This document shows positions 1 through 64,000 of a stretch of 64,000 nt of DNA, in pieces. Location of the stretch: sequence record PZ445451.1. One strand, written 5' to 3'. Position numbers and translations under genes: made by a program. The notes beneath the pieces are model-generated. The model worked only from the letters and a program-made list of their open reading frames with translations, did no database searches and had not been told where the DNA came from. Origin of the DNA: a phage. Every line of letters begins with the position of its first letter. Position 1 is the first letter of the stretch.

Positions 1-1
1 T

Positions 2-337
2 TGTGCAAGCGGTAAAAAACATGTTGTTACAGTAGGTGGTGCTTTCTTTAGTGACAACGAGAAAATAAAAGCAACTGTTACAGGTCAAACCTATCTACAG
101 TCTAATGCTTTAAACTGGGCTAGTAATGGCTACGCTAAAGCAGCAGGTACTAAGATTGTTATTCCAGGTGCAGGTGCAAATGGCGGCGATCTTGTGACAA
201 CTATAGCACGTGCTACATACGTGACAAATAGTTTGTACACAATAGATATTGCAGATCCAATTGTAACACCTACAGCAGAGAATACACAAATTAAAGCTCT
301 GAATCCTGTTACTTTTGTTACTGTCAACAATGCTTAA
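2..337 (+). CDS. 3' end of a structural (tail-fibre-like) protein, 5' truncated by window edge
   Basis: Open frame from window start to TAA at 335-337; same orientation as the fibre genes downstream; followed by GC hairpin. Confidence 0.4.
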   Translation, partial: CASGKKHVVTVGGAFFSDNEKIKATVTGQTYLQSNALNWASNGYAKAAGTKIVIPGAGANGGDLVTTIARATYVTNSLYTIDIADPIVTPTAENTQIKALNPVTFVTVNNA

Positions 338-340
338 TTA

Positions 341-361
341 AAAAGGGGCGAAAGCCCCTTT
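341..361 (+). terminator. Hairpin GGGGC-GAAA-GCCCC flanked by A and T runs
   Basis: Perfect 5 bp GC stem with GNRA-like loop directly after stop codon; T-rich 3' side. Confidence 0.5.
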
Positions 362-378
362 ATAAAAGGAGTAGTAAA

Positions 379-2340
379 GTGATTTTAACACGTCCAAATA
401 GTGCCATTGCAGACATGGTAGAGTCTCGCTATAGAAAGCGTAGAAGTTTTGCAAGTGGTTTTACCTTAAGAGATGCTCGTGAAGCATTGCTCTTTGAAGC
501 TGACGGTAACTACTATCAGTGGAAAGGTTCTCTACCTAAAGTTGTACCTGCTAACTCTACTCCTACATCTACTGGAGGGATTTCAGATACAGCTTGGAAA
601 AATGTGGGTAATGCAGATGACATTGCTCAAATAGAATCAGAATTAGATGCTATTGAAGCTGAAATTGAAGATCTTAGAGAATCCATTCCAGAAGCTGGTA
701 AATCAGCTTACCAGATTGCCGTAGACAATGGTTTCCAAGGTACTGAGACAGACTGGTTGGCTTCTTTAAAAGGTGATCCAGGTGCTCCATTAAAGCTGCT
801 AGGGACGCTATCTAATACCAACCAATTACCTGCAACTGGAAACAATGCAGGAGATGCATGGATTGTAGGCGAGAATATGTATGCTTGGGATGGTACTGCT
901 TGGAGAAAAGTAAACTCACAGGGGCCAGAAGGTAAATCTGCTTATGAAGTATGGCTTGCAGCAGGAAATGAAGGTACAGAACTAGATTATCTTGCTTCAA
1001 TTAAAGGTGATAAAGGGGAGCCTGGCCCAGAGGGGCCACAAGGTGTGCCAGGTAATAATGCTAATGGTTTTGATTACCAAGGCGCAGCTAATTCCGTTTC
1101 AGATCTTCCTTCTGCATCTCATGGAAACACATCTCAAGCATGGAGTGTTGGTACATATCTATACGTGTCAAACGGTGTAGAATGGATCAATATGGGCGCT
1201 ATAGTGGGGCCAAAAGGAGATAAAGGCGACAAAGGAGATAAGGGTAATACTGGTGATTCAGCTTATCAAGTCTGGTTAAATGCTGGTAACGTTGGTACTA
1301 TTGACGAATATATTGCCTCTCTGAAAGGAGAAAAAGGTGATAAGGGAGACAAGGGTGATCAAGGTGTACAGGGTATACAAGGCTTGACGGGGCCAACTGG
1401 CGCAGGGTTGACCATTATTGATATTCTGACTAACACTTCTGAACTACCACAAACTGGAGAAGATGGTGATGGTTATCTAATCAATAATGAACTTTGGGTC
1501 TGGTTGCAAGGAGCCACAGAGTGGACAAATGTTGGTCGTTTAGCTGGTACTCCAATCACTGCAAAAGGACACGTTGCGTCTGCAAGTGCGCTTCCTCCTA
1601 CAGCCAATTACGGTGATGCTTATCTGACGGAAGATACAGGTCATCTTTACATTTACACCTATAATGAACAAACTCAAACTGCTGAATATGTAGATATGGG
1701 TAGTTTGAAAGGTGATAAGGGTGAAAAAGGTGACGCTGGTACTAACGGTACAGACGGTGCAACTTGGATTGTTAAAACAACAGATCCAATCTCTAGTGAT
1801 GGTAAACAAGGTGATTATGCCTTTAATATCTCCACTGGTGAGGTGTTCTTAAAAACATCTGCAACTGTCTGGTCTTCTCAAGGTACACTACCTAGTATCA
1901 CAGATGCACCTAGTGATGGTAAGACTTATGCTCGTAAAGATGGGGCATGGGAAGAACTCACTAATTCTGTAGATGGTCAAGATATAGTTCCAACAAAAGT
2001 AACAACTAATTTTATAGAGGTTACAGCATATACCAACAATTCTGTTACAGGGGACTGGACACCTCCAGGAACACATAACATGAATGTGTTGAATCTTACT
2101 GGTAACGCTACTATAAAAGCATGGCCTGGTGTCGAAGATAGTACAAAACCTAAACCATTCTCTGCAATAGTTTATCTTATCCAAGATGCCACTGGAGGTC
2201 GTACTGTTACTTTAGATCCATCTTACAAAGTAATTGGTTCCAGTGATATTAATACAGATCCTAACGGAGTAACAATACTACAACTAACATATTGTGGTGT
2301 TGGTGATTACGTGGATGCTATTGTTGCTAAACGCACATAA
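379..2340 (+). CDS. Tail fibre protein with collagen-like Gly-X-Y tracts
   Basis: GTG start 6 nt after AAAGGAG; GDKGDKGDKG, GEKGDKGDKGDQGVQG and GDKGEKGDAGTNG tracts; three copies of a SAYQxWLxxGxxGT..YxAS(L/I)KG repeat. Confidence 0.8.
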   Translation: MILTRPNSAIADMVESRYRKRRSFASGFTLRDAREALLFEADGNYYQWKGSLPKVVPANSTPTSTGGISDTAWKNVGNADDIAQIESELDAIEAEIEDLRESIPEAGKSAYQIAVDNGFQGTETDWLASLKGDPGAPLKLLGTLSNTNQLPATGNNAGDAWIVGENMYAWDGTAWRKVNSQGPEGKSAYEVWLAAGNEGTELDYLASIKGDKGEPGPEGPQGVPGNNANGFDYQGAANSVSDLPSASHGNTSQAWSVGTYLYVSNGVEWINMGAIVGPKGDKGDKGDKGNTGDSAYQVWLNAGNVGTIDEYIASLKGEKGDKGDKGDQGVQGIQGLTGPTGAGLTIIDILTNTSELPQTGEDGDGYLINNELWVWLQGATEWTNVGRLAGTPITAKGHVASASALPPTANYGDAYLTEDTGHLYIYTYNEQTQTAEYVDMGSLKGDKGEKGDAGTNGTDGATWIVKTTDPISSDGKQGDYAFNISTGEVFLKTSATVWSSQGTLPSITDAPSDGKTYARKDGAWEELTNSVDGQDIVPTKVTTNFIEVTAYTNNSVTGDWTPPGTHNMNVLNLTGNATIKAWPGVEDSTKPKPFSAIVYLIQDATGGRTVTLDPSYKVIGSSDINTDPNGVTILQLTYCGVGDYVDAIVAKRT

Positions 2341-2343
2341 TCA

Positions 2344-2368
2344 AAGCCCCTTCGGGGGCTTATTGTTT
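2344..2368 (+). terminator. Hairpin AAGCCCC-TTCG-GGGGCTT after fibre gene
   Basis: 7 bp stem with TTCG loop 4 nt after stop; short T-rich tail, so possibly attenuating rather than full terminator. Confidence 0.4.
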
Positions 2369-2379
2369 AAGGAGATTAA

Positions 2380-5199
2380 ATGTATCCTATTCCTCTATTT
2401 ATGTCAACAACACCAGCTTCAGTAGTAACAGCTACATCTATAACTACTTCCTCTATTGGTATTGCAATAGTTGGTGGTAAAAAACAACTGACATACACAG
2501 TTACACCGGAAGATGGTGCATTATTTGATATAGCTTTTTCATCTTCAGATAATACCAAAATGGTTATAGATAATAGTGGTATGATGGAGTTTGTTGCCGA
2601 AGGTGGTTTTGATGCAATAATGACAGCTAAAAATAATTTAGGTGCTGTCTTAACTGATCAATCTGGTGGTTATGCTTCAGAATTAAGTGTGTACACTGAA
2701 AGTCTATCGGCTATGGATGTAGGCACTACTCAACAGTTAGTTGCTACAATCAGTCCAGAAGGTGCTAAAGACCTTCCAGATATGGTAATTACATACACCA
2801 CAACAGATCCAGAAGTAGCTACTGTAAGCCCTACAGGGTTAATAACTGCTCTTAAAGATGGCGGTTGCCGTATAGGTTGTACTGCAACGTATCAAGGAAC
2901 AGTTGTGGCCTCTGATAGGTCTTATTTAGGTGTTAATGCTATTCCTGTTATTTCTAATGTAACAGCCGTGGCAAACAGTTATGGAGACGTTCGTGTTGCT
3001 TGGGATGTAACTGATCCACTAGACGGTGATACTTATACTGTAGAAGTATTAGATTTAAGTGATAATAGTGTTCAGTGGACTACAACAACCACGAATACTC
3101 ATGCTTACTTTGATATCTCTGACTCTATTCCTCTTTATGGGTTTGCTCCAACATACCTTAAAATTAGCGTTAAGAGCACCAAAGCAGCAGCCGTTATCTT
3201 TAATAACTCAATAGCTACAGATGATTCATTCATTAAAGAAGTTATTGTCTTTGCTGGACAAGATAACGTAAATGCACACTTTACAGAACTATCTGGTGCA
3301 AATAAAGCAGCAATGAGTAGCACAACAGCCCGTAATGCATATGCTGCGCAACGTGGTTTAGCAAATGCTGAAGTTCTTCCGTTAAATACAGCTTCTGGAT
3401 CATCAGCAGCAGATAAATATGCTGACGATAAAGCTGGAACAGGTACACCAGACAATTACTGGTATGATCTGGATAACACAGCAGATGGGCCATGCTTAAC
3501 TAACTTTATCACTAAAGTCACACCTTATGCAAGTAAGGTTAAAGCAATTATTTGGGGACAAGGTGAAAATGATGCTGTATCAGCATCTTCGACTGTTGCA
3601 GGTAGGTACAGTAACACTACACGTTACCATGATGCTACGATAGCTATCTTTGATAAGATGCGTACAATAGTTCCTGCTTCTCAAGCAAAAATTGTTTGGC
3701 AGATCCTAGGACGTTCTTATTTATATGGTGTAGAAGTTAATGGTGTGGATTGGCAGAAGTACAGAAATGTACAAAGAACCATCTCTACAGCACGTGATGA
3801 TGTTATCATTGGTTCTTGGGTAGATGGTGCTGAACGTTACAGTGGCTATGTTTATGAAGAAGGTATTGATGGTCGTATCCATTATGTTTCTTCTGTATAC
3901 CAAACAGCAGCTACAAAACTTGCTAAATCGGCAGCAGACGGTACAGACTTAACATCAACGTCACCTGTTTGGGTTGATATGGCTGTTCCAACTGGAGCAA
4001 CAGCCACTTCCCAATCTAATCAAGATACAATTTTAGCATGGGATGCTCAAGGCTATAGTAAACACTACTTCCGTAATATTAACGTCTTAACCGCATCTGT
4101 ATTAACTGAACAAACGCTTAATACGAACAGTTATACGTTTACCTATGCAGATCAAGTAGAACAATATGGTTTTGCAGCAGGAACTGCTATATTTGATGTT
4201 GCATATTATGACGAAGCAAATGATGTGTTATCTCCTTTAGTACGTTTTAATGTTAATATTACAGCAGGAACCGAAGAAGATAAACCTGTCGTGATGGACT
4301 ATGATTTGACGCAAGAAACTCTCCCATCAGATGTTAAGGTTAATGGTGGGAACTCTTTTGCTCGTGCCTCTGGAGATAAACTTGTAGCCACTAACACCTT
4401 GGTTGCCCCGTTGGAGTATGTTGGTACTACCCCTGTAGGTAGACGTGTAACAGCTAACACAGCTACACAAATTTTTGTCAACAACGCCTTAACAAGTGCA
4501 AGCCCGTGGGTAAAGACCAACTTAACTGTTGCAGCTTCATCTGATAACTCTCCGGCTGGAACTACTGCTAATGTATTCAAATTAACTCCGACTACAACCT
4601 CTGGTAGTCATATCTTAACTGCAACATATACTAACGCGTACAACATATCTGCCGGACGTAACTGGTCTGCCTCTGTTTTCTTGAAAGCGAACGGGATTAC
4701 TAAGGCCAAACTAAGATTAAAAGCAGGAACTGAAGTTAATGAGGGTACTTTTGATTTAGCAGCAGGTACATTCACAGGAAGTGAAGCTAATATTATATCT
4801 ATGGGCAACGGTTGGTATCGTGCTATTCTGCATAAAACAGGGATAGCCAAACAGTCCTCCATAAGTTTTGAAATAATTGCCTTGGATGCAACTGGTGCGG
4901 AGATTTTCGCTGGAAATGGTACTAGTAACCTTGCAGTTTGGTTGCCACAGCTTGAAGGTGCTTCTACAGGAGAAACATCAAAAGCTGGATCGCCTTATGT
5001 CTGCACATATCCTGGAAATTTAGGAGGAGTATCCTTCACTATACCAAGGAACGGACATACTGGTGTGGATGTTTACTATTCCAACGGAGACGTTGTTCGT
5101 GACGTATTCTCTGGTACGGCATCTACTTGGACAATAAACTACTCCAGCTTGTACGATTGGGGATCAGTCTTTATTACAGGTTTGAAATATTACGACTAA
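2380..5199 (+). CDS. Tail fibre/tailspike with Ig-like domain and SGNH/sialate-O-acetylesterase-like motifs
   Basis: ATG after AAGGAG; Big_2-like segment (VGTTQQLVATISPEG...VATVSPTGLITALKDGG); FAGQDN and WGQGEND motifs resembling SGNH esterase blocks; 939 aa. Confidence 0.65.
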   Translation: MYPIPLFMSTTPASVVTATSITTSSIGIAIVGGKKQLTYTVTPEDGALFDIAFSSSDNTKMVIDNSGMMEFVAEGGFDAIMTAKNNLGAVLTDQSGGYASELSVYTESLSAMDVGTTQQLVATISPEGAKDLPDMVITYTTTDPEVATVSPTGLITALKDGGCRIGCTATYQGTVVASDRSYLGVNAIPVISNVTAVANSYGDVRVAWDVTDPLDGDTYTVEVLDLSDNSVQWTTTTTNTHAYFDISDSIPLYGFAPTYLKISVKSTKAAAVIFNNSIATDDSFIKEVIVFAGQDNVNAHFTELSGANKAAMSSTTARNAYAAQRGLANAEVLPLNTASGSSAADKYADDKAGTGTPDNYWYDLDNTADGPCLTNFITKVTPYASKVKAIIWGQGENDAVSASSTVAGRYSNTTRYHDATIAIFDKMRTIVPASQAKIVWQILGRSYLYGVEVNGVDWQKYRNVQRTISTARDDVIIGSWVDGAERYSGYVYEEGIDGRIHYVSSVYQTAATKLAKSAADGTDLTSTSPVWVDMAVPTGATATSQSNQDTILAWDAQGYSKHYFRNINVLTASVLTEQTLNTNSYTFTYADQVEQYGFAAGTAIFDVAYYDEANDVLSPLVRFNVNITAGTEEDKPVVMDYDLTQETLPSDVKVNGGNSFARASGDKLVATNTLVAPLEYVGTTPVGRRVTANTATQIFVNNALTSASPWVKTNLTVAASSDNSPAGTTANVFKLTPTTTSGSHILTATYTNAYNISAGRNWSASVFLKANGITKAKLRLKAGTEVNEGTFDLAAGTFTGSEANIISMGNGWYRAILHKTGIAKQSSISFEIIALDATGAEIFAGNGTSNLAVWLPQLEGASTGETSKAGSPYVCTYPGNLGGVSFTIPRNGHTGVDVYYSNGDVVRDVFSGTASTWTINYSSLYDWGSVFITGLKYYD

Positions 5200-5228
5200 T
5201 AAAAAAGGAGCCATTAGGCTCCTTTTCT
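5200..5228 (+). terminator. Bidirectional hairpin AAGGAGCC-ATTA-GGCTCCTT between converging genes
   Basis: 8 bp stem flanked by A run upstream and T run downstream, between + gene ending 5199 and - gene ending 5235. Confidence 0.6.
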
Positions 5229-5234
5229 TTTATC

Positions 5235-5666
5235 TTAATCAGTGAAAATTACGCTTACATCTTCTTTAGAAAAGAGTTTATGATCTTCACCTTTTGTCTC
5301 AAGAGTTTCATACAGGTTAAGAAGTTCTGAAACATCTTTCTCTACCAGTTTCTTCAATGTTGCAATTTTCTGTTTGCGATTCTTAATACGTTCAGCTACA
5401 ACCTTACGTTGGTATCCAGCAGTACGATAACCTGAGAAAGTTACACCAGTGAGACTTGCAGTTACAGGATCGTAATGACGTTCAATCTGAAATTTATTAA
5501 AAGGTACAGCGTCATCACGAATAATCTTACCGCCATTACTTACTTGACGAAGACCAGTAACTTGTTCCAGTCGTGCCATAGAAATCTTTGGAGATAGACC
5601 AGAATCCAGGTTCATACCGTTGTTAATCAGTGCTTTCAGGGTGATTTTGCTGTTCAGTGTACTCAT
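5235..5666 (-). CDS. Hypothetical protein
   Basis: 143 aa ORF with GGAGG 9 nt upstream of ATG; start overlaps 3' end of methyltransferase gene. Confidence 0.5.
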   Translation of the reverse strand: MSTLNSKITLKALINNGMNLDSGLSPKISMARLEQVTGLRQVSNGGKIIRDDAVPFNKFQIERHYDPVTASLTGVTFSGYRTAGYQRKVVAERIKNRKQKIATLKKLVEKDVSELLNLYETLETKGEDHKLFSKEDVSVIFTD

Positions 5667-6354
5667 TTAGTCGTTCCTCCGCTTGCTTAAAAATATTTAC
5701 ATCGGCTTCACAGCCTAAGTATTCTCTACCTGTTAAAAGTGCCGCAACTTGTGTTGTTGCACTTCCAGAGAAGAAGTCTAAGATTACATCTCCTTCGTTG
5801 GTATGTATATTAATAAGGTCACAAAACAAAGTCAAGTGTTTTTGTGTTGGATGAAAACGATCTGCTCCTTGATAGATAGGATACTCAAACACACCCTTAT
5901 GGTAGGAAGCATTGAAGGTTGGCTTCGAACCTTTAACACAAACAATAGCCATCTCTTTAGCGTTACTAAGATAGTTAACACCGCTGTTGATGGGTACAGG
6001 GTTTGTTTTAATCCATTCAATAGTACGGAACATACGAAAACCAAGCGGTTCAAGGATTTCACGTAGCTCCTGGATCTTCCAGATATCATACCAAACTATG
6101 CAAGTACCACCTTTTCTAAGCACCCTATAGGCTTCTTTGAATACTTCTTTAAAGTAAGGAATATCTACAACATCCCAATCACCAAAGTTGTAAGATACAC
6201 GGAATCTATCTGTATCTTTTCCAGTAGGCTCTCCAGATTGAAAATTTGTGTCACGAGAAATAGCATATGGTGGATCAGTAAGAATCAAATCTACACTATT
6301 GCTTTCGAGGGTTTGCAGGTAGTTTAATGCGGTGTTGTTTACAAATTCGCTCAT
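5623..6354 (-). CDS. DNA methyltransferase (DPPY motif, N6-adenine or N4-cytosine class)
   Basis: LILTDPPYA near N-terminus and FFSGSATT SAM-binding motif near C-terminus; motif order typical of beta-class amino-methyltransferases. Confidence 0.8.
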   Translation of the reverse strand: MSEFVNNTALNYLQTLESNSVDLILTDPPYAISRDTNFQSGEPTGKDTDRFRVSYNFGDWDVVDIPYFKEVFKEAYRVLRKGGTCIVWYDIWKIQELREILEPLGFRMFRTIEWIKTNPVPINSGVNYLSNAKEMAIVCVKGSKPTFNASYHKGVFEYPIYQGADRFHPTQKHLTLFCDLINIHTNEGDVILDFFSGSATTQVAALLTGREYLGCEADVNIFKQAEERLNEYTEQQNHPESTD

Positions 6355-6372
6355 TATATCTCCTTCAAAGAA

Positions 6373-6392
6373 AAGGAGCCGTTAGGCTCCTT
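6373..6392 (-). terminator. Hairpin AAGGAGCC-GTTA-GGCTCCTT followed by T run on minus strand
   Basis: Near-identical stem to the 5205-5224 hairpin; lies after the SSB gene. Confidence 0.5.
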
Positions 6393-6414
6393 ATATTTAC
6401 ACAATATTTAATTA

Positions 6415-7362
6415 TTAGAAACAGTGCAGGAAGTTTCGACCATACTGCAAACCAATAGGAGCAAATGGGATATCATCATCGAAATCTTGAACAACAGGTT
6501 CTGGTTCTTTCGGTGCTGGCTCTTTCTTCTCTACTTTTTTAGTTTCTTTCTTAACTTCTTGTACTGGGATAGACATTCCACGGATAGCAGCAGCTACTTT
6601 ATCAGACAAAGCAAGAACTTCACGAGCAGCTTCAATAATCTCTTCTGCCGTTACAGTTTTACCTGTATGATCACGACAAGCGTTAAGAATTGCGTGTCCA
6701 ACTGAAGCACCAAGATCATAGTCAGTTACATCAACGCCACGATCTTTAGCAATTTCAGCTTTCAGAGTAACAGTTGCAGATTGTACCACACCAGCCAAGT
6801 CGAAAGCATCACCTTTCACACCAGCACGTAGAAGCTCCAGAGCGCCGTTTACAGCGTGTCCTGTTTCAATCCCTACGGTATCACGTTTTTTGTAGTTAGG
6901 CTTGCTACCGTCATTATTAGAGGGCTTATTTCCACCTTTTGAAGAGGATTGTGCTTGCTGAACACCTTCTGTTGAAAGAATAGTGATTTTACCTTTAGAG
7001 GAATTATAGTATGTTTTGCCATTCCATTCAGAAGGTTTAACATCCATAGTTAGTTCTACACCTTTTTCGATAGTAACCCATTTATCACCATCTTTAACTT
7101 GCAGGTTTTCATGTTCTGGGTGCAGTTTAACTTCACCTAAGCTAACCCAAACACCTTTATCATCAGCACCAGCACCTTTCTCTTTAATAAGCAGAGATGC
7201 TTTGTGAGTTGATTCAATTTTCTTATCTGGTTGACCTGCAACCTTAATATAAGAGACTTTCATTTCATCAAACTTATCCAGTTTGACATATTCAACGATA
7301 CCTTCAGCCCAGAATGCTTCTTTTTTAGTACGACGGTCGATTTCAGAATTAATTACTGGCAT
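6415..7362 (-). CDS. ssb: Single-stranded DNA-binding protein
   Basis: C-terminal acidic tail QDFDDDIPF typical of SSB partner-binding tips; Gly/Ser/Asn-rich linker; sits in replication module. Confidence 0.7.
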   Translation of the reverse strand: MPVINSEIDRRTKKEAFWAEGIVEYVKLDKFDEMKVSYIKVAGQPDKKIESTHKASLLIKEKGAGADDKGVWVSLGEVKLHPEHENLQVKDGDKWVTIEKGVELTMDVKPSEWNGKTYYNSSKGKITILSTEGVQQAQSSSKGGNKPSNNDGSKPNYKKRDTVGIETGHAVNGALELLRAGVKGDAFDLAGVVQSATVTLKAEIAKDRGVDVTDYDLGASVGHAILNACRDHTGKTVTAEEIIEAAREVLALSDKVAAAIRGMSIPVQEVKKETKKVEKKEPAPKEPEPVVQDFDDDIPFAPIGLQYGRNFLHCF

Positions 7363-7378
7363 AAATTCTCCTCTATAA

Positions 7379-7777
7379 TTACATTACTTTAACACAAAAC
7401 TCTCGTAAAAGAGTAGCGTCAGTTTCTTCCAACAGGTATTTACCAAGACCAATACCAAATCCTATTTCACCACTTTCAAAATGGAGGATTTGTATCTTTT
7501 CTCCACCAAGGTTAATTACTTTTGCTTTTCCAGGATTATCCAAAACATCTCGTATTGTATCCTGTAGTAACATAAGCTCACGTTTTGTGATAGTGGTTTC
7601 AGATATCTCTTTGTTTTCTACTCTCACTGTTAAACGATTGTATCCACCAAAGAGACATAGTATTTGAATAAAAAAGGTATTATCTTGAGGTTCAACATCT
7701 TTTTTAGTTAGTTCAAGACGATTAGTTTCTCTACTGTAGAACGTCTCGACTAAGATTTTAGAACGATTATCTGTCAT
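7379..7777 (-). CDS. Hypothetical protein
   Basis: 132 aa ORF in co-directional gene string; no recognisable motif. Confidence 0.5.
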   Translation of the reverse strand: MTDNRSKILVETFYSRETNRLELTKKDVEPQDNTFFIQILCLFGGYNRLTVRVENKEISETTITKRELMLLQDTIRDVLDNPGKAKVINLGGEKIQILHFESGEIGFGIGLGKYLLEETDATLLREFCVKVM

Positions 7778-7820
7778 TCAAGTCCTCATAATAACACATA
7801 ATTGTAAGGTTTGTCAACAC

Positions 7821-8414
7821 TTAAATCTTAAATTCTTCGTTGTTAAGTGAATCCAGTGTACGTACTTCTGGTTCTTTGGGGATGAAAACGTCTTTTACAA
7901 AGCGGAACATAGGGAAACGTTCTGCCATTTTACGGACGTGTGCTTCTTTACCTGTGTAGCGGTGATTAATAGTACAAATATTAGTTTTCAGCGCAAATTC
8001 AAAATCTGGATGATATACATAATTTTGACCATCCCAGTAACACAGGCAAATAGCTACGTCAAAGTTCCATACGATTTCACTGCGTACACCTTCTTCCATG
8101 ATCATAAAGTTAAACTTAAGATCTTTATAGTATGCTTCAAATACCCATTTCAAATGTGGTAGTTCGGCATAAGTGTGTTCTGTTTGCTTAGTAAGTTGTT
8201 TAACATTACGTGCACCAACACCCAACATCAAAAATTTCTCTACTAGTACGAGTGTATTGTGGTTAGGCATACGCAAGTAAATATCAATATCTTGCGCAGG
8301 TTTCTCTAATCGCCAATCACGTACAGCGCCGCCAGCTACAATTGCAAACGGATCTACCAGTTGGCACATACGTAATACTTCTAAAGCTCGTACTTTTTGA
8401 TCTTCAATATTCAT
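7821..8414 (-). CDS. Pol-beta-type nucleotidyltransferase, CCA-adding/poly(A)-polymerase head-like
   Basis: AIVAGGAVRDW...DIDIY matches the GGxVRD...DxD head-domain signature; start moved to internal ATG 7 nt after AGGAG. Confidence 0.55.
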   Translation of the reverse strand: MNIEDQKVRALEVLRMCQLVDPFAIVAGGAVRDWRLEKPAQDIDIYLRMPNHNTLVLVEKFLMLGVGARNVKQLTKQTEHTYAELPHLKWVFEAYYKDLKFNFMIMEEGVRSEIVWNFDVAICLCYWDGQNYVYHPDFEFALKTNICTINHRYTGKEAHVRKMAERFPMFRFVKDVFIPKEPEVRTLDSLNNEEFKI

Positions 8415-8422
8415 ATTTTCTC

Positions 8423-9010
8423 CTATCGTTTCCACTCTTTGTGTTGTTCTACATGCTCAAGCATTTCATTATATAGTGCTTTAAGATGTGGAACAACTCT
8501 TTCATCTTCAGTTTCAAAGAATTTTGTAAGCTGCTCTGCTTTAGCTTTCAACCAGCAAAGATGCGCTTCAATTTCAGTATTAAAACGTCCCAGCGTTTTT
8601 ATGCGACTGTCTACTTTTATATTGGCTTTGTATTTATTACGATCTTTTTCGTAACTACATCCCACCATAGTCCCATGAGATCTTTTACTTACTCTATAAG
8701 CTAAGAACTTATTAAGATCTCCTGTTACTAAAAGACAGGTATTGGGAGAGTAAACTCTCCCTCCTATAATATCTTTATCAAGTTCTAAGTTTTCCCAGTC
8801 ATCCCAAGTTTGCAACCAGGAATAGAAATTGGAGAACAACTTCCATTCTTCACAAACTGTCACCCCATTATAACAAGGATCACGTTCTTGTTGACAAGGG
8901 GAGTAACACCTCCCCAACATAGACATCCATTTCATATAAGCAGGGTGCATAGTTCCTCTAGGAGATCTTACAGTAAAATCTCCATCAAAAATACCATGAC
9001 CATATACCAT
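8423..9010 (-). CDS. Putative freestanding homing-endonuclease-like / AP2-type DNA-binding protein
   Basis: YMKWMSMLGRCY...YNGVTVCEEWKLFSNFYSW resembles the N-terminal DNA-binding module of phage HNH/AP2 homing endonucleases; AAGGAG RBS. Confidence 0.4.
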   Translation of the reverse strand: MVYGHGIFDGDFTVRSPRGTMHPAYMKWMSMLGRCYSPCQQERDPCYNGVTVCEEWKLFSNFYSWLQTWDDWENLELDKDIIGGRVYSPNTCLLVTGDLNKFLAYRVSKRSHGTMVGCSYEKDRNKYKANIKVDSRIKTLGRFNTEIEAHLCWLKAKAEQLTKFFETEDERVVPHLKALYNEMLEHVEQHKEWKR

Positions 9011-9039
9011 AAAAACTCCTTATAAAACAATATGTTAGA

Positions 9040-12000
9040 CTAATGACAACTGGCCCATGAGTTACCAACATCGTACCCAGCAGTGAGAGGTACATTAAGA
9101 TTGTAATACTCACCAGCTTTATTAACAGCGATAGATGCTAATTCTCCAGCACGACTGTAGGCTGTAAACCAACCACCTTTCGGAGATTCATGTACGTTCG
9201 CCCAAATCTTGCCAGTACGTTTCTCTTCCTCTTCTTTCCAGGCATTAACTTTATCCAAACATTCTTTATCAATTTTCTTTTGTTCTTCTGGATCATCAAC
9301 TTGAGTCCAACCTAAAGATTCTTTAGAGAACCATTTAAAATGCACCAGATCACGAGTTACTTCAAGTTGTGCTTCATCGTGATATGCAATCATTTGTTGA
9401 ACGAATGACTTATTTTTCCAGTCATCAACAAAAAAGTCAACAGCTAATCCTTCTTCTTCGATAAGATCGTCGTAGATAACCATTGCTCTTTTTGCACAAA
9501 TAACACCACCACTCTGGAACAGAGAGTTAAGTATTGCGTGTGCAGATCGTGTAGGTACTTTTCTACCATCAATACCGAGAATGTATTTCTTACCTGTTTT
9601 AACCCAAAAGTCATGCAGACGTTCTTTAAGAAGCGCAAGAGGTTTTGCAGCTTCCCAGAAAGCATCGTATACAAGCTGTCCTGTATACATATCACTACCT
9701 ATAGTTTTTGCTACTTTTGCAGCTTGAGCACCATAAGTAATACCATACTTAACAGATTTAGCAGGGCTTCGTTCAAACTTACGACCAATAGTGTCAGAAA
9801 TACGTCGAGCCATCATTGTATGAACATCATTAGGTTTTTCCAATAATAGAGCATTACAATATTCGTGTGGTTCCTGCTCGTACCGCCAACAATTCCCTGT
9901 AATCGTGATGCAGTCTTTCTGACGCATAACCCATGTACCGAGTTCTGTTTGTGGACACCAAACATCTTCTACACCCCATTCTTCAATAGTCAGACTTTGA
10001 ACAGGGATGTGAGAGCGGTTAGCCAACGTTGCCACTTTTACTTTCTGGTCTTTCGTATTGAAGGCTACAGAAATATTACCCCCATGAACCAGGTATGAGG
10101 CAGTTAAGGCTGCTTCAAAAAGTTCTCCTGGGTTCTGCGCCCAGCGCCAAACAGGTTTTTGTTTATGTTTGTGCCAGTAACCATCCGCAATCAAAAAACC
10201 TTCCAAGAAAGCCACACGCTCGGCATGAGACATATTAACTACACGTTCTACCCACGGAACATCCCATTTACCTTGTTGAACAGAAGTTAAACTATTTACT
10301 TGATCTTGTTCCATGTTAAATGGAGCATTACAAATAATGTTATCTCCTGTGCAAAGCTCGGCAGTTGTTCTGACTTTAGGCACATAAGTATTCCCTGTAC
10401 TACGAGTATTAACATACCAACGGTGATCTGCTGTTGCACGATAAGTATGGGATTTTCCTTTAATCTCAAACGTCTTACTATTTTTATAGAAGACCTTACC
10501 TTTTACTTTAGTCCATTCTTTAAGTCCTGTTTCTGGGTTATATCCTAAGATTTCATCCCCTTCTTGTAGATCGTGATAACCAACCCAACCTTTACGGGTT
10601 AGTGCTTGTGCATCCATAGGTACACAGTAGTGTGATTCTATTTTTGCCTCAAGAGAATCAAAGTCATAACCAATTTGGAAGTATTTTGGAACTTCTACAC
10701 CAAATAAGTTACGCATTTCATATCCGTACAGAGATGTTACACGTGGGATATTTGCTACTAACCTATGTTTCATACGAGATGTAGCTGCATCACACGTTGC
10801 AGCAGGAGTTGGTATACGACCATCAGCCCTTACTGCTGCCAGATAACCTTTATCGTAATCCTCTTCATCTTCTTCCCAATCAGCACCACCACCTAGAATA
10901 GAGTTCCTACGGTGTTTATACGTAAGATACTGCACAATCTGCGTAGCATAAGGAAACTTTTCACCCAGTGCTTCCAAGTTAGGACAAATATCTTTCTCTT
11001 GCCCTTTTGTAAAGGAAGGGTTCGTAAGCACTTTAACACCACGACCTTTAGCTTTAGCAATACGATCTCTTAGTTTCCATTCCAAAGTTTCTGGTGTGCA
11101 CTCCAGATGATCACATCTGTCCTGGCAGAAGTTAGATGCTAACGTTTGATCAACATAGTCACGAATAGCTTTCTCCATTTGTGCTTCATCTTTCTTAATC
11201 TTAGTGCCAGATTTAAGAGTGATATCTTTATCTTTGTATTCAGATGGACTCCAACCTAAACCAACTAACCAGTTTTTAATATGTGTAGTGTCGTCTAAAG
11301 TAGCAGGTACTGTAGGATCACAAATAGGTTCTTCTGCTGGAATAGGGAGTTTAAACTCTTTACCTAAAGCAAATAACCACCAACCATCTTCTTTTTGTAC
11401 AAGTTCACCAGAATGTTTCTCTGCAAACTTTATCATGTTACTTGAAGGTTCACCATTCTTTTTAAACTGTAGTTTAGGTGGAATGAATGATTTCAAATAA
11501 CCTTTGGTAGCAGGTTTAGGAGGTAGCACAGGTTCTGCCTCTAAACGACATGCTTCCATTCGAGCATCCAGATCACGAATATTATCTTCTGCTTGTTTCA
11601 TATTGAAAGCAAAGCCACGGTGCTCTTGACGTGTAATAATATCAGCTACACGTTGTTCTAAGTTAAATGGTTCAGACCACTTATTATAATCACCCCACTC
11701 TTCCATCAAATAACGGAACACTGCGGTGTTAGCTTTGTTATCGTAAATACAGTAATACAGCATATCTGCTGCAAATGTTTTAAATCTTTCAGTTTCAGGG
11801 ATGTTTTTTCTAAAATCAATTTTAACATCCCCTCCAGCTTTCTTAGATAACTCTGCCAGACTATGACCACCGAAGCGATCAGGGTTTAGTGTCTTACTTA
11901 AGATCATAGTATCACAAATTTCAATGTTACTATTACCCCAAGTATTGTACTTAATACTGTAGTTGAGTTTAAAAAATAATTTAATTGCCAGTAAGTCGAA

Positions 12001-12354
12001 GTTAATGATGTTGTGTCCAACTACTTTGGTAATTTTATAGTTTGAATTACCTTTAAATTTACCTGTTCCATTTACAAAATCAGGAAAATCTTTAAGAGGG
12101 AAATGGGTATATTCTAAATGCTCATATTCCTCCAATCGGTATTCATACTTTCCGTCAGTCTCAATATACGGACGACCATCGAAAAGATATTTATCACCAT
12201 CATGGAAAGCAATAATCTCTCCAGTATCATGACTTTCGCACACAATACAGTGCATTGCAAAACTATCTTTTAAACGATATGGACTTGCCAAGTAATCTAC
12301 ACTTTCGTCATTAAGCAAGTTGTTACTTTCAATGTCGAAAGTAAAAGCTCCCAT
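9040..12354 (-). CDS. DNA polymerase family A with 3'-5' exonuclease domain, interrupted by an intein
   Basis: Motif A GYDFDSLEAKIESHY, motif B RSPAKSVKYGITYG, motif C AYHDE; AAGGAGG RBS; 245-residue insert between motifs A and B. Confidence 0.9.
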   Translation of the reverse strand: MGAFTFDIESNNLLNDESVDYLASPYRLKDSFAMHCIVCESHDTGEIIAFHDGDKYLFDGRPYIETDGKYEYRLEEYEHLEYTHFPLKDFPDFVNGTGKFKGNSNYKITKVVGHNIINFDLLAIKLFFKLNYSIKYNTWGNSNIEICDTMILSKTLNPDRFGGHSLAELSKKAGGDVKIDFRKNIPETERFKTFAADMLYYCIYDNKANTAVFRYLMEEWGDYNKWSEPFNLEQRVADIITRQEHRGFAFNMKQAEDNIRDLDARMEACRLEAEPVLPPKPATKGYLKSFIPPKLQFKKNGEPSSNMIKFAEKHSGELVQKEDGWWLFALGKEFKLPIPAEEPICDPTVPATLDDTTHIKNWLVGLGWSPSEYKDKDITLKSGTKIKKDEAQMEKAIRDYVDQTLASNFCQDRCDHLECTPETLEWKLRDRIAKAKGRGVKVLTNPSFTKGQEKDICPNLEALGEKFPYATQIVQYLTYKHRRNSILGGGADWEEDEEDYDKGYLAAVRADGRIPTPAATCDAATSRMKHRLVANIPRVTSLYGYEMRNLFGVEVPKYFQIGYDFDSLEAKIESHYCVPMDAQALTRKGWVGYHDLQEGDEILGYNPETGLKEWTKVKGKVFYKNSKTFEIKGKSHTYRATADHRWYVNTRSTGNTYVPKVRTTAELCTGDNIICNAPFNMEQDQVNSLTSVQQGKWDVPWVERVVNMSHAERVAFLEGFLIADGYWHKHKQKPVWRWAQNPGELFEAALTASYLVHGGNISVAFNTKDQKVKVATLANRSHIPVQSLTIEEWGVEDVWCPQTELGTWVMRQKDCITITGNCWRYEQEPHEYCNALLLEKPNDVHTMMARRISDTIGRKFERSPAKSVKYGITYGAQAAKVAKTIGSDMYTGQLVYDAFWEAAKPLALLKERLHDFWVKTGKKYILGIDGRKVPTRSAHAILNSLFQSGGVICAKRAMVIYDDLIEEEGLAVDFFVDDWKNKSFVQQMIAYHDEAQLEVTRDLVHFKWFSKESLGWTQVDDPEEQKKIDKECLDKVNAWKEEEEKRTGKIWANVHESPKGGWFTAYSRAGELASIAVNKAGEYYNLNVPLTAGYDVGNSWASCH
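9892..10626 (-). mobile_element. Intein in DNA polymerase with LAGLIDADG-like homing-endonuclease motif
   Basis: Starts with Cys right after motif A, TADH block B, LEGFLIADGY motif, ends ...ITITGN followed by Cys; removal restores normal A-to-B spacing. Confidence 0.65.
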
Positions 12355-12422
12355 TCTCCCTCCTTAAAATATTTCTAAAGTCTTAATTTGTTAATACTGT
12401 ACCACAAATTAATTGTTTTGTA

Positions 12423-12440
12423 AAGGGGCTTTCGCCCCTT
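12423..12440 (-). terminator. Hairpin AAGGGGC-TTTC-GCCCCTT upstream of polymerase gene
   Basis: GC stem with flanking A/T runs between two minus-strand genes. Confidence 0.45.
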
Positions 12441-12444
12441 CTTG

Positions 12445-12840
12445 TTATTTATTGTCAGCACTTAGTTGTACTTTAATAAGGCAATTAGGGACACCATTGG
12501 TATTTCTCAAGCCTACACGGTCAATTTTAACTGTTCCTGTTAAGCCACTAAAAGTGGAAACAATGTTATTAATGTTTTCATCCTTACTAGCGATATCAAG
12601 AACAACTTTATCACTAACATTTTTCAGCATACGATCTACAAGCTCTCCCACAAAACCACTGGTAGTTTGAATGAGAAGGTATAGGCAACCATCCTCAAAC
12701 CACAAATGTTCACCATAAGCATAACCGTATGGTTCTAATTCTAATCCGTCTTGAAATTTAAACTTAGCAATAGTTTTCGTATAATCATATGCTAAAGCAG
12801 AAGGGCATACCCCATAGAGGATGTTTTCGTTGTCTTTCAT
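12445..12840 (-). CDS. Hypothetical protein
   Basis: Start moved to internal ATG (MKDNENILYG) preceded by AAGGAG, which removes overlap with primase-helicase. Confidence 0.5.
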   Translation of the reverse strand: MKDNENILYGVCPSALAYDYTKTIAKFKFQDGLELEPYGYAYGEHLWFEDGCLYLLIQTTSGFVGELVDRMLKNVSDKVVLDIASKDENINNIVSTFSGLTGTVKIDRVGLRNTNGVPNCLIKVQLSADNK

Positions 12841-12850
12841 ATTTTTCTCC

Positions 12851-14623
12851 TTAATAAGAACCAGCAGAAATATTTTCTGGGTTACTTGTGTATTGATCGT
12901 AATCGTGAAGTGTAGCTGTTTTAATCTCATAGAAGAAACTACCTGCTGCACCAGTCTCTGAGAACTCACGGTTCTTTAGGATGTAGCAATATGTGCGGTT
13001 ACGTTCCATAGGATCTTCAGCTTGTTTATCACGCTCCAGCGCAATTGTGATACCAGCACCTTTAGCAAGGAAGCTACTACCCATTGCATCATCTTCTACA
13101 ATATGCTCATTACTATTGTTAGAAGACTTTTTAACGTGTGAAATTACAACAATGGTTATTGCGTACTCTTTCATAATGCGTTTGAGCCACGTCGCAAGTT
13201 CCTCTTGTTGTGACACGTCCATACCAGAAAGCAAATCAGAATAAGGGTCGATAACAAGAATGGTTACTCCGAAATAAATAATCATTTCCAGAACCTTCTC
13301 TTTAATCACATCTACGTTAGCTCCACGATCATCACAAACATAGAAACGTGGTGTTCCATCTTCCCGTTCGTAAAAATCACGAATCTTTTCTTCATTATCT
13401 TTTAAAATCTTTTCCTTCTCTTCTTTCGTTTTACGGTGAAGAGGGATATGCAAGAATGAAGACAGTAAGTTACGAGAATACTTCTTATACGTTGCCTCCA
13501 AAGATAAAATACCAAGAGTATGTTCTGGGTGTGCAAGAATAATGTGTTTCGTAATCTCGTTAACCAACAGTGTCTTACCGATACTTGTTTTTGCAAGTAT
13601 AACAGTAATTTCTTCTTCTACCAAGCCTCCACCTAACATATTCGAAGCAACACGCATGAATGGAGGAAGGGTGATCATTTTAGCTTCCAAGCATTCCAAG
13701 GCTGCTTCATACAGTACGTTAGAAGCGTAAACACCAGCAGGTGTGTACAGTTTAGCTTTGAAAAAGCGATCAATAAAATGATCAATTTTTCCTTCTACTA
13801 GTGCTTGGTTAGGATCTTTAACATCCGTTAGTTCCATCACGTAAACTTTATTACGTGGTAAGATTTTAACACATTTCTCAACTGCTGCACGTCCAGCTTC
13901 ATCATTATCCATACATAGAACAATCTTTTTAAATTGATCTAAGAATTTATAACGATGTTGAAGCTGCTTATGCAGAGATGTTTCGCCACAAGTACCAGAT
14001 ACTACAGCAGGAACAGGATATTTACCACCCTTGTTATAATCTTTTAGCATCTGTGTTGCAGCCAGCATATCGTGTTCACCACCAACGATTAGAATAGTAC
14101 CGCTGTGGTTACGATATTTAAACTCCCCAAAAAGATCACAATCCTTTCCTGTTTCACCGATAGGATGTGAGAAATCTTTTGGATCGATACGTTGTTTATA
14201 CCCAGCAATATTGTAATCTTTAGTTGTAGGGTATAGTGTTGAAATTACTTCGCCAGTAGCTTCATCGTACATATAGCGTACACCGAAAGGCTTAGAGATA
14301 TCTTCACGAATACCGCGATAACCTTTTGGATTAGTTCCAGTGCTGGCTTTTAGTTTATCATGTACTTCTGGATTAAACTCACTACCCAAGATATCCTCCT
14401 CTTCAATTTCTTCGCCGTGTGCATTTAACCATTTTTGATCAGGGATAGTAAAGCCACAAGAAAAACAATGTGCGCCTCGATGGTCTTCATCGGCATCTAA
14501 GCCATATACCATCAAATTGTTTTGTGATCGATCACGCCCTCCTTTCATACAACGAGGACACCCAGTATGTCCTTCTTGACTTAGATCAATGTTATACCCA
14601 TATTTATTTACAACATAAGACAC
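12851..14623 (-). CDS. Bifunctional primase-helicase (T7 gp4-like)
   Basis: N-terminal zinc ribbon CPRCMKGG...HCFSCGF, TOPRIM-like CMDNDEAG, Walker A AKTSIGKT and DnaB-like C-terminal domain. Confidence 0.85.
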   Translation of the reverse strand: MSYVVNKYGYNIDLSQEGHTGCPRCMKGGRDRSQNNLMVYGLDADEDHRGAHCFSCGFTIPDQKWLNAHGEEIEEEDILGSEFNPEVHDKLKASTGTNPKGYRGIREDISKPFGVRYMYDEATGEVISTLYPTTKDYNIAGYKQRIDPKDFSHPIGETGKDCDLFGEFKYRNHSGTILIVGGEHDMLAATQMLKDYNKGGKYPVPAVVSGTCGETSLHKQLQHRYKFLDQFKKIVLCMDNDEAGRAAVEKCVKILPRNKVYVMELTDVKDPNQALVEGKIDHFIDRFFKAKLYTPAGVYASNVLYEAALECLEAKMITLPPFMRVASNMLGGGLVEEEITVILAKTSIGKTLLVNEITKHIILAHPEHTLGILSLEATYKKYSRNLLSSFLHIPLHRKTKEEKEKILKDNEEKIRDFYEREDGTPRFYVCDDRGANVDVIKEKVLEMIIYFGVTILVIDPYSDLLSGMDVSQQEELATWLKRIMKEYAITIVVISHVKKSSNNSNEHIVEDDAMGSSFLAKGAGITIALERDKQAEDPMERNRTYCYILKNREFSETGAAGSFFYEIKTATLHDYDQYTSNPENISAGSY

Positions 14624-14635
14624 AGGATTCTCCTA

Positions 14636-14905
14636 CTAAAATGATTCGTTTGTCTCCATAATATATTGCATTTCCAAATCTTCCATATGTTTCTTAAATT
14701 GGTAAACAATTTCCGATGGGGAAATATCTATATCAAAAAGTTCTTTTGTACCAGAATAAAATCTAATACCATCAACAATAAGACCACCATAATAATCCCA
14801 ATCACTTTCTCGTGAGAAAGGGTTAGGTTCTTCATAATAGTAATCTACTTCAACAATAATAGGCTCTTTATTATCTTGTTTATACTCAAAATCAAAAGTG
14901 TTCAT
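14636..14905 (-). CDS. Hypothetical acidic protein
   Basis: 89 aa ORF packed between primase-helicase and glycosyltransferase genes. Confidence 0.45.
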   Translation of the reverse strand: MNTFDFEYKQDNKEPIIVEVDYYYEEPNPFSRESDWDYYGGLIVDGIRFYSGTKELFDIDISPSEIVYQFKKHMEDLEMQYIMETNESF

Positions 14906-15849
14906 TATAAATCCTCGATAAGCAGTCTGCGGGTTTCATTTAAATCATCAATATTGTAGTTATCTCTTACATACTTAGCAAGAGCCAATCCTTTCTCAAT
15001 ACAAACATCAGGAGATTCGATTAAGTATTCTACAATATCTTTCCACTCTTTAACTGAATCAGCAAAGAAGATTAGATCTTTAAATTCTTCAGTATAATAG
15101 TTCTCTCGTGGCGAACAAACGAGTGGCAAACCTTTAGCACCAGCTTCAAGAATTTTTAAATTACTTTTGGCATTATTAAAATGATTATTTACTAACGGAG
15201 CTATGGAGATTTGATGACCATCGTATGCTTCCATATAACACTCATAAGGACGAATACCTTCATAAACACAATCTGGTTGAATATTTTCTTTAATTTGCAA
15301 CCATTGAGCACTACTCAACTCTTCGTGATCTCTACGAAATCCACATAAAGTTAAATCTTTACCAAAATCAGGAAGAATTGCTAAATCATGTTTATGTGTT
15401 TCACTTCCCGCCCAAACCAGTGGACTTTTAGAATAACGATCTTTAGTAAGAACAAACTGTCCTTCATCAAAAGGTAATCCGTTAGGCACAATATGTACAT
15501 TATCATTGTATTGGCTTAATTCAACCTTTAATGCCGGAGTTGTTGTAGTTACAAGATCGCTTCTTTCAAGGAACCATTTTAGGTCATCTCGGATTTGATT
15601 TTCAAATAGTCCTTCAAGCATATGCCCTTCAGGAATAATTAAAGAATCATCCAGATCCATTACCAATTTAAACCCAAGTTGTTTAAGAGCCAGGAAACCT
15701 GGCTTTCCACGTGTTGGTACTCCATTGAACACAAAAATATTATGCTTAGGATTAATGGTCAGTTTGCGTTTATATGGCAAAATGATTCTATGAAAATCAC
15801 ATACACTATACTTTTCATTTCCGCGTGTGTCAAGAATAATATTAGGCAT
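14905..15849 (-). CDS. Glycosyltransferase, GT-B fold (paralog 1)
   Basis: C-terminal SNLKILEAGAKGLPLVCSP donor-binding-like motif; shares blocks CD(F/Y)HRI, VFN(G/R)V, DLDD, LTKDRYS with the adjacent gene. Confidence 0.55.
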   Translation of the reverse strand: MPNIILDTRGNEKYSVCDFHRIILPYKRKLTINPKHNIFVFNGVPTRGKPGFLALKQLGFKLVMDLDDSLIIPEGHMLEGLFENQIRDDLKWFLERSDLVTTTTPALKVELSQYNDNVHIVPNGLPFDEGQFVLTKDRYSKSPLVWAGSETHKHDLAILPDFGKDLTLCGFRRDHEELSSAQWLQIKENIQPDCVYEGIRPYECYMEAYDGHQISIAPLVNNHFNNAKSNLKILEAGAKGLPLVCSPRENYYTEEFKDLIFFADSVKEWKDIVEYLIESPDVCIEKGLALAKYVRDNYNIDDLNETRRLLIEDL

Positions 15850-15860
15850 ATAACTCCTTG

Positions 15861-16835
15861 TTAAAGACTTTCAATAACTTGACGACGCAGTTCATTGGCA
15901 TCTGCAAGATTATAATTAAGACGAACGTGTTCTGCAAGCATCATACCACGATCTTCTGTGTATCTAGGGTTCCTCATTAGCTTGACAACTTCATAATGCC
16001 AAGATGCTTTAGAGTCTGCATAGATAACAGCCTTTGCATCTACCGGATTGAAGTACGGCAGCACAGGAGAACAGATAATAGGAAGACCCTTTGCACCTGC
16101 TTCCAAAATCTTCAAATTGCTTTTACAGTTGTTGAAGTCATTATCTACCAGAGGAGCAATTGCAATACTGTGACCGTCATACACAGACATATACTCACCT
16201 AAATTTTTAATAGCTGGTTTATACTGTGCATTTGGAATTTTACGTTTTATTTTAACCCACTCCGCAGTAGTTAGATACTGACTGTTATTTCCAACAGGTG
16301 CAGAAGGATACACTTCATACCCTGCAATTGTCAATAGTGTATCATCAAATGTATTAGCTACAAGAGATAAATCAGGTTCATGGCTTGCTCCTCCAGCCCA
16401 AACAATAGGCGTGTCAGAATAACGGTCTTTTGTTAAAGTAAATTGACCTTCGTCGTAAGGCAGTGCGTTTCTAATAACGACAACATTACGATTTAAATGA
16501 CGAATTTTGTAAGCTAGGTATTCTGTTGTTACTGTAACAACATCTGCTAACTTAACCATCTCTACAATAGTTTTTGAGTGATTAGTAAATACGCCAGCCA
16601 TATAATGTTCAGGATTAAGCGAATAAAAATCATCTAAATCAACAATAATCTTAACACCTTGTGCCTTCAGGCGTTTAACTTCGTCTGATCCACGAGAATA
16701 CACTCTATTAAAAACTAAAACGTCTTTCTTAGGCTTAAACGTATTTCCCGCAAATGGCATTACAATACGATGGTAATCACAACCACTGCCTAACTTATTA
16801 TCACACTTAAGTACAGGAGTATTAGGATTTACCAT
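15861..16835 (-). CDS. Glycosyltransferase, GT-B fold (paralog 2)
   Basis: Same blocks as 14905-15849 including SNLKILEAGAKGLPIICSP; start set at internal ATG 6 nt after AGGAGG. Confidence 0.55.
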   Translation of the reverse strand: MVNPNTPVLKCDNKLGSGCDYHRIVMPFAGNTFKPKKDVLVFNRVYSRGSDEVKRLKAQGVKIIVDLDDFYSLNPEHYMAGVFTNHSKTIVEMVKLADVVTVTTEYLAYKIRHLNRNVVVIRNALPYDEGQFTLTKDRYSDTPIVWAGGASHEPDLSLVANTFDDTLLTIAGYEVYPSAPVGNNSQYLTTAEWVKIKRKIPNAQYKPAIKNLGEYMSVYDGHSIAIAPLVDNDFNNCKSNLKILEAGAKGLPIICSPVLPYFNPVDAKAVIYADSKASWHYEVVKLMRNPRYTEDRGMMLAEHVRLNYNLADANELRRQVIESL

Positions 16836-17508
16836 ATTTTTGAGCCTCCTCATAAGAGATAAAAGTTTTACCATTGCGAAGATCCTCCAGTGATTGTTTA
16901 TATTGTTCCCAGTTTACACCAATCCCCTGTTCTTTCTCTTCTTTTGACAGATTCGCAAAAGGTAAAGGATTATCTCCAAACACATCGTCAGGATGGATAA
17001 ACGCCATAATTCGAATAGGACATGGTACACCGAGAATGCCTCGGTTCAAACCTGCCAGTGGAACGCGCTGAATCCACTCTGCATCTTCATATCCATAACC
17101 GTGGGTGTATGAGCGGAAATAGCCAGCTTTCTCAATAACTGCACGGGAATACATACCAAACTGGCACATACCTAGTTCCCAAATAACCACCTCCCCTTCA
17201 ATACCTTTTACTTTATCTTTAAAGTATTCAGGCATACCAAAGAAATCCCAACCATTTTCCTTTGCCTGTTTTACAAAATATGTTTCCCACCCTGGAACAA
17301 CAGGGTAGCAATCATCATCAAAAATAAACCAGTAGTCATACCCTTCATCATAAAACTTTTTCATCAGTTCATTACGGGCATATGCAACACCTTTTCGTTC
17401 ACGATCATACTGTACAACAAAAGTAGCATTAGGATCAGTCACAAGATAATCTTTAAGAGGACGCTTACCTACAGTAATAACACCAACACCAATTTTTGTA
17501 TTTTCCAA
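16822..17508 (-). CDS. Glycosyltransferase, GT-A fold (family-2-like)
   Basis: FIFDDDCYP DxD-type motif and YGYEDAEW motif. Confidence 0.6.
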   Translation of the reverse strand: MENTKIGVGVITVGKRPLKDYLVTDPNATFVVQYDRERKGVAYARNELMKKFYDEGYDYWFIFDDDCYPVVPGWETYFVKQAKENGWDFFGMPEYFKDKVKGIEGEVVIWELGMCQFGMYSRAVIEKAGYFRSYTHGYGYEDAEWIQRVPLAGLNRGILGVPCPIRIMAFIHPDDVFGDNPLPFANLSKEEKEQGIGVNWEQYKQSLEDLRNGKTFISYEEAQKYGKS

Positions 17509-17517
17509 AATAACTCC

Positions 17518-18081
17518 TTAAATAATTTTATTCATGTCTTGACAATGTAAAAGGTGTGAAACAGCTTTTCTAGGATCATCATTACCTAAACGGTAGGTGT
17601 GAAATAAATATAACCCACGTAATAAACCTAGCCTTTTGTTGTTAGCATGTAATGCTTTAGAGAAAATTATATCAAACTGTATTGACCTTTCCTCAAAAGG
17701 GATTTCATTCCACAGACTCTTACGAAAGAGAAGAAAGAATCCTGCTAAGATAGCATCTGTAGGTACTTCCTCTATTGAGTTTCCCCATTCTAGATGTGCT
17801 CTTTTTGCAATCTCAATGTGGTGTAATATATTCGGATCTTCACTTCTTTCATTATTAAATAATTGATATGTTGATCCCAATCTGTTACAAGATGCACCAA
17901 GAACATCAAAATCAGGATTTGAACGGACAATTGATTCCAGCCAAGCAGGTTGTTCTGGAAGAAGAAACATTGTATCAATGTCTCTTAGGCAAATCCAACT
18001 ATCTTCTGGTAAGACACTTATTGTGTCATTGATACCTTTTCCAATATCTCCAGAAAGATAGGGAGTTATGTGAAATATCAT
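17518..18081 (-). CDS. Putative small glycosyltransferase-like protein
   Basis: ICLRDIDTMF DxD-like motif; clustered with three glycosyltransferases; weak assignment. Confidence 0.3.
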   Translation of the reverse strand: MIFHITPYLSGDIGKGINDTISVLPEDSWICLRDIDTMFLLPEQPAWLESIVRSNPDFDVLGASCNRLGSTYQLFNNERSEDPNILHHIEIAKRAHLEWGNSIEEVPTDAILAGFFLLFRKSLWNEIPFEERSIQFDIIFSKALHANNKRLGLLRGLYLFHTYRLGNDDPRKAVSHLLHCQDMNKII

Positions 18082-18138
18082 ACTCCCTCCGTATTATTAC
18101 TTTAGCATTTTTAGACTAAAAAGTCAAAATGGTTTTAC

Positions 18139-18333
18139 CTATTGATTACGTTTTGCGAGTTCCATTTGGATAGCTAAACTGTGATCTCGTGCTTCCATAT
18201 ACTCTTTATATGTTTCATTAAGATGATCACGACAAACATCACGCAGTTTAATCAGTTTATCTGTAGGGATACCACTAAGATCATCCCAAGATTTTACAAC
18301 TTCACCAGTATCATTGATCCCAATGGTTTTCAT
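18139..18333 (-). CDS. Hypothetical small protein
   Basis: 64 aa ORF in operon context. Confidence 0.4.
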   Translation of the reverse strand: MKTIGINDTGEVVKSWDDLSGIPTDKLIKLRDVCRDHLNETYKEYMEARDHSLAIQMELAKRNQ

Positions 18334-18589
18334 CTACAACCTCCTTAATTGCTACAGCACAGTTTTTGCAGATACACTGCCCTTTACCTTTAGAAATCTG
18401 GATGTAAGGTTCATTTTCATTTTCGCCCTTACGTGAGTCATATATTACAGAATTGAAGCACACAACGCAAATATTTTTTAAGATTGTATACTTATCAACT
18501 TTCTTTTTTGTTTTAAAGTTAACTTCAATAACATCAGCCATCAGTGTAACACTCCCAGTATATTGCTTTGTGACATAACCATAGAACAT
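18311..18589 (-). CDS. Cys-rich small protein, probable zinc ribbon
   Basis: CVVCFN...CICKNC paired CxxC motifs. Confidence 0.4.
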   Translation of the reverse strand: MFYGYVTKQYTGSVTLMADVIEVNFKTKKKVDKYTILKNICVVCFNSVIYDSRKGENENEPYIQISKGKGQCICKNCAVAIKEVVDENHWDQ

Positions 18590-18819
18590 TCAACATTATC
18601 GTGACTACGTGAAAAACGTTCCCAAACATCTTCATCGACTCGTAAAGCTATACAAGGATAGACGTTATCATTGATCATTTCAATTGAATAAACATCCACA
18701 TTGTCTTCGTCTTCGATGAACATCATTGCAAACTGTTCTAAATGTTTCCTAATGTAATGTACATCCTCTTCTGTAAGACCAATAACAAGATAACTTGCAA
18801 CGATAACGCCATCTTTCAT
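18541..18819 (-). CDS. Hypothetical small protein
   Basis: 92 aa ORF in operon context. Confidence 0.4.
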   Translation of the reverse strand: MKDGVIVASYLVIGLTEEDVHYIRKHLEQFAMMFIEDEDNVDVYSIEMINDNVYPCIALRVDEDVWERFSRSHDNVECSMVMSQSNILGVLH

Positions 18820-18829
18820 CTATATCTCC

Positions 18830-19339
18830 TTAGCGATAGAATTGATGTTCTTTGTAGCGGTACACTAGAACCATATCTTTTTCCCAGTGTGCTCTTATTG
18901 TAGATTTTTTAAAGTATAATGCTCCTTTTGTAATATCTAATGCAATTCGTAATTCTGGAAAATGCGTATCGAGATAAAGTAGACGTTCTGCTATAGCCTT
19001 AGCTTCCTTCCACTTATCACGTTCCATAACGTTGAATGTCTTTGTGTAAGAGAATTGTCCTTTTTGAAACAAAACTTCTTTTATAGTATCAGGGAAATAT
19101 GAATCTCTAGCCCTATTCAATACTACATTACCAACAGCAGACATACCGCGCTTTCCTTGATTACGACTTTCTGCATAGATTGCACAAGCTAATAGATTTT
19201 CTTTACTATCACGCTTTGTACACTTGTGAACTACTTTAGCAGTTTTTACGTTTGCAGCTTCGGCTTGCGCCACAACAGGTGTAAATGTAAAAGCAGTTAA
19301 GGATAGTAACGCAATTGCGACAAAGGTTTTTATTGACAA
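18830..19339 (-). CDS. Secreted cell-wall hydrolase (SleB-like), candidate endolysin
   Basis: Signal peptide MSIKTFVAIALLSLTAFTFTPVVAQA; CAIYAESRNQGKRGMSAVGNVVLNRAR...QKGQFS matches cell-wall hydrolase signature. Confidence 0.65.
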   Translation of the reverse strand: MSIKTFVAIALLSLTAFTFTPVVAQAEAANVKTAKVVHKCTKRDSKENLLACAIYAESRNQGKRGMSAVGNVVLNRARDSYFPDTIKEVLFQKGQFSYTKTFNVMERDKWKEAKAIAERLLYLDTHFPELRIALDITKGALYFKKSTIRAHWEKDMVLVYRYKEHQFYR

Positions 19340-19402
19340 ACTTGCCTCCTATTTTGTTAAACGAACTTTTATTGTAACACAGAAGAGGCTGTTTTGCAAG
19401 TG

Positions 19403-19421
19403 GAGGGGGATTATCCCCCTC
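19403..19421 (-). terminator. GC hairpin GAGGGGGA-TTA-TCCCCCTC
   Basis: 8 bp stem between two minus-strand genes; no clear U tract, so may be a stability or processing element. Confidence 0.3.
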
Positions 19422-19431
19422 TTAGACTCTG

Positions 19432-20034
19432 TTAGATATTGTAAACCTTTGTATGAGTTACTACACCATCTTCTACAAAATCAATACGTTCTTGATCCGT
19501 AACTAGTGCAGACAACACTTTAAATTTAATTTTTACACGTTCAAAAGCTGGTTGACCATCTTTAAGATAATTATGTTCGGTTGTCACTGTCTTGTTTACA
19601 AAATCAACTTTCGCTTTACCGTTTTCGCGCAAGTGGAATGTTTTTCCTGCTTTATACACAATTTCAACATTACCTTCGAGAGTAATTCCTTCAAAAAGTT
19701 CACCCTCTTCTTCATTTTCTTCACTTTTGAACAGACGACGAAACTCTTCCATATCAAGATAAACAACATCTTCAGAACAACTATCAGTAAGGTATGTCTT
19801 ACCATCCATTAACCCGAAATATTGCCAGATCGCAGAATAAACATCACTAGTTGATCCAAGGGTTTCCCTGAGTTTAGTTCCACGGATTACCTCATAAACT
19901 TCAAAACTGAAACCAGACTGCAAAGCATTAAACAGTACATCACTAACTTCTAAAGCATAATCTTCATTGTTGTCAATATCCACAAGAAAATTGCCGCTAC
20001 GAATAAGTTTTTGACCTTCTAAAGTAATACCCAT
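19432..20034 (-). CDS. Hypothetical protein
   Basis: 200 aa ORF; no recognisable motif. Confidence 0.5.
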   Translation of the reverse strand: MGITLEGQKLIRSGNFLVDIDNNEDYALEVSDVLFNALQSGFSFEVYEVIRGTKLRETLGSTSDVYSAIWQYFGLMDGKTYLTDSCSEDVVYLDMEEFRRLFKSEENEEEGELFEGITLEGNVEIVYKAGKTFHLRENGKAKVDFVNKTVTTEHNYLKDGQPAFERVKIKFKVLSALVTDQERIDFVEDGVVTHTKVYNI

Positions 20035-20061
20035 TGTTTTCTCCTCTTCTATTTAAAATAT

Positions 20062-20077
20062 GCGCCCCGAAGGGCGC
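20062..20077 (-). terminator. Hairpin GCGCCC-CGAA-GGGCGC after TerD gene
   Basis: 6 bp GC stem directly downstream of the TerD stop, followed by T-rich stretch on minus strand. Confidence 0.35.
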
Positions 20078-20086
20078 TATGATTTA

Positions 20087-20683
20087 TTACTCGAACCAAT
20101 CGTCGCCAGCGCCAAACGCTTTAACTACATCGTAAATGTCAAGCCCAGCTTTACCTACACCATATGCTTTCAGTTTCCATTCACTGTCTTCCCGTACCAG
20201 GGAGGCAACGTGGCAAATGGTGTTACCTGCAAGTTCTGGAGCCAAGAAGTCAAAGTCCAGCAGTTCAACATTACGTTCATCATCGAAGATTTTAAGGAAA
20301 CCTTCGGTAGCGTGACCAAGGCGTTTCTTACCCGTTTCGTCATCAATAGTAATTACGAATGCAATTTCCTGTGCTTCAGCAGAGATATTATCCAGTGTAA
20401 CATCAATCTGCTCCATTTGTCCTACACCGTCACGAACATCTTCACCTGCAAAAGTAGAACGTTCAGGATCAAATTTCTGTGCGTAGCATACCAGGTGGCG
20501 AGGAGACAACAGTTCCGGCAGACCAGATGCATTGTGTCGGCAAATCAGAGCACTAACATCCAGATCCAGTTTTTCGTTAGATTTCCAAGAGAATTCCAGA
20601 CGAATACGTTTCAGTGCTGGTGCGATCTTTTTCAGAGAAACTTTTTCGCTAGAACCTTTTTTCAGGGAAATTTTCTGAGTCAT
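20087..20683 (-). CDS. terD: TerD-family protein
   Basis: Blocks LDLDVSALIC, GEDVRDGVGQMEQIDVTL, acidic IDDETG and C-terminal WKLKAYGVGKAGLDIYDVVKAFG match the TerD fold pattern. Confidence 0.8.
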   Translation of the reverse strand: MTQKISLKKGSSEKVSLKKIAPALKRIRLEFSWKSNEKLDLDVSALICRHNASGLPELLSPRHLVCYAQKFDPERSTFAGEDVRDGVGQMEQIDVTLDNISAEAQEIAFVITIDDETGKKRLGHATEGFLKIFDDERNVELLDFDFLAPELAGNTICHVASLVREDSEWKLKAYGVGKAGLDIYDVVKAFGAGDDWFE

Positions 20684-20755
20684 AATTTATTATCTCCTTT
20701 GTTGTTAATTTACGTTGTCTATTTTACTAATCTTTTCTACAAAGTCAAGCGTTTT

Positions 20756-21550
20756 TTACGCTTTTGCTCCAAATTTTTTAACCCACTCACCAAACTCTTC
20801 GGATAGTAGTTTATCGTAAAGTTCTTCGTCAGACAAGGACAAATCTGCAATACCGATAAAATCAACATTATCATATTCTTTTGCCAAGTCTTTCAGGAAT
20901 TTAAAGTTTGCATTACCTACACCAACCATAAACCAGTAAACAGGTGTATTGCGGTGTTTGTTCAGTAAGCTACGTACTGCTGAAGTATCCATGTTCTCCC
21001 CGTCAGTTTGGAAGAAAATCATTGCAGGAGTACGATCAACTTGTGCATCAGTATCTACAACCTGTTCTACAACAGTACGTGTAACTTCTACAAGTTCTTT
21101 TTTACCAGTTAGTTTAGCAAGGAAACCCTTAGCCGGAACTTCTTCATACTCAACGACTTCGCGTGTAATATTTTTCATAGGTACACTACCGAAGTATGTA
21201 TCATAGATCTCTTGCATTACTGGGGCATAAGCTGTACCACCATTGATGCAAACATTAGACATACAAGAGCCGACATAATCATCATATACATCAGCCGTTG
21301 CAGGAGGCAGTTCAAAAGAAGAACTATTGAAAGCCCACATGTCAATCTGTGCATTATCATCAAACTTCATACCAAACGGCAGCAGCTTACCTACAAAATC
21401 ACTAACAGTGCCATCACGATACAGCTCACACATACTACCCGAAATGTCTAAGGCGCTACCGACACGAAGAACAACATCGTTAATCTTTTTCTTACGCAGA
21501 GATACAGTAAGAGTTTCTTGACGTTTTTTAAGACTGATTTTATTGGACAT
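20756..21550 (-). CDS. von Willebrand factor A domain protein (TerY-like)
   Basis: MIDAS-type DISGSM motif, later FQTDGE; adjacent to TerD as in bacterial ter loci. Confidence 0.7.
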   Translation of the reverse strand: MSNKISLKKRQETLTVSLRKKKINDVVLRVGSALDISGSMCELYRDGTVSDFVGKLLPFGMKFDDNAQIDMWAFNSSSFELPPATADVYDDYVGSCMSNVCINGGTAYAPVMQEIYDTYFGSVPMKNITREVVEYEEVPAKGFLAKLTGKKELVEVTRTVVEQVVDTDAQVDRTPAMIFFQTDGENMDTSAVRSLLNKHRNTPVYWFMVGVGNANFKFLKDLAKEYDNVDFIGIADLSLSDEELYDKLLSEEFGEWVKKFGAKA

Positions 21551-21551
21551 A

Positions 21552-21821
21552 TTATTTCTCCTTTCTGAGTGTAATGTTAGTAACTTCTAAATCCACTTCT
21601 ACCATTTCTGTATCATATGAAATACAGCTAAGTTGACCTCTTTGTGAACCGTTCAGACACATCGCTTGGTTTGTATTAACCTTAATAAACACTAAGTTTC
21701 TGAACGTATCTAAACCAGAATCTTGATAGGCAACATAATATACAAATGTATCACCTGCGTCAAGTTCTCCAAAACATTTAGGTTCATCTGATTTGTCGTC
21801 TTTGATATTAAATTTAAGCAC
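21552..21821 (-). CDS. Hypothetical protein
   Basis: 89 aa ORF within Ter-like cluster. Confidence 0.45.
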   Translation of the reverse strand: MLKFNIKDDKSDEPKCFGELDAGDTFVYYVAYQDSGLDTFRNLVFIKVNTNQAMCLNGSQRGQLSCISYDTEMVEVDLEVTNITLRKEK

Positions 21822-22377
21822 TATCTCCTCCTTTACCTACTTTCCAACCTAAATAGAAAGCCTCTCTGGTGATTTTTTGCAACTCGTTTAAAGAGATAGT
21901 TACAACTAAATCATCTTCAATTTCTAGCTTTGAGTCTTCTTCTGTCTCAATGCAAGTATTATGCACTTTGTGGTAAGGATTGTCAACACGTTTAAATTTA
22001 TTATTTTCAGTGCTGAAGAAGCAATCTGGATCTTCTTCTCCATCACCCCAACCCTGGTTAGGGTCTTCTTCAGATCTTTCTGTTGGGATTTCACCTGTAA
22101 AGTGCTCTTCTAACACCATAGCAATACCATCCCCAAGATCGGAAGAGAACATCAAATTACAAACTTCTTCCCAAGGCATAGACCACTTGAATCTTTTACG
22201 ATTGCCATGTTTATCTTCTTCGTTAGAGAAAACACTACCATAGCTATCATAATTGCCATACATCTCTTCAACAACTTTACCACCTTTCAAAAGAAATAGG
22301 TAGCAAGGAGAGCCATCGAAAGAGGTAGAAAGAGCAGCATTACCAGACTCTTTGCACAAGAAACTAAAACATCCCAT
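21814..22377 (-). CDS. Hypothetical acidic protein
   Basis: 187 aa ORF within Ter-like cluster. Confidence 0.5.
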   Translation of the reverse strand: MGCFSFLCKESGNAALSTSFDGSPCYLFLLKGGKVVEEMYGNYDSYGSVFSNEEDKHGNRKRFKWSMPWEEVCNLMFSSDLGDGIAMVLEEHFTGEIPTERSEEDPNQGWGDGEEDPDCFFSTENNKFKRVDNPYHKVHNTCIETEEDSKLEIEDDLVVTISLNELQKITREAFYLGWKVGKGGDSA

Positions 22378-22577
22378 TATACACCAGCCTTAAGATCAAT
22401 TATAGCCAAAGTTGTTTCAGAGTGTGTTTGCTCGTCTACAGGTGCAGTCATATGATAATACAAAAAATCTTCAACATCATACCAATCTGACTCTTGACCT
22501 TGTTTCCAACCATCAATGAAAGCATCTTCCATAATGGTTTGTAACTCTTCACGAGTTAAGTGAATATCTTTACTCAT
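22377..22577 (-). CDS. Hypothetical small protein
   Basis: 66 aa ORF with start/stop overlap to neighbours. Confidence 0.4.
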   Translation of the reverse strand: MSKDIHLTREELQTIMEDAFIDGWKQGQESDWYDVEDFLYYHMTAPVDEQTHSETTLAIIDLKAGV

Positions 22578-22810
22578 TACACATTCTCCTCTTTTACCAA
22601 TTCCATCGTTGAACTATCAAAACCATCTTTAGAAGAATAGGTATAGACAGAACGTAGTTCTCGCAGGACAGTAAATACATTAGGATCATCTAACCAAGCA
22701 TCCTGGAGGAGAACATAACGATCTTCATTGTCGTACTGGACAGCGATCATAGAACCAGACAGTTTGTAAATTTTAATATTCATAATATATTTCTCCTTAA
22801 AGTAGACCAC
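22577..22810 (-). CDS. Hypothetical small protein
   Basis: 77 aa ORF, translationally coupled. Confidence 0.4.
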   Translation of the reverse strand: MVYFKEKYIMNIKIYKLSGSMIAVQYDNEDRYVLLQDAWLDDPNVFTVLRELRSVYTYSSKDGFDSSTMELVKEENV

Positions 22811-23900
22811 GTTTAACAGTTTGAATCATACCATCTTCAAGAGATTGCACTTCTTGAATGTAATCAATACGAGCAGCACGGGCTTCAGTGTTGATTCGGT
22901 TAGTTTCTTCCAACATTTTAACTAAGTTTTCTTGATCACGACGTAATGTTTCAATATCCAATACTTGACGATTAGCAAGTTGTGTAGCTTCAATCTGGTT
23001 TTGTGCAGCCAGATCACTACCCATTGCAATAGCAGCATTAAATTCATTCAGTACGTTGTTCTGTGTATCGGCTGCTTTCTTCTGGCGTAGACTTTCAATA
23101 TACATAGAAAAGTTTGCAGAGTAAGCAGGGATAACGTTATTCACAATATTACGGGCTGATCGCATCAAACTTGCAGATACTTTCTGCATACTTTGTACAC
23201 GTGGCCCCATCTGAACACAGAGTAAACGTAAGGCTTTCAGGTCTGCAATACGAATTTCAAGCAGATCCATAGTATCACGAGTACGTTTACGCTCTTCTAC
23301 TTCATTTTCAGGTAGTGTATTAAGGCGAACTTCTTCTTTTTCATAAGTAGCTGTTAGAAGCTCTATATCCCTGTTTAAGCTAAGAGCATATTTTGCAATA
23401 GCCTCTTCTAAACGTTGCAGATATCGTAAAGAATCTTCTTCTTTTTTCAAGTCTGTTTGGAGTATCTTTACCAAACCTTCAATACGGTTATTGATGGTGT
23501 CAAATTCTCCAAACAAATCTTCTTTCATACCTAAAACTTTCTTAACTAGTTTACCTAAACCTTTAGATTGTTTAATAGAGTTAGGATCAAGTTGCTTTGC
23601 TTGCTTAATAAGTGCAGTTAAACGTTCACTCATTTCATCTCCCTGAGATGAACGCTGGTGTTTAAGCACTTCAGCATTAAGGTTACGAAGAGTAAGTCCT
23701 GCATCAGCACCAACCTGTTCAATCTCTTCACGAGACATTGGAGGCAGCATTTGTACAGGGCGTGCAACAGCAGGGGCATATACAGGACTTGCATCCATAG
23801 CACTTGGAGCAAACAAAGACTTACTTTTTTCTGTTGTTGCCGTGAATACACTCATTTCAGACGGTTTGCTTTTTACGGCACTGATAAAAGGACTGGACAT
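22797..23900 (-). CDS. TelA-like (toxic anion resistance family) coiled-coil protein
   Basis: 367 aa largely alpha-helical/coiled-coil protein of TelA size, flanked by TerD, vWA and TerC genes; assignment from context and composition. Confidence 0.45.
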   Translation of the reverse strand: MSSPFISAVKSKPSEMSVFTATTEKSKSLFAPSAMDASPVYAPAVARPVQMLPPMSREEIEQVGADAGLTLRNLNAEVLKHQRSSQGDEMSERLTALIKQAKQLDPNSIKQSKGLGKLVKKVLGMKEDLFGEFDTINNRIEGLVKILQTDLKKEEDSLRYLQRLEEAIAKYALSLNRDIELLTATYEKEEVRLNTLPENEVEERKRTRDTMDLLEIRIADLKALRLLCVQMGPRVQSMQKVSASLMRSARNIVNNVIPAYSANFSMYIESLRQKKAADTQNNVLNEFNAAIAMGSDLAAQNQIEATQLANRQVLDIETLRRDQENLVKMLEETNRINTEARAARIDYIQEVQSLEDGMIQTVKRGLL

Positions 23901-23968
23901 TCAATTTCCTCCATATTCTTTAGTAGATGGTGATACCTCTGTACCACCATCATAACACAAATTAAGTA

Positions 23969-24820
23969 TTAAACAAACATATCTAAATAATTTGTAGTAA
24001 TAAATGCTCCATCTGCTTCCAGATTAACATAACCAGTAGCATTAGTGGTTAAGAAATCCAGATCGAAGGACTCTTTAACACCACGTACCTCAACACGAGA
24101 AATATCGAATACAGGTAGTGTAACAGCCTCTTCGTGCAATACCGTACCTTTGTAGGTTGCCTTAATGATAAACTTGATATTACCCGTTCCCGCATCATAC
24201 AAAACACTTTCAAAGCCTTTGAGAGTATACTTATCACCAGAGGTGAAGTGCAAAGTTGCTTTGTTTACAGTACGTTTTTTACGAGGAGTTCCTTTCACAC
24301 GTTTATGATCACTACGTTTTTTGTATTTAGGAATGAATACAAACGATACACTCTCAAGAAAGGTATCAACATCAAGGATTTTAATATCCTCTGTTGCAGC
24401 AAATTTTGAAGTCGTTGCATCAAAATGCTTTTCCCTGCGATCATACATAAAGATATCAAAACGATCTTCTAAATCAAACAAATTATGTATCTTAATTTCA
24501 GAATGTTTGCACATTGCAGCAACCTTAAACTCTTCAAAACGTGGGTGTTCTACAAGCTCTTCAAGTTTTACACCAAAGACAGTATATTGCTTCGAAGTCT
24601 TTTCTGGTGTTGGCATTACAGAAGCATAGTCCCCGATTGCGCTCTTAAAGCAAAATTGCTCTTGACCTGTATTTTTACCAACGAATTTACAGTATTCGTC
24701 ATCGTGCATACTTTCTTTGGTAGTACCAACAAACTCAAAACCATCTTTATTCTTCTCAAGAATTTCTTGATTAAAGATCCAACCTTCCAGGCGATACACT
24801 TTACCAACTTCTAGTTTCAT
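23969..24820 (-). CDS. Hypothetical protein
   Basis: 283 aa ORF within Ter-like cluster. Confidence 0.5.
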   Translation of the reverse strand: MKLEVGKVYRLEGWIFNQEILEKNKDGFEFVGTTKESMHDDEYCKFVGKNTGQEQFCFKSAIGDYASVMPTPEKTSKQYTVFGVKLEELVEHPRFEEFKVAAMCKHSEIKIHNLFDLEDRFDIFMYDRREKHFDATTSKFAATEDIKILDVDTFLESVSFVFIPKYKKRSDHKRVKGTPRKKRTVNKATLHFTSGDKYTLKGFESVLYDAGTGNIKFIIKATYKGTVLHEEAVTLPVFDISRVEVRGVKESFDLDFLTTNATGYVNLEADGAFITTNYLDMFV

Positions 24821-24855
24821 CTGTTTCTCCTTCTTATTTAATCTGTATTAAATTA

Positions 24856-25446
24856 TTAACGACGACGTGAGCTACTAAAACTACGTTTCGACGAAGAATA
24901 ACTTTTCGAAGACTTACTATAAGAGCTAATAGGACTTGAGTAAGACTTACGAGCAGAGTAATCACTATTCACTTTTGTTGTTGATGGGCGTGAATACGTT
25001 TGTACACTTTGCTGCTTAATTGTGTTTTGTTTAGTGGTTGTATATGTATTTACAGGTTTATCATAAAAACTACGCTTTTGTGTTGTATATGATTTACTGT
25101 TAGTTGTAGGAGCAGCATTGTTATTAATAATGGTTGTATTGCTACCGCCATCTCTATAACCACCACCGCCACTATTACCACTCAACATATGACCAAGAAG
25201 CATACCTGTAGCAAATTCACCTACACCAGAAGAACTACTACCACCTCCTTGCACAACAACTGTTGAAGGTTGTGCAGGTGCTGCTTGAACAACTTGAGGT
25301 GCAGGTTGATTTACATATTGTTCATCTACCATCTGATTTGGTGTTTGTTGGTAACGTTGATTTTGTACATTTTCAGAATCATCACAACCTACCAGCAATG
25401 CACTACCTAATACAACTGCAACAATAAAAGATTTAATGTTTTTCAT
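24856..25446 (-). CDS. Lipoprotein with low-complexity Q/S/T-rich region
   Basis: Start at internal ATG after GAGGG; signal peptide ending in LLVGC lipobox; serine-rich basic tail. Confidence 0.55.
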   Translation of the reverse strand: MKNIKSFIVAVVLGSALLVGCDDSENVQNQRYQQTPNQMVDEQYVNQPAPQVVQAAPAQPSTVVVQGGGSSSSGVGEFATGMLLGHMLSGNSGGGGYRDGGSNTTIINNNAAPTTNSKSYTTQKRSFYDKPVNTYTTTKQNTIKQQSVQTYSRPSTTKVNSDYSARKSYSSPISSYSKSSKSYSSSKRSFSSSRRR

Positions 25447-25639
25447 TTGTAACCCTCTCATTTAAAGTCTCAACACAATTTTTAAAATCCCTAGAGAAAC
25501 AATACATCTGTTCTCCGTTCCTGTTGATAGTAATTGTATGGTTATCAATGTATGTTGTCAAGATAAAAATCAAACAAAATAACCCTAAAGCAAAACAAAT
25601 ATTTTCAAACAGAATCCAAAGAACACGTAAAACCACCAT
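25433..25639 (-). CDS. Small membrane protein
   Basis: 68 aa ORF with one hydrophobic helix (FALGLFCLIFILTTYI). Confidence 0.35.
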   Translation of the reverse strand: MVVLRVLWILFENICFALGLFCLIFILTTYIDNHTITINRNGEQMYCFSRDFKNCVETLNERVTNEKH

Positions 25640-25654
25640 CAGATCACCTCAACA

Positions 25655-25672
25655 AAGCCCCCGAAGGGGCTT
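25655..25672 (-). terminator. Hairpin AAGCCCC-CGAA-GGGGCTT after TerC gene
   Basis: 7 bp stem followed by TTTGTT on minus strand. Confidence 0.5.
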
Positions 25673-25678
25673 AATGAA

Positions 25679-26656
25679 TTAAGCAACAGTCTGGTCTTCT
25701 TTTTCAGGGAAGATTAAACTTGCAATAACACCCAGCCCCAGAGTACCTAACACAATATACATACTGATCGTCGGATCAATGTGTGCTGGCAGGAAACTCA
25801 CTTTTGCGTGCAGAGTTTCTGCAAACGGGTGATACATCAGTTTTACACCCACAAATACCAGGACTACGATAACTGCTTTCTCCAGATGAACCAAATATTT
25901 CAGTGCAACACTAAGGACAAAGAACAGAGCACGTAGACCTAAAATTGCACACAGCATTGAAGAAAATACAAGCAGAGGTTCTTGTGTCACTGCAATTACT
26001 GCTGGAACAGAGTCTACTGCAAAGATTACGTCAACCATTTCCATTACAAACACACAAACCAGAGCCGGAGTTGCTACACGAACACCATTTTTGATTGTGA
26101 AGAACTTCTCACCATCCATCTGATCAGATACAGGGAACAGCTTACGAACAATGCGAGTAACCCAGTGTTTAGAGTAATCAACTTCTGCGTCATTATCTCC
26201 AGCGAATACCATTTTAGCTGCACAGAAAAGGATGACCGCACCGAAGAAGATATTAACATACCAGCCCAAACTCAACAAGTAAGTGCCTACTGCTACAAAC
26301 ACACCTCGGAAGACAATCGCACCTGCAATACCCCAAAGTAGAATCTTGTGTTGCAAGTGTGTGCTTTTAATACCAAAACTTGCGAATACTGCCACAAATA
26401 CTACTAAGTTATCTACAGAAAGAGATTTCTCCAACACATACCCACTCAAGAACAAGCTCGCAAAATCAGCACCGTGTTGGAAGTATACAAAACCATAGTA
26501 GGCTAATGATACCCCAATCCAGAAAATTGACCAACCAACTGCCGATTTAAATGAAATCTCTTTGTTTTCTCTGTGTCCAAAGAAATCAATACAAATCGAC
26601 AACACTAAAATACCCACTAAAACAACCACATCAATAATTGGGAAACCCAGTTGCAT
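25679..26656 (-). CDS. terC: TerC-family integral membrane protein
   Basis: Multi-pass membrane protein with SLSVDNLVVFVAVFASFGI, the DNxxVF signature of TerC. Confidence 0.85.
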   Translation of the reverse strand: MQLGFPIIDVVVLVGILVLSICIDFFGHRENKEISFKSAVGWSIFWIGVSLAYYGFVYFQHGADFASLFLSGYVLEKSLSVDNLVVFVAVFASFGIKSTHLQHKILLWGIAGAIVFRGVFVAVGTYLLSLGWYVNIFFGAVILFCAAKMVFAGDNDAEVDYSKHWVTRIVRKLFPVSDQMDGEKFFTIKNGVRVATPALVCVFVMEMVDVIFAVDSVPAVIAVTQEPLLVFSSMLCAILGLRALFFVLSVALKYLVHLEKAVIVVLVFVGVKLMYHPFAETLHAKVSFLPAHIDPTISMYIVLGTLGLGVIASLIFPEKEDQTVA

Positions 26657-26733
26657 TCTCTTCTCCTCTTTAATGCGGAGGACAATCCTCCGCTCTATGT
26701 CTTATACTATAAACTGTTTTTAAAGAAAGTCAA

Positions 26734-26982
26734 CTAGTTCAGTTCTGTAATTTTAAGTTTATCTTCTTTGTTAATGATAGGGAAAGCTACAGCATCACCT
26801 ACATCATCAATAAAGCAAATAGCAAGACCACCTTCCACTTTGCTAACCTGACCGTTAAAGGCATGATACGGGGCAGGAACTTCATCCCCATCTTCAATGA
26901 GAATAGCCTCGTAAACCTTGCCGATAGTACAATCACGGGTGTTTATAAATTTTTCAAGCACTTCAACATTTACTTTACGCAT
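26734..26982 (-). CDS. Hypothetical small protein
   Basis: 82 aa ORF upstream of TerC. Confidence 0.45.
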   Translation of the reverse strand: MRKVNVEVLEKFINTRDCTIGKVYEAILIEDGDEVPAPYHAFNGQVSKVEGGLAICFIDDVGDAVAFPIINKEDKLKITELN

Positions 26983-26996
26983 ATAAAGATCCTCTC

Positions 26997-27203
26997 TTAT
27001 TTGTTAGATTGAAAGATACCACGGAGTACCGCAAGAATGAACGTCACACAGACTACACTCCAAAACGTTACAGGAACATGATGCCAGTCTAAGCCGATAA
27101 TGTCAATCATATAATTGTATGCTAAAAGCAGTAGCCAACTAGGGATTAACACAATCAAGAACACAACAATAAAACAACCTAATACTGCTAAAACACCTGC
27201 CAT
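26997..27203 (-). CDS. Small two-helix membrane protein
   Basis: 68 aa, two hydrophobic segments. Confidence 0.45.
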   Translation of the reverse strand: MAGVLAVLGCFIVVFLIVLIPSWLLLLAYNYMIDIIGLDWHHVPVTFWSVVCVTFILAVLRGIFQSNK

Positions 27204-27212
27204 ACTTTCTCC

Positions 27213-27929
27213 TTATTTCAGTTTGTAAACAATTACATTTAAACCTTTGTTTACTAGAGTTTCTTCGATCATAAGTTTTACAATATTCCAAGAACCTCCA
27301 GCCAAACCACAACCAAGCATTGGTAAACCTACAATTTTACCGCCTGAAGATACAACATCGTCTCCCATACTATCTAGCGCATTGTAGATAGCTTCATAAT
27401 TCAGGTCACGCTTACCTTCCTCACGACTACTATAACCATATTGTCCATATAAATTATAAATTGTCAAATTGTTTTCTGTATATTTGGTAAACGTACCTAA
27501 TTTTTTATAATCACCACGTTTAGTGGCACAATCTGCTTTAAACGCACCAGGCCACTTGCTTTTAATTTTTGGTGCAATACCACTACCCATAGTGCAAAAA
27601 CAGTTACAGCAGTGTGCTATAGCGTCTATATCGCCTCTCTCGGCTGCTGCTAAAAGATCACCGTATACCTCAACGATACCTGCTGGATAACTTGTTACAA
27701 TTTCATCTTCCCAGTACATTTTCTCTACACCACCGATCAGTGCAAAGTTTTGTGTAATGCGATCATCAATATAGTTAAGACCTGAAACATACACAGCGTA
27801 TTCATCCTGTGCTGTAATACCTTGCACACGAATTCTTAAGACACCATCTTTATCTGTTGCTACACGCCCAAAATCTTTTTCTGTAATATTGGTGATAGGA
27901 TCTCCGAAAGTCATTACTTTATTAGACAT
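27213..27929 (-). CDS. Rossmann-like nucleotide-processing domain protein (macro- or LOG/SLOG-like)
   Basis: DAIAHCCNCFCTMGSGIA and VGLPMLGCGLAGGSW Gly-rich loops resembling macro or LOG motifs; start set at ATG after AAGGGG, overlapping PRTase stop by 8 nt. Confidence 0.45.
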   Translation of the reverse strand: MSNKVMTFGDPITNITEKDFGRVATDKDGVLRIRVQGITAQDEYAVYVSGLNYIDDRITQNFALIGGVEKMYWEDEIVTSYPAGIVEVYGDLLAAAERGDIDAIAHCCNCFCTMGSGIAPKIKSKWPGAFKADCATKRGDYKKLGTFTKYTENNLTIYNLYGQYGYSSREEGKRDLNYEAIYNALDSMGDDVVSSGGKIVGLPMLGCGLAGGSWNIVKLMIEETLVNKGLNVIVYKLK

Positions 27930-28779
27930 AATAATCCCCTTTAACATTAGATTTGTTGATAATGTTGCTTTCAAAAAATTGACGTAGGAAATCAAAGTTC
28001 TCTTTGTATTTTTCAACGTTATTGTAACCTTCTGCAAGGCAACCAAAGAACAGTTGTTCTACATAATACAAAGGAAGTTGTGAAAGTGCAATTTTAAAAT
28101 CAACTTCGCTTTGACTCATTAGATACTTAATAGGACGAACCAAACATTTAGCATCAGTTTCTTGCTTAATCATTTTAATAAAAGCTGCCAGATTGTTGAT
28201 ATAGTTGAAGTTAAGTGCAGCTTCGGTATTGGCTTCTGTACCTTCATACTTTGCAAAGTACAGGAAAAACGTATCGTTTTCAACACCTTCTTTGTCTAAA
28301 ATTTCAATAAGTTTTTCTTCGTGTGTTCCTGTAATATTAACATCATCAATGAAAATCAGAGTTTTATTACCCCAGAAATCACGATTGATAGAGAAAGTGT
28401 CACCATCGATCAAAGCCTTACGATCTTCTTTGCTAAGAAATCCATAATCATTAATGTAGCTCACTTTACGATGAACGATATCCCACTCCACTGCTTTACC
28501 TCCTTTGATAGAGATTAGGTAGTTGAGGTGATCTACAAAATGTTCAGATAACACTGTAGCTGCATTTTTCACATAGTTATATGGAGATGGAATAACAACA
28601 AAACTTTCATTTACCAGTCGTTCTTCATACTTAGAAAAGAAACTTTCAGCCAGAATGCGCCCCATTCTTTTTGCTGCCTGGTTACTGCCAAACTTTAGCT
28701 TGGAATAATCTGCAATGTTAAATTTTGCTTCCTTCAGGTTAGTAAAAGTATTAGCAAAATGTTGAATTTGATTACGCAT
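27922..28779 (-). CDS. Type I phosphoribosyltransferase-domain protein
   Basis: PRPP-binding signature LIFIDDVNITGTHEE. Confidence 0.6.
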   Translation of the reverse strand: MRNQIQHFANTFTNLKEAKFNIADYSKLKFGSNQAAKRMGRILAESFFSKYEERLVNESFVVIPSPYNYVKNAATVLSEHFVDHLNYLISIKGGKAVEWDIVHRKVSYINDYGFLSKEDRKALIDGDTFSINRDFWGNKTLIFIDDVNITGTHEEKLIEILDKEGVENDTFFLYFAKYEGTEANTEAALNFNYINNLAAFIKMIKQETDAKCLVRPIKYLMSQSEVDFKIALSQLPLYYVEQLFFGCLAEGYNNVEKYKENFDFLRQFFESNIINKSNVKGDYYV

Positions 28780-29428
28780 TAATAAGTTCCTCTTTTTTAA
28801 GTTTAGCCAACAAGTCTTCTGGATTAATAATATGACAGAACTTCATCCCTATGTCAACAGCTTTTCCATCATAGATCAAACTATCTCCAACGTGTAAGAT
28901 CTCCTCTGGTGCGAGATCAAACGTTACCATTTCATCAAAAGAGAGTTTAAAAAACCTGGGATCTGGTTTACACAAGCAAAACTCATCAGAAAAATGCATA
29001 AAGTCAAATGGTAATTTTGTCAAGCCAGAATATACAGCTAAGAAACTACCAGGTACAAAATTGGTATTGCTTTTAATACTCAAAGAATAGGTTGAACTTA
29101 GCTCTTCCAACTTCTTGCAAAGTTCAGGGTTTAATGTTGGAGGATGTTTTATAAACATTGCTAAACAGTCTCTTTTTAACCCATCCACCTTATCAAGATC
29201 AATGTTCAAATGAGCAGAAAGTGTTTCCCAAGCATTTCTAGATGTTCCACAAATGCCTTTTTCTGCTTTTAAATCCAAGAGAGTTTTTACCTCTTTATAT
29301 ACGGTAGCTGCTTCTACCTCAGAACAAGAGGCATACTCGGCAATAACCTTGTTGCGTTCTTCTGCATACAAAGGATTAGCAGTAATAAGAGTATTCCATA
29401 CATCAAAAGAAATATGCTTAACAGTCAT
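28772..29428 (-). CDS. HAD-superfamily hydrolase (phosphatase-like)
   Basis: N-terminal ISFDVWNTLI motif I-like block and C-terminal HVGDSLIYDGK motif IV-like block; overlaps PRTase start by 8 nt. Confidence 0.55.
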   Translation of the reverse strand: MTVKHISFDVWNTLITANPLYAEERNKVIAEYASCSEVEAATVYKEVKTLLDLKAEKGICGTSRNAWETLSAHLNIDLDKVDGLKRDCLAMFIKHPPTLNPELCKKLEELSSTYSLSIKSNTNFVPGSFLAVYSGLTKLPFDFMHFSDEFCLCKPDPRFFKLSFDEMVTFDLAPEEILHVGDSLIYDGKAVDIGMKFCHIINPEDLLAKLKKEELINA

Positions 29429-29429
29429 T

Positions 29430-29585
29430 TTAATCCTCCGTCCAAAAGAATATCATCTGCTTAATTTTATTAATCTCTTGATGTAGTAACTTTCCAGCAT
29501 GTGATTGATCTTTAATATTGACAGCAAGAATTTCAAGCTCCGTCAGTTTTTCTTGGATAGCTTTATATTCATCATCTGTAAGCAT
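29430..29585 (-). CDS. Small coiled-coil ORF (51 aa), not in ORF track
   Basis: ATG after AAGGGGAAG; stop overlaps the RBS of the HAD gene. Confidence 0.3.
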   Translation of the reverse strand: MLTDDEYKAIQEKLTELEILAVNIKDQSHAGKLLHQEINKIKQMIFFWTED

Positions 29586-29596
29586 TTTCTTCCCCT

Positions 29597-29800
29597 TTAG
29601 AATGGTAATCTTTGTATATCACTTATCCCCACACCAAGAAGTCTAGCAATATCCTTATCTAAAAGCAACTCTTTTTGTTCTAAAATGTTAATCAGATCTC
29701 CTAATACTTCTTTAATGTCACGATCATTTTTAGCAACGTGACCACCTGCTGTATCAACTTTATCTTTAAAAACAAAATAATGATCCATAATACCCTCCAT
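29597..29800 (-). CDS. Hypothetical small protein
   Basis: 67 aa ORF directly after terminator hairpin. Confidence 0.4.
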   Translation of the reverse strand: MEGIMDHYFVFKDKVDTAGGHVAKNDRDIKEVLGDLINILEQKELLLDKDIARLLGVGISDIQRLPF

Positions 29801-29807
29801 ATAAATA

Positions 29808-29827
29808 AAGGAGGCTTTCGCCTCCTT
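29808..29827 (-). terminator. Hairpin AAGGAGGC-TTTC-GCCTCCTT after ATPase gene
   Basis: 8 bp stem followed by T-rich run on minus strand. Confidence 0.55.
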
Positions 29828-29834
29828 TTATCAC

Positions 29835-30995
29835 TTAGTAAGAACGACCACCAAACACATACTCTGTGTAGTTTTTACGTTCTTTGTTTTTAATAACAAC
29901 TTCAATGTTGTTACCTTTATCATCGGTGAACATAAAGTGATAACCGTCACCACCCATTGTACGAATGTGTTTTTCATCATACGTTAGCAAGATACGGTCT
30001 ACACCCCAGTAGTAGTCACCTTCTTCATCTTTATCTTCTACGGTAACAATCCCTTCCATTTCAGGAAGATGCTCTTCACCTAGTTTATGGTCTACAGCTA
30101 CAACATAACGATTACCGCTAAACAAACCTTGTGCTGTCATACCGTCAATATCGGTATCTGACGAAACATCTCCTGTACGATCTACACCGTTAACTTTCAG
30201 AAGTTTAACCTCTTTTGCAGCATAGCGGTGTTCAGTAATACTGATACCCATCAATGCAAGTGCATCAGAGAATTTGTCATTAGGGTAACGGTTAAGTTCT
30301 TCTACTAATGACTGAACAATATCAAAGTTCAAATCCACGGAGAGATTATAAAGCGTTTCAAAATCTGGTAAGAAGGCTTTGTTCTCCAGATTTTTAGCCA
30401 GATAATCATCCATAGTAGCTTTAGGTAGTTTCTTATAGCTAAAACTGTAGAAAATACGGCTAGGACGATTACGCAAAAATTCTGATACATAACCATCATT
30501 TTTAGTCAATACAAACAGTTTGTCGTAGCCACCAACACCATCCAGCAGGGTAAGCAAACCATCTTGTGCATCTTTTTCAGCATACAGTTTATCAAATTCA
30601 TCGATCATAATCATCACAGGTTGTGTGATTTTAGACATAAAATTGATAAAGCCTTCACCATTAAAAGCACTACCGATAGAAATAGTAGGAATACCCATTT
30701 CACGAAGAGCAGAAGACAGCATTTTAGCTTGCAAAGTTTTACCGCTACCTTTCGTACCTTCAAGGAGAACACCTGTGTTTTTACCTTTGCGGCTAAGGAA
30801 CGTTTTGATAATACGTTCTGATTTATCATCAGTATCACCGTATGTTACTGAAGGGACTTCCATATCGTTTTTAGGATACAGGAAGAACTCACCACTTTGA
30901 GTAACACCTACACCAAAAGTTCCTGCTGGAATTTCTTCAATATCTGTACCAGATTTCTGACGCAGAAAGATTTGATTGCCGAATACTGTAAACAT
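29835..30995 (-). CDS. P-loop NTPase (AAA-like), paralog of 46733-47860
   Basis: Walker A GTKGSGKT, Walker B IMIDEFDK, LLTLLDG and NRPSRIFY blocks shared with the plus-strand paralog. Confidence 0.6.
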   Translation of the reverse strand: MFTVFGNQIFLRQKSGTDIEEIPAGTFGVGVTQSGEFFLYPKNDMEVPSVTYGDTDDKSERIIKTFLSRKGKNTGVLLEGTKGSGKTLQAKMLSSALREMGIPTISIGSAFNGEGFINFMSKITQPVMIMIDEFDKLYAEKDAQDGLLTLLDGVGGYDKLFVLTKNDGYVSEFLRNRPSRIFYSFSYKKLPKATMDDYLAKNLENKAFLPDFETLYNLSVDLNFDIVQSLVEELNRYPNDKFSDALALMGISITEHRYAAKEVKLLKVNGVDRTGDVSSDTDIDGMTAQGLFSGNRYVVAVDHKLGEEHLPEMEGIVTVEDKDEEGDYYWGVDRILLTYDEKHIRTMGGDGYHFMFTDDKGNNIEVVIKNKERKNYTEYVFGGRSY

Positions 30996-31015
30996 AGTTT
31001 TCTCCTCTATTTAAT

Positions 31016-31486
31016 TTAGTCAGATTCCCAAATGTTGTCTTTCTTAACCCACATTCGTTGATTATCTGAACCTCTATAACGTTTCGTTGTTGGTTGATTC
31101 ATATCATACTTACCATCTATCACTATGTCAACCAGTTTTTTAATTTTCTCTGGAATTTCTTCAAAAAGATATCCTGTATATAAGACAATATCTTTTTTGT
31201 TTCCAAAACAATCTCTTACCTTCTCAAGAACATACTCTACAGTGTCAATGTTCTCTTTGTCAAGAGGTTCACCACCTAAAACTGTTAATCCTTTAATGAA
31301 AGGTCGAGATAAATCTTCCAAGATAAGATCTAATGTTTCAGCAGTGAACTCTTGTCCGTAGTTATACGACCAGGCTTTCTGGTTAAAGCAGCCACGGCAA
31401 CCGTGGCTACAACCGCTCACCCACAAAGAGCATCTTACACCGTCACCGTTGAGCATGTCAACAGGTTCATATCCGGCGTAATTCAA
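31016..31486 (-). CDS. nrdG: Anaerobic ribonucleotide reductase activating protein (radical SAM)
   Basis: CSHGCRGCFN radical-SAM cluster motif near N-terminus; ATGA overlap with nrdD stop. Confidence 0.85.
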   Translation of the reverse strand: MNYAGYEPVDMLNGDGVRCSLWVSGCSHGCRGCFNQKAWSYNYGQEFTAETLDLILEDLSRPFIKGLTVLGGEPLDKENIDTVEYVLEKVRDCFGNKKDIVLYTGYLFEEIPEKIKKLVDIVIDGKYDMNQPTTKRYRGSDNQRMWVKKDNIWESD

Positions 31487-33282
31487 AAGTGTTTCTCCCT
31501 TTCTAGTACCTCTTGCATTTTACCTTTATTATAAGGGCGAGAGTTAGGAGCAGAAAGGTATCCTGACACTCTTCTGATCACAGATATGGATTCTTCTTCA
31601 TGATTTCCACAACTTGGACACTCGAAGCCTTTAGCTGTTGCCTTAAATTCACCATGAAAACCACATTTGAAACACTGATCTACAGGTTGGTTCACGCCAA
31701 AATAAGGAATTTTGTTGTAGGCATAATCTACAAGAGTTTCCAGTGCTTGCAAGTTATTTTTAAGGTTTGGTGTTTCTACATAACCTATGTTCCCACCATT
31801 ACTAATTTGTGCAAAACCTTCCTCATAATCCCATTTTTGGAACGGGGTAGTGTGCATCCATACAGGTTGATGGAAAGAGTTTGTCAAGTAGTCACGATCA
31901 ATAGAACCAGGATAGCGATCATTTAATGCTTTGGCAAATTTATAGCACAAGGATTCTGCTGGTGTTCCATACAAACTAAAAGCTAAACCAGAACGTTCTT
32001 TAAATGTGCAACAGATATCCTTCATATATTGAAGGATGTTTTTACCCATTGCTTTTGGATTGGTGTTATTTGGGTATAAAATCTCCATAGCTTCTGCTAA
32101 ACCTACATAACCGATACTAATAGAGGCATAACCACCTTCAAATAGTTTACCAATCTCTTCATTAGCTTCTAGTCGAGCTAAAGCCCCTTCCATAAACAAT
32201 GTAGGGTTTTGAGATGCTTTGGTATGTCTAATACGGTTAACACGTAGCATATGTGCCTTATACGCCATCTCCATATGTTGTTCCAGCAGTTCAGTAAATA
32301 AGATGCCCTTTTCACGGGATTCTGCTGCAATGATAGGTAAGTTTAAAGAAACTACGCCTAAATTGAAACGACCATCATATTTTTCACCTTGCTCTGTTGC
32401 ATAGTATGACAAGAAACTACGGCAACCCATGCTTGTGACGCGACCATCTGAAGATCCTGTAACTTCTTTGTTTAAAGGTACAGAGATAAAATCAGGATAA
32501 ATGCGTTCAGCACAACACTCCATTGCCAGTTGCTTCAGATCATAGTTTGGATCGCCAGCTTTCATGTTAACACCATCTTCCAAGAAGAAGATAACTTTAG
32601 GAAACACAGGAGTTACCCTATCTTTTCCTAATCCTTGTTTGTGCACCATTAGGTAGTTTTTAGTGATCATTCTACCAAAAGCAGAGGTATCCAAACCTAA
32701 ACTAATTGTTATAAAAGGTGACTGACCATTTACACTCATTAGGGTGTTCACCTGGTAGATTAAAGTTTGCATTGCATCATAGACCTGTTTATCTACCATA
32801 CGCATAGCAATATCATAATCGCCAACATCGGCATATATTTTATTAAAACTTGCTTTAACGTATTGACTAAGCCCAGTATCAATATGTGCACAAGTTTGTC
32901 CACCATATTGGCTAGAAGCTACTGCTTGAATAATTTGAGTTAGGACAGTAGTCGCTACACCGATAGACTTTGGTTTTTCAATATGTGCATTACCAATACG
33001 GAAACCGTTCTCAAGCATATCTTGGTAATTTACCAGGCAACAATTAGTTAGAGGTGAGAGTAAATAATCTAAATCGTGAATGTGACCATACCCACTTTTA
33101 TGCCATTCTGCCAGATCTTCCGGTAAAATATGGGTCATTGCCATGTGCTTGCTTAGGATACCTGCTAGTAAGTCTCGGTGAGTATTAACAATCATTGCAG
33201 GTTTGTTTGCATTTTCACGAGTAAATTCTTCGGATGTTTGTTCGAGGAATCCGATTACATCCTCATATAGTTTTTGGGTCAT
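31483..33282 (-). CDS. nrdD: Anaerobic ribonucleoside-triphosphate reductase
   Basis: C-terminal zinc ribbon CFKCGFHGEF...CPSCGN and glycyl-radical motif RRVSGY; start set at ATG 5 nt after GGAGG instead of track start inside hairpin. Confidence 0.9.
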   Translation of the reverse strand: MTQKLYEDVIGFLEQTSEEFTRENANKPAMIVNTHRDLLAGILSKHMAMTHILPEDLAEWHKSGYGHIHDLDYLLSPLTNCCLVNYQDMLENGFRIGNAHIEKPKSIGVATTVLTQIIQAVASSQYGGQTCAHIDTGLSQYVKASFNKIYADVGDYDIAMRMVDKQVYDAMQTLIYQVNTLMSVNGQSPFITISLGLDTSAFGRMITKNYLMVHKQGLGKDRVTPVFPKVIFFLEDGVNMKAGDPNYDLKQLAMECCAERIYPDFISVPLNKEVTGSSDGRVTSMGCRSFLSYYATEQGEKYDGRFNLGVVSLNLPIIAAESREKGILFTELLEQHMEMAYKAHMLRVNRIRHTKASQNPTLFMEGALARLEANEEIGKLFEGGYASISIGYVGLAEAMEILYPNNTNPKAMGKNILQYMKDICCTFKERSGLAFSLYGTPAESLCYKFAKALNDRYPGSIDRDYLTNSFHQPVWMHTTPFQKWDYEEGFAQISNGGNIGYVETPNLKNNLQALETLVDYAYNKIPYFGVNQPVDQCFKCGFHGEFKATAKGFECPSCGNHEEESISVIRRVSGYLSAPNSRPYNKGKMQEVLEREKHF

Positions 33283-33301
33283 TAATCCTCCGTGGAAAAT
33301 A

Positions 33302-33324
33302 AAAGCCAGCATTAAGCTGGCTTT
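33302..33324 (-). terminator. Hairpin AAAGCCAGC-ATTAA-GCTGGCTTT upstream of nrdD
   Basis: 9 bp stem followed by TTATTTTCC on minus strand. Confidence 0.55.
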
Positions 33325-33371
33325 AGGGTGGATCTTTATTTTAAATCTTTTTCGTAAGATTGTCCTTGATC

Positions 33372-34322
33372 TTAGTCAAGGTTTTTGGTAATACGTGTAC
33401 AACCATCAGAAGTCAAACCGTCAACTTGAGTTTCCCAAGTGCCATGAATATTTCGGAACAATGTTGTTACACCTTTTGGTTCATTAATAATGATTGCCAT
33501 AACAAGTTTAGGATCGATAACAGACATAATCTTTTCCTCAATACCCTCTGTAATAACATTATTACGCACAATATTAATTACATCTTCTTGTACAGAAAGG
33601 GTACTTACGTTCTTAAGAGTATATACCTGCTGCGTAGTGTAAATGATACGAACATAACTTACAGAACGAGTAGGCACAGGTTTACGCGGTCGGCGAAAAC
33701 GTGGTTTTGGTGAAGATTCAGTCTTACTTTCATTTTTTGAATAATACTCCTCAAACAGTTTAGTAAATGTTTTTACATCAACTACAAACCGATCTTTCCT
33801 ATATGGAGAATTCTTATGTGCACCATTAATACCACTGTTTTCATCGAAGAAAGTAATGTTTTCTTCAGTTGAATACATTAGATAATGATCTGCATTTTTC
33901 CAATGTGGTTGTGGACAATGAGGATTACAAACGGAAAGCAAGTAATTAATATTTTCTTCCGTGGCCTCAGTATCAAGGAAACACGTATTATGCACAGTCA
34001 GTTGTACTTTTTCAGCCATATCTTTTTCTTTATCCTCTTTAGCAAGATATTCAGTACGAATAATCTCCAGAAAACCTTCAGGTGTTACTTCCATAAATTT
34101 ATATTCAGGATGAAGCTCCATATATTCAAATCCACAACCATCTAATTGCTGTAGAAAGTTAGGGTAGAAGAACAAATCATTAACACTGTGAATCAGATCA
34201 TTGATTTCTGCTTCAGTTGTGTAACCAAAACTCTTGTGAATTGCTTCGTTAAGAATATGCAGGATACCCATCTCTTCTGCTGCTTTTTTAACTTCCAGTT
34301 TATTAGCGTAAAATGCAATCAT
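33372..34322 (-). CDS. Hypothetical protein
   Basis: 316 aa ORF; no recognisable motif. Confidence 0.5.
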   Translation of the reverse strand: MIAFYANKLEVKKAAEEMGILHILNEAIHKSFGYTTEAEINDLIHSVNDLFFYPNFLQQLDGCGFEYMELHPEYKFMEVTPEGFLEIIRTEYLAKEDKEKDMAEKVQLTVHNTCFLDTEATEENINYLLSVCNPHCPQPHWKNADHYLMYSTEENITFFDENSGINGAHKNSPYRKDRFVVDVKTFTKLFEEYYSKNESKTESSPKPRFRRPRKPVPTRSVSYVRIIYTTQQVYTLKNVSTLSVQEDVINIVRNNVITEGIEEKIMSVIDPKLVMAIIINEPKGVTTLFRNIHGTWETQVDGLTSDGCTRITKNLD

Positions 34323-34339
34323 TATGTTCTCCTTCTAAA

Positions 34340-34774
34340 TTAGTTTAAAATTTCTTTTGCAATGGTAGAAGCAAGTTTTCCATCATATTGATTCGGATAC
34401 TCTGCTTTAAGGTGTTTCATCATATCTGGCATTTTCTTGCCTGTCAAGGCAAATTCTTCAGCAATAGCTCGAAGATCATCTTCAGATAGCATTTCTGGTA
34501 AATATTTTTCCAGAATGGTGATATCACGCATAGCTCGCTCACATTTGCTAATGGAGGCATTAACTTTCTTAAGCGAGTCTAGTTCCTCTTTAGCGTGTGC
34601 AATACCAATCTTAACAATGTTAATCATAATATCATCTTCTGATTTATTCAGATTTGCCTTTTGAGTACGAGCAAGGTCAAACTCACCAATAATATTAGTT
34701 AACAAAGCAAAAGCACCCTTATCGGTTGTACGTGCTAAGATACGATCTGCTTTCATTTGTGTCACAATAGACAT
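34340..34774 (-). CDS. GatB/YqeY-domain protein
   Basis: ILEKYLPEMLSEDDLRAIAEEFALTGKK...GKLASTIAKEIL matches the C-terminal signature of YqeY/GatB-type domains. Confidence 0.55.
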   Translation of the reverse strand: MSIVTQMKADRILARTTDKGAFALLTNIIGEFDLARTQKANLNKSEDDIMINIVKIGIAHAKEELDSLKKVNASISKCERAMRDITILEKYLPEMLSEDDLRAIAEEFALTGKKMPDMMKHLKAEYPNQYDGKLASTIAKEILN

Positions 34775-34786
34775 TCTATTCTCCTC

Positions 34787-35359
34787 TTATTTGCTAATGC
34801 TTTGAATCTTATTTACAACACGGTTTATTGCCAGTGAAGCCCTAGGCTCCGCAATACCTGTTGCATAGATATAAGGATGACCTTTTGGAGACTCCCTCAT
34901 ACCGAATGAACCTAATTCTAAACCATATTCATCCTCTACGTCAACCCCAATATTAGTGGGTACTAAATATGTTTTAACTCCATAATAAGTAGAGAAGAAA
35001 CAGCGCATAGCGTTAGCATACTCTTCAATTGTAGCATCAGGGTAGAACTCAATCAACTCCAATTTCAAGAAAATATTAAAATGGGTATCATCTAAATTTT
35101 CTTCTGTGCGGTAACATGGTGTTAGTGCCATATACGGATTACCTACTGCAAATTCAAAACCATCCTTCTCCATTTGCAGGAAAGATTGTTCTGCACTAGC
35201 TACATAGTATTTACCGTTAGGATGCCCTAATGGGCGATCCTCTTTATTTTCTGGTAGTGTATACGCCAGTATATCAGCATCCACGAGATATGGAACTTCT
35301 AACATTTGTGCAAATCGACCATAGTAATCAATAGCTTGAGCTATTACTGCAACATTCAT
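34787..35359 (-). CDS. Minimal class II aminoacyl-tRNA-synthetase-like catalytic core (class IIb-like)
   Basis: CYRTEENLDDTHFNIFLKLE resembles class IIb motif 2 (FRNEG...HNPEFTMLE); GIAEPRASLAI resembles motif 3; only 190 aa, no anticodon-binding domain. Confidence 0.45.
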   Translation of the reverse strand: MNVAVIAQAIDYYGRFAQMLEVPYLVDADILAYTLPENKEDRPLGHPNGKYYVASAEQSFLQMEKDGFEFAVGNPYMALTPCYRTEENLDDTHFNIFLKLELIEFYPDATIEEYANAMRCFFSTYYGVKTYLVPTNIGVDVEDEYGLELGSFGMRESPKGHPYIYATGIAEPRASLAINRVVNKIQSISK

Positions 35360-35607
35360 GATCGACCTCCATTGCGGAATGCACGTTTAGTAATGTTTGA
35401 CATAGTGATCAAATCTTGAAGCGTCATACCAGGAAAATGCTGTTCAAGAACACCTTCAACAGCGCCTACAATATCTGATAACTCAATAAGTTGCATCAGC
35501 TTGCAATCTTGATCAATAGCATCTTGAAGTTCATAAAGCTCTTCTTGAATCTTAGCAACAGAACCATATTCCTCTTTGCTAATCTCCTTCAAATGATACC
35601 CTGCCAC
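35356..35607 (-). CDS. Small all-alpha protein, possibly MazG-like NTP pyrophosphohydrolase
   Basis: EExxExxDAI...ELSDIVGAVEG acidic helix pattern; weak. Confidence 0.3.
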   Translation of the reverse strand: MAGYHLKEISKEEYGSVAKIQEELYELQDAIDQDCKLMQLIELSDIVGAVEGVLEQHFPGMTLQDLITMSNITKRAFRNGGRS

Positions 35608-35617
35608 TTTAACCCCC

Positions 35618-38392
35618 TTAGTTTATCAGTTTATTTATGTCTGGTAAAAGATTTATTTCACCTAAGAAATCACCTTCACCTTCCTCTAGCCAACTCTCAT
35701 ATGCTTGTGCATGATTATAGTTACCATCAAAAGAATCTGCAACAAATTTTTCTACAGTTTTTCGAGATGTGCCAGCGCCAAATACACCAAGTTTAATACT
35801 ATTGATCGGTAAAGTGGTGCTTGTTGGTACTTTCTCTGTTGCAACACGGTTGATATCTATAATCTCCTGTACGGTTGTGTTCCATTGTAAGCATTTAACA
35901 CAACGGGTATGCGCTACATACAGTAGGTTTCGCTCTGCCTCTTCCAGTCCTACCCATTCACCAGTTTTTTTATCATAATTGGAAGGAAAATCATTAGCAA
36001 CAATAACCTGATCCCACTCCAAACCTTTAGACTTGTGTGCTGTAGTCAATGTGACTTTTGCTGTAGGAGAATTTCTATGCGTTCTAAGTGTATGTGCTAT
36101 AGTGTTTGCCTTGCCAGAAACTACGATGTTTAACAAGCGTTTAGCATCTGGATCAGCCTCTGCACACTCAACAAATTCATTCCAGTCTGCGTAAGGTAAT
36201 ACAGTTTCATGTTTTACTTTCTCAATATCTCCTCTCCGAAGAGCATTAACACTATCTACCATAGAGATAAAATCCCTGGTATCTACGTTAATAATAATTT
36301 CTTCCCCATCTGCAATACGATCCATTGCCTCCATAAGCAAGGTTAAATTCTTGCGAAAGATGATAGTGTAAGGTTTTGTATAGTCTACAACATCTGATTT
36401 GTAGCTACCTACTACAGTATCAAAGCCTTTACCAACCAAAGGATGACGCAAAGGTTCTTTATCGCTTAAAATCATATTGGCAATGTTTGCCACTTTGGGG
36501 CCAAAACGGAAGCAAGCAGTTAATGGAAGCTCTGCCCCATACTTAGCTGTTTCAATCATCATATTAGAGCTACCTCTAAATTGATAAATGCAGTTGTGGC
36601 TAAGAATTTCATTGCCAAAGAAGTTAGCAGTATCCTCTACTTCAATATCATAATAGATACCCTCACTATCTACAATGTCCACAATCTCTTCTGCCGTTAC
36701 AGTATCACCATCTTTTACCAACACAGACATGCCTTTAAACAAACCCGCTGCCGGAATTAAGTTATATTTGGCACTGTTCACAGAGGACATGCATTCTTTT
36801 AAAGATGCAAACGGAACTATTTCAAGGATCTTTTGTGCAAAACTCAATGCTTCACGATAAGAATTGAAATATTTACGTACACGGTAACGACCTTCCAATT
36901 TAGCAGCACTTACGCTTACACCTGCTTTAATCAGTGAAGAATAGATCGGCATTTCACTTTCTGTCCACTCAAAACTAACTTGTGTTCCTTTACAACCTTG
37001 TGCTCGCAAAGTCACTGTTAGCATTTTTCTTTCATCTACTGCACAATTGATGCTGTGCCAGTGTGGATAAGCAAAATGATAATCTTTATCCTCTAAAAGT
37101 TTAAAACCATTTTGTCCGAATTGTTCAAAGATGTTATTGATCCTTTCTTGATTAATGCCGCGTGAACTTGCTTCAAATACACAAGTAGGAATGCCATATT
37201 GTAAACTGTATGCCATTTCTTTTTCCATAGCAGCTTCACGGTTTTCAACAATATCCAACACCCATAATTTCTGTGCTTTTTCAGAACGTGTACGTTGCCC
37301 CAGTTTAGAAAAACCTTCTTTATCATCGAATTTGTTAGTGATCCCTACTCGGAAACCTAAATCTTTCCTCCACATTAGGTATACCACCATCTGATCATCT
37401 TTCAGAACATAGGATGAAGCCCAAATACGATGGTTATGTGTCATATCTAAAGTTTTACCTGTGGCAGTAATAATATTCCTACCTTTTGTACGTGTAGATA
37501 AAGTCTTATTTGTTACTTTTCTAAATGTAATTTTACCATTAGAATAAGACTCTACCTTATCACCGATTTGTAGGTCTTTCATTGTAACCTGACCATTCTC
37601 GGTATTAAGTACCGTGTTTTCCGACACACATTGGAATTCATCGCCCACTACCACAATTTGTTTTGCAGATTTAGCATTTCGCAGAATAGACAAGAATGCA
37701 GGGTTAACATCCTGGAATTCATCACCAAAAATAATGTCATAACCAAGATCAGCACCTGATAACTCAAACAATTTTACATAGGTGTCATGCGTCATCAAAG
37801 TATCTGTGTTAGGATCAATGCGCTCTCGCCACAATTGTTTTGCATACTTAACTACTTCTGTAATTAGTTTGTGTTCGTTAATACCTTTTCTTTTAATATC
37901 TGCAAGATGTACACCAGGGAAATGTTTACGGCTGATAAAAGGATCATCCGAAAATTCAAACTTACCTACGGTTTGCTTGATCATTAAACCAATCATAGCA
38001 CGAGTTAAAAGTGTTTTCCCTCGTTTATCAATAAGATTATTAATCTTAAATTTCTTTGCTATCTCACTACCTGTACCTGCAACGTTAACATACTGTCCTT
38101 CTGGTCGTGACAGTTTTGCACGTAAACGATGATCCAGGAATTGATAGCAAATGGAATGCAATGTACGGCATTCTACATTTGGTGGCATCTTACGCCGTGC
38201 TTCTTCTGCCATGCTTTTATTGAAAGCTAAGTAAAGAATGCGATCTTCTGTACTGTTAGCCAGCAAATAAAGTGTTGACGTTTTGCCTGATCCAGATTTA
38301 GCTTGGATAGTTAAAAAACGATGGTCTGGAAAAGCCTCCTTAATAGCTGTTTGCTCTTCTGTTGGAGTAAAACTCAACTCTTTCTTAGCCAT
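35618..38392 (-). CDS. UvrD/Rep-family (SF1) DNA helicase interrupted by an intein
   Basis: Walker A AKSGSGKT, motif II IIFGDEFQD, motif III split as VVVGDEFQ / CIYQFRGSS by a 346-residue insert; start set at ATG after AGAGAGG. Confidence 0.85.
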   Translation of the reverse strand: MAKKELSFTPTEEQTAIKEAFPDHRFLTIQAKSGSGKTSTLYLLANSTEDRILYLAFNKSMAEEARRKMPPNVECRTLHSICYQFLDHRLRAKLSRPEGQYVNVAGTGSEIAKKFKINNLIDKRGKTLLTRAMIGLMIKQTVGKFEFSDDPFISRKHFPGVHLADIKRKGINEHKLITEVVKYAKQLWRERIDPNTDTLMTHDTYVKLFELSGADLGYDIIFGDEFQDVNPAFLSILRNAKSAKQIVVVGDEFQCVSENTVLNTENGQVTMKDLQIGDKVESYSNGKITFRKVTNKTLSTRTKGRNIITATGKTLDMTHNHRIWASSYVLKDDQMVVYLMWRKDLGFRVGITNKFDDKEGFSKLGQRTRSEKAQKLWVLDIVENREAAMEKEMAYSLQYGIPTCVFEASSRGINQERINNIFEQFGQNGFKLLEDKDYHFAYPHWHSINCAVDERKMLTVTLRAQGCKGTQVSFEWTESEMPIYSSLIKAGVSVSAAKLEGRYRVRKYFNSYREALSFAQKILEIVPFASLKECMSSVNSAKYNLIPAAGLFKGMSVLVKDGDTVTAEEIVDIVDSEGIYYDIEVEDTANFFGNEILSHNCIYQFRGSSNMMIETAKYGAELPLTACFRFGPKVANIANMILSDKEPLRHPLVGKGFDTVVGSYKSDVVDYTKPYTIIFRKNLTLLMEAMDRIADGEEIIINVDTRDFISMVDSVNALRRGDIEKVKHETVLPYADWNEFVECAEADPDAKRLLNIVVSGKANTIAHTLRTHRNSPTAKVTLTTAHKSKGLEWDQVIVANDFPSNYDKKTGEWVGLEEAERNLLYVAHTRCVKCLQWNTTVQEIIDINRVATEKVPTSTTLPINSIKLGVFGAGTSRKTVEKFVADSFDGNYNHAQAYESWLEEGEGDFLGEINLLPDINKLIN
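36593..37630 (-). mobile_element. Intein in helicase motif III
   Basis: Begins CVSENTVLN, block B THNH, ends YYDIEVEDTANFFGNEILSHN followed by Cys; excision rebuilds canonical GDxxQ-IYxFRG. Confidence 0.65.
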
Positions 38393-38393
38393 T

Positions 38394-38870
38394 TCAACCT
38401 CTCTTAATTTGTTTAACAAGCATAGGAACAAAATCTCGTTTTAAAATTTGTTCAATAATGTGATCAGGTAGCTGTTGGAAATTATAATTAAAAGCTACTG
38501 TCTCACCTTTAGGTGTTTCTACCCGCACATATAACATGTTACGAAGTTTATCCACTTGTGCTGTATATTCTAAACCACGTAATTGATGCATTGCAAACAT
38601 CAAATCATCAGGTTCAGTTTGGAATCTATCACTTGTCTGCATCAAGGATAAGGTAAAAGGTAGATTTTCCCTAAGAGCTACCTTCTTAGGCACTAATGAA
38701 GGGAAATACTCCCCAATAACTTCCTGTGTAAGCTGAATACACTCTTTTTCAAGCTGGTTTTGTTCCTTGAGTTCACAAACACTTTTTTGTAAAGTGTTAA
38801 CCTCTTTTTGCAAGGCTGCTAGTTGAGCATTTAACTTTCTTTTTTGATTACGACCAAAACGTTTAGACAT
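38394..38870 (-). CDS. Hypothetical protein with N-terminal coiled coil
   Basis: 158 aa ORF. Confidence 0.5.
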   Translation of the reverse strand: MSKRFGRNQKRKLNAQLAALQKEVNTLQKSVCELKEQNQLEKECIQLTQEVIGEYFPSLVPKKVALRENLPFTLSLMQTSDRFQTEPDDLMFAMHQLRGLEYTAQVDKLRNMLYVRVETPKGETVAFNYNFQQLPDHIIEQILKRDFVPMLVKQIKRG

Positions 38871-38878
38871 ATTTCCCC

Positions 38879-39394
38879 CTAGTAAAACCCCTTAACAATT
38901 TGTATTAACTCGGCACAACGATTGACCAACTTTTCCTCGTACAATACACGTTGTGGCATATGTTGTATAATATACTCCATTTGCTCATGCCATGTCCACT
39001 TTTCTTTTTTGTCCGGGATAACATCACTAGCACGAGAATTATCTTTTAATGTTTGTATAATCCAATTGCTTGGAAAGTGCTCTCCACCTTTCTTAAATGG
39101 TTTATAGTGGCCTAGAGTGAATTGAGAATCCCCTGTTAGAGCACCCAATTTATTTAGATGGATAATCAAACTACGAAACACGTAGTATTCATAGATGTTA
39201 TCCACCGTATAGCAAGCATAATATTTCAAGATGCCCTTATCTCGCGGATACTTACCAACATCCAGATTGCACCAGTTGACATTTTCTGGATCATAGTGGT
39301 GTTCCTTAAGCCATATTTCTCTTTCATCAAAGTCTGGATATATTACCGCCCTGCTTACAGAGTCAACAAGTGGAGATTGAGCATCAAAAAACAT
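38879..39394 (-). CDS. Hypothetical protein
   Basis: 171 aa ORF. Confidence 0.5.
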   Translation of the reverse strand: MFFDAQSPLVDSVSRAVIYPDFDEREIWLKEHHYDPENVNWCNLDVGKYPRDKGILKYYACYTVDNIYEYYVFRSLIIHLNKLGALTGDSQFTLGHYKPFKKGGEHFPSNWIIQTLKDNSRASDVIPDKKEKWTWHEQMEYIIQHMPQRVLYEEKLVNRCAELIQIVKGFY

Positions 39395-39415
39395 TATATT
39401 TTCCTTATTGGTTTG

Positions 39416-39856
39416 TTAAACGTTTTCTAAATCTTTTAAGGCATTACCCAACGTTAGAACAATAACATCGTTTGCTGCCTCTTCCCCATTGATATTGGTG
39501 AAATTTGGTGTGACAAAAGTAACCATATAAAACTCGTCCACCTGGAAGATAGCAATAACACCATCCATCTTAACATCTTGACGAAAGGAAAAACCAATCA
39601 TCTTCTCTTGCAAAGGCATCTCCCCTTCCTTCATTACCGCTAGGGAGTTTTCAGGAATGTTATATTTATCTGCTCCGATGTAGATGTACGTAATGTTATC
39701 TTTATCGTGATGATACAGGGTTGCTTTTTCCATATCTAAACCTGACAGATCAAATACGTTAATTTCTTGTGTAGTCTTCATAAATATCCTCCCAAATCCA
39801 ATAATCATCTGTGTAAGTAGGATGCCTTTTATCCCACTCTGTTCTAGCCCAAGCAA
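39416..39856 (-). CDS. Hypothetical protein (start uncertain)
   Basis: Track ORF overlaps upstream gene by about 100 nt; true start probably an internal ATG near 39781-39808. Confidence 0.4.
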   Translation of the reverse strand: MLGLEQSGIKGILLTQMIIGFGRIFMKTTQEINVFDLSGLDMEKATLYHHDKDNITYIYIGADKYNIPENSLAVMKEGEMPLQEKMIGFSFRQDVKMDGVIAIFQVDEFYMVTFVTPNFTNINGEEAANDVIVLTLGNALKDLENV

Positions 39857-40145
39857 CCGCTGCTACCAACACATCACCATGACAAGGTTGAGGTGAGCAG
39901 AAGCAAACTAAGTCTTTCCCTTCTAATTCTAACAAATCCTCAAGAGTGATTTTACCACAACGAATTTGTTCCCACAACCACTCTTTATATCTTTGTATAG
40001 TTGATCCTCGTGGTTCATCATCCTTTAACTTGAAAGGATTTGCAAACTTTGAGGCTTTTAACCCCATATGAGGCATAGCTCTGCCAATGTACACTGCACC
40101 TTCAGGTATTACTTTACCTAAGTGGTAAAAATTTAATACTTTCAT
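39759..40145 (-). CDS. Hypothetical Cys/His-motif protein
   Basis: LVCFCSPQPCHGDVL motif suggests metal binding. Confidence 0.45.
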   Translation of the reverse strand: MKVLNFYHLGKVIPEGAVYIGRAMPHMGLKASKFANPFKLKDDEPRGSTIQRYKEWLWEQIRCGKITLEDLLELEGKDLVCFCSPQPCHGDVLVAAVAWARTEWDKRHPTYTDDYWIWEDIYEDYTRN

Positions 40146-40146
40146 A

Positions 40147-40497
40147 TTAACCCAAACACATCTGCGCGATCAAGCCTTGTATAAATTTATTAGCTTCTTT
40201 ACTGTCGTAGTCAGTCTCTTCTGGATATCCATCTTCATCGTACACAACTGTACCTTCAATATACCCTGCCTCAATTAAGGCGCGGATCATATCAAATTGC
40301 CAGCATGAGTTACCAAATGGACGTTTACCATTAAAACACTCTTCTTCTCTCCATAACGTAGAGAGTAGTTGTCGGAAATATTCCCGTACAGTGACAGTAC
40401 CAAGATCTGAATCCTCAAACATAACATCCAGGGCATCAGGATTGCTTTTCTCTACATAAGGAATATATTTAACACCATTAATAGTTACATCAAGCAT
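40147..40497 (-). CDS. Hypothetical protein
   Basis: 116 aa ORF. Confidence 0.45.
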   Translation of the reverse strand: MLDVTINGVKYIPYVEKSNPDALDVMFEDSDLGTVTVREYFRQLLSTLWREEECFNGKRPFGNSCWQFDMIRALIEAGYIEGTVVYDEDGYPEETDYDSKEANKFIQGLIAQMCLG

Positions 40498-40869
40498 TTA
40501 TTTCTCCTTATCATCATATTCTAGGAACATATCTGCACGATATGCTTTACGCTCTTCAAACTTAGCAGGATCTACAACAATAAGCAATACAAGGTTAACA
40601 TCTAAATACTTTTTAACAAATAGAAATAAATCTTTTCCACAGTTAAAACCTACACCAGTATAGGCATCCCCATATTGATCTACTGATTTAATCTTCTTAC
40701 TAACCGTACATTCTATGCTATTCTTTTCTTCTTGGTATAAGGCTTTCCCACCCCAATATGTAAAGAATTTAGTACCGTCAGCACCAAGTTTAAAACCCTC
40801 TGTTGCATGTCCCGCAAATGAAAGTAAGCATAACCAAGTGATCATCAGGTACTTTAGCATTTTAACCAC
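40498..40869 (-). CDS. Secreted small protein
   Basis: N-terminal signal peptide MVKMLKYLMITWLCLLSFAGHA. Confidence 0.45.
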   Translation of the reverse strand: MVKMLKYLMITWLCLLSFAGHATEGFKLGADGTKFFTYWGGKALYQEEKNSIECTVSKKIKSVDQYGDAYTGVGFNCGKDLFLFVKKYLDVNLVLLIVVDPAKFEERKAYRADMFLEYDDKEK

Positions 40870-41344
40870 CTAATTGCAAATGTTTAGAAAGAACAATATC
40901 CCACTGATCACCACAACCGTTATCTATGCGGAACATAATGTACGTATCATCTTCTTCTACGACATATAATACCTCATAGGAATTACAACAGCCTTCCCAA
41001 TTTTTAACAGCCTCTGGTGTATCATGTGTAAAAATTTCATTACCATCATATGACCAAAACAAAGGAGTAAGGTTTTCGAACGTCAGTGAAGTAGGGTTCA
41101 CTTCGTCTTTAACTGCTTCCTCATATTCCTTATGCGTTTGTACTGCTTTAGTTAGTGTACTCATGTCTATCTCCTTTTCTCCTTCTTGACTATGGAGGAT
41201 AGCGAACTCTCTAAACTCCACCTCACGCCATGTTTTCAGGTAGTGCTTTATAATTTGATCAACATCTGCCTGTTCAACGTTACTTTTCAAGCAATAGTAG
41301 TCATGGTCTTCACCCATTCTACCCCATATGCTATACATTGTCAT
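40862..41344 (-). CDS. Hypothetical protein
   Basis: 160 aa ORF. Confidence 0.45.
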   Translation of the reverse strand: MTMYSIWGRMGEDHDYYCLKSNVEQADVDQIIKHYLKTWREVEFREFAILHSQEGEKEIDMSTLTKAVQTHKEYEEAVKDEVNPTSLTFENLTPLFWSYDGNEIFTHDTPEAVKNWEGCCNSYEVLYVVEEDDTYIMFRIDNGCGDQWDIVLSKHLQLGG

Positions 41345-41612
41345 CTGATTGATCCTTCACATTGTTCTTGGCATACACAGGAATAACATCATGGTGATCT
41401 TTATTACTTTCGTCTGTTAAAGCCCAAAACAACTTACCTGCCGGATGTTTAAAGATGTAAGCAATAGGTTCCTCTTCCTGTGCTTCTTTGCTACGGATGC
41501 CATCCCGCCAGGCAAGCCAAGTGTAGATCATCATCTCTTGACGTTCTTCTTCATTAGGCCACAGATGGGGTAGAAAGTTTTTATCAAACCATTGCTTAAA
41601 CTCTTCAGTCAT
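41331..41612 (-). CDS. Hypothetical protein
   Basis: 93 aa ORF. Confidence 0.45.
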   Translation of the reverse strand: MTEEFKQWFDKNFLPHLWPNEEERQEMMIYTWLAWRDGIRSKEAQEEEPIAYIFKHPAGKLFWALTDESNKDHHDVIPVYAKNNVKDQSDDNV

Positions 41613-41622
41613 AGTCTACTCC

Positions 41623-41787
41623 TTAGCGTACAAAGTTAACTTCTGCTTCTTTCAGCTTTGACACTTCTACATAACCACCATGATCATCTTTAATCCATTC
41701 TTTTCCTTTACGGATGATAACAGGATATGTAGAGTGAGTAAGTTTAGGTACAGATCTTTTTGTTTTAGTGATAGAAATGTTTTGCAT
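41623..41787 (-). CDS. Small basic ORF (54 aa), not in ORF track
   Basis: ATG 6 nt after AAGGAG on minus strand. Confidence 0.35.
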   Translation of the reverse strand: MQNISITKTKRSVPKLTHSTYPVIIRKGKEWIKDDHGGYVEVSKLKEAEVNFVR

Positions 41788-41847
41788 AGTAATCTCCTTA
41801 GTAAATTTTACATAGAGTCTAGATTATTTAGTAGGTAGAGTCAATAA

Positions 41848-42114
41848 CTAATTACTGTTAGATCTGTACTCTGTCTTCCATTCACAATGGTAAACTTCAA
41901 CAGGTTCTAACTTCCAGTGTTCAGGAACTAGTTCAGGACAATATCTACAAAAGAGAAATAGATAGATAACTAAGACAGGTATTAAATAGTAAAATGGTAT
42001 ACGATCATAACCATACTTACGAGATAACATGTAGACATATAGATAGGGTATAACAATTAATCCTATAACTATAAGTAAGAAGAGAAGTATAAACCTTAGT
42101 GTAGTAACATCCAT
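41848..42114 (-). CDS. Small two-helix membrane protein
   Basis: 88 aa, two long hydrophobic segments. Confidence 0.45.
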   Translation of the reverse strand: MDVTTLRFILLFLLIVIGLIVIPYLYVYMLSRKYGYDRIPFYYLIPVLVIYLFLFCRYCPELVPEHWKLEPVEVYHCEWKTEYRSNSN

Positions 42115-42278
42115 AGTATTCTCCTATACAGTAATATACTCTGTTCCTGCCCCTCCATGAGTGACAGGAACAATATCTATAGAGAATACTAACTCGCTTC
42201 GCTCGTCACCTTTCAGGTTTAGGGTAGCATGTTTTTCTGAAAAAGTCAATACTCTCCACAAAACTTTACAAAATACTT

Positions 42279-42551
42279 TTACATAGGTACAACAGAGTCT
42301 GTTTTGAAGTCGTACATATGATTTACACCTGTGATTTTTGACATAGAGATCGCACGTTTAGCACCTGCAATTACCTGGTCTGTCTTCTTAATCTCTTCAC
42401 GGAACTTACGCACAGTTAGAGAGAAGAAACGATGATCCATCCATTGACGATTCACACGATCACGCTTGAAGTGACGGAAATCTTCAATCTGTTTATTGCG
42501 CAATCGGCGCAGTACATGCAATAATTTATAGTAAGGGTGTTTATTTTTCAT
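42279..42551 (-). CDS. Small basic protein, possible nucleic-acid binder
   Basis: 90 aa, rich in R/K. Confidence 0.4.
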   Translation of the reverse strand: MKNKHPYYKLLHVLRRLRNKQIEDFRHFKRDRVNRQWMDHRFFSLTVRKFREEIKKTDQVIAGAKRAISMSKITGVNHMYDFKTDSVVPM

Positions 42552-42554
42552 AAT

Positions 42555-42983
42555 TTATTCTCCAAATCGAAAATCGTCAATATCATCAAACCATACACAA
42601 TGGCGAGTCCTTTCTTTTTCTGTTGCAGACATTGTTTCAACAGCTTTAGGACTAAGCACAACAGGAATGTAACGAACAGGTCGTTCATAGTAGTAGCCAT
42701 ACTTTTCTGTATTAGCTGCCTCAAAGACTTTACGGCGTTCTTCAAGATCTTCTATGGTGAATCCTACCATATAACCATCATGTTTGCTACCCCATCCTTC
42801 CTCACTTTCAACAATCGGGATATAAAAGCCGTTACGCGTCCCTGACGCTGGTTTTTCTTGAGCCTGAAGGCAAGCCTCCCATCCTGCTTTAAAGACGTTA
42901 TAGAGCGATTTACGCACGTTATGAGTGCCGCTTTCGCTTGCTGGATAGAGTTCATTAAATTTATCTTGGATTTGTTGTGTCAT
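42555..42983 (-). CDS. Hypothetical protein
   Basis: 142 aa ORF. Confidence 0.45.
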   Translation of the reverse strand: MTQQIQDKFNELYPASESGTHNVRKSLYNVFKAGWEACLQAQEKPASGTRNGFYIPIVESEEGWGSKHDGYMVGFTIEDLEERRKVFEAANTEKYGYYYERPVRYIPVVLSPKAVETMSATEKERTRHCVWFDDIDDFRFGE

Positions 42984-43126
42984 ACTCGCCCCTTAGTGAT
43001 TATTTGACCAGCTAAACAAATAGCTTGTAGTACAATAAAGAAGTAGCCTAATTTTACACTACCCAATACCCAGAATGCAATGTTTGCAAACAAACAAAAA
43101 GCAATATTAAGTCTAAAGAATAACAT

Positions 43127-43327
43127 TTAATCCCCTTCATATTTAGGTAAAGGCATATATGCCACAATAGGAGGGTAATCAAAGTGAAAATGATGGTTCA
43201 CCACAATAATCTTACCAGACATACTTTTATGCACTTCACAATACCCTTTTTCACCATCTTCCATTACCACCACATACTCACCTAGTGGGATATCGTATGG
43301 ATCTTCTACTTTTACCCATTCTGTCAT
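43127..43327 (-). CDS. Hypothetical small protein
   Basis: 66 aa ORF. Confidence 0.4.
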   Translation of the reverse strand: MTEWVKVEDPYDIPLGEYVVVMEDGEKGYCEVHKSMSGKIIVVNHHFHFDYPPIVAYMPLPKYEGD

Positions 43328-43593
43328 TTTGGAAATACCTCTTGTCCATCTTCATGCATTTGTAGTAAAGTTTCACAGATTTCATACACATTCTGGTATG
43401 TTACAACTGAGAGATCAGATTCTTGATCTTCGACAAGCATAGCACAAAGAGCTTTAATGTCAATACCTTTACAATGTTCCGTAGCTACACGGTACATTTC
43501 ACCATCCTCCCAAACAATTGGTTGCGGGAGCAAAACATCTGTACCATCTTCACAAGTTACAATGTAGTCTGCAATATTATCACGAATTTTCAT
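43324..43593 (-). CDS. Hypothetical small protein
   Basis: 89 aa ORF with ATGA coupling. Confidence 0.4.
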   Translation of the reverse strand: MKIRDNIADYIVTCEDGTDVLLPQPIVWEDGEMYRVATEHCKGIDIKALCAMLVEDQESDLSVVTYQNVYEICETLLQMHEDGQEVFPK

Positions 43594-43847
43594 TGTACTA
43601 CCCCCTTAAATCCAGATGTACTGCCAGTTTTAACTTTTGCTTTAAGATGTTCCAACTCTACCATAGGTGTTGCTACTTGTATAGGATTTTCCTCAACCTC
43701 ATAAATATAATATTCATAATAAGCATACTTACCAATAGAGTGCAGATACTTAATTGCATGTTCAGGCGAATCTGCTTCAACATACCCTAAATCTTTTGTG
43801 GTACGACCTTCGCAATCACCTTCGGTAGTTACATGATAAAGTGTCAT
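43590..43847 (-). CDS. Hypothetical small protein
   Basis: 85 aa ORF. Confidence 0.4.
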   Translation of the reverse strand: MTLYHVTTEGDCEGRTTKDLGYVEADSPEHAIKYLHSIGKYAYYEYYIYEVEENPIQVATPMVELEHLKAKVKTGSTSGFKGVVQ

Positions 43848-43996
43848 AAAACCTCCTCATAGTAAGGTAAAGCCTTGATCAGTTGTTCTGAAGTGCCATT
43901 TTGCACCCACGTAACACCATTGTCAACAGAAACATACCCTTTTTTGTCAATAAATTTACGCAGACAGTCAGTGAACTTGTTTTTGTAGATAACCAT
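43844..43996 (-). CDS. Small ORF (50 aa), not in ORF track
   Basis: ATG after AAGGAG; stop overlaps next start (ATGA). Confidence 0.35.
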   Translation of the reverse strand: MVIYKNKFTDCLRKFIDKKGYVSVDNGVTWVQNGTSEQLIKALPYYEEVL

Positions 43997-44010
43997 GTTT
44001 ACTCCTTTGT

Positions 44011-44196
44011 CTATTGTTCTTTCTCAACTTTACGCAGTTCATCTCGGCAATTGTTTTGATATTTTTGATCATTTAGTTCCTCCTTTGTAAGGACTGTAAT
44101 TAGTAGTTCATTAACAAGTTTTGGAATTGATTTCCCTTCTGCCTTTGCGCGATTTAACAACGCGTTATAAGTTGCAGAGTCAAAATTAATATTCAT
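44011..44196 (-). CDS. Ribbon-helix-helix-like small DNA-binding protein
   Basis: MNINFDSATYNALLNRAKAEGKSIPKLVNELL resembles CopG/Arc-type RHH N-terminus. Confidence 0.4.
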   Translation of the reverse strand: MNINFDSATYNALLNRAKAEGKSIPKLVNELLITVLTKEELNDQKYQNNCRDELRKVEKEQ

Positions 44197-44211
44197 TTGG
44201 TTTTCTCCTTA

Positions 44212-44568
44212 TTACATCCACAGATTATGGAAATACTTAGCAAACAAAATACGACCTTCTAAACGATCTTGCCGTTGTTTTTCATTAACTTCTTCCGGTG
44301 GAGTTGAGTCCTTAAAAGAAGACTCCATTTTTTCAAGAATTTCTAACCAGTGTTCTGCTGCTCGTTCTTCCATATAAGGTAGATAGTCACCTTTAGCGTG
44401 TGGGTACATCCGACGAAGTAACCCACTAGGAATTTTAATATTGTTTGTGGCTATCACTTTTGCACGATACGCAGAAAGTGCATTGTAGATCAGTTTACTT
44501 AGTGTCACATCTAGATCAAGAAGATCACTCTCTTCAAATTGAATTTCATCGTGTACAATTTTCATCAT
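44212..44568 (-). CDS. Hypothetical protein
   Basis: 118 aa ORF. Confidence 0.45.
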   Translation of the reverse strand: MMKIVHDEIQFEESDLLDLDVTLSKLIYNALSAYRAKVIATNNIKIPSGLLRRMYPHAKGDYLPYMEERAAEHWLEILEKMESSFKDSTPPEEVNEKQRQDRLEGRILFAKYFHNLWM

Positions 44569-44849
44569 GCCTTCTCCCGATCTGCGTCTAATTTCAACAA
44601 GAAAGCTGTATACTCTTCCGAACCTTGGTGTAAAAACATGCGATAAGAGCTTACCAGTTTTTTCGTTGTTGTATAACGTTCCATTTCCCCAACAATACCT
44701 CCACCCAGTGTGTAGAGCACAACACCCTCAAACCCAACATGAGTTACTACTTCAACCAAATCTGTGTTATCCCAATGGTAGTTAGGTGACACAATAAGAT
44801 CGCCAACTGTCAGTTTAATGTTTGCTGCTTCGTCTTGTGAATAGTACAT
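44565..44849 (-). CDS. Hypothetical protein
   Basis: 94 aa ORF. Confidence 0.45.
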   Translation of the reverse strand: MYYSQDEAANIKLTVGDLIVSPNYHWDNTDLVEVVTHVGFEGVVLYTLGGGIVGEMERYTTTKKLVSSYRMFLHQGSEEYTAFLLKLDADREKA

Positions 44850-44861
44850 TTTGTTCTCCTC

Positions 44862-45152
44862 TCACATTAAGACACGTTTTGTACCGATGGGAGCATTGTC
44901 GAACATGTTTATCACTTTGTCAAGTTTGTGTACTAACTCGTTCGTAATGTTCCACTCTTTGTATGATCTCCATTGTTTCTTATTCTCACCTACCTGGTGT
45001 AAAACTTTGATTGGTGCATTCAAACGTACATTGCGTTCTTTGTCCTCTTCAAAAGAGGCTAACCATTTTTCGTTATGCCCATGAACAGCAATAATAATGC
45101 CAAAACCATCAAAAGTTTCTGTAATATTCTTAGTTGCTAGTGTGATGTTCAT
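44862..45152 (-). CDS. Hypothetical protein, first gene of the minus-strand block
   Basis: 96 aa ORF next to divergent intergenic region. Confidence 0.45.
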   Translation of the reverse strand: MNITLATKNITETFDGFGIIIAVHGHNEKWLASFEEDKERNVRLNAPIKVLHQVGENKKQWRSYKEWNITNELVHKLDKVINMFDNAPIGTKRVLM

Positions 45153-45210
45153 ATCTAACCTCTTTTGTTACGATACACACAGAGTACCAGAAATTAATTT
45201 CAGATCAAGT

Positions 45211-45239
45211 ATTGACATACTGTTTTATTGTGCTAATCT
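45211..45239 (+). promoter_or_regulatory. Candidate sigma70-like promoter for the plus-strand block
   Basis: TTGACA at 45211-45216, weak -10 (TAATCT) about 16-17 nt downstream, in divergent intergenic region. Confidence 0.3.
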
Positions 45240-45271
45240 TAATGCATACACAAACGAGAGGAGATAAACGA

Positions 45272-45823
45272 ATGCAAAACACCGATCTGACTTGGATAGA
45301 AGCTAAAGAAGCCATGTTAAAAGGCAAACGCGTTAAACATAAATACTTTTGCGAAGGAGAATGGTTTGAAATGCGTAACCGATCCCTTGTAGATGAAAAA
45401 GGGAATGACATGGGACAATGGTTCAAAAATGAAATTTGGCAGGGAACAGGTTGGTCTATAGTTGAAGAGCAGCCTAGCCCAAGCGCACTGTTTAGCCCTA
45501 TTATGTATCGCGTTATCGGTGCTTTAGTTGTTGATCACGGGATTGCAGTGGAAAAAGAATGCTGGGAAGAGGTATCTTTTTTCAACCTGGCTTCTTATGC
45601 AAAAAGCCATATGCACTTGTTTGAAGAAGGGGATGAATTTGTTCTTCGTATGCGATATGGCAAAGAATTCAGATTACCACTTGATAATGATGTAGACACT
45701 GTTGTAAAATGGTTAGCAGAGCATTACGCTTACGATGCAATTTGTGGTCGCAGCTTCGGCAACGAACGCTGGGACATGATTTGTGAAAAATATGATTTTG
45801 AGCCGGAGTACGGAGTTTTATAA
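45272..45823 (+). CDS. DUF2829/Tad2-like N-terminal domain fused to an unknown C-terminal domain
   Basis: Start at ATG after GAGAGGAG; LTWIEAKEAMLKGKRVKHKYF...WQGTGWSIVEE recalled as matching the DUF2829 pattern. Confidence 0.4.
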   Translation: MQNTDLTWIEAKEAMLKGKRVKHKYFCEGEWFEMRNRSLVDEKGNDMGQWFKNEIWQGTGWSIVEEQPSPSALFSPIMYRVIGALVVDHGIAVEKECWEEVSFFNLASYAKSHMHLFEEGDEFVLRMRYGKEFRLPLDNDVDTVVKWLAEHYAYDAICGRSFGNERWDMICEKYDFEPEYGVL

Positions 45824-46074
45824 TGTTAAGTATCAAACCTAAAATGATAACAGCAGATGAAGCAGACTTTATTTTCAAATGTGGACGTGTATGGAGAGAA
45901 TTCACAAAAGGGAATGAAGTGGTGGTTGTTGTCGAACACAAGATATCTATCCAGGATCTGTTTGGACAATATGTTGATGTTATTAAATTAGGTATTGACA
46001 AGGGTTTAGTTGAGGTGTTAACATTAGATCAAGTTGAAGCAGAGCACCTCGATAAAGTGGTGGTTGAATTTTAA
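45823..46074 (+). CDS. Hypothetical small protein
   Basis: 83 aa ORF, start overlaps upstream stop. Confidence 0.4.
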   Translation: MLSIKPKMITADEADFIFKCGRVWREFTKGNEVVVVVEHKISIQDLFGQYVDVIKLGIDKGLVEVLTLDQVEAEHLDKVVVEF

Positions 46075-46094
46075 AATACAGACGGGAGAAAGGT

Positions 46095-46268
46095 ATGAGT
46101 TTCTTTGTTACAGTATTTATGGCTATCTGGATTGTAGTCTCACTCGTTCTTTTCCTGGTGGGTTGTCTGGAAGAGATTAAGAAAGCGGTTATTTGCGGTT
46201 TCTTTGGCTTTATTATCTCTCCTGCCTGGATGTGGTTCTTCATTATGATTGGTTTCCTTAAAAGGTAA
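46095..46268 (+). CDS. Small membrane protein (57 aa), not in ORF track
   Basis: Two hydrophobic helices. Confidence 0.4.
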   Translation: MSFFVTVFMAIWIVVSLVLFLVGCLEEIKKAVICGFFGFIISPAWMWFFIMIGFLKR

Positions 46269-46282
46269 GTGAGGAATAAAGA

Positions 46283-46720
46283 ATGAGTAAAACAAACGCA
46301 ATCGCAGATAAAGCAACGGATGTACTTCTGAACATGGTTAACGTCACTATTCAAACAATGAGTGATGTTGTGGAGTTTGGAAAACAACAAATTCCAGAAG
46401 TAATCCATCAATTATTAGTGTGGAAAGCAGTATCCGCAGGTTTATGGCAACTTTTTAGTATTTGCTTTATGCTTATTACTTTTATTGCTGTGCGGAACAT
46501 CGTAAAAGCAATTAAAGATAAAGAATGCCTGTGGTCACGAGATCGTTATGGTGAAGTATCTGCTTTACCTATTGTTGGTCTTGTTGTCTGTGCTTTCTTT
46601 TTCTTTTTAGGGTTTGTTATTTTCTTTTCGAATTTTGATTGGCTAAAAATCATTATTGCACCAAAAGTGTATCTGATTGAATTTGCTGCTGATTTAATTC
46701 GTTCATCTCAACAAAGATAA
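46283..46720 (+). CDS. Membrane protein, two transmembrane segments
   Basis: 145 aa with LWQLFSICFMLITFIAV and IVGLVVCAFFFFLGFVIFF hydrophobic segments. Confidence 0.5.
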   Translation: MSKTNAIADKATDVLLNMVNVTIQTMSDVVEFGKQQIPEVIHQLLVWKAVSAGLWQLFSICFMLITFIAVRNIVKAIKDKECLWSRDRYGEVSALPIVGLVVCAFFFFLGFVIFFSNFDWLKIIIAPKVYLIEFAADLIRSSQQR

Positions 46721-46732
46721 AAGGAGTTTAAA

Positions 46733-47860
46733 ATGAAATACACGATTTATGGTGATATTGTAAGTGTAAATAAAGATATGGGCGTGGAATCTAACTATCT
46801 TCCACCTGGATTCTATACTGTTAGTCGTGATCCCCTTGGCAATTATTTTTTAAGCCGTGGTAATCTGACAGGTGTACCGGATGTTCTGTATGGTGAAACA
46901 GAAAAACGAGCAAATCACGTTATTCGTACATTCCATCGCCGGAGTGCACAAGGTAAAAATACAGGCTTGCTTCTGACAGGAACTAAGGGCAGTGGTAAAA
47001 CTATGTTAGCCAAACTCATTAGTCGTGACCTTGTAGAAGAAGGTATTCCAACTATTATGGTTACTCAAGCCTACAGTGATGCTAATTTCATTGAACTTAT
47101 TAGCAAGATCACAGACAAAGCAGTCATTATTTTTGACGAGTTTGATAAAGTATATGAGAAGAAACAAGATCAAGAAGCACTTCTCACTTTATTAGATGGT
47201 ACTGGCAGTGGTAATAAACTGTTTATTCTGACTAAAAACAGTGGTTTTATCTCTGAATTCTTTTTAAATCGTCCTAGTCGTGTGTTTTATAATTTTAATT
47301 ATGATAAAATCTCACTAGAAACTATGATTGACTATTTAGATAAAAACCTGGATAACAAAGCACACTTTGATAATTTCCAAAGACTTTGGGATGTAAGTTT
47401 AGAGTTGTCCTTTGATGTGATCCAAGGTATAGTAGAAGAACTTAATTTCTATCCTGATTTATCCTTTAAAGAATGCATCTCTATGATGGGCGTTTCTTTG
47501 GGTGGTGGTAATAAATGGGATATCAGCAGCGTTGTTATTAATGGAAAACTTCAGAAAGTTAGCTGGGTATCTAGTTGGCATAACTTCACACCTGCAATCT
47601 TTTTAGGTGGTTCGTGCACACTAGACGTGTACTTGTCATCTCCAAGTGATGCAGACTCTAAAGAAGCCCTTGCTAATAGCTCTTACGTGGTTTTTGATGA
47701 TGAAGGCGATGCTCGAATTCCATTGAATGCGACAAAAATGAAAGCAGATCTTATTACAGGCGGTAAAATAGTTGTGTTTAGTGATGATCCAGAAGATTCT
47801 TTCCGTATTGTTCTGGAACCAACTATCACCAATGGTGCAACTTTGGCAAGTGTGTTTTAA
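46733..47860 (+). CDS. P-loop NTPase (AAA-like), paralog of 29835-30995
   Basis: Walker A GTKGSGKT, Walker B IIFDEFDK, LLTLLDG and NRPSRVFY blocks shared with the minus-strand paralog. Confidence 0.6.
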   Translation: MKYTIYGDIVSVNKDMGVESNYLPPGFYTVSRDPLGNYFLSRGNLTGVPDVLYGETEKRANHVIRTFHRRSAQGKNTGLLLTGTKGSGKTMLAKLISRDLVEEGIPTIMVTQAYSDANFIELISKITDKAVIIFDEFDKVYEKKQDQEALLTLLDGTGSGNKLFILTKNSGFISEFFLNRPSRVFYNFNYDKISLETMIDYLDKNLDNKAHFDNFQRLWDVSLELSFDVIQGIVEELNFYPDLSFKECISMMGVSLGGGNKWDISSVVINGKLQKVSWVSSWHNFTPAIFLGGSCTLDVYLSSPSDADSKEALANSSYVVFDDEGDARIPLNATKMKADLITGGKIVVFSDDPEDSFRIVLEPTITNGATLASVF

Positions 47861-47875
47861 GTAAGCCAGCAAATA

Positions 47876-47900
47876 AAAACCCGCTTCGGCGGGTTTTCTT
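47876..47900 (+). terminator. Rho-independent terminator AAAACCCGC-TTCG-GCGGGTTTT
   Basis: 9 bp stem with TTCG loop followed by T run. Confidence 0.6.
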
Positions 47901-47934
47901 GTATTAATACCAGATTTAATAAGAGGAGTAATAG

Positions 47935-49338
47935 ATGACAGCACCAAAATCATGGGAACAATATAAAGAAGAATTAACACCCCTTGCTAAAAATCACAAT
48001 ATTCAAATCCTGGGTTATGTTGGGGAATGGAAAGGGAGCAAGACTAAACTTAAACTATCTTGCCCTGATCATGGAGAGTGGGAAAGTACCACAATCGCTA
48101 AATTTAAAACTAAAGGCAGTAAATGTTGCCCCGATTGCAATGGTCGTAGAAAAGTAACAGAAGAAAAGGAATGTATTTCCCTTGTTGATATTGCTAAAGA
48201 AAGAGGGTTTACTTTTATAGGTCTTGCCGAGGAGTGGCGAGGTGTGCGAACAAAAATTCGCATAGTTTGCCCTAAACATGGAGAGTGGAACACCACGCAC
48301 ATTATTGATTTTAGGAATGGACGTGGTTGTCCTATCTGTTCTGGTAAGAAGCCGTTAACATGGGAAACAGAATTACCGATCTTGGCAGAGATAGCACAGA
48401 AGAAGGGGTATCAGGTGTTAGGGTACGTTGGAAAATGGAAAGGGTGTTACACAAAACTTGATTTGTTGTGTCATTGTGGGAACAGATGGGATACTACAAG
48501 TATTAACAGTTTTAAAAATGGCAATGGTTGTCCTTTATGTAGGAGGGAGAATATAAGGAAGGCAAAAACAATATCCGACGATCAACATATTGCAGATTTC
48601 TTTTCTACAGGGAAATTTAAGGAAGGCACTATCTTCACCAATACAGGGAAACGTAGTTGTAGTAAATCAGGAGATATTATCTGGATGATCGAGTGTCCTG
48701 TTTGCTCCCATGATGAATATGTTCAAGCAGGTGTTTGCGATGGTAAATTTTACTCTAGAGGAAGTGATCTTAAACAAGGAAGTATCCCTTGCCGCTGTGC
48801 AACTAGCTATCATTATACAGAAAATCAGATTACCTACAAAGTGAGAAAGGAAATAGAAAAGAAAGGGTATGTCTGGGTAGATTGGATTACCAAACCATCT
48901 TCTATAGGTAAGTTTAAATATCTTTGTCTTGTACATGGGGAGCAGATAGGGAGTGCTCGTAACTTATTAACTCAAGGGTGTGGGTGTTCACAGTGTGCTG
49001 GTCATAGTCAACAGCAATTATATATTAATATTGTTAAAGATAATGATATTACAGTTGCTCTTAAGTTTGGCATAGCTAAAGATAGTGACAGGCGATTAAA
49101 CAGTCAAAATAGCCGTAATCTGTTTTTTATGGAGCGTATTTGTTTATATGATTTTAGTACAGTGAAACAGTGTAAGGCTGCTGAAAGAGCTATAAAGAAA
49201 AAATTAAAAACTGGTATCTTAACAGCAAGAGAGTTGAAAGATGGTTATACAGAAACAGTAAGTGTTTCTGATTTGGAAAATCTTCAAAAAATTATTACAC
49301 AATATGGTGGCAAATTAGTATACAGTAAGGAGATGTAA
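47935..49338 (+). CDS. Tandem zinc-ribbon repeat protein with C-terminal T5orf172/GIY-YIG-like domain
   Basis: At least four repeats of CPxHGEW...F(K/R)xGxGCPxC; C-terminus QQQLYINIVKDNDITVALKFGIAKDSDRRLNSQNSRNL resembles T5orf172-type domain. Confidence 0.45.
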   Translation: MTAPKSWEQYKEELTPLAKNHNIQILGYVGEWKGSKTKLKLSCPDHGEWESTTIAKFKTKGSKCCPDCNGRRKVTEEKECISLVDIAKERGFTFIGLAEEWRGVRTKIRIVCPKHGEWNTTHIIDFRNGRGCPICSGKKPLTWETELPILAEIAQKKGYQVLGYVGKWKGCYTKLDLLCHCGNRWDTTSINSFKNGNGCPLCRRENIRKAKTISDDQHIADFFSTGKFKEGTIFTNTGKRSCSKSGDIIWMIECPVCSHDEYVQAGVCDGKFYSRGSDLKQGSIPCRCATSYHYTENQITYKVRKEIEKKGYVWVDWITKPSSIGKFKYLCLVHGEQIGSARNLLTQGCGCSQCAGHSQQQLYINIVKDNDITVALKFGIAKDSDRRLNSQNSRNLFFMERICLYDFSTVKQCKAAERAIKKKLKTGILTARELKDGYTETVSVSDLENLQKIITQYGGKLVYSKEM

Positions 49339-49890
49339 ATGCGGATTACTGATAAGTATGTGTTCTTCTTTTCAGCAAAAGATGAATTTAGCAACTGGTA
49401 TCTATCATCTTTTATTGAACCTTTAGCACCCAAGTATAATAATTCTATTACAAGTTCTGTTGAATTTACTTGTGTGGAACAATATATGATGTGGAGAAAA
49501 GCATGTTTGTTTTATGATTACAGTATTGCATCTTCTATTTTAACCGGAGATCTAAGATATACAGGAGAAAAAGAACAAGCATATTATAAGCGACTAGGCA
49601 GATTAGTTAAAGATTATGATGAAGATACCTGGACTTCTTTACGGGAGAAGATTGTCAAACGTGGTTTGTATCTTAAATACACACAAAATGAAGATCTCAA
49701 AAATAAACTTATAGCCTACGCAGATAAGGAGTTCGTAGAGGCAAGCCCCTATGATTCTATTTATGGTATCAAAATGGGGATGTGGGATCGTGATGTGGAA
49801 AATAAGGACTGTTGGAAAGGACAAAATCTTTTAGGAAAATGGCATACAGACCTTGCTGTTTATCTAAAAACACAATCTGATATTTCCTGA
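49339..49890 (+). CDS. NADAR (YbiA-like) domain protein
   Basis: FFFSAKDEFSNWY, CVEQYMMWRKACLF and DSIYGIK...GQNLLGKWHTDL align with the conserved YbiA blocks. Confidence 0.6.
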   Translation: MRITDKYVFFFSAKDEFSNWYLSSFIEPLAPKYNNSITSSVEFTCVEQYMMWRKACLFYDYSIASSILTGDLRYTGEKEQAYYKRLGRLVKDYDEDTWTSLREKIVKRGLYLKYTQNEDLKNKLIAYADKEFVEASPYDSIYGIKMGMWDRDVENKDCWKGQNLLGKWHTDLAVYLKTQSDIS

Positions 49891-50103
49891 TATTTTGAAA
49901 ATTTTTATTTTTATAAAAAGGGGTGTGGGTTTCATGTACGGAAATTCACCCTCTGCACAGTATATCCAGAGTAAGTAGTATTCTACACCCTGTTAATAAA
50001 GTATTTAATTTGTTTGTTGGACTATGGTATCTGATCTTTAAAAGGCATACTATCTCTTAACTACTACTTATAACAAAACAGTAAAATCATTTTTATAAAA
50101 AGG

Positions 50104-50310
50104 ACAAAATTATTTAAAGTTTTTACAGATTTTTGGATACAAATTTTGAAAATGAAAAGTTCAAGTTTGGTCAAAATTATTTAAAGTTTTTGTACGTATT
50201 TCTATCCAGATTTTGAAAATGAAAACTTCAATTTTTTAAAAATTCCCCAGTTTATTTAAAGTTTTTTTGCCTTTTTCCGTAGAAAAATCAAAAATGAAAA
50301 GTTCAATTTC
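50104..50310. repeat. Three AT-rich tandem repeat units of about 65-80 bp
   Basis: Each unit has TATTTAAAGTTTTT (50112, 50177, 50253) and TTTTGAAAATGAAAA(G/C)TTCAA (50144, 50211, about 50290); the latter holds the inverted pair TTGAA...TTCAA. Confidence 0.6.
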
Positions 50311-50326
50311 GTGTTTTTATAGGTGT

Positions 50327-50445
50327 GCGTATGATAATCATTCTCATTTGTAAATGAGAATCATTATCATTTAATTATGTAAGTGATAATCATTCTCAGT
50401 AAGAGAATGAGAATCATTAGCAAATGAGAATTTTTCTCATTTAGA
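50327..50445. promoter_or_regulatory. Cluster of Fur-box-like palindromes
   Basis: GTATGATAATCATTCTCATTT-GTA-AATGAGAATCATTATC near-perfect palindrome; GATAATCATTCTCA...GAGAATGAGAATCATTA; AATGAGAA-TTT-TTCTCATT; 13-15 of 19 identity to GATAATGATAATCATTATC. Confidence 0.45.
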
Positions 50446-50703
50446 GAATAACGCGCAGGGGCGGTGTTTGTCTCGCGCTCCCGTGTCCCCTCGCCATACA
50501 ATAAGAATAGCATAACCAACAACAAAAGCAAGCGATTATTTTTATCTTTACATTTCTTTACAAATTTATTTTAGACGAGCTACCGGCGATCAACCTTCCA
50601 ACCAGTGCCCCCTGGTATGTTAGCCCCGCCTTTACGCCGTGGGGGTGGCGTTTCCTCTTCTGTATGTAAAACAGTATAAGCCCGATCCCTGGGCTTGTCA
50701 AGA

Positions 50704-50970
50704 TTATTTTTTGTTTTCTTGCCAGGAAAGGACACCTAACCAAAAATACATATCGCCCCGCGCCCCTGGCGGGATCTTGCTTTCCCCGCCGCCACTGCAA
50801 GCCCATAAATAACCATCAGCGAACGGATCAAAATGTTCTATCTCTTCCACCTTATGATCGCCCAGGTTGAGAACGGTTTCAATCTTTAAGCCCGTTGCGC
50901 TTGCTACCTGGTGCACCGTGCCGCCTTGCCAGCCCAATGAGTGCATGAGATGTAAAGGAGTATTTGTCAT
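50704..50970 (-). CDS. Hypothetical protein inside GC-rich island (possible moron)
   Basis: 88 aa minus-strand ORF with RBS-like AAAGAAAGGG; surrounding 0.6 kb is visibly more GC-rich than flanks. Confidence 0.4.
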   Translation of the reverse strand: MTNTPLHLMHSLGWQGGTVHQVASATGLKIETVLNLGDHKVEEIEHFDPFADGYLWACSGGGESKIPPGARGDMYFWLGVLSWQENKK

Positions 50971-51078
50971 GGTATCGCCCTTTCTTTGATGTGCGCCCTG
51001 GTTGGCGCGGTAGAAAGATAATAGCCGTTTCCTTTATAGATAGCAAGCAAAAAAGAAATGAAAAAAGATTAAAAATGG

Positions 51079-51107
51079 TTGACGTTACCAGGATAATAAC
51101 ATATTAT
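51079..51107 (+). promoter_or_regulatory. sigma70-like promoter TTGACG-17-TATTAT
   Basis: Good -35/-10 match with 17 bp spacer upstream of the early gene array. Confidence 0.45.
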
Positions 51108-51234
51108 TCATCTTGTCGAGGGGGGCAAGGCACAACGACAATAAATAAAAGGCGGGTGCAATGCAGGACGGGCAAAGGTGAGGATCTCCATAATCCACCG
51201 TCACAATAACATTACTTATAAAAGGTTGATAACG

Positions 51235-51330
51235 ATGATCAAGAAAGAAAACAGCTTGACGGTTGGAACGATTAACGCTATCATTCTAGCCGTTCCATTT
51301 TGGATTGTAGTAGCGGTTGTTATTTTCTAA
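51235..51330 (+). CDS. Small hydrophobic peptide (31 aa), not in ORF track
   Basis: MIKKENSLTVGTINAIILAVPFWIVVAVVIF, one transmembrane helix. Confidence 0.35.
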   Translation: MIKKENSLTVGTINAIILAVPFWIVVAVVIF

Positions 51331-51339
51331 AAAATATTC

Positions 51340-51395
51340 TTGACAACGTTTTTTAATCTGATAAGATGTATCACATAGGGCGGCAATAGTGCCGC
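51340..51395 (+). promoter_or_regulatory. Promoter plus 5' stem-loop unit (PeSL-like)
   Basis: TTGACA 51340-51345, 16 bp spacer, TAAGAT, then CACATAGGGCGGCAATAGTGCCGC hairpin at predicted transcript 5' end. Confidence 0.65.
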
Positions 51396-51419
51396 TCATA
51401 ACAGAAGAGAGAAATAATC

Positions 51420-51692
51420 ATGGCATCATATAGCGCATCAATGATCGTAACGGGCATGACTGGTAAACCTATGCGCGGTGGCGGATCTTTCGCTAACATC
51501 AATATTGATGGGCGTTTATCCCTGGATGCAGCGATCACCGTGGCACGGGAAACATTTAAAAAAGAATGTAATTTCAATAAACAAGATTATCTCGGCTTCG
51601 TTATTGAAAAAACAGCGCGCTTTGTTGATTATAAAAGCCCGAAAATGATCGACACTACACTAAAAGCGCAAGATGTAGCATTTTTGCTTTAA
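51420..51692 (+). CDS. Early protein, unknown function
   Basis: 90 aa ORF downstream of PeSL unit with A/G-rich RBS. Confidence 0.55.
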   Translation: MASYSASMIVTGMTGKPMRGGGSFANINIDGRLSLDAAITVARETFKKECNFNKQDYLGFVIEKTARFVDYKSPKMIDTTLKAQDVAFLL

Positions 51693-51695
51693 GGC

Positions 51696-51755
51696 TTGAC
51701 ACTGAAAAATAATTTAGTAATATATACCACATAGGGCGGGAAATGGTTTCCCGCC
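51696..51755 (+). promoter_or_regulatory. Promoter plus 5' stem-loop unit (PeSL-like)
   Basis: TTGACA 51696-51701, 16 bp, TAATAT, then CACATAGGGCGGGAAATGGTTTCCCGCC hairpin 51735-51755. Confidence 0.7.
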
Positions 51756-51777
51756 AAATCAAAGAAAGGGTAACACA

Positions 51778-52140
51778 ATGAGCAAGCAAATCAATACTAT
51801 CATGTTAAACCTGGTATCTTTCCGCGATGACGTGAAAAATCTTTCGCGTGATGCAGTGGATGCACGGATCGAAAGCTATCGCACACAGATCGCAACATTA
51901 CCGTTAAAACGTGATCAACATGCCGCTAATATGATGCTTGGTGCTATGATTAAAAAGATGATTCAGTGTGATCTTACCCTGGCTTATGAATATGCTGGCG
52001 ATCTCTTTGTAACGTATAATAAGCCCGTTCCAGGTATGAGCACCACGGAAGAATTGCATGCCTTAAATTTGCGACAAGATGCATGGGATAACATGCGCCG
52101 TGTTATGGTATGGGCCGAAAGCGGTAAAATTTACGAATAA
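51778..52140 (+). CDS. Early protein, unknown function
   Basis: 120 aa ORF, RBS AAAGAAAGGG. Confidence 0.55.
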   Translation: MSKQINTIMLNLVSFRDDVKNLSRDAVDARIESYRTQIATLPLKRDQHAANMMLGAMIKKMIQCDLTLAYEYAGDLFVTYNKPVPGMSTTEELHALNLRQDAWDNMRRVMVWAESGKIYE

Positions 52141-52146
52141 AAACGG

Positions 52147-52200
52147 TTGACATTGCACTAAAACCTGATAAGCTATCTTAAAGCGGGAATTGTTCCCGCT
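52147..52200 (+). promoter_or_regulatory. Promoter plus 5' stem-loop unit (PeSL-like)
   Basis: TTGACA 52147-52152, TAAGCT -10, hairpin AGCGGGAA-TTG-TTCCCGCT 52182-52200. Confidence 0.6.
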
Positions 52201-52218
52201 TACATAGGATAAAACTTT

Positions 52219-52365
52219 ATGAAACAATATGTAATGAGTATCCACACCAAAAACGGCGCTACTGTTACGACTCCGGCACGGTTTGCACTTGTAAACCGTT
52301 GCAAGAGACTAAAACGAGAGTTAAAAAATAACCGTGCAACGGGCTTTAAACGCTGGGGAGGATAA
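52219..52365 (+). CDS. Small basic ORF (48 aa), not in ORF track
   Basis: MKQYVMSIHTKNGATVTT...RWGG; its last codons contain GGAGG 6 nt before the TTG start of the next ORF. Confidence 0.4.
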   Translation: MKQYVMSIHTKNGATVTTPARFALVNRCKRLKRELKNNRATGFKRWGG

Positions 52366-52367
52366 TC

Positions 52368-52628
52368 TTGTTTTTTCTAAAAGTTTGTGATAATGTGATC
52401 GCTTTTGAACATGCTACAACGTTCGACCTGGCGAGATACGCTATCAGGTTTAAAGATAATGTTTATCCCCGTGCTGGCGGCGGTTACACTATTTTTAATC
52501 ACCGTAACGCTCAATTAACGGATATAACTAATCCAGATCCTGGAGTGTATCGGATAGGCTGGCTACCGTCAAAAGACGCTGCAAGCATGTTTAAGGTGTG
52601 TAAACTACTAACAGAAGAGGCGAACTAA
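52368..52628 (+). CDS. Early protein, TTG start, translationally coupled
   Basis: 86 aa frame with no in-frame ATG near 5' end; GGAGG 6 nt upstream of TTG. Confidence 0.45.
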   Translation: MFFLKVCDNVIAFEHATTFDLARYAIRFKDNVYPRAGGGYTIFNHRNAQLTDITNPDPGVYRIGWLPSKDAASMFKVCKLLTEEAN

Positions 52629-52629
52629 C

Positions 52630-53184
52630 ATGGGGCGTGAATATGTGATCCAGTCCTGGGTAAAGCATGATGCTAATGATCCGCGCATAATACCAGATGA
52701 CATGATCGATCACATGGTAGGGTATAGCGGGGAGCAGATAGGAAATCGAGCGGCAAAGAGCAACGGCAACACCAGGACGCGATCCGTTCGTCCTGGATGG
52801 CTGGCGAATGGTAACGCTGACATTGCAAGCGCCGCAGATCCAAGCGATGACGCTAAAAATAATCCCTTGTACAGCATTGATCCGGCTTTTAAGGTGTTGG
52901 AAGAGTATCCCGCTAAATTAGCCGCACTAGATAAGGCATACGAAGAAAAGCGCATGGCCTGGACTGTATACAACACCGCTAAAATGGTGCTAGATGCAAA
53001 ACTAATTAAAGCCCAGGAGAAGATCAATAAACTTGTTACCATAGCGCAAGAGGAAGACCAGGGCGACCAGGAGGAAGAGGAAGAAATCATGCCTACCCTG
53101 GAAGAGGAAGAGATCCAGCCATACATGCCGACAGAAGAGGAAAAAAGACAAGCCCTAAAAAATTATGAAAATTGCATTGTGTAA
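52630..53184 (+). CDS. Early protein with strongly acidic C-terminal tail
   Basis: 184 aa; EEDQGDQEEEEEIMPTLEEEEIQPYMPTEEE tail; ATG overlaps previous stop. Confidence 0.55.
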   Translation: MGREYVIQSWVKHDANDPRIIPDDMIDHMVGYSGEQIGNRAAKSNGNTRTRSVRPGWLANGNADIASAADPSDDAKNNPLYSIDPAFKVLEEYPAKLAALDKAYEEKRMAWTVYNTAKMVLDAKLIKAQEKINKLVTIAQEEDQGDQEEEEEIMPTLEEEEIQPYMPTEEEKRQALKNYENCIV

Positions 53185-53187
53185 GGC

Positions 53188-53243
53188 TTGACATATGCAA
53201 ACAAGCCCCGTAATATGTACCACATAAAGCGGGGCAACGCCCC
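53188..53243 (+). promoter_or_regulatory. Promoter plus short stem-loop
   Basis: TTGACA 53188-53193, 17 bp, TAATAT, then GGGGC-AAC-GCCCC hairpin. Confidence 0.5.
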
Positions 53244-53265
53244 ATAAGGTGAAATAAAAAATCAC

Positions 53266-53293
53266 TTGACACCTGAAATCAGTAAGCTATAAT
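53266..53293 (+). promoter_or_regulatory. Consensus sigma70 promoter TTGACA-16-TATAAT
   Basis: Perfect -35 and -10 hexamers with 16 bp spacer; no following hairpin. Confidence 0.65.
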
Positions 53294-53330
53294 GCTTATA
53301 TAGATTGAAACATTACTAAGGAATAAAAGC

Positions 53331-53510
53331 ATGGCTATTATTGCAAAGACTGAGATCGTAGGTTTAGATTCTATCATCCTGGCATATGAGGAAGCTATAG
53401 AAATGTATGTGGTTTCCTATGGTGATTATATCCGTGAATATAAATCTATTGATCTAGCTTTTGAATGCTATATTCGCCAGGTCAATAAAGCATATGATGA
53501 TTATCGTTAA
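53331..53510 (+). CDS. Small ORF (59 aa), not in ORF track
   Basis: ATG after GGAATAAAAGC; downstream of consensus promoter. Confidence 0.4.
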   Translation: MAIIAKTEIVGLDSIILAYEEAIEMYVVSYGDYIREYKSIDLAFECYIRQVNKAYDDYR

Positions 53511-53529
53511 AAGTTTTAGTCTTGTGCTA

Positions 53530-53558
53530 TTGACAACGAACGATAGTACAAGCATAAT
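53530..53558 (+). promoter_or_regulatory. sigma70-like promoter TTGACA-17-CATAAT
   Basis: Good -35, acceptable -10; no clear hairpin. Confidence 0.5.
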
Positions 53559-53605
53559 AACTTTTATCGGGAATACTCCTAACTAATCAAAAGAGATTAA
53601 AGACT

Positions 53606-53971
53606 ATGGCTAAAAATATCAATGTTTCTGCTTATGCTACCCTGGCTAACACTGCTAAAATTGAACTATCCAGCATTGAAGCGGTACATATTAGCGCCCG
53701 TCGCTGGTTTCAAAAGTCTTATGGTAATACTTATTTCTCTTTGATGGTTGACGTTGAGATCGGCGGTAAACTGATCGAAGTAGTTAACGTTCCGTTTCAA
53801 TATGGTTATGGGGATCATTTTGATACCGTTGCCCTAGAAGAGTTTAGCAAGGTTATCAACCTGGAAGGTAAAGAGTTTTCAAATTATGCTTACCTTTCCC
53901 GCTTTTGCCGTGATAATGGGATCGCTGTATACAGTCATGCAAGCGATGTAAAACGTAAAAAAGATTTATAA
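53606..53971 (+). CDS. Early protein, unknown function
   Basis: 121 aa ORF, RBS AAAGAG. Confidence 0.55.
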   Translation: MAKNINVSAYATLANTAKIELSSIEAVHISARRWFQKSYGNTYFSLMVDVEIGGKLIEVVNVPFQYGYGDHFDTVALEEFSKVINLEGKEFSNYAYLSRFCRDNGIAVYSHASDVKRKKDL

Positions 53972-53977
53972 AAAGCA

Positions 53978-54035
53978 TTGACAGCACGAATAAAAAGCAT
54001 ATAATACTTATATCGAGAGCGGGAATAGTTCCCGC
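53978..54035 (+). promoter_or_regulatory. Promoter plus 5' stem-loop unit (PeSL-like)
   Basis: TTGACA-16-TATAAT (53978-54005), hairpin GCGGGAA-TAG-TTCCCGC 54019-54035. Confidence 0.7.
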
Positions 54036-54059
54036 CTCACTGAAAAAGAGATTAACATC

Positions 54060-54299
54060 ATGGCTAAATCTAAAATGTACAACGGTCACAAAAATAAAAC
54101 TCATTGGAATGTAAGCCTTTGGATTAATAATGATGAATCGTTATACTTATACGCTGTAGGTTTAATAAATGAGTGCGGCAATAAAGATAAAGCGGCGGAT
54201 CTGATGTGCTACAGATTAAAACAGGATGGAATCACTCATACACCTGATGGTTTCAAGTATAGTAAAACTGCAATCCGTGCCGCTATGGTAGGAATGTAA
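54060..54299 (+). CDS. Early protein, unknown function
   Basis: 79 aa ORF downstream of PeSL unit. Confidence 0.55.
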   Translation: MAKSKMYNGHKNKTHWNVSLWINNDESLYLYAVGLINECGNKDKAADLMCYRLKQDGITHTPDGFKYSKTAIRAAMVGM

Positions 54300-54308
54300 T
54301 AAAAGCAG

Positions 54309-54368
54309 TTGACAACGTTTTTTAATCTGGTATAGTTTATCGCATAGGGCGGGAAATGGTTTCCCGCC
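54309..54368 (+). promoter_or_regulatory. Promoter plus 5' stem-loop unit (PeSL-like)
   Basis: TTGACA-16-TATAGT, hairpin GGCGGGAAA-TGG-TTTCCCGCC 54348-54368; core identical to the 51696 unit. Confidence 0.7.
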
Positions 54369-54390
54369 AAATCAAAGAAAGGTTATCATT

Positions 54391-54618
54391 ATGGCTATCG
54401 TTATTGTTCGCGTATCCGGCACGGTTGGAATCTCCCAGGTAGTAGCAGTTATCACCGAGAAGAAAGGGGATGATCTTCACTCCTCATTGAATAGCTGGGC
54501 GGTCGCTAACTTTGGGCAATGGTCGAGCGTTGAGTACATCGAATCCTACCAGGTGCCAACGATTAGCCTGACCGATCTCAACGTTGATCGTCTGTTATGC
54601 CTGGATCAATTAAACTAA
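54391..54618 (+). CDS. Early protein, unknown function
   Basis: 75 aa ORF, RBS AAAGAAAGG. Confidence 0.55.
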   Translation: MAIVIVRVSGTVGISQVVAVITEKKGDDLHSSLNSWAVANFGQWSSVEYIESYQVPTISLTDLNVDRLLCLDQLN

Positions 54619-54626
54619 AAATAATA

Positions 54627-54684
54627 TTGACAAGACAACTAAAATTAGTAAAATGTAATTCATAGGGCGGCAATAGTGCCGCCC
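54627..54684 (+). promoter_or_regulatory. Promoter plus 5' stem-loop unit (PeSL-like)
   Basis: TTGACA-16-TAAAAT, hairpin GGGCGGCA-ATAG-TGCCGCCC 54665-54684. Confidence 0.65.
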
Positions 54685-54705
54685 CTAGTAAGAGAGATTA
54701 TCAAA

Positions 54706-54921
54706 ATGGCTAATATCCGCACCTTGTTAAAAAATGCAAAGCAAGTTTTATTTTCAGATGACGAGTATTTCAACAAAGACATTACAGGCGTGAAAAATTT
54801 AAAAGACGTGAAGGATGTTATCGGTATCCGTGGATCTTTACGTAAAGGTGACATATACGGTAACAAGGTGCAATATAAACTGTCAAAAGATTATGATTTT
54901 ACTTTGACAATTATTTCATAA
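54706..54921 (+). CDS. Early protein, unknown function
   Basis: 71 aa from ATG (MANIRTLLKN); the track start lies inside the 5' hairpin. Confidence 0.5.
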   Translation: MANIRTLLKNAKQVLFSDDEYFNKDITGVKNLKDVKDVIGIRGSLRKGDIYGNKVQYKLSKDYDFTLTIIS

Positions 54922-54927
54922 AACTAC

Positions 54928-54988
54928 TTGTAAACCTGGTAAAATAAAGTAAACTATATTCATCAAGGCGGTGGAATAGCCCACCGCC
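54928..54988 (+). promoter_or_regulatory. Weaker promoter plus 5' stem-loop unit
   Basis: TTGTAA-16-TAAACT, hairpin GGCGGTGG-AATAGC-CCACCGCC 54967-54988. Confidence 0.5.
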
Positions 54989-55012
54989 TAACAAAGAGAA
55001 GAGGAAAACATC

Positions 55013-55183
55013 ATGATCACTTTCACTACCCGTGAAGCCGCTCGCAACGTTGCACGTAAAGTTAACGCCGCCAACCTGGGCGCTACGCTTAAAGCCCCGG
55101 TGAAAGATGAATCAGGAAAATGGATCTTTCCTGGTCTGCGTCACGCTGATAAGCTGGGAACATTAACGTTAAAAAATAAATAA
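55013..55183 (+). CDS. Small ORF (56 aa), not in ORF track
   Basis: MITFTTREAARNVARKVNAANLGATLKAP...; RBS AGAGAAGAGGA. Confidence 0.45.
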   Translation: MITFTTREAARNVARKVNAANLGATLKAPVKDESGKWIFPGLRHADKLGTLTLKNK

Positions 55184-55190
55184 TATCCGC

Positions 55191-55249
55191 TTGACAGTAG
55201 CATCGTTTATAAGTAAAGTAACAACAACGGCGGGAAATGGTTTCCCGCC
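55191..55249 (+). promoter_or_regulatory. Promoter plus 5' stem-loop unit (PeSL-like)
   Basis: TTGACA-17-TAAAGT, hairpin GGCGGGAAA-TGG-TTTCCCGCC 55229-55249. Confidence 0.7.
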
Positions 55250-55269
55250 ATCAATAAAGAGATAAGATT

Positions 55270-55629
55270 ATGAAATCAGTAAAAGCAATTAAAACTTACA
55301 TTGTGTCGGCTATTTCTTTTGATGGTACTACAACCGAAAAAGAAAAAATCACCGAACTGATGCGCCGTTTTAACTCTGAATACTGGTATCAATCTAATCG
55401 TGATCGTTATAATAACAATATGGTACAAGCTGTTAAAAGCTGGTTACAAGGTTTACCGTCAGATATCAATATCGCTTTTAATTATAACGAGATCGATCAA
55501 TTATTAATTGAATGGAAGTACATAAAAGAAACAAGCAAAGAAACAACCGTTACCCGTGAGCGGGAAAATTATTGGTTATATATTGCAAGCATGATCGTAA
55601 CTTTGGCAAAATATCATAACGTAGCGTAA
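55270..55629 (+). CDS. Early protein, unknown function
   Basis: 119 aa ORF, RBS AAAGAGATAAG. Confidence 0.55.
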   Translation: MKSVKAIKTYIVSAISFDGTTTEKEKITELMRRFNSEYWYQSNRDRYNNNMVQAVKSWLQGLPSDINIAFNYNEIDQLLIEWKYIKETSKETTVTRERENYWLYIASMIVTLAKYHNVA

Positions 55630-55643
55630 TCGAGAGGAAAAAC

Positions 55644-55781
55644 ATGAACGCATCACAGCAGATCGAAAAATTCAACCGCAACAAAGCGAGTAAAGATTGG
55701 AACGAAGAGATCACCAAGAAAGGCGACAAGCGGAACAAAACAAAAAGAGATCGCAGCAGCAAAAGATACTGGAACGAATAA
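55644..55781 (+). CDS. Small lysine/arginine-rich ORF (45 aa), not in ORF track
   Basis: ATG after GAGAGGAAA; followed by terminator. Confidence 0.4.
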   Translation: MNASQQIEKFNRNKASKDWNEEITKKGDKRNKTKRDRSSKRYWNE

Positions 55782-55786
55782 CAAAA

Positions 55787-55810
55787 AAGGGCGCAATAAG
55801 CGCCCTTTTA
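55787..55810 (+). terminator. Rho-independent terminator AAGGGCGC-AATAA-GCGCCCTT + TTT
   Basis: 8 bp GC stem followed by T run. Confidence 0.65.
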
Positions 55811-55899
55811 GCTTATATAGAGGCTTGTTGCTTATAGGCAAGGGTAACGCCAGGATAAGCCTATAAACCACGTTAGACGGCTTTACAGGAGCTTTAAAA

Positions 55900-56082
55900 A
55901 TGAAATTAGAGGAAATAAGCAAGGCACTAGCCCAGGGGCAAAGGTTATGCGCCCGATATCGTGATCAATATGGCTTCATAACTAGCGGCGTGATCCTGGG
56001 GATGGAAGGCAATAAGATTTTTATTGACACGTTGAAAAACGTTGTATATAGTGACAATATAATCTCAATAAAACATATATGA
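55900..56082 (+). CDS. Hypothetical small protein
   Basis: 60 aa ORF after ACAGGAG RBS. Confidence 0.45.
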   Translation: MKLEEISKALAQGQRLCARYRDQYGFITSGVILGMEGNKIFIDTLKNVVYSDNIISIKHI

Positions 56083-56492
56083 GGCAAGAAATGAAAAAAT
56101 TATTGATCGCTGGTTTACTCTCTTTTGGCATGGTTGGAACATCTAGCGCGGCGATATCCTCCACAGTAGCAGAATTAAGCGCCGTTGATGCAATGGAAAA
56201 CGTCATGATCATTAATAATGCGATCCCCGATGAAATCATGGAGGATTCACACATGATCGCTTATGGTGCTGTTACACAACTAACGGCAAAAATAGATAAA
56301 TCTATTGTTAATGGCTTAAATGAAGATGTACCATGTGAAATTATTACCAGTGTGCTCACTACTCAAAATTTTACGCCGTGGCTAAAAAGTATTCAAAAAG
56401 TACACAGTACAGCCGCAGATCGTAGCAATGAAAAACTAGTGTCAGCACTTGCAACGTATACCCTAGCAAAATGCACCGAAATAAAAGATTGA
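56079..56492 (+). CDS. Secreted/periplasmic small protein
   Basis: ATGA-coupled start; signal peptide MKKLLIAGLLSFGMVGTSSAA (second in-frame ATG at 56091 also possible). Confidence 0.55.
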   Translation: MRQEMKKLLIAGLLSFGMVGTSSAAISSTVAELSAVDAMENVMIINNAIPDEIMEDSHMIAYGAVTQLTAKIDKSIVNGLNEDVPCEIITSVLTTQNFTPWLKSIQKVHSTAADRSNEKLVSALATYTLAKCTEIKD

Positions 56493-56539
56493 CAACATAG
56501 AAAGCACGTTATAAGATACACACAACAAAGGAGAACTAC

Positions 56540-56842
56540 ATGAACGGCATAGCTAAAACGTTTTTTCTTTTTTCTGGTGTAAATGATCCATCAATAAAAG
56601 TCGATAGCGTAAAAGAAAACAATACTATCACCGCTAAATTGTTTCAAGATGAAACAAATAACGTGCTAATCATTAATCTTAAAGAAATAACAAAAGGTTA
56701 TTATACTATTGCTTACCATGCGATCTATAATGCTGGTACTAGTGAGGAAGTGCAAACAAGCAACAACGAAAGCGCGGCGCTACCTGGTGATCTGGTGCTG
56801 GGCGTTATCAGTTTAATTGTCAATGATTTTTTTAAGGAGTAA
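56540..56842 (+). CDS. Hypothetical protein
   Basis: 100 aa ORF after AAGGAG RBS. Confidence 0.5.
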   Translation: MNGIAKTFFLFSGVNDPSIKVDSVKENNTITAKLFQDETNNVLIINLKEITKGYYTIAYHAIYNAGTSEEVQTSNNESAALPGDLVLGVISLIVNDFFKE

Positions 56843-56846
56843 AACC

Positions 56847-56942
56847 ATGCCCTATTTACATTTATTTTTCGGTATCTTATTGACAGGATCTTTTTTCTTC
56901 TGTATGCTTGTTTCTATTGTAAACCACGTTTTAAAACATTAA
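56847..56942 (+). CDS. Hydrophobic micro-ORF (31 aa), not in ORF track
   Basis: MPYLHLFFGILLTGSFFFCMLVSIVNHVLKH; ATG 7 nt after AAGGAG. Confidence 0.4.
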   Translation: MPYLHLFFGILLTGSFFFCMLVSIVNHVLKH

Positions 56943-56951
56943 GGAAACAGC

Positions 56952-57071
56952 ATGAAAATTATTCCCGTACAGTATAGCGTAATAAATCCAGCATATGAGG
57001 AAGGAAGGAAAACAAGCATGGCTTTATGTTGTATTGCTACTATAGCCATGTTATTATACACTGTGTTTTAA
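56952..57071 (+). CDS. Micro-ORF with hydrophobic C-terminus (39 aa), not in ORF track
   Basis: MKIIPVQYSVINPAYEEGRKTSMALCCIATIAMLLYTVF; RBS AAGGAAAC. Confidence 0.35.
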   Translation: MKIIPVQYSVINPAYEEGRKTSMALCCIATIAMLLYTVF

Positions 57072-57100
57072 TAGGTTTTATAGTTGTACGCTTTAAAGGC

Positions 57101-57128
57101 TTGACAATTTTTTGTTATGCTTTAAAAT
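57101..57128 (+). promoter_or_regulatory. sigma70-like promoter TTGACA-16-TAAAAT
   Basis: Good -35/-10; following hairpin degenerate (CGGC-AAAG-GCCG). Confidence 0.5.
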
Positions 57129-57171
57129 ATATCTTGAAAACGGCAAAGGCCGCAAACAAAAGGGTAAAATT

Positions 57172-57495
57172 ATGAAATCTGTGATCGGTGTTTATTTGGA
57201 TAATTCTGATTTTTTCTATCATCGCGCTCGTTTCCTTGATGCTATTGATATGATAGAATCAGGCTTTAAAGAATACCGCCTTGCACATGATGACCTGGAA
57301 GCATTACAGGGCAATAGTGTTTTTACATTGCAAGCGAAAGCACTATGTAAAAGCCGGATCGACATTGCGAGCAAAAAGATAGAACGCGGCATGTCCTGGT
57401 TGCGCACCGCAGAAATCAACATGGGGCAATGGTACGGCAAAAACTTAGAAAATAAACATACCTTTGTCAATGTAGAAAATATTGAAGATTATTGA
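57172..57495 (+). CDS. Early protein, unknown function
   Basis: 107 aa from ATG (MKSVIGVYLD) after AAAGGG; track start lies upstream of the predicted transcript start. Confidence 0.5.
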   Translation: MKSVIGVYLDNSDFFYHRARFLDAIDMIESGFKEYRLAHDDLEALQGNSVFTLQAKALCKSRIDIASKKIERGMSWLRTAEINMGQWYGKNLENKHTFVNVENIEDY

Positions 57496-57557
57496 TTGAC
57501 AGCACATCTAACGAGTAGTATATTGTATCTCATAGAGCGGGGAAATGGTTTCCCCGC
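57496..57557 (+). promoter_or_regulatory. Promoter plus 5' stem-loop unit (PeSL-like)
   Basis: TTGACA-17-TATATT, hairpin GCGGGGAAA-TGG-TTTCCCCGC 57537-57557 (compensatory G:C relative to other copies). Confidence 0.7.
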
Positions 57558-57577
57558 CTTAAAAGAAGAGATAAGCT

Positions 57578-57862
57578 ATGAAGATCACAAAAGCACTTTC
57601 CAACTATGCAGCACGTCGCGGATTATGCTTATCCGTTGAAAACTTAGGGAAAGAAGATTTTTTGTGTTTTTGGGAGCTTGAAAATGAAAGTGAATGGTTG
57701 TTCTCTTATTCTATCTGCGAAGATCAAAACGGTTGTTTGTTAACCTGGCGCGGTAATATCTATCTACCGGAAGAAATCAAAGAAGAATTGCCAGGCACGA
57801 TCATGACTGAGAAACAGCTTAAGGAAGTGATTAATTTTGTAGGGCAAAACATTAAAAAATAA
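57578..57862 (+). CDS. Early protein, unknown function
   Basis: 94 aa ORF, RBS AAGAAGAGATAAG. Confidence 0.55.
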   Translation: MKITKALSNYAARRGLCLSVENLGKEDFLCFWELENESEWLFSYSICEDQNGCLLTWRGNIYLPEEIKEELPGTIMTEKQLKEVINFVGQNIKK

Positions 57863-57863
57863 T

Positions 57864-57920
57864 TTGACACTAGGCAAACAACGTAGTAAAGTTTATCACA
57901 TAGGGCGGCAATAGTGCCGC
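57864..57920 (+). promoter_or_regulatory. Promoter plus 5' stem-loop unit (PeSL-like)
   Basis: TTGACA-17-TAAAGT, hairpin GCGGCA-ATAG-TGCCGC 57905-57920; near-identical to the 51340 unit. Confidence 0.65.
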
Positions 57921-57943
57921 TCATAACAGAAGAGAAACAAATC

Positions 57944-58114
57944 ATGATCCCGACTATGTTTTATGTATCGCGCAAAGGTCACAATATTTTTTGGTCTGAA
58001 GATTTAAATGAAGCCATGACGTTTGCCCGTGATCGTGTTGCTATCGGTGGCGTTAACATTACTGTAACCGATGAAAACGGCATTGAATACTATAACGGCG
58101 ACGATGAAGAGTAA
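57944..58114 (+). CDS. Early small protein (56 aa)
   Basis: ATG (MIPTMFYVSRKG); track GTG start lies inside the 5' hairpin. Confidence 0.5.
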   Translation: MIPTMFYVSRKGHNIFWSEDLNEAMTFARDRVAIGGVNITVTDENGIEYYNGDDEE

Positions 58115-58121
58115 TTAATAA

Positions 58122-58142
58122 GGCGGGGGAGTATTCCCCGCC
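58122..58142 (+). other. PeSL-type hairpin without an upstream promoter
   Basis: GGCGGGG-GAGTATT-CCCCGCC directly after a stop codon and 20 nt before next ATG; no TTGACA/-10 upstream. Confidence 0.45.
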
Positions 58143-58161
58143 GTCAATAAAGAGGTAAATC

Positions 58162-58431
58162 ATGAAAATATCTTTGGACGTTGCAATCAAGGCCATCGAA
58201 TCCGGTTACACCCTGGTAAAAGATGATAAGGCTAAAATAGTGCATCATGTTAACAAGGAAACAGGCGAAAGCATGATCACATATAAAGCCGCCTACTTTC
58301 TCCAATCAGTAGCAGATCCGCGCGTACAACGCCAGGTTACAGCGGCTATTGCTAAAAAATTATGTGCTTTACAGGGCACAAGTTTTAACGAGATCGCCCC
58401 GTGTTTTGACTGGTCGAGCTTGAAAAAATAG
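58162..58431 (+). CDS. Early protein, unknown function
   Basis: 89 aa ORF, RBS AAAGAGG. Confidence 0.55.
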   Translation: MKISLDVAIKAIESGYTLVKDDKAKIVHHVNKETGESMITYKAAYFLQSVADPRVQRQVTAAIAKKLCALQGTSFNEIAPCFDWSSLKK

Positions 58432-58432
58432 T

Positions 58433-58494
58433 TTGACAATATGCTGTTATCTGGTAAAGTGTACGACATAGGGCGAGGCAATAAGGCAACGCCC
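58433..58494 (+). promoter_or_regulatory. Promoter plus divergent 5' stem-loop
   Basis: TTGACA-16-TAAAGT, then ATAGGGCGAGGCAATAAGGCAACGCCC imperfect hairpin. Confidence 0.5.
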
Positions 58495-58513
58495 ATTAAT
58501 GAGGGGTAGAATC

Positions 58514-58618
58514 ATGTTAGAGAAAATTTTCACGGTTGTAATAGTGGGCCTGGCGTTATCGGTTGGATTGGTTGCAACTATGGCTAACATGATCCTATCT
58601 TCCCACGGTATTGGATAA
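58514..58618 (+). CDS. Hydrophobic micro-ORF (34 aa), not in ORF track
   Basis: MLEKIFTVVIVGLALSVGLVATMANMILSSHGIG; RBS GAGGGG. Confidence 0.4.
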   Translation: MLEKIFTVVIVGLALSVGLVATMANMILSSHGIG

Positions 58619-58628
58619 GGTGAATCAA

Positions 58629-58844
58629 ATGATCACGAATAAGACAGGTAAAACAGAATTTTTACGCAGCTTGCAAATAGGTAAACCTGAGATCTGGCAT
58701 TGCACTAAATCCGCGCATAATGAAATGAAAGATTTTACCGCTACTTTACAACGTGTTAAAATATCTATCACACAGAAAAAAGCCTTGTTAGTAGTAGAAA
58801 ACGAGATCCCGCAAACCATTATTATTGTCGAGCGTACAGCATGA
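58629..58844 (+). CDS. Early small protein (71 aa)
   Basis: ATG 6 nt after AAGGTG; track TTG start less likely. Confidence 0.5.
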   Translation: MITNKTGKTEFLRSLQIGKPEIWHCTKSAHNEMKDFTATLQRVKISITQKKALLVVENEIPQTIIIVERTA

Positions 58845-59227
58845 AAACTGAAATCATTAACGAAATGATCAACGGCTATAAAGAAGCCTTTATTTTTGCC
58901 GAACCAGCGACGGATCACAATGGGGAATATATTGAGAATCTAGACGATTATGATTTTTCTCCTAGCGCCCTGAAACGTATTACCAGCGATGTGACCGCCT
59001 TTTGTAGTGCCAATGTTGCCGCTATCTCTGAGGCAATGAGCGACGGCGCTACAGCAAACCAGATCGGGAATGATTTACATTTTACCCGTAACGGTCACGG
59101 CGTAGGTTTTTGGGATCGCCCTGAAATATACACTACTAACACCGCCAACCGTTTAACTGATGCAGCTAAATTAATGCCATTGGTGCATGCTTACATTGGT
59201 GAAGATAATTTGATTTATATTGACTAA
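58841..59227 (+). CDS. Early protein, unknown function
   Basis: 128 aa ORF, ATGA-coupled to previous gene. Confidence 0.55.
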   Translation: MKTEIINEMINGYKEAFIFAEPATDHNGEYIENLDDYDFSPSALKRITSDVTAFCSANVAAISEAMSDGATANQIGNDLHFTRNGHGVGFWDRPEIYTTNTANRLTDAAKLMPLVHAYIGEDNLIYID

Positions 59228-59232
59228 AAGTG

Positions 59233-59290
59233 TTGACACCGATCCCCAATATGTTATTATTTACCACGTAAGCGGGAAATGGTTTCCCGC
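59233..59290 (+). promoter_or_regulatory. Promoter plus 5' stem-loop unit (PeSL-like)
   Basis: TTGACA-16-TATTAT, hairpin GCGGGAAA-TGG-TTTCCCGC 59272-59290. Confidence 0.7.
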
Positions 59291-59314
59291 CAGGTAATCA
59301 AAAAGGTAAATACT

Positions 59315-59704
59315 ATGCGCAACCTGGTTTCTGTTTCTAACGTTGAAAAATTTCAATCTTTACAGGGTATCGTTAACAACGTAGCGCCTTTTTTAGTCAA
59401 CGGCTTGATTGCAAAGATGAAAAATAAACATCATGCGGCATGGTCTGCTTACTGCTTTGATAATGATGAAAAAGCGGCTGAAATGATGCTAAATATGCTG
59501 TTAGACAGTGTAGAATCATCTTTACCGGAAAACATCGCAGAAGAGATCACCTATCGTTATAATATGGCGATCACTTACCAGGAGGTTGCGCAATTTAATA
59601 TGATGGACGATGACGAACAACAGGATCAGGAAATGTTTTGGGAGTATGCTGATCGTCAATCGGCTTTTGATGAAAAATTAGCGATGTATTATAACGAATA
59701 TTAA
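59315..59704 (+). CDS. Early protein with acidic segment
   Basis: 129 aa from ATG after AAAAAGG; track start lies inside promoter/hairpin. Confidence 0.55.
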   Translation: MRNLVSVSNVEKFQSLQGIVNNVAPFLVNGLIAKMKNKHHAAWSAYCFDNDEKAAEMMLNMLLDSVESSLPENIAEEITYRYNMAITYQEVAQFNMMDDDEQQDQEMFWEYADRQSAFDEKLAMYYNEY

Positions 59705-59717
59705 TACACGGTAAAAG

Positions 59718-59745
59718 AAAGGGGCGCACTAAGCGCCCTTTTTTG
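59718..59745 (+). terminator. Rho-independent terminator GGGCGC-ACTAA-GCGCCC + TTTTTT
   Basis: GC stem followed by six T. Confidence 0.65.
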
Positions 59746-60089
59746 TATTCTTTTTTCACGATGGAAACAACACGTAAAGAATAGGCGTAAAGGTGGCGTA
59801 AAACCATCTAAAACCGACTGTAACCGCTTAAACAAGGTAGGAATGATTAATCACCTTACCAGGGTGAAAAAGCTGTTATAAAGCTACCTAGAGCGTTTAA
59901 AGCACATAGGGAATAATTTGCTTTTTATCTTGCCTTTTATCCTGCTTTTGATTATTATTATGGAACGGGCGGCACCTGGGGACAGGGGAAGATAATCACC
60001 GGAAGATCCCGCTATATATTGATAGCTAATACCTATTAAACAACAAAACATCAAAGGAATAAACTATCAAATCTTTACAATCCTACCTA

Positions 60090-60150
60090 TTGACACAGGA
60101 TCACCCTTATACTAATATGTATCCCGTAGGGCGGGAAATGGTTTCCCGCT
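60090..60150 (+). promoter_or_regulatory. Promoter plus 5' stem-loop unit (PeSL-like)
   Basis: TTGACA-17-TAATAT, hairpin GCGGGAAA-TGG-TTTCCCGC 60130-60150. Confidence 0.7.
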
Positions 60151-60168
60151 TGATATAGGAATCATACC

Positions 60169-60402
60169 ATGATCGAACAAATTAAAAGCACTACACCAAA
60201 TGTTAACGGCAATGTTTCACACTTTATCGGTGATAATGAAAGGGGCACACCATACGCCGCCGTAACCGTGCAACCTAATGGCGATTATTGGTTTACCGTG
60301 TACGGATCATACTCTTTCGGACGCCCGGCACATGATAAGATCTTGCAAGCGGTTAAACCTGCGGGGAAGAATATCACAGCAGAAAAATTTTATAAAAAAT
60401 AG
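60169..60402 (+). CDS. Early protein, unknown function
   Basis: 77 aa ORF. Confidence 0.55.
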   Translation: MIEQIKSTTPNVNGNVSHFIGDNERGTPYAAVTVQPNGDYWFTVYGSYSFGRPAHDKILQAVKPAGKNITAEKFYKK

Positions 60403-60403
60403 C

Positions 60404-60432
60404 TTGCTTTATTTCTTCTGTTAACTTATAGT
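60404..60432 (+). promoter_or_regulatory. sigma70-like promoter TTGCTT-17-TATAGT
   Basis: Acceptable -35/-10; downstream GTAGGGC start conserved but hairpin degenerate. Confidence 0.4.
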
Positions 60433-60477
60433 TATCGCGTAGGGCAAACAATTTTAAACGGTAAACGAGGAATCACC

Positions 60478-60861
60478 ATGAGCAATATCATCAACCTGGC
60501 AGCGACTGTAAACGGTAAAGATTTTAACGGCGCTGTAGACCGTGATCCTATGTGGTGCTTATCAGTGTTTAAAGGCGACCTGGTTGAAGTTAGAACAACC
60601 GAAGGCTATAGCGATGATTATAAATGCGAGATCCATTTACATAACTGGTACACGGGGAAAACTTATGCGCTGAATCACGCATTTATCGGGAAAATTGAAT
60701 ATCGCGAAATGATCGACGAAGAAACGGGGCAAGATTTTAGCGATTATGTTTATATCCGTTCAGAAACATTAGCCGAACGCTTGATCGAGAAAATGAAAGC
60801 AAAAAATAAAATTAATTTAGCTCATTGGCTTGATATAACAAATGATCCGGCTTACAAGTAA
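60478..60861 (+). CDS. Early protein, unknown function
   Basis: 127 aa ORF, RBS ACGAGGAA. Confidence 0.55.
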   Translation: MSNIINLAATVNGKDFNGAVDRDPMWCLSVFKGDLVEVRTTEGYSDDYKCEIHLHNWYTGKTYALNHAFIGKIEYREMIDEETGQDFSDYVYIRSETLAERLIEKMKAKNKINLAHWLDITNDPAYK

Positions 60862-60876
60862 ATAACATTTCACACC

Positions 60877-60903
60877 AGGGCGCACAAAGCGCCCTTTCTT
60901 TTT
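60877..60903 (+). terminator. Rho-independent terminator AGGGCGC-ACAAA-GCGCCCT + TTCTTTTT
   Basis: 7 bp GC stem and T-rich tail ending the early gene array. Confidence 0.65.
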
Positions 60904-61106
60904 ACCTAAATAAAGATGATAGCTTTTACCTATCAAAAACGTTCACCGAAAAAAGTGAATAGATCGCGGTATCGAGCTAATCAAGGAGCAGATGAACAAC
61001 CATACCATGAAGATCATAAGGCGCTTACAACGTGTTTTAGACCGCTTATTTTTAATTTCTCAATGTAACTATCGGGCAAAAACAGCCTTTTTCTTGTCTT
61101 TCCTCT

Positions 61107-61182
61107 TAAATGATAATCATTCTTATTTATAGCTGATTATTTATGCAATAAACTGCATAATGCAATAATGATAATCATTCTT
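61107..61182. promoter_or_regulatory. Two Fur-box-like sites
   Basis: AAATGATAATCATTCTTA (61108-61125) and AATAATGATAATCATTCTT (61164-61182); the latter matches the Fur consensus at 16 of 19 positions. Confidence 0.45.
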
Positions 61183-61573
61183 AACTTATGACCATCTAAC
61201 CTATAAAATAATAAGTTATCTAACTAAATTAAAACTAATTATCCCACCTTTATTTATAACTTACTTTTACTATCTCATTGATAACCTTATATTAAACAAC
61301 AATAACCAATATAAATCATTACTAAGCTAACTATAATCTATCTAACCCTTAAAACTATAACTATAATCTATCGAATTGTTGCACAAAGTAACTATTAAAT
61401 TGTTAGTAACTTTACTAAATAATTAATATCCTATCTATTTATGATCTAATCTTTACCTTACTATCTATTACCTAAATAACCATTTCATACAGAAATTATT
61501 TCATACAATAACTATAACAAGAAATATAATTCGCAAGCGTATCATTAGCAGCCTATGCCGGACACATAGGCGG

Positions 61574-61719
61574 CTAATAATAACGCAACTACACACCCCA
61601 CATAATAACCATCACCGATAGTTATTATTTGTGCTTATGTAGCTTGCAACAATTGCAAGCGCAACAATATACATGGTATATTGTATCCCTTACATTGTTG
61701 CGGTGCGTTATTATTAGCT
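61574..61719. repeat. Long nested imperfect palindrome
   Basis: Outer arms GCTAATAATAACGC (61574-61587) and GCGTTATTATTAGC (61706-61719); inner CGCAACAATA / CATTGTTGCG; GCTTGCAA-CAA-TTGCAAGC at 61643-61661. Confidence 0.6.
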
Positions 61720-62045
61720 AATGTTTGGAACATTGGCTATAATATAAGCTACATATAATAAGCTATACAATAATAAACATAATGAATAATGACACTGATG
61801 ATCATAATGCGCCACCTTCCAGGGGGCGCTATGTGAACACAAAGAAATCTTTCTTGTCAAGAAAAATATCACCATTATTGCGCAAAATTATTTATATCTG
61901 AACAGATGATTTTTCATACTATTGCCCCCTATAGTATCCCTATTTGTTGTAATGTATTCCCCTATTTGTTGAGCCTACTCTCTTAAAAGCGCAATAAATT
62001 AGAATTATCTTGATTTTTAGGTAGTTTTATAGTATAGAAAATATG

Positions 62046-62064
62046 CAAATGATAATCATTATCA
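62046..62064. promoter_or_regulatory. Fur-box-like site
   Basis: GCAAATGATAATCATTATC matches GATAATGATAATCATTATC at 17 of 19 positions. Confidence 0.5.
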
Positions 62065-62240
62065 GCTATCTTCCACAGGTGGCACTATTTCACGCCAGAT
62101 CATTTCATTTGGCAAGGTGTATATAGATGTTTAGAAATGCCAAGCCATTGATTTACTTAGAATTTATCTGTTTTGTTGTGAGTAGTGCCTTTCTTGCTCA
62201 GAAAATAATCAAAAGTCTTATAAGTCATTGAATGATAATG

Positions 62241-62259
62241 CAAATGATAATTATTCTCA
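62241..62259. promoter_or_regulatory. Fur-box-like site
   Basis: GCAAATGATAATTATTCTC, 15 of 19 match; preceded by another AATGATAAT half-site at 62232-62240. Confidence 0.4.
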
Positions 62260-62380
62260 TTGATATTTGAGGGGGACGGTCGGCAGAAATCGGGGGCGCT
62301 AAAAATCGCGTTAAGCACCTCTCGCAAGCGAGCAGTATTTTGCGGCAAGTTATTGATATTATTGGCTTTACGCTTATGGA

Positions 62381-62490
62381 AAGGGGGTGTGTCGAAATAA
62401 ATCGGGTATACCGGAAAATTTTTGTGGCATAGATATTTATTTGTCTATATTATGTACAAAGGGGTGTGTTAAAAATAATAGGTATATATA
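62381..62490. repeat. Two copies of a roughly 30 bp direct repeat
   Basis: AAAGGGGGTGTGTCGAAATAAATCGGGTATA (62381-62411) and AAAGGGGTGTGTTAAAAATAATAGGTATAT (62459-62488), about 80 percent identical. Confidence 0.5.
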
Positions 62491-62717
62491 GAATAATTGA
62501 TAGGGAAATCCTATACTAATCCCTCCATTAATGATGTTCCTAGGTTGCTGTTCTTGTAACAGATGAAAAGACGCTGTATGATGTGTGGCATGAGACGTAA
62601 ATTTATAAGATGCAAATAATGCTTGCATTGAATAGAAATGTCTGTATAGTGGTTTGCATACCGCGCACGACGCGTTTCCATTTTCAATAAAATGTTAGCA
62701 TTATGGGGAGGTAGAAA

Positions 62718-63179
62718 ATGAGACAACTATCTATACTGGAAGCACATGTGCAATGTGTTGCAGATTATGTCAAAGAACACTCAAGTTTGTTGGATGTAAC
62801 CTGTGCAGTGCAAAATGATGTAGGTATTGTCTGTGTGCGACATATCTTATCTGAAACTCGTTATGAAGTATTTCGTGCCAAGTTGTTTGGATGTGATCAA
62901 GTGCATGTAAACTTCTTGGATTCCAATTTTCGTTATGCTTTAGAAAATATTGATGATTATCTTCCTTGCTCTCCGACCGGATATGTGATGATAGCAGCAA
63001 ATGAAGTAACACCAAACAACAGTGAGCGGGAAACTTTGTTACGGAAGAAAATACGCCAACTGCAAGTGTTGAATGAACTGAAAGAAGAGATTGAAAAAGA
63101 ACTGAAAGAAGATTTTGGTATGCTTCCAAAAGACGCTTTGAAATGGTTTGATGAACTAGGAGAGGAAAGTTATGAATAA
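62718..63179 (+). CDS. Hypothetical protein with C-terminal coiled coil
   Basis: 153 aa ORF after GGGGAGG RBS. Confidence 0.55.
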   Translation: MRQLSILEAHVQCVADYVKEHSSLLDVTCAVQNDVGIVCVRHILSETRYEVFRAKLFGCDQVHVNFLDSNFRYALENIDDYLPCSPTGYVMIAANEVTPNNSERETLLRKKIRQLQVLNELKEEIEKELKEDFGMLPKDALKWFDELGEESYE

Positions 63180-63348
63180 AGAAACTACTGTGTACTTAGT
63201 AACAAAGAATACCCCAGGCTGGAGCCAATGCAGCACTGTCCCTTACAAGATCTGTGCAACATTAGAACTAGCACAACGTGCAGAAGCAGAAGTGAATGCC
63301 ATGCAATACAGCTATGGTGAAATCATTCCTTTTACTCTTGAACAATAA
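63172..63348 (+). CDS. Small ORF (58 aa), not in ORF track
   Basis: ATG inside the last codons of the upstream gene, after GGAGAGGAAAG. Confidence 0.4.
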   Translation: MNKETTVYLVTKNTPGWSQCSTVPYKICATLELAQRAEAEVNAMQYSYGEIIPFTLEQ

Positions 63349-63359
63349 GGAGTTGTGTA

Positions 63360-63812
63360 ATGTTTGAAATTGGTAAAGTGTATCGTTTTAAAAACCCATC
63401 TTATATCCGTAAGTTTGCTAACGTGTCTGAGTGCAATAGCAGGATTGCTTCTTTTTTAGGTGATTCATATTTTCGTGTATTAGATGTGGATGATTGGTAT
63501 GGTGTCACTGCTTTGCAATCCTTAGCAGGAGAACAAGAAATTATCGCTCAAAATGAAGGAGACTTTCTTCAGTGTTACACGTTGCTTGCAAAAAGTGAGT
63601 TTGAGTATTTTGTAGAAGTCTTAGAGGAAGCACCAAAAAGTAAACACGAAGAGAAATACCTGCTTGTAGTGGATGGAGTTCCGATCATGGAAACCATCTC
63701 CCGTGAGGAAGTTGAAAAAGAGGCGAAACGTTACAAGCTGGATCGTACACAGAGTGTAGTTGAAGTCTATTCTCTTGTTGGTGTTGCAGATATTAGTGTG
63801 AACATCGTATAA
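63360..63812 (+). CDS. Hypothetical protein
   Basis: 150 aa ORF after AAGGAG RBS. Confidence 0.55.
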   Translation: MFEIGKVYRFKNPSYIRKFANVSECNSRIASFLGDSYFRVLDVDDWYGVTALQSLAGEQEIIAQNEGDFLQCYTLLAKSEFEYFVEVLEEAPKSKHEEKYLLVVDGVPIMETISREEVEKEAKRYKLDRTQSVVEVYSLVGVADISVNIV

Positions 63813-63860
63813 TATATGTGTAATGACAGATACATTCTTCGTGTATCTGATAAGTCTCCT

Positions 63861-64000
63861 ATGTTTGACTGGCGGGGTTGGTGGCTACTAGCTCCGATGC
63901 AAGGTCTGACAGACGTGGAAAAGGAGGCTTATGTGTATACAAAAGAAGAGATAGAAGATAGCCTTTATTTGACAGATAACATTAAGAATGGTATCTTTGA
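63861..64000 (+). CDS. Hypothetical protein, 3' truncated by window edge
   Basis: Open frame from ATG 63861 to window end; weak RBS. Confidence 0.3.
   Translation, partial: MFDWRGWWLLAPMQGLTDVEKEAYVYTKEEIEDSLYLTDNIKNGIF

Follow-up and report, generated by a model that had tools for sequence, protein, structure and literature searches.

The stretch of DNA analysed here (the window, 64,000 nucleotides) corresponds to record positions 32676-96675 of the Escherichia phage PaulScherrer (Bas60, phi92-like), a strictly lytic (virulent) phage of E. coli with a full genome of 150,425 bp. A terminal module of small early genes lies in its right-hand part, and the palindromic sites described below are found on both sides of this module. 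The relevant features, numbered by their positions in the window and with the strand given where there is one, are as follows.

50089-50309, direct repeat in three copies of 67-75 bp, adjoining array 1 on its left side, with a repeat_region annotation in phage alia
50329-50442, array 1, five tandem Fur-box-like palindromes, 0-1 mismatches to TGAKAATNATTMTCA
50332-50346, array 1 core 1, TGATAATCATTCTCA
50355-50369, array 1 core 2, TGAGAATCATTATCA
50384-50398, array 1 core 3, TGATAATCATTCTCA
50408-50422, array 1 core 4, TGAGAATCATTAGCA
50425-50439, array 1 core 5, TGAGAATTTTTCTCA
50445-50665, strongly conserved noncoding element (CE), directly abutting the last palindrome of array 1
50673-50701, minus strand, sigma-70 promoter TTGACA-17-TATACT (11/12), firing leftward through CE towards array 1
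51227-51241, weak Fur-like match TGATAACGATGATCA with 2 mismatches, lacking the AAT-C-ATT core, of doubtful membership
51340-61132, plus strand, right-terminal early module with some 30 small genes and approximately 20 sigma-70 promoters close to consensus
60877-60905, last terminator of the early module
61111-61125, Fur-box-like site TGATAATCATTCTTA (AAATGATAATCATTCTTATTT), 14/19 to GATAATGATAATCATTATC, just past the last terminator of the early module
61169-61183, Fur-box-like site TGATAATCATTCTTA, 16/19 to GATAATGATAATCATTATC, also present in phi92
61972-62313, terminal-repeat equivalent, 342 bp
62050-62064, perfect 7-1-7 site TGATAATCATTATCA; the 19-mer at 62045-62063 scores 17/19
62233-62259, half-site TGATAAT plus full site TGATAATTATTCTCA, 15/19 to GATAATGATAATCATTATC, kept in phi92 and ESCO5

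The palindromes are of the type AATGA(T/G)AATCATT(C/A)TCATT, which is the 7-1-7 operator motif of Fur, and they were scored against two references, the 19-bp Fur consensus GATAATGATAATCATTATC, as given in PMC4506495, and the 7-1-7 inverted heptamer TGATAATNATTATCA. The centers of the five palindromes of array 1 are 23, 29, 24, and 17 bp apart, and each of them agrees with GATAATGATAATCATTATC at 15-16 of 19 positions. A preliminary description of this DNA had reported three such palindromes within 50327-50445, matching the Fur consensus at 13-15 of 19 positions; the cluster and its resemblance to Fur boxes stand, although the number of sites has to be raised to five and the quoted figures were slightly low. 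Array 1 is wedged between the end of a rightward operon on one side and, on the other, CE and the conserved promoter that fires leftward through it. From the array to the right end of the genome the distance is 11,982 bp, which corresponds to 7.95% of the DNA in the virion. Its last site is always located 38 bp ahead of GGTGTTTGTCT, the core of CE. The position of the promoter at 50673-50701 is kept in the Klebsiella, SSE121, and Erwinia relatives with differing spacer sequences, and triple repeats of unrelated sequence are found in SSE121, EspYZU14, and the Erwinia phage at the place matching that of the direct repeats in PaulScherrer.

On the other side of the early module, the sites that had been listed at 61108-61182, 62046-62064, and 62232-62259 are all real, with 14-17 of 19 positions agreeing with GATAATGATAATCATTATC. 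The terminal-repeat equivalent, the boundaries of which follow from comparing the sequence directly with both phi92 repeats, is the counterpart of the annotated 343-bp direct terminal repeat that forms the physical ends of phi92, and the match runs to the end of the phi92 record, annotated RTR. It contains two of the sites, one near each edge: the site at 62050 lies 78 bp inside the left edge, whereas the one at 62233-62259 ends 54 bp short of the right edge. The sequence of the former is the same in both phi92 terminal repeats, and ESCO5 has a degenerate copy of it at the matching place. Neither the sites at 61111 and 61169 nor those in the terminal repeat are situated in any zone of convergent transcription. 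That the sites coincide with landmarks of the genome, lying in the direct terminal repeat and at the two borders of the terminal module, was missed by the preliminary description.

Array 1 forms the left border of the early module and the sites at 61111 and 61169 form its right border; the promoters of the module number roughly one per small plus-strand gene across 51340-60120. The placement of the cluster at the edge of the early region was thus right, since about 20 near-consensus sigma-70 promoters fall within that interval. The genome-wide scan for sites found no Fur box inside the module or at any of these strong promoters, so that Fur control in the simple form of control of early promoters is not supported. 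The strong promoters nearest to the sites (50701-50673 on the minus strand, 51340-51367 on the plus strand, and the roughly 20 of the module) overlap none of them. No good promoter overlaps the arrays either; the promoter-like matches found there reach only 9/12 and are made by the palindromes themselves.

Chance as the origin of the sites was ruled out by two kinds of statistics. Against a shuffled background, the comparison suggested in the preliminary description, the frequency of sites lies far above chance: the window holds 10 matches to TGATAATNATTATCA at ≤2 mismatches, compared with 0.91 ± 0.82 in 100 dinucleotide shuffles (largest count 3). Under a first-order Markov model of the local AT-rich composition, 0.023 sites would be expected in the noncoding region 49891-51419 and 0.068 in the noncoding region 61133-62717, where 5 and 3, respectively, were observed, and none of 1000 Markov simulations reached the observed count of either region. 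In the whole 150,425-bp genome, these two noncoding regions account for all five sites at ≤1 mismatch and for eight of the 12 at ≤2. Across the phage sites, agreement with the 19-mer GATAATGATAATCATTATC is 14-17 of 19, while the core differs from TGATAATNATTATCA by 0-2 mismatches in eight sites and by 3 in the ninth.

The positions of the sites are conserved across Stephanstirmvirinae and Vequintavirinae, although the flanks have diverged. Conservation of array 1 extends to alia, to phi92-like IMG/VR contigs, and to Klebsiella and Phapecoctavirus relatives, with 3-5 palindromes in each of the Klebsiella, Phapecoctavirus, and Justusliebigvirus relatives. In Vequintavirinae (SSE121, EspYZU14, and Erwinia pEp_SNUABM_01), a single perfect AATGAGAATCATTCTCATT is present, again always 38 bp ahead of the CE core. 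Three of the four terminal-region sites are kept in ESCO5, where the DNA around them no longer aligns; the counterpart of the 61111 site, for example, is found at the same relative place (CAATGATAACCATTATCATCT) between flanks that are not alignable. The central base of the palindromes alternates between C and G among the relatives, which fits a dyad bound by a protein with the center left free. Similar arrays are present in unrelated viral contigs of 26-54% GC. An exact-pattern scan of IMG/VR for the CE core returned true homologues in five of 17 cases, the remainder being chance matches. One 41-kb contig with apparent arrays at both ends proved to be a circularly overlapping assembly with one array.

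That the palindromes are Fur-box-like, as was originally proposed, is strongly supported by their agreement with the consensus, by their excess over chance and positional conservation, and by a comparison with host DNA. When a matrix built from nine phage sites was run over positions 595000-644999 of E. coli K-12, the top six matches all fell into the fepB-entC, fepA-fes, and fepD-entS intergenic regions, which are the three known Fur-controlled intergenic regions of the ent/fep cluster. The motifs of ArgR, Zur, PerR, NrdR, and CRP type were excluded by the half-site spacing and sequence of their consensus motifs. When 5,426 complete E. coli genomes were searched by BLAST with the array as query, only marginal matches on small plasmids were obtained, with E of 1 or worse; this search is uninformative because short AT-rich matches cannot be significant in 28 Gb.

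An alternative in which Fur is irrelevant, the palindromes being operators of a phage protein or of another host protein with a Fur-like preference, or else RNA hairpins, is highly improbable in our view. Just downstream of the terminal-repeat sites there is a gene with the annotation of a putative DNA-binding protein (62718-63179), a large number of small phage proteins await characterisation, and neighbouring palindromes can pair as hairpins of 17-19 bp. Nevertheless, tblastn with an E. coli Fur query found no Fur homologue in the phage (best E = 3.4), and a Pfam scan of ten phage proteins, including the annotated DNA-binding proteins and transcription factors near the sites, gave no match, so that the candidates are without a recognisable domain. 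The motif also occurs in T5-like phages and in unrelated contigs that have no regulator in common with PaulScherrer, whereas all of the hosts have Fur, and the matrix recovers the host Fur sites with complete specificity. For RNA hairpins, drift by covariation would be expected rather than a retained Fur consensus. A phage regulator with Fur-like specificity, one of the functions offered in the preliminary description, is accordingly disfavoured by the lack of a Fur homologue, by the lack of any DNA-binding protein that PaulScherrer has in common with T5-like phages, and by the arrays in unrelated viral contigs.

The phage sites share the motif, the dyad symmetry, and the AT-rich context with the chromosomal Fur boxes of E. 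coli, as can be seen when the entC box, AAATGATAATCATTATTAAAG, is set against the phage site at 62047, AAATGATAATCATTATCAGCT. The arrangement is different: the host boxes lie over the -35/-10 elements of iron-acquisition promoters, with 1-3 per region, whereas those of the phage form arrays of up to five, away from good promoters, at genome ends and module borders. Fur operators on phage DNA have a precedent in temperate phages, where the stx1 promoter has a Fur box on a cargo gene. Fur boxes are likewise found upstream of the sitABCD cargo in lambdoid (temperate) coliphages (PMC6969025). Such boxes tie a phage-borne function to the host Fur regulon, but they are single operators at the promoter of a host-benefiting prophage moron, while PaulScherrer is a virulent phage with no such cargo gene and carries arrays at structural landmarks. 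In the literature searched, which included the rV5 paper, Fur boxes in virulent coliphages are not described. Until now, Fur boxes have been familiar as operators at the promoters of bacterial iron genes and, in prophages, of a few cargo genes; new here is a virulent phage that carries consensus boxes in conserved arrays, off promoters, within its terminal repeat and along its module borders.

The reading that we prefer, although we put it slightly short of an even chance, is that the palindromes are genuine, high-affinity operators of the host ferric uptake regulator, Fe2+-Fur, maintained by selection as cis-acting, iron-dependent boundary elements. A Fur box of 19 bp takes up two dimers (PMC4506495). 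In an iron-replete host, Fur dimers, two per 19-bp box, would bind cooperatively and coat the arrays, and the resulting stable nucleoprotein block would act as a boundary or roadblock to RNA polymerase, possibly also stopping other machines that track along DNA, where the terminal early module has its borders and at the ends of the genome. Under iron starvation this block would be absent, and the phage would thereby read the iron status of its host. Such information would matter to the phage because its genome codes for ribonucleotide reductases that depend on iron, namely class I NrdA/NrdB and a homologue of NrdD. We can speculate that host iron status may in this manner feed into the infection cycle by a route not yet described. 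A protein that binds only under iron-replete conditions would seem an odd choice for a purely structural job, and the boundary idea consequently needs iron conditionality to be the point of the arrangement. The classical mode of action of Fur is repression by promoter occlusion, and the E. coli protein is not known to have an established role as a roadblock.

Should Fur bind these sites, they would offer a handle on whether lytic phages sense host iron, and on the part that a host metalloregulator could play in DNA entry, transcriptional insulation, or end processing. Binding would also be relevant to phage therapy, since infected tissue is iron-limited and Fur would there be off the DNA.

Alternatively, the arrays could work as classical Fur operators, occluding embedded or adjacent weak promoters in such a way that the production of one or a few transcripts, noncoding or small, would be confined to iron limitation. 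The candidate transcripts would be a rightward one through CE, from about 50450 to the hairpin at 50634-50661, and another starting from the terminal repeat near 62040. This is the usual mode of Fur boxes (PMC4506495), and several details of the locus agree with it. The last palindrome is next to CE at a fixed distance and is followed by a conserved nAGAAT hexamer, a terminator-like hairpin with a T-rich tail closes CE on the plus strand about 200 nt downstream, and TATAGT precedes the perfect site at 62050 by about 17 bp. However, the promoter-like matches within the arrays are the weak, palindrome-made ones mentioned above, the candidate -10 element lacks the essential A2 in the Erwinia phage (CGGAAT), no -35 element is conserved, and the promoter that is well conserved lies at a distance of 215 nt and on the other strand. 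Five tandem sites also exceed the need of an operator. CE itself belongs to no Rfam family, its folding energy is not better than that of shuffles (z = +0.7), and RNAalifold with eight relatives detected little covariation (1-2 covarying pairs on either strand); searched against Rfam, the two noncoding regions matched nothing but miRNA and snoRNA families, all spuriously and far below gathering scores. We regard such operators as unlikely.

Titration of Fur by the phage, another function that had been put forward, is possible as far as copy-number arithmetic goes. With about 11-13 boxes on each genome and hundreds of genome copies, the DNA of the replicating phage would draw Fur off the chromosome and derepress iron uptake, suf, and nrdHIEF, thus feeding the iron-dependent enzymes of the phage, NrdAB and NrdD. 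A cell contains roughly 5,000-10,000 monomers of Fur, an abundance that 11-13 boxes, each with two dimers, on about 200 genomes would match. The principle is that of the Fur titration assay, in which multicopy Fur boxes derepress a chromosomal Fur-controlled reporter; many copies of the box per cell are common to both, although the assay is an artificial plasmid system. With 5 sites in 110 bp, array 1 is denser than the ent/fep operators of the host (1-3 per intergenic region), and the arrays of (GAGAAT)n runs in other viral contigs resemble pure binding platforms. On the other hand, a sponge has no need of fixed positions, whereas the sites are fixed to the base pair relative to CE and to the repeat edges, and Vequintavirinae retain only one site at the place of array 1. 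The effect would also arrive late in infection. In T5, according to its annotation, the corresponding array is single-copy at the time when the host chromosome is broken down, and it can therefore not serve there to derepress host genes. Taken together, these points make a sponge very unlikely. None of the three functions originally offered (Fur control, Fur titration, and a phage regulator) is demonstrated by the sequence.

The motif also makes up the palindromes of the T5 injection-stop region, the mechanism of which has been open for decades. In T5, five to six palindromes of the type AAATGAGAATCATT(A/C)TCATTT, followed by direct repeats, lie within the terminal repeat, behind a terminator and between the rightward pre-early and the leftward early genes, and they are strongly conserved in the T5 family. 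Like array 1 of PaulScherrer, the T5 array is located at the inward-facing edge of a terminal block of small genes for host takeover. These palindromes correspond to Repeat Region 3, or the injection stop signal, and to the DRC repeats and palE-palJ of Davison (bioRxiv 10.1101/866236), and the T5 literature gives their function as unknown. Recent T5 papers describe the injection-stop region only as "repeats, palindromes and DnaA boxes", and nowhere in the T5 literature that was searched are the palindromes named Fur boxes. T5 belongs to an unrelated family, Demerecviridae, and has no regulator in common with PaulScherrer; only metabolic enzymes are common to PaulScherrer and T5-like phages, and no homologue of the T5 pre-early proteins, including A1/A2, was found in PaulScherrer (best E = 0.037).

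These parallels raise the possibility, quite unlikely in our estimate, that the arrays and direct repeats mark a pause in first-step DNA transfer, or that they aid the terminase in recognising and duplicating the terminal repeat, with Fur as a recruited host factor by analogy with IHF at lambda cos. The T5 array (9549-9715) falls within the annotated injection stop signal (9140-10149), and the first-step shear point, at about 9618, lies inside the array; a perfect box is found 233 bp from the left end of T5, with no further strong site in 62.5 kb. Two boxes of PaulScherrer lie 78 and 54 bp from the edges of its repeat. In both phages the order is a terminal small-gene module, an array, and direct repeats, the array of PaulScherrer being at 7.95% from the right end and that of T5 at 7.8-8.0%. 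In ESCO5 the distance is only about 6%, with the position of the end estimated. Other differences weigh against a shared entry signal. Davison counts eight DnaA boxes per T5 first-step region, paired in inverted repeats, and four matches to the DnaA box are found at 9437-9518 of T5, whereas TTATCCACA at ≤1 mismatch is absent from both noncoding regions of PaulScherrer. The site-specific nick by the T5 array and the 10.2-kb repeat likewise have no equivalent in PaulScherrer, whose terminal repeat is 342 bp rather than 10 kb long. Both a two-step injection in phi92-like phages and the identity of the end that enters first are conjectural, and Fur is a cytoplasmic, iron-conditional protein. Published genome-wide screens for T5 host factors are dominated by fhuA and are not known to list fur, which makes it unlikely that any role of Fur is essential in the laboratory.

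A bolder version of this comparison, to which we assign a very low probability, would take the Fur-box arrays as the common core of a boundary signal of terminal modules, used convergently by T5-like and phi92/rV5-like phages, with Fur, together with or instead of DnaA, as the long-sought host component by which DNA transfer or expression is arrested or gated at the T5 injection stop. Genome entry, or the exit from the pre-early programme, would then hang on host iron, and the right end of phi92-like phages would be a first-step module like that of T5, about 12 kb in length.

Direct reading of 50320-50450 reveals in array 1 (50329-50442) five palindromes in tandem, of which the preliminary description, correct in seeing a cluster at 50327-50445, had counted three. 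They share the form AATGA(T/G)AAT-C-ATT(C/A)TCATT, and their inner 15 bp correspond to the Fur 7-1-7 motif TGATAATNATTATCA with 1, 1, 1, 2, and 3 mismatches, which drop to 0, 0, 0, 1, and 1 if T/G and A/C alternation is allowed. Compared with the classical 19-mer GATAATGATAATCATTATC (consensus quoted in PMC4506495), sites 1-4 agree at 15-16 of 19 positions, slightly more than the 13-15 of 19 first reported. Further sites beyond the early cluster, also described before, are present on direct reading at 61111, 61169, 62050, and 62233-62259. The observation is confirmed, and is stronger than originally stated.

Fur-like sites in the window
Array 1, palindrome 1: gtATGATAATCATTCTCATTt
Array 1, palindrome 2: aAATGAGAATCATTATCATTt
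Array 1, palindrome 3: aaGTGATAATCATTCTCAGta
Array 1, palindrome 4: gAATGAGAATCATTAGCAaat
Array 1, palindrome 5: aAATGAGAATTTTTCTCATTt
61111-61125 and 61169-61183: Fur-like sites, both TGATAATCATTCTTA
62050-62064: Fur-like site, perfect TGATAATCATTATCA within GCAAATGATAATCATTATC, 17/19
62233-62259: Fur-like double site, a half-site followed by TGATAATTATTCTCA

The 1-kb stretch around array 1 shows 100% identity with Escherichia phage PaulScherrer (Bas60, MZ501100.1), a phi92-like, strictly virulent Justusliebigvirus of the Stephanstirmvirinae; window coordinates equal those of its record minus 32675, and its complete genome (150,425 bp) served for the whole-genome controls. A site frequency no higher than chance for such an AT-rich genome is contradicted by shuffles, Markov models, and the whole-genome scan. 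At ≤2 mismatches the window contains 10 matches, against 0.91 ± 0.82 expected from dinucleotide shuffles. Because the sites fall in AT-rich noncoding DNA, a second test used first-order Markov models, with each of two noncoding regions modelled alone; 5 sites were observed against 0.023 expected in one and 3 against 0.068 in the other, and none of the 1000 simulations equalled the observed count in either region. Together these regions make up 2% of the genome and hold 5/5 of its sites at ≤1 mismatch and 8/12 at ≤2.

A symmetrised 21-bp matrix, with nine phage sites as its sole input, was used to scan 50 kb of E. coli K-12 (595000-644999) containing the enterobactin cluster. The top six matches fall in the fepB-entC, fepA-fes, and fepD-entS intergenic regions and nowhere else, the best being AAATGATAATCATTATTAAAG at entC. 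In that cluster these three regions are the classical divergent promoter regions under Fur control, so that in operational terms the phage motif cannot be told apart from the host Fur box. By consensus, dyad symmetry, cross-recognition, and selection, the phage sites are, as sequence elements, members of the Fur-box family, and they are very likely bound by Fur. No Fur homologue was found in the phage by tblastn with E. coli Fur as query (best E = 3.4), and ten candidate regulators encoded close to the sites showed no Pfam domain.

The array region is 97-99% identical across about 60 Justusliebigvirus genomes, which says little; distant relatives, with flanks 70% identical or unalignable, are more telling.

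Palindromes in distant relatives
Klebsiella phage phi1_175008: four
Phapecoctavirus tuntematon and ESCO5: four, some degenerate
Klebsiella phage KP13-16: three
SSE121, EspYZU14, and Erwinia pEp_SNUABM_01 (Vequintavirinae): one perfect TTGAATGAGAATCATTCTCATTT each

In all relatives compared, the last palindrome starts 38 bp before GGTGTTTGTCT, an invariant block of CE, the conserved noncoding element that abuts it. The palindrome spacers vary and the central base alternates between C and G, which points to a protein-bound dyad rather than to a sequence kept for itself or for RNA pairing; that the sites are RNA hairpins, or serve a protein other than Fur, appears very improbable.

The early module (51340-61132), a block of ~30 small + strand genes, has ~20 promoters, roughly one per gene, each combining a good -10 hexamer with a perfect TTGACA; the block takes up the right-terminal 12 kb of the genome and is an early module for host polymerase. 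From 51340 to 60120 the promoters are near-consensus sigma-70 (16-17 bp spacer, TAtAaT), many of them paired with GC-rich hairpins, and this part is a modular promoter-gene-terminator early block. As previously noted, the cluster is at the edge of the early region: array 1 forms the inner (left) border of the promoter-rich module, 11,982 bp from the right end (7.95% of virion DNA). When whole-genome sites were set against promoter positions, none of the ~20 early-module promoters carried a Fur box. These relative positions speak against occlusion of the early-gene promoters.

Elements flanking array 1
50089-50309: three direct repeats, 67-75 bp each, TTATTTAAAGTTTTT ... TTTTGAAAATGAAAAGTTCAA, directly left of the array
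50445-50665: CE, noncoding, ~215 bp, directly right of the array
50701-50673, - strand: strong promoter TTGACA-17-TATACT, reading through CE toward the array

The direct repeats carry a repeat_region annotation in phage alia. Three repeats of unrelated sequence occupy the equivalent place in Vequintavirinae relatives, suggesting iteron-like sites for a phage protein. CE is conserved in both Stephanstirmvirinae and Vequintavirinae; CGGTGTTTGTCTCGCG, TCTTTACAAA, and CTACCGGCGAT are its invariant blocks, and a + strand hairpin lies at 50634-50661. It has no Rfam family, its folding energy is not unusual, and covariation is almost nil on both strands tested. It may be an RNA, or a DNA site (origin or pac-like). 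The position of the sigma-70 promoter beyond CE is conserved among relatives. Since this - strand promoter faces a + strand operon that ends at 49890 without a recognisable terminator, array 1 lies between converging transcription. The sites could conceivably be operators of local promoters, such as one for a CE transcript, although we regard this as unlikely; promoter-like matches overlapping the arrays reach only 9/12 and are produced by the palindromes themselves.

A distant BLAST search with 61000-62750 matched phi92 at the extreme end of its record; the feature annotated there is a 343-bp 'right end direct terminal repeat', and an identical left repeat opens the record. Direct comparison places the corresponding segment of the window at 61972-62313. 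The left edge of this segment is 78 bp from the perfect site at 62050, and the double site (62233-62259) ends 54 bp short of the right edge; with two boxes inside the terminal repeat, both virion DNA ends therefore carry them. Sites 61111 and 61169 are found 3' of the terminator at 60877-60905, itself behind the last sizeable early-module gene. The 1.5-kb terminal noncoding region of ESCO5 is unalignable to that of PaulScherrer, yet retains Fur-like sites behind the last terminator and in the left and right parts of the repeat equivalent.

A large inverted repeat (61573-61718; 15-nt perfect arms GCTAATAATAACGCA / TGCGTTATTATTAGC), kept in phi92 and ESCO5, lies some 300 bp to the left of the terminal-repeat equivalent. 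It surrounds a second palindrome (61654-61694) and may serve in packaging or end recognition. The motif AAGGGGGTGTGT..AAATAAATCGG, which may be a promoter or a protein site particular to the phage, occurs in three copies (62269-62293, 62381-62405, 62458-62482) in the stretch that separates the terminal repeat from the left-terminal module's first gene, with a similar copy upstream of array 1 (about 49914-49940).

T5-like phages were unexpected among the distant BLAST matches. SSP1, EC122, and T5 have five to six palindromes each, of the type AAATGAGAATCATTATCATTT. The T5 array (9549-9715, NC_005859.1) is part of the 10,219-bp terminal repeat and also of the 'injection stop signal' annotated at 9140-10149; a terminator at 9275 precedes it, and it separates rightward T5.011-017 from leftward T5.018 onwards. 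Paired DnaA boxes are found just to its left, direct repeats GTGCAAATCCGACA follow it, and the major nick (9748) lies 30 bp to its right. A perfect Fur 7-1-7 box is located inside dmp (233-247), 233 bp from the left terminus; the first 62.5 kb of T5 holds no other strong site beyond this box and the array. Davison's comparative study (bioRxiv 10.1101/866236) names the elements DRC and palE-palJ, locates the first-step shear point, at about 9618, within this group, and calls them extremely conserved and their function impossible to guess, with no mention of Fur. A 2026 paper describes the injection stop signal merely as repeats, palindromes, and DnaA boxes. The proteins common to PaulScherrer and T5 are all metabolic (NrdA, NrdB, NrdD, a Sir2-like protein, PhoH, and a phosphatase), and no common pre-early protein or regulator was found.

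The architecture of PaulScherrer resembles that of the T5 injection-stop class, and the distances of the arrays from the genome end are strikingly close (7.95% versus 7.8-8.0%), a coincidence weakened by the ~6% that we estimate for ESCO5. However, the DnaA boxes and A1/A2 homologues of T5 were not found in PaulScherrer, and this family is not known to use two-step transfer, so that membership in the class is not demonstrable; that the sites act as a T5-type signal for entry or end processing is a distinctly unlikely reading. In an intein-containing UvrD/Rep helicase gene, a perfect DnaA box TGTGGATAA abuts a 16/19 Fur-like box CAAAATGATAATCTTTATC (37062-37090), recalling the T5 neighbourhood of DnaA and Fur boxes, although this may be chance. 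In temperate phages, Fur boxes occur upstream of cargo operons, e.g., sitABCD (PMC6969025). The open-access literature searched yielded no account of virulent phages with Fur-box arrays at structural landmarks, an absence that is not proof of novelty, and the rV5 genome paper describes none.

What the positions of the sites have in common is that all are borders, behind terminators, between converging transcription, or beside terminal-repeat edges; a cis-acting, iron-conditional nucleoprotein boundary is therefore the best explanation, argued from this anatomy. Holo-Fur would coat the arrays as pairs of interacting dimers, one pair on each box (PMC4506495). At the borders of the terminal early module and at the genome ends, the coated arrays would then block or slow polymerases and possibly further machines that translocate along DNA. 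The barrier would open in iron-starved cells. Iron-dependent ribonucleotide reductases, encoded by both phage groups, would provide a rationale for sensing iron status; we infer this rationale, Fur occupancy, and roadblock action alike. A sponge that titrates Fur is arithmetically possible and nevertheless quite improbable, as it explains neither the base-pair-fixed positions nor the single conserved site of the Vequintavirinae, and the T5 array is single-copy while the host chromosome undergoes degradation (record annotation). The interpretation in the preliminary description is partly supported: the Fur-box identity holds on matrix, consensus, statistics, and conservation, and its functional proposals are candidate readings. 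The sites offer a concrete link, cheap to test, from the host iron regulator to genome architecture in virulent coliphages of two groups not related to each other, and this takes in the injection-stop region of T5, itself unexplained.

An exact-pattern scan of IMG/VR with AATGAKAATNATTMTCATT gave at least 120 loci. Among the matches listed are T5-like and rV5-like contigs, one contig of 345,809 bp, contigs with a GC content of 49-54% that carry (GAGAAT)n runs and four or five boxes, and a 145-kb contig of 26% GC with eleven sites. That all these phages should share one regulator is implausible; what their hosts all share is Fur.

Arrays in IMG/VR contigs (L-numbers denote individual contigs)
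L037: 6504-6777
L112: 43-310
L120: 11637-11865
L033: 14692-14819
L131: 5260-5521

In unrelated viral contigs (26% to 54% GC), the arrays comprise 4-6 Fur boxes, and some of them run into (GAGAAT)n hexamers.

Follow-up and report, generated by a model that had tools for sequence, protein, structure and literature searches.

Promoter-early stem-loops (PeSLs) were defined in the T4-like phages RB49/phi1, T4/PST, and KVP40/nt-1 (PMC2839356, PMC4122927). In RB49/phi1, PeSL stem-loops cut lacZ read-through and were assigned a terminator role, and exchange and mini-circles have been described for these elements (PMC2839356). When we checked the RB49 PeSL stem-loops, four of six overlapped the promoter and two were T-tailed terminators. 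Hairpins near the 5′ end of a transcript are also known from other systems. The ompA and papA mRNAs are stabilized by 5′ stem-loops, the 5′-terminal stabilizing structures of these E. coli mRNAs reportedly having been described by Emory, Bouvet, Belasco and co-workers (cited in PMC3997798). Late transcripts of phage T7 (e.g., phi10) carry a leader stem-loop that is thought to stabilize the mRNA.

We analyzed a 64,000-nucleotide stretch (the window) of the 150-kb genome of Escherichia phage PaulScherrer (Bas60, Justusliebigvirus; PZ445451.1). Fourteen promoter-plus-hairpin units were found on the + strand between 51340 and 60150. The unit is ~85 nt long, is repeated in one orientation, and fronts many small genes of unknown function in this phi92-like coliphage. 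Each unit comprises a TTGACA-like −35 element, a 16-17 nt spacer, a −10 element, C-purine at positions 7/8, and then a 5-9 bp GC hairpin. The −35 element is exactly TTGACA in 13 of the 14 units, that at 54928 being TTGTAA. The original prediction of about 14 such units held, with all claimed features present where they had been placed and all named stem variants found: GGCGGGAAA/TTTCCCGCC at 51735, 54348, and 55229, GCGGGGAAA/TTTCCCCGC at 57537, GCGGCA/TGCCGC at 51380 and 57905, and GGCGGTGG/CCACCGCC at 54967. Besides these units, we observed four promoters that lack a hairpin, a single hairpin that lacks a promoter, a decayed unit, and a minus-strand orphan unit. The features are as follows, the first coordinate of each numbered unit being the start of its −35 element.

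51340..51397, + strand: unit 1, TTGACA-16-TAAGAT, cACATAG, hairpin GCGGCA/atag/TGCCGC (core 51380-51395, extended by G·U and G-C pairs), MFE −14.4, z −5.5; drives gene 51420-51692
51696..51755, + strand: unit 2, TTGACA-16-TAATAT, hairpin GGCGGGAAA/tgg/TTTCCCGCC at 51735-51755, MFE −15.4, covariance-model score 45.1 bits; gene 51778-52140
52147..52201, + strand: unit 3, TTGACA-16-TAAGCT, hairpin AAGCGGGAA/ttg/TTCCCGCTT at 52181-52201, only 6 nt from the −10; gene 52219-52365
53188..53243, + strand: unit 4, TTGACA-17-TAATAT, weak hairpin GGGGC/aac/GCCCC at 53231-53243, z −1.6; a second, hairpin-less promoter (53266-53293) lies downstream
53266..53293, + strand: that hairpin-less promoter, consensus TTGACA-16-TATAAT
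53530-53558, 56489-56517, and 57101-57128: the other hairpin-less promoters, with decayed hairpin remnants after 53530 and 57101
53978..54035, + strand: unit 5, TTGACA-16-TATAAT, hairpin GCGGGAA/tag/TTCCCGC at 54019-54035; gene 54060-54299
54309..54368, + strand: unit 6, TTGACA-16-TATAGT, hairpin GGCGGGAAA/tgg/TTTCCCGCC at 54348-54368; gene 54391-54618
54627..54684, + strand: unit 7, TTGACA-16-TAAAAT, hairpin GGGCGGCA/atag/TGCCGCCC at 54665-54684, MFE −16.9; gene 54706-54921
54928..54989, + strand: unit 8, TTGTAA-16-TAAACT (weaker −35), hairpin AGGCGGTGG/aatagc/CCACCGCCT at 54966-54989, MFE −18.7, z −6.4; gene 55013-55183
55191..55249, + strand: unit 9, TTGACA-17-TAAAGT, hairpin GGCGGGAAA/tgg/TTTCCCGCC at 55229-55249; gene 55270-55629
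55785..55809, no strand assigned: intrinsic terminator AAAAGGGCGC/aataa/GCGCCCTTTT, bounding the first block of units
57496..57557, + strand: unit 10, TTGACA-17-TATATT, hairpin GCGGGGAAA/tgg/TTTCCCCGC at 57537-57557; gene 57578-57862
57864..57922, + strand: unit 11, TTGACA-17-TAAAGT, hairpin GCGGCA/atag/TGCCGC (core 57905-57920); gene 57944-58114
58122..58142, + strand: promoterless hairpin GGCGGGGGA/gta/TTCCCCGCC, one G·U, MFE −17.3; stop codon 7 nt upstream, ATG at 58162, 19 nt downstream
58433..58494, + strand: unit 12, TTGACA-16-TAAAGT, variant hairpin GGGCG...CGCCC with a large interior at 58471-58494, MFE −13.3
59233..59290, + strand: unit 13, TTGACA-16-TATTAT, hairpin GCGGGAAA/tgg/TTTCCCGC at 59272-59290; the gene probably starts at 59315, the annotated start (59279) sitting within the hairpin loop
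59716-59744 and 60877-60895: further intrinsic terminators, a separate hairpin class with A and T tracts
60090..60149, + strand: unit 14, TTGACA-17-TAATAT, hairpin GCGGGAAA/tgg/TTTCCCGC at 60131-60149; gene 60169-60402
60407..60440, + strand: decayed unit, TTGCTT...TTATAGT...cgcGTAGGGCaaac, start-site motif retained and hairpin lost
26675..26733, − strand: orphan unit outside the array, TTGACT-16-TATAGT, aCATAGA, hairpin GCGGAGGA/ttg/TCCTCCGC at 26675-26693, MFE −15.0, covariance-model score 38.7 bits, upstream of the 325-aa gene bas60_0067

The window contained 34 matches to TTGACA-N16-18-TAnnnT compared with 4.35 ± 1.97 in shuffled sequences, and 20 of the 34 belonged to the + strand of the array. 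All 16 hairpins folded as predicted, with an MFE of −8.7 to −18.7 kcal/mol and z-scores of −1.6 to −6.4; for 12 of them, at most 1 in 200 shuffles folded equally well. The four hairpin-less array promoters gave z-scores of +1.0 to −1.3. The stem started 10-12 nt past the −10 in 43 of 49 units from seven phages, and the post-hairpin leader was unpaired in 16/16 folds, leaving the ribosome binding site open. Across the genome, 57 exact-consensus promoter matches were present, and GCGG-type hairpins occurred among them only in the array; one more followed the minus-strand orphan promoter, which is near-consensus (TTGACT). Likewise, covariance model R1 run on the 150-kb genome confined the element to the array and the orphan site. 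The remaining strong hairpins in the genome were all A-tract/T-tract terminators, and whereas seven of the 8 nt past the stem were T at the true + strand terminators (59722, 60877), only 0-2 were T in 14 of 15 window units.

Next, we analyzed conservation of the stems. Between orthologous units, which were chosen without selecting on hairpins, stem arms showed 95.4-96.4% identity compared with 87.6% for the promoter spacer and 88.4% for codon position 3, a level comparable to that of codon positions 1-2 (94.6-96.7%). Thus, the stems are under purifying selection. Twenty distinct lower-stem sequences were observed, in stems of 5-10 bp with loops of 3-6 nt, all at one fixed position. In the covariance-model alignment, 97.3% of cells paired, compared with 41-68% in slid controls, and both sides had changed in four of nine pairs. 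The compensatory changes that had been noted are borne out in that pairing is kept while the stem sequence varies, although most of them are differences between paralogous copies. The core stems contained 351 Watson-Crick pairs, no G·U, two A·C, and five others; such nearly pure Watson-Crick palindromes alone do not prove RNA-level selection, and a DNA palindrome would still fit them. Among non-Watson-Crick positions enclosed by a further Watson-Crick pair, we counted 18 G·U, 3 A·C, and 7 others, these being drawn from related copies and not independent events. All 12 G·U cells of the covariance-model alignment had G on the 5′ side. The lack of a U tract, the variable sequence and length of the stem, and a tolerance of G·U far above that of A·C together indicate that the 5′ leader carries a hairpin acting as RNA, which is neither a terminator nor a DNA operator.

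The predicted start site was also examined. Position 7 after the −10 was C in 86 and position 8 a purine in 100 of 110 units, and +2 was U in 89/110. Three to four unpaired nucleotides preceded the stem at the predicted start in 74/110 units, and 0-2 in 27/110. The reading of the units as sigma-70-type promoters, each followed by a hairpin, is upheld; the hairpin lies near the 5′ end as proposed, but at roughly +4 to +30 of the predicted transcript, and the suggested +1 to +25 was slightly off because of the unpaired nucleotides ahead of most stems. No mapped transcript 5′ ends for phages of this group were found in the literature searched. Both RppH and RNase E require nucleotides that are unpaired at the 5′ end, and RppH disfavours a +2 pyrimidine (PMC8833179); the U at +2 of most units counts in favor of a stabilizing leader. 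As 3-4 unpaired nucleotides suffice for both enzymes (PMC8833179), simple end sequestration would be marginal.

We propose, with a probability of roughly 0.5, that the unit heads a cassette for early expression that is complete in itself, and that it combines a sigma-70 promoter, an RNA-acting leader hairpin, and recombination homology. Host sigma-70 RNA polymerase would bind the near-consensus promoter and most likely start at the conserved purine 8 nt past the −10, with C at −1. The transcript, presumably made early, would open with (A/G)UAG, followed by the stable GC hairpin and a short A-rich leader that is unstructured and carries the Shine-Dalgarno sequence, the AUG being 17-25 nt past the stem. 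The hairpin would most probably act as a leader stabilizer or insulator. It would hinder RppH and RNase E where their attack depends on the 5′ end, leave hardly any AU-rich leader exposed, and, by folding locally, keep the ribosome binding site open whatever gene follows. Copies of the unit would supply homology through which promoter-hairpin-gene cassettes are inserted, deleted, and exchanged between related phages. Counting against this proposal, four array promoters do without a hairpin, and at one site a hairpin is retained where there is no promoter.

A purely structural role does not predict the sequence conservation seen at the loop apex. AAU(A/G)G extends across the loop in 53 of the 82 distinct units, on 20 different lower stems, compared with ~1.3 in shuffles, and purines make up 82% of the 5′ arm in nearly all units. 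This apex may leave room for a regulator-binding role, in which a phage or host trans-acting factor would read it and coordinate the early transcripts as a set by antitermination (as with lambda N/boxB), translational repression (as with T4 RegA), or targeted cleavage or protection. Retention of the promoterless hairpin in Paula, muut, inny, PD06, and phAPEC8 would suit such an RNA operator, as would the 3-4 nt overhang, which is not ideal for end protection, and the three real terminators that split the array and could be read through. However, loop identity between orthologues (91.5%) is below that of the stems, Vequintavirus units bear other loops (e.g., tgt, aac, tac, aaag), and the likeness of the apices may simply result from shared ancestry and gene conversion between units. 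Furthermore, a boxA-like partner is absent, CGCTCTTA-like sites being at chance level and not adjoining the hairpins. No candidate hairpin-binding protein was identified, and each array protein tested has an unknown function. We consider an RNA operator possible but rather unlikely.

The element was found in Justusliebigvirus, Phapecoctavirus, Citrobacter phage Tr1, Vequintavirus, UPEC06, and Serratia phage ChuuTotoro, confirming its assignment to rV5/phi92-like phages. In the phi92 record, annotation is limited to CDSs and ribosome binding sites, and the rV5 paper with its promoter table does not record the hairpin. Between relatives, 30 of 60 homology breakpoints fell inside units, which cover 11.6% of the region, their position between genes being partly expected because only intact cassettes survive. 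Direct repeats made up of the A-tract and TTGACA lay on either side of explicit cassette indels. Since the ~85-nt unit is repeated in one orientation before many small genes, it also serves as recombination homology, and these junctions indicate that it acts as a recombination site exchanging gene cassettes among related phages. Some breakpoints lie inside the hairpin itself (window 51384, 51754, 54670, 55229, 59283, and 60132), and the stems are almost perfect palindromes; together with the PeSL exchange and mini-circle precedent (PMC2839356), this would fit units that are mainly recombination repeats, their palindrome being kept by gene conversion and template switching at the DNA level or because it promotes cassette exchange, with no expression role. 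Nevertheless, most explicit indel junctions are in the −35/A-tract rather than the hairpin, the promoter alone would provide enough homology, the hairpin position relative to the start site is fixed across two phage subfamilies, and the G·U over A·C asymmetry suits RNA, not DNA. This explanation is improbable.

It is more doubtful still that the hairpins terminate or attenuate transcription from upstream units, as proposed for T4-like PeSL stem-loops on the basis of read-through in RB49/phi1 (PMC2839356). The stems are stable and GC-rich, and the Paula record labels them terminators, but mostly on the opposite strand. On the + strand, their tails are A-rich, and a terminator scan that detected the real ones at 59716 and 60877 called none of the unit hairpins. 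Moreover, each hairpin lies within its unit's own transcript, which it would abort, and the genome's real terminators are of a different class. Finally, a dimeric phage repressor shutting all early promoters together through a DNA operator at about +5 to +25 is very hard to credit: the classic roadblock position, the perfect dyad symmetry, and the genes for putative DNA-binding proteins and transcription factors immediately beyond the downstream end of the array would fit, but a sequence-specific dimer would not tolerate half-sites that vary in both sequence and spacing (GCGG to CCGC 8 to 14 nt apart), and inner positions stay complementary though differing between units, with G·U but not A·C tolerated.

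We then compared the units with known systems. The likeness to PeSLs that had been suggested applies to their behavior as recombination sites, but not to geometry, and the term was set in T4-like phages. In both, a stable stem-loop next to a near-consensus sigma-70 early promoter forms, with a Shine-Dalgarno sequence and ATG, a repeated intergenic cassette of ~70-100 nt; both precede small genes of unknown function in variable regions, with indel or replacement junctions between close relatives in the cassettes. However, the lineages differ (Stephanstirmvirinae/Vequintavirinae here, Straboviridae for PeSLs), and the stem-loop here is always transcribed, starting at about +4 to +6, whereas that of a true PeSL is upstream of or across the promoter (upstream in PST). 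Unit hairpins also lack the U tract that a terminator role implies, and the stem sequences are unrelated (GGGAGTA.../G-run to C-run in PeSLs, GCGG...CCGC here). "PeSL" was not found with rV5, phi92, PVP-SE1, Phapecoctavirus, or Vequintavirinae in the literature searched; the PVP-SE1 and phi92 genome papers lay outside that search and may use the term. The units share with intrinsic terminators a GC-rich 6-9 bp stem and a 3-6 nt loop, but the hairpin is at the transcript start. Similarly to lambda nut (boxA plus boxB hairpin), a short hairpin with a GC stem and a loop that is purine-rich and conserved lies near the early transcript start, although the units have longer stems, no boxA-like element, and at least 14 copies, one per promoter, instead of two; we know of no N-like protein for them. 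The T7 phi10 leader likewise represents a phage promoter family whose transcripts open with a conserved short stem-loop, but it has one fixed sequence, serves late genes transcribed by T7 RNA polymerase, and has no known cassette-exchange role. The ompA and papA stem-loops belong to single host genes whose 5′ ends are mapped and whose half-lives have been measured, whereas the units are a repeated family with a start predicted from sequence, in which 3-4 nucleotides are usually predicted to be unpaired and the loop apex is conserved. Nevertheless, both have a short hairpin near the 5′ end, in which structure matters over sequence, followed by an accessible ribosome binding site, and the expected action would be the same, namely to hinder RppH and 5′-end-dependent RNase E.

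The region of the window from 51300 to 60500 was 100% identical to Escherichia phage PaulScherrer (Bas60, MZ501100.1, 150,425 bp), whose genus is Justusliebigvirus (phi92-like group). Numbering in the window starts at record position 32676, and the array region lies at record positions 83910-93536. About 30 small genes run here one after another on the plus strand, every one annotated as hypothetical, with products of 31-184 aa; PHROG matches of the array proteins were to unknown-function families in all ten tested, and gene content varied among close relatives. The original prediction had claimed about 14 promoter-plus-hairpin units, and 14 were located on the plus strand by sequence reading and scanning; the four stem variants that it listed were each present. 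The elements concerned were as follows.

51340-60149, plus strand: 14 units, each a sigma-70-type promoter with a GC hairpin ahead of a small gene
53266, 53530, 56489 and 57101: hairpin-less array promoters
53565-53585: decayed hairpin remnant after promoter 53530, CGGGAAtaCTCC
57141-57152: decayed hairpin remnant after promoter 57101, CGGCaaagGCCG
58122-58142: hairpin without a promoter
26675-26733, minus strand: orphan unit, outside the array
55785-55809, 59716-59744 and 60877-60895: terminators bounding the array blocks (terminator scan and hairpin scan)

The −35 hexamer was an exact TTGACA in 13 of the 14 units, separated by a 16-17-nt spacer from a −10 of the form TAnnnT. About 7 nt past the −10 stood (C)(A/G)TAG, followed by a perfect GC-rich hairpin of 5-9 bp with a loop of 3-6 nt. 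The intergenic regions were very regular (81-91 nt), passing from the stop codon through an A-rich tract, the promoter, the hairpin and an A-rich leader of ~20 nt, which carries an AAGAG-type Shine-Dalgarno sequence, to the ATG, with 17-25 nt between stem end and ATG (15 units). The promoter pattern occurred 34 times in the window compared with 4.35 ± 1.97 in shuffles, and 20 of the 34 lay on the plus strand of the array. A single stem-loop was predicted for all 16 hairpins (14 units, the promoterless hairpin and the orphan), with an MFE of −8.7 to −18.7 kcal/mol and fold z-scores of −1.6 to −6.4; at most one in 200 shuffles folded equally well for 12 of the 16, and the leader downstream of the hairpin was unpaired in every predicted fold. 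Fold z-scores for the hairpin-less promoters ranged from +1.0 to −1.3, and the remnants behind two of them suggest occasional hairpin loss.

The hairpin class was specific to this cassette context. Among 57 exact-consensus promoter matches genome-wide, a GCGG...CCGC-type hairpin stood behind array ones only, with a further one behind the near-consensus TTGACT promoter of the orphan; the remaining strong GC hairpins of the genome were terminators, built as A-tract, stem, tetraloop and T-tract. A covariance model of the hairpin (R1) was built from seven window units and searched over both strands of the 150 kb. Every match with E < 0.01 belonged to the array or to the orphan unit, and R1 scored the plus strand ~20 bits above the reverse complement. 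An Rfam scan of 50500-61500 at permissive E-values returned chance-level matches only, none near the gathering score. Separately, a hairpin GAGGGGGA/tta/TCCCCCTC was observed at 19403-19422 between the minus-strand genes bas60_0056 and 0055, having neither a T tract nor a recognised promoter and matching R1 weakly (18.9 bits, E = 0.014).

Homology breakpoints were mapped by blastn of the array against eight relatives. Half of them (30/60) fell inside units, which make up 11.6% of the region, and most of the remainder lay either no more than ~15 nt from a unit or at the start of a gene. Phage Paula carried an additional promoter-hairpin-gene cassette flanked by two AAAAAATAGTTTGACAA copies, phage inny a different additional cassette flanked by two copies of an A-tract plus TTGACA, and phage muut lacked window 51087-52138, the junction being in GGTTGAC; direct repeats of the −35 region flanked the cassette indels of all three. 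Junctions within hairpins were found at 51384, 51754, 54670, 55229, 59283 and 60132. Breakpoints between genes are partly expected among survivors, but the microhomology at the junctions shows that exchange went through the repeats. The unit as a recombination module is well supported by these alignments. Breakpoints and cassette indels at the units match the behaviour described for promoter-early stem-loops (PeSLs) of T4-like phages.

The 5' end of the transcript was predicted from 110 distinct, strongly folding units. Of these, 86 had C at position 7 past the −10 and 100 had a purine at position 8, after which came T, A and G. A pyrimidine at −1 and a purine at +1 form the usual start context, and they stand at the usual distance from the −10. 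With a C-purine step at this distance, the transcript most likely begins (A/G)UAG. From this predicted start, the predicted folds left 3-4 unpaired 5' nucleotides in 74 of the 110 units, 0-2 in 27 and at least 5 in 9, and the predicted second nucleotide was U in 89. Both RppH and RNase E require two or more unpaired 5' nucleotides, with a preference for three or more, and a pyrimidine at position 2 is disfavoured by RppH (PMC8833179). The end-proximal hairpin could hamper these enzymes in some units, and marginally in most; because end protection would be marginal in most units, we hold the stabiliser reading at moderate confidence. By eye count, the GCGGCA-type units read cATAG...CTCAT in seven cases and cGTAG...CTCAC in eight, with three exceptions, an apparent covariation between their first base and the one that follows the stem; if real, this covariation would mean that the very 5' end of the transcript is paired. 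A literature search for transcriptomes of this phage group found none, its sole candidate being a T5-like phage.

The strong local fold would form ahead of the emergence of the ribosome binding site and would leave hardly any naked AU-rich leader. The ribosome binding site would then stay open regardless of the gene downstream, which would amount to an insulator role. Of the roles considered for the hairpin, stabilising or insulating the transcript is the likeliest. To the combined explanation, in which the element would be both an RNA leader stabiliser or insulator and a recombination module, we assign a probability of about 0.5.

We regard as unlikely a regulon-wide RNA operator, in which a putative phage or host factor would read an AAU(A/G)G apex on the purine-rich 5' arm and would act jointly on all early cassette transcripts by switching, protecting or antiterminating them. 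A gene recombined into a cassette would then automatically come under the same temporal control, and a factor reading the conserved loop would constitute a new mechanism of early-gene control. AAU(A/G)G across the loop was found in 53 of 82 distinct units (shuffles: mean 1.3, maximum 6), on many different lower stems and with a 5' arm that was 82% purine, and hairpin 58122-58142 was retained without a promoter in at least six phages. However, the orthologue comparison placed loop conservation below stem conservation, other loops were present in Vequintavirus units, and a boxA-like partner was absent: CGCTCTTA with at most one mismatch gave 35 matches against 33.8 expected, the two at hairpins both being the 3' arm of GCGGCA stems. 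The absence of a boxA partner also led us to reject a lambda-type nut site.

For the hairpin as a leader element of the RNA, selection was assessed on orthologous units of the window and 11 relatives, which were aligned without selecting on hairpins.

Identity among orthologous units, window versus 11 relatives
−35 hexamer: 98.7%
−10 hexamer: 94.8%
Stem arms: 95.4-96.4%
Loop: 91.5%
Leader: 94.2%
Promoter spacer: 87.6%
Codon positions 1-2: 94.6-96.7%
Codon position 3: 88.4%

Because these identities match, purifying selection on the stem is approximately that on protein-coding positions. The array element is real, specific and under selection. The compensatory changes announced in the original prediction were upheld in part: pairing was maintained across the stem variants, but the differences lie mostly between paralogous units, with few along orthologous lineages.

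A dimeric DNA-binding protein requires conserved half-sites at fixed spacing. Here, the stems were 5-10 bp, the loops 3-6 nt and the GCGG-to-CCGC distance 8-14 nt, and the lower stems comprised 20 different sequences whose inner positions were still complementary. A DNA operator was rejected, since half-site sequence and spacing vary, yet inner complementarity is kept. Counted over related copies, whose events are non-independent, the core stem pairs were 351 Watson-Crick, 0 G.U, 2 A.C and 5 other; being nearly pure Watson-Crick, the core stems alone cannot tell RNA from DNA, and the informative positions are enclosed or terminal wobbles only. In a loop-anchored table, which is biased towards structure, the non-Watson-Crick positions enclosed by a further pair were G.U in 18 cases, A.C in 3 and other in 7. 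Alignment A6 (29 distinct sequences), which was fitted to the structure model and shares this bias, had 12 G.U cells with G always on the 5' side, 97.3% of cells paired versus 41-68% in slid controls, and both sides changed at 4 of 9 pairs. Since a plus-strand G.U is an A.C on the opposite strand, the asymmetry points to the plus-strand transcript as the molecule that folds. The MAFFT alignments A1, A2 and A3, anchored on CATAGGGCGG, had their 3' arms out of register and were therefore set aside for covariation in favour of the loop-anchored table and A6; RNAalifold recovered only 5 pairs on A1.

An intrinsic terminator is improbable because the U tract after the stem is absent. The 8 nt past the stem held 0-2 T in 14 of 15 stems, compared with 7 at the true plus-strand terminators 59722 and 60877; sequence 3' of the stems was A-rich on the plus strand, on which the terminator scan called none of the array hairpins. 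Furthermore, a terminator at +5 to +30 would abort its own transcript, which counts against this reading. An RNase III site was likewise set aside, as stems of merely 5-10 bp would hardly suit it. These patterns support well a hairpin acting as an RNA-level leader element, neither terminator nor operator.

A covariance-model search of relatives, which had been proposed with the original prediction, returned matches, including two in Certrevirus F1M1E. The same layout, built on different stems, recurred in Phapecoctavirus (phAPEC8, BI-EHEC), Citrobacter phage Tr1, Vequintavirus (EmilHeitz), UPEC06 and Serratia phage ChuuTotoro. Parts of the array region were matched by 429 phage records, and cassettes were present in Stephanstirmvirinae and Vequintavirinae, two subfamilies of large coliphages. 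Some 20 records carry the name "Campylobacter phage" (A150, C3, A145, B15 and others; C. jejuni host) and were 85-96% identical to the array region. Such identity is unexpected given the host named, and these submissions may be mislabelled or contaminated. "Enterococcus phage heks" showed a 942-bp match at the record end.

Existing annotation treats these hairpins variously. In the phAPEC8 record (L005), the hairpin 20-mer GTAGGGCGGCAATGGTGCCG is given as a "putative promoter determined with PHIRE" and adjoins a "host dependent promoter"; an N4-type hairpin promoter was rejected, since the label is better explained by PHIRE catching a repeated 20-mer. In the Paula record (L001), hairpins are labelled "terminator", mostly on the opposite (wrong) strand. 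Automatic tools appear to have produced both labels as artefacts. Annotation of the phi92 record is limited to CDSs and ribosome binding sites, and the rV5 paper lists promoters to 7 nt past the −10 and leaves the hairpins out of its terminator table. The annotated start of bas60_0140, ATG 59279, falls within a hairpin loop (AAATGG); a Shine-Dalgarno sequence precedes ATG 59315 (region 59279-59317), and the shorter protein that begins there is aligned by PHROG 15485 over 1-129/129. Such loop ATGs can attract false start-codon calls. For bas60_0137 (start 58499), the true start may be a downstream ATG near 58515 (region 58499-58517).

Several neighbouring features were also observed. Between terminator 59716-59744 and unit 60090 lies a conserved non-coding block (59930-60090), in which a promoter-like TTGCCT-17-TATTAT is followed by AACGGGCGGCACCTGGGGACAGGGGAAGATAATCACCGGAAGA...; loci of Justusliebigvirus and Phapecoctavirus were 87-99% identical to it and UPEC06 79%, unlike the unconserved 59745-59930. 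No Rfam family matched this block, a possible small RNA or regulatory region. A second type of 5' leader, also conserved, lacked a hairpin, read (G)GCATAGGCAAACGAAAGC and stood behind TTGACG-18-TATAAT promoters in Certrevirus F1M1E, UPEC06, Tr1 and ChuuTotoro; it had the start-site motif CATAG in common with the hairpin units. Its sites, by retrieved record, were as follows.

Record L009, 228 and 2961: second leader type
Record L007, 8196: second leader type
Record L008, 11079: second leader type
Record L010, 10577: second leader type

In the record annotation, inteins are given in the DNA polymerase (window 9043-12354, record 41718-45029) and in the UvrD/Rep helicase (window 35621-38392, record 68296-71067).

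These results extend the idea of a mobile regulatory cassette past T4-like phages to two further large coliphage groups, and the sequence-level junctions show how a phage acquires or sheds genes of unknown function. The units also offer a compact natural expression module, made up of consensus promoter, leader hairpin and open ribosome binding site. The function of the hairpin is directly testable with few reporter constructs, and the phages are in the BASEL collection and were isolated on E. coli K-12. In addition, annotation is corrected for hairpins given as "promoters" in phAPEC8 and "terminators" in Paula, and ignored in phi92 and rV5.

Compared with known systems, the array hairpins resemble the ompA-type 5' stabilising stem-loop in that many stem sequences occupy one position with the structure conserved; they depart from it in that the sequence of the loop apex is conserved too. 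The PeSL of T4-like phages combines a strong sigma-70 promoter with a terminator or attenuator stem-loop, whose place is between or across the hexamers, ahead of the −35 or, at the latest, directly before the start, and ORFan genes are shuffled modularly via these motifs (PMC2839356, PMC4122927); exchange between neighbouring motifs yields excised mini-circles (PMC2839356). We found no literature linking PeSLs to rV5/phi92-like phages, the PVP-SE1 and phi92 genome papers being beyond reach, and a paper that cites the PeSL work alongside phAPEC8 does so for T4-like phages only. The likeness that had been proposed holds for several traits. Both motifs join a near-consensus sigma-70 early promoter and a stable stem-loop in one short intergenic motif, separate small ORFan genes within a region that is variable (hyperplastic), and carry insertion, deletion and replacement junctions, acting as a mobile regulatory cassette. 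It fails, however, in geometry and phage lineage, and a terminator or attenuator role is improbable here: the array stem-loop lies downstream of the predicted start, has neither a U tract nor a plus-strand terminator call, and belongs to a lineage other than the T4-like phages. In our own scan of exact-consensus promoters in the first 50 kb of RB49, 4 of the 6 nearby stem-loops overlapped the promoter and the remaining 2 were T-tailed terminators. By contrast, 12 exact-consensus promoters of the window have no stronger hairpin nearby than their own, and in 12 of 12 this hairpin lay 6-14 nt downstream of the −10, inside the predicted transcript and without a T tail. The array element is best described as a variant of the promoter-stem-loop cassette in which the stem-loop has shifted into the 5' leader.
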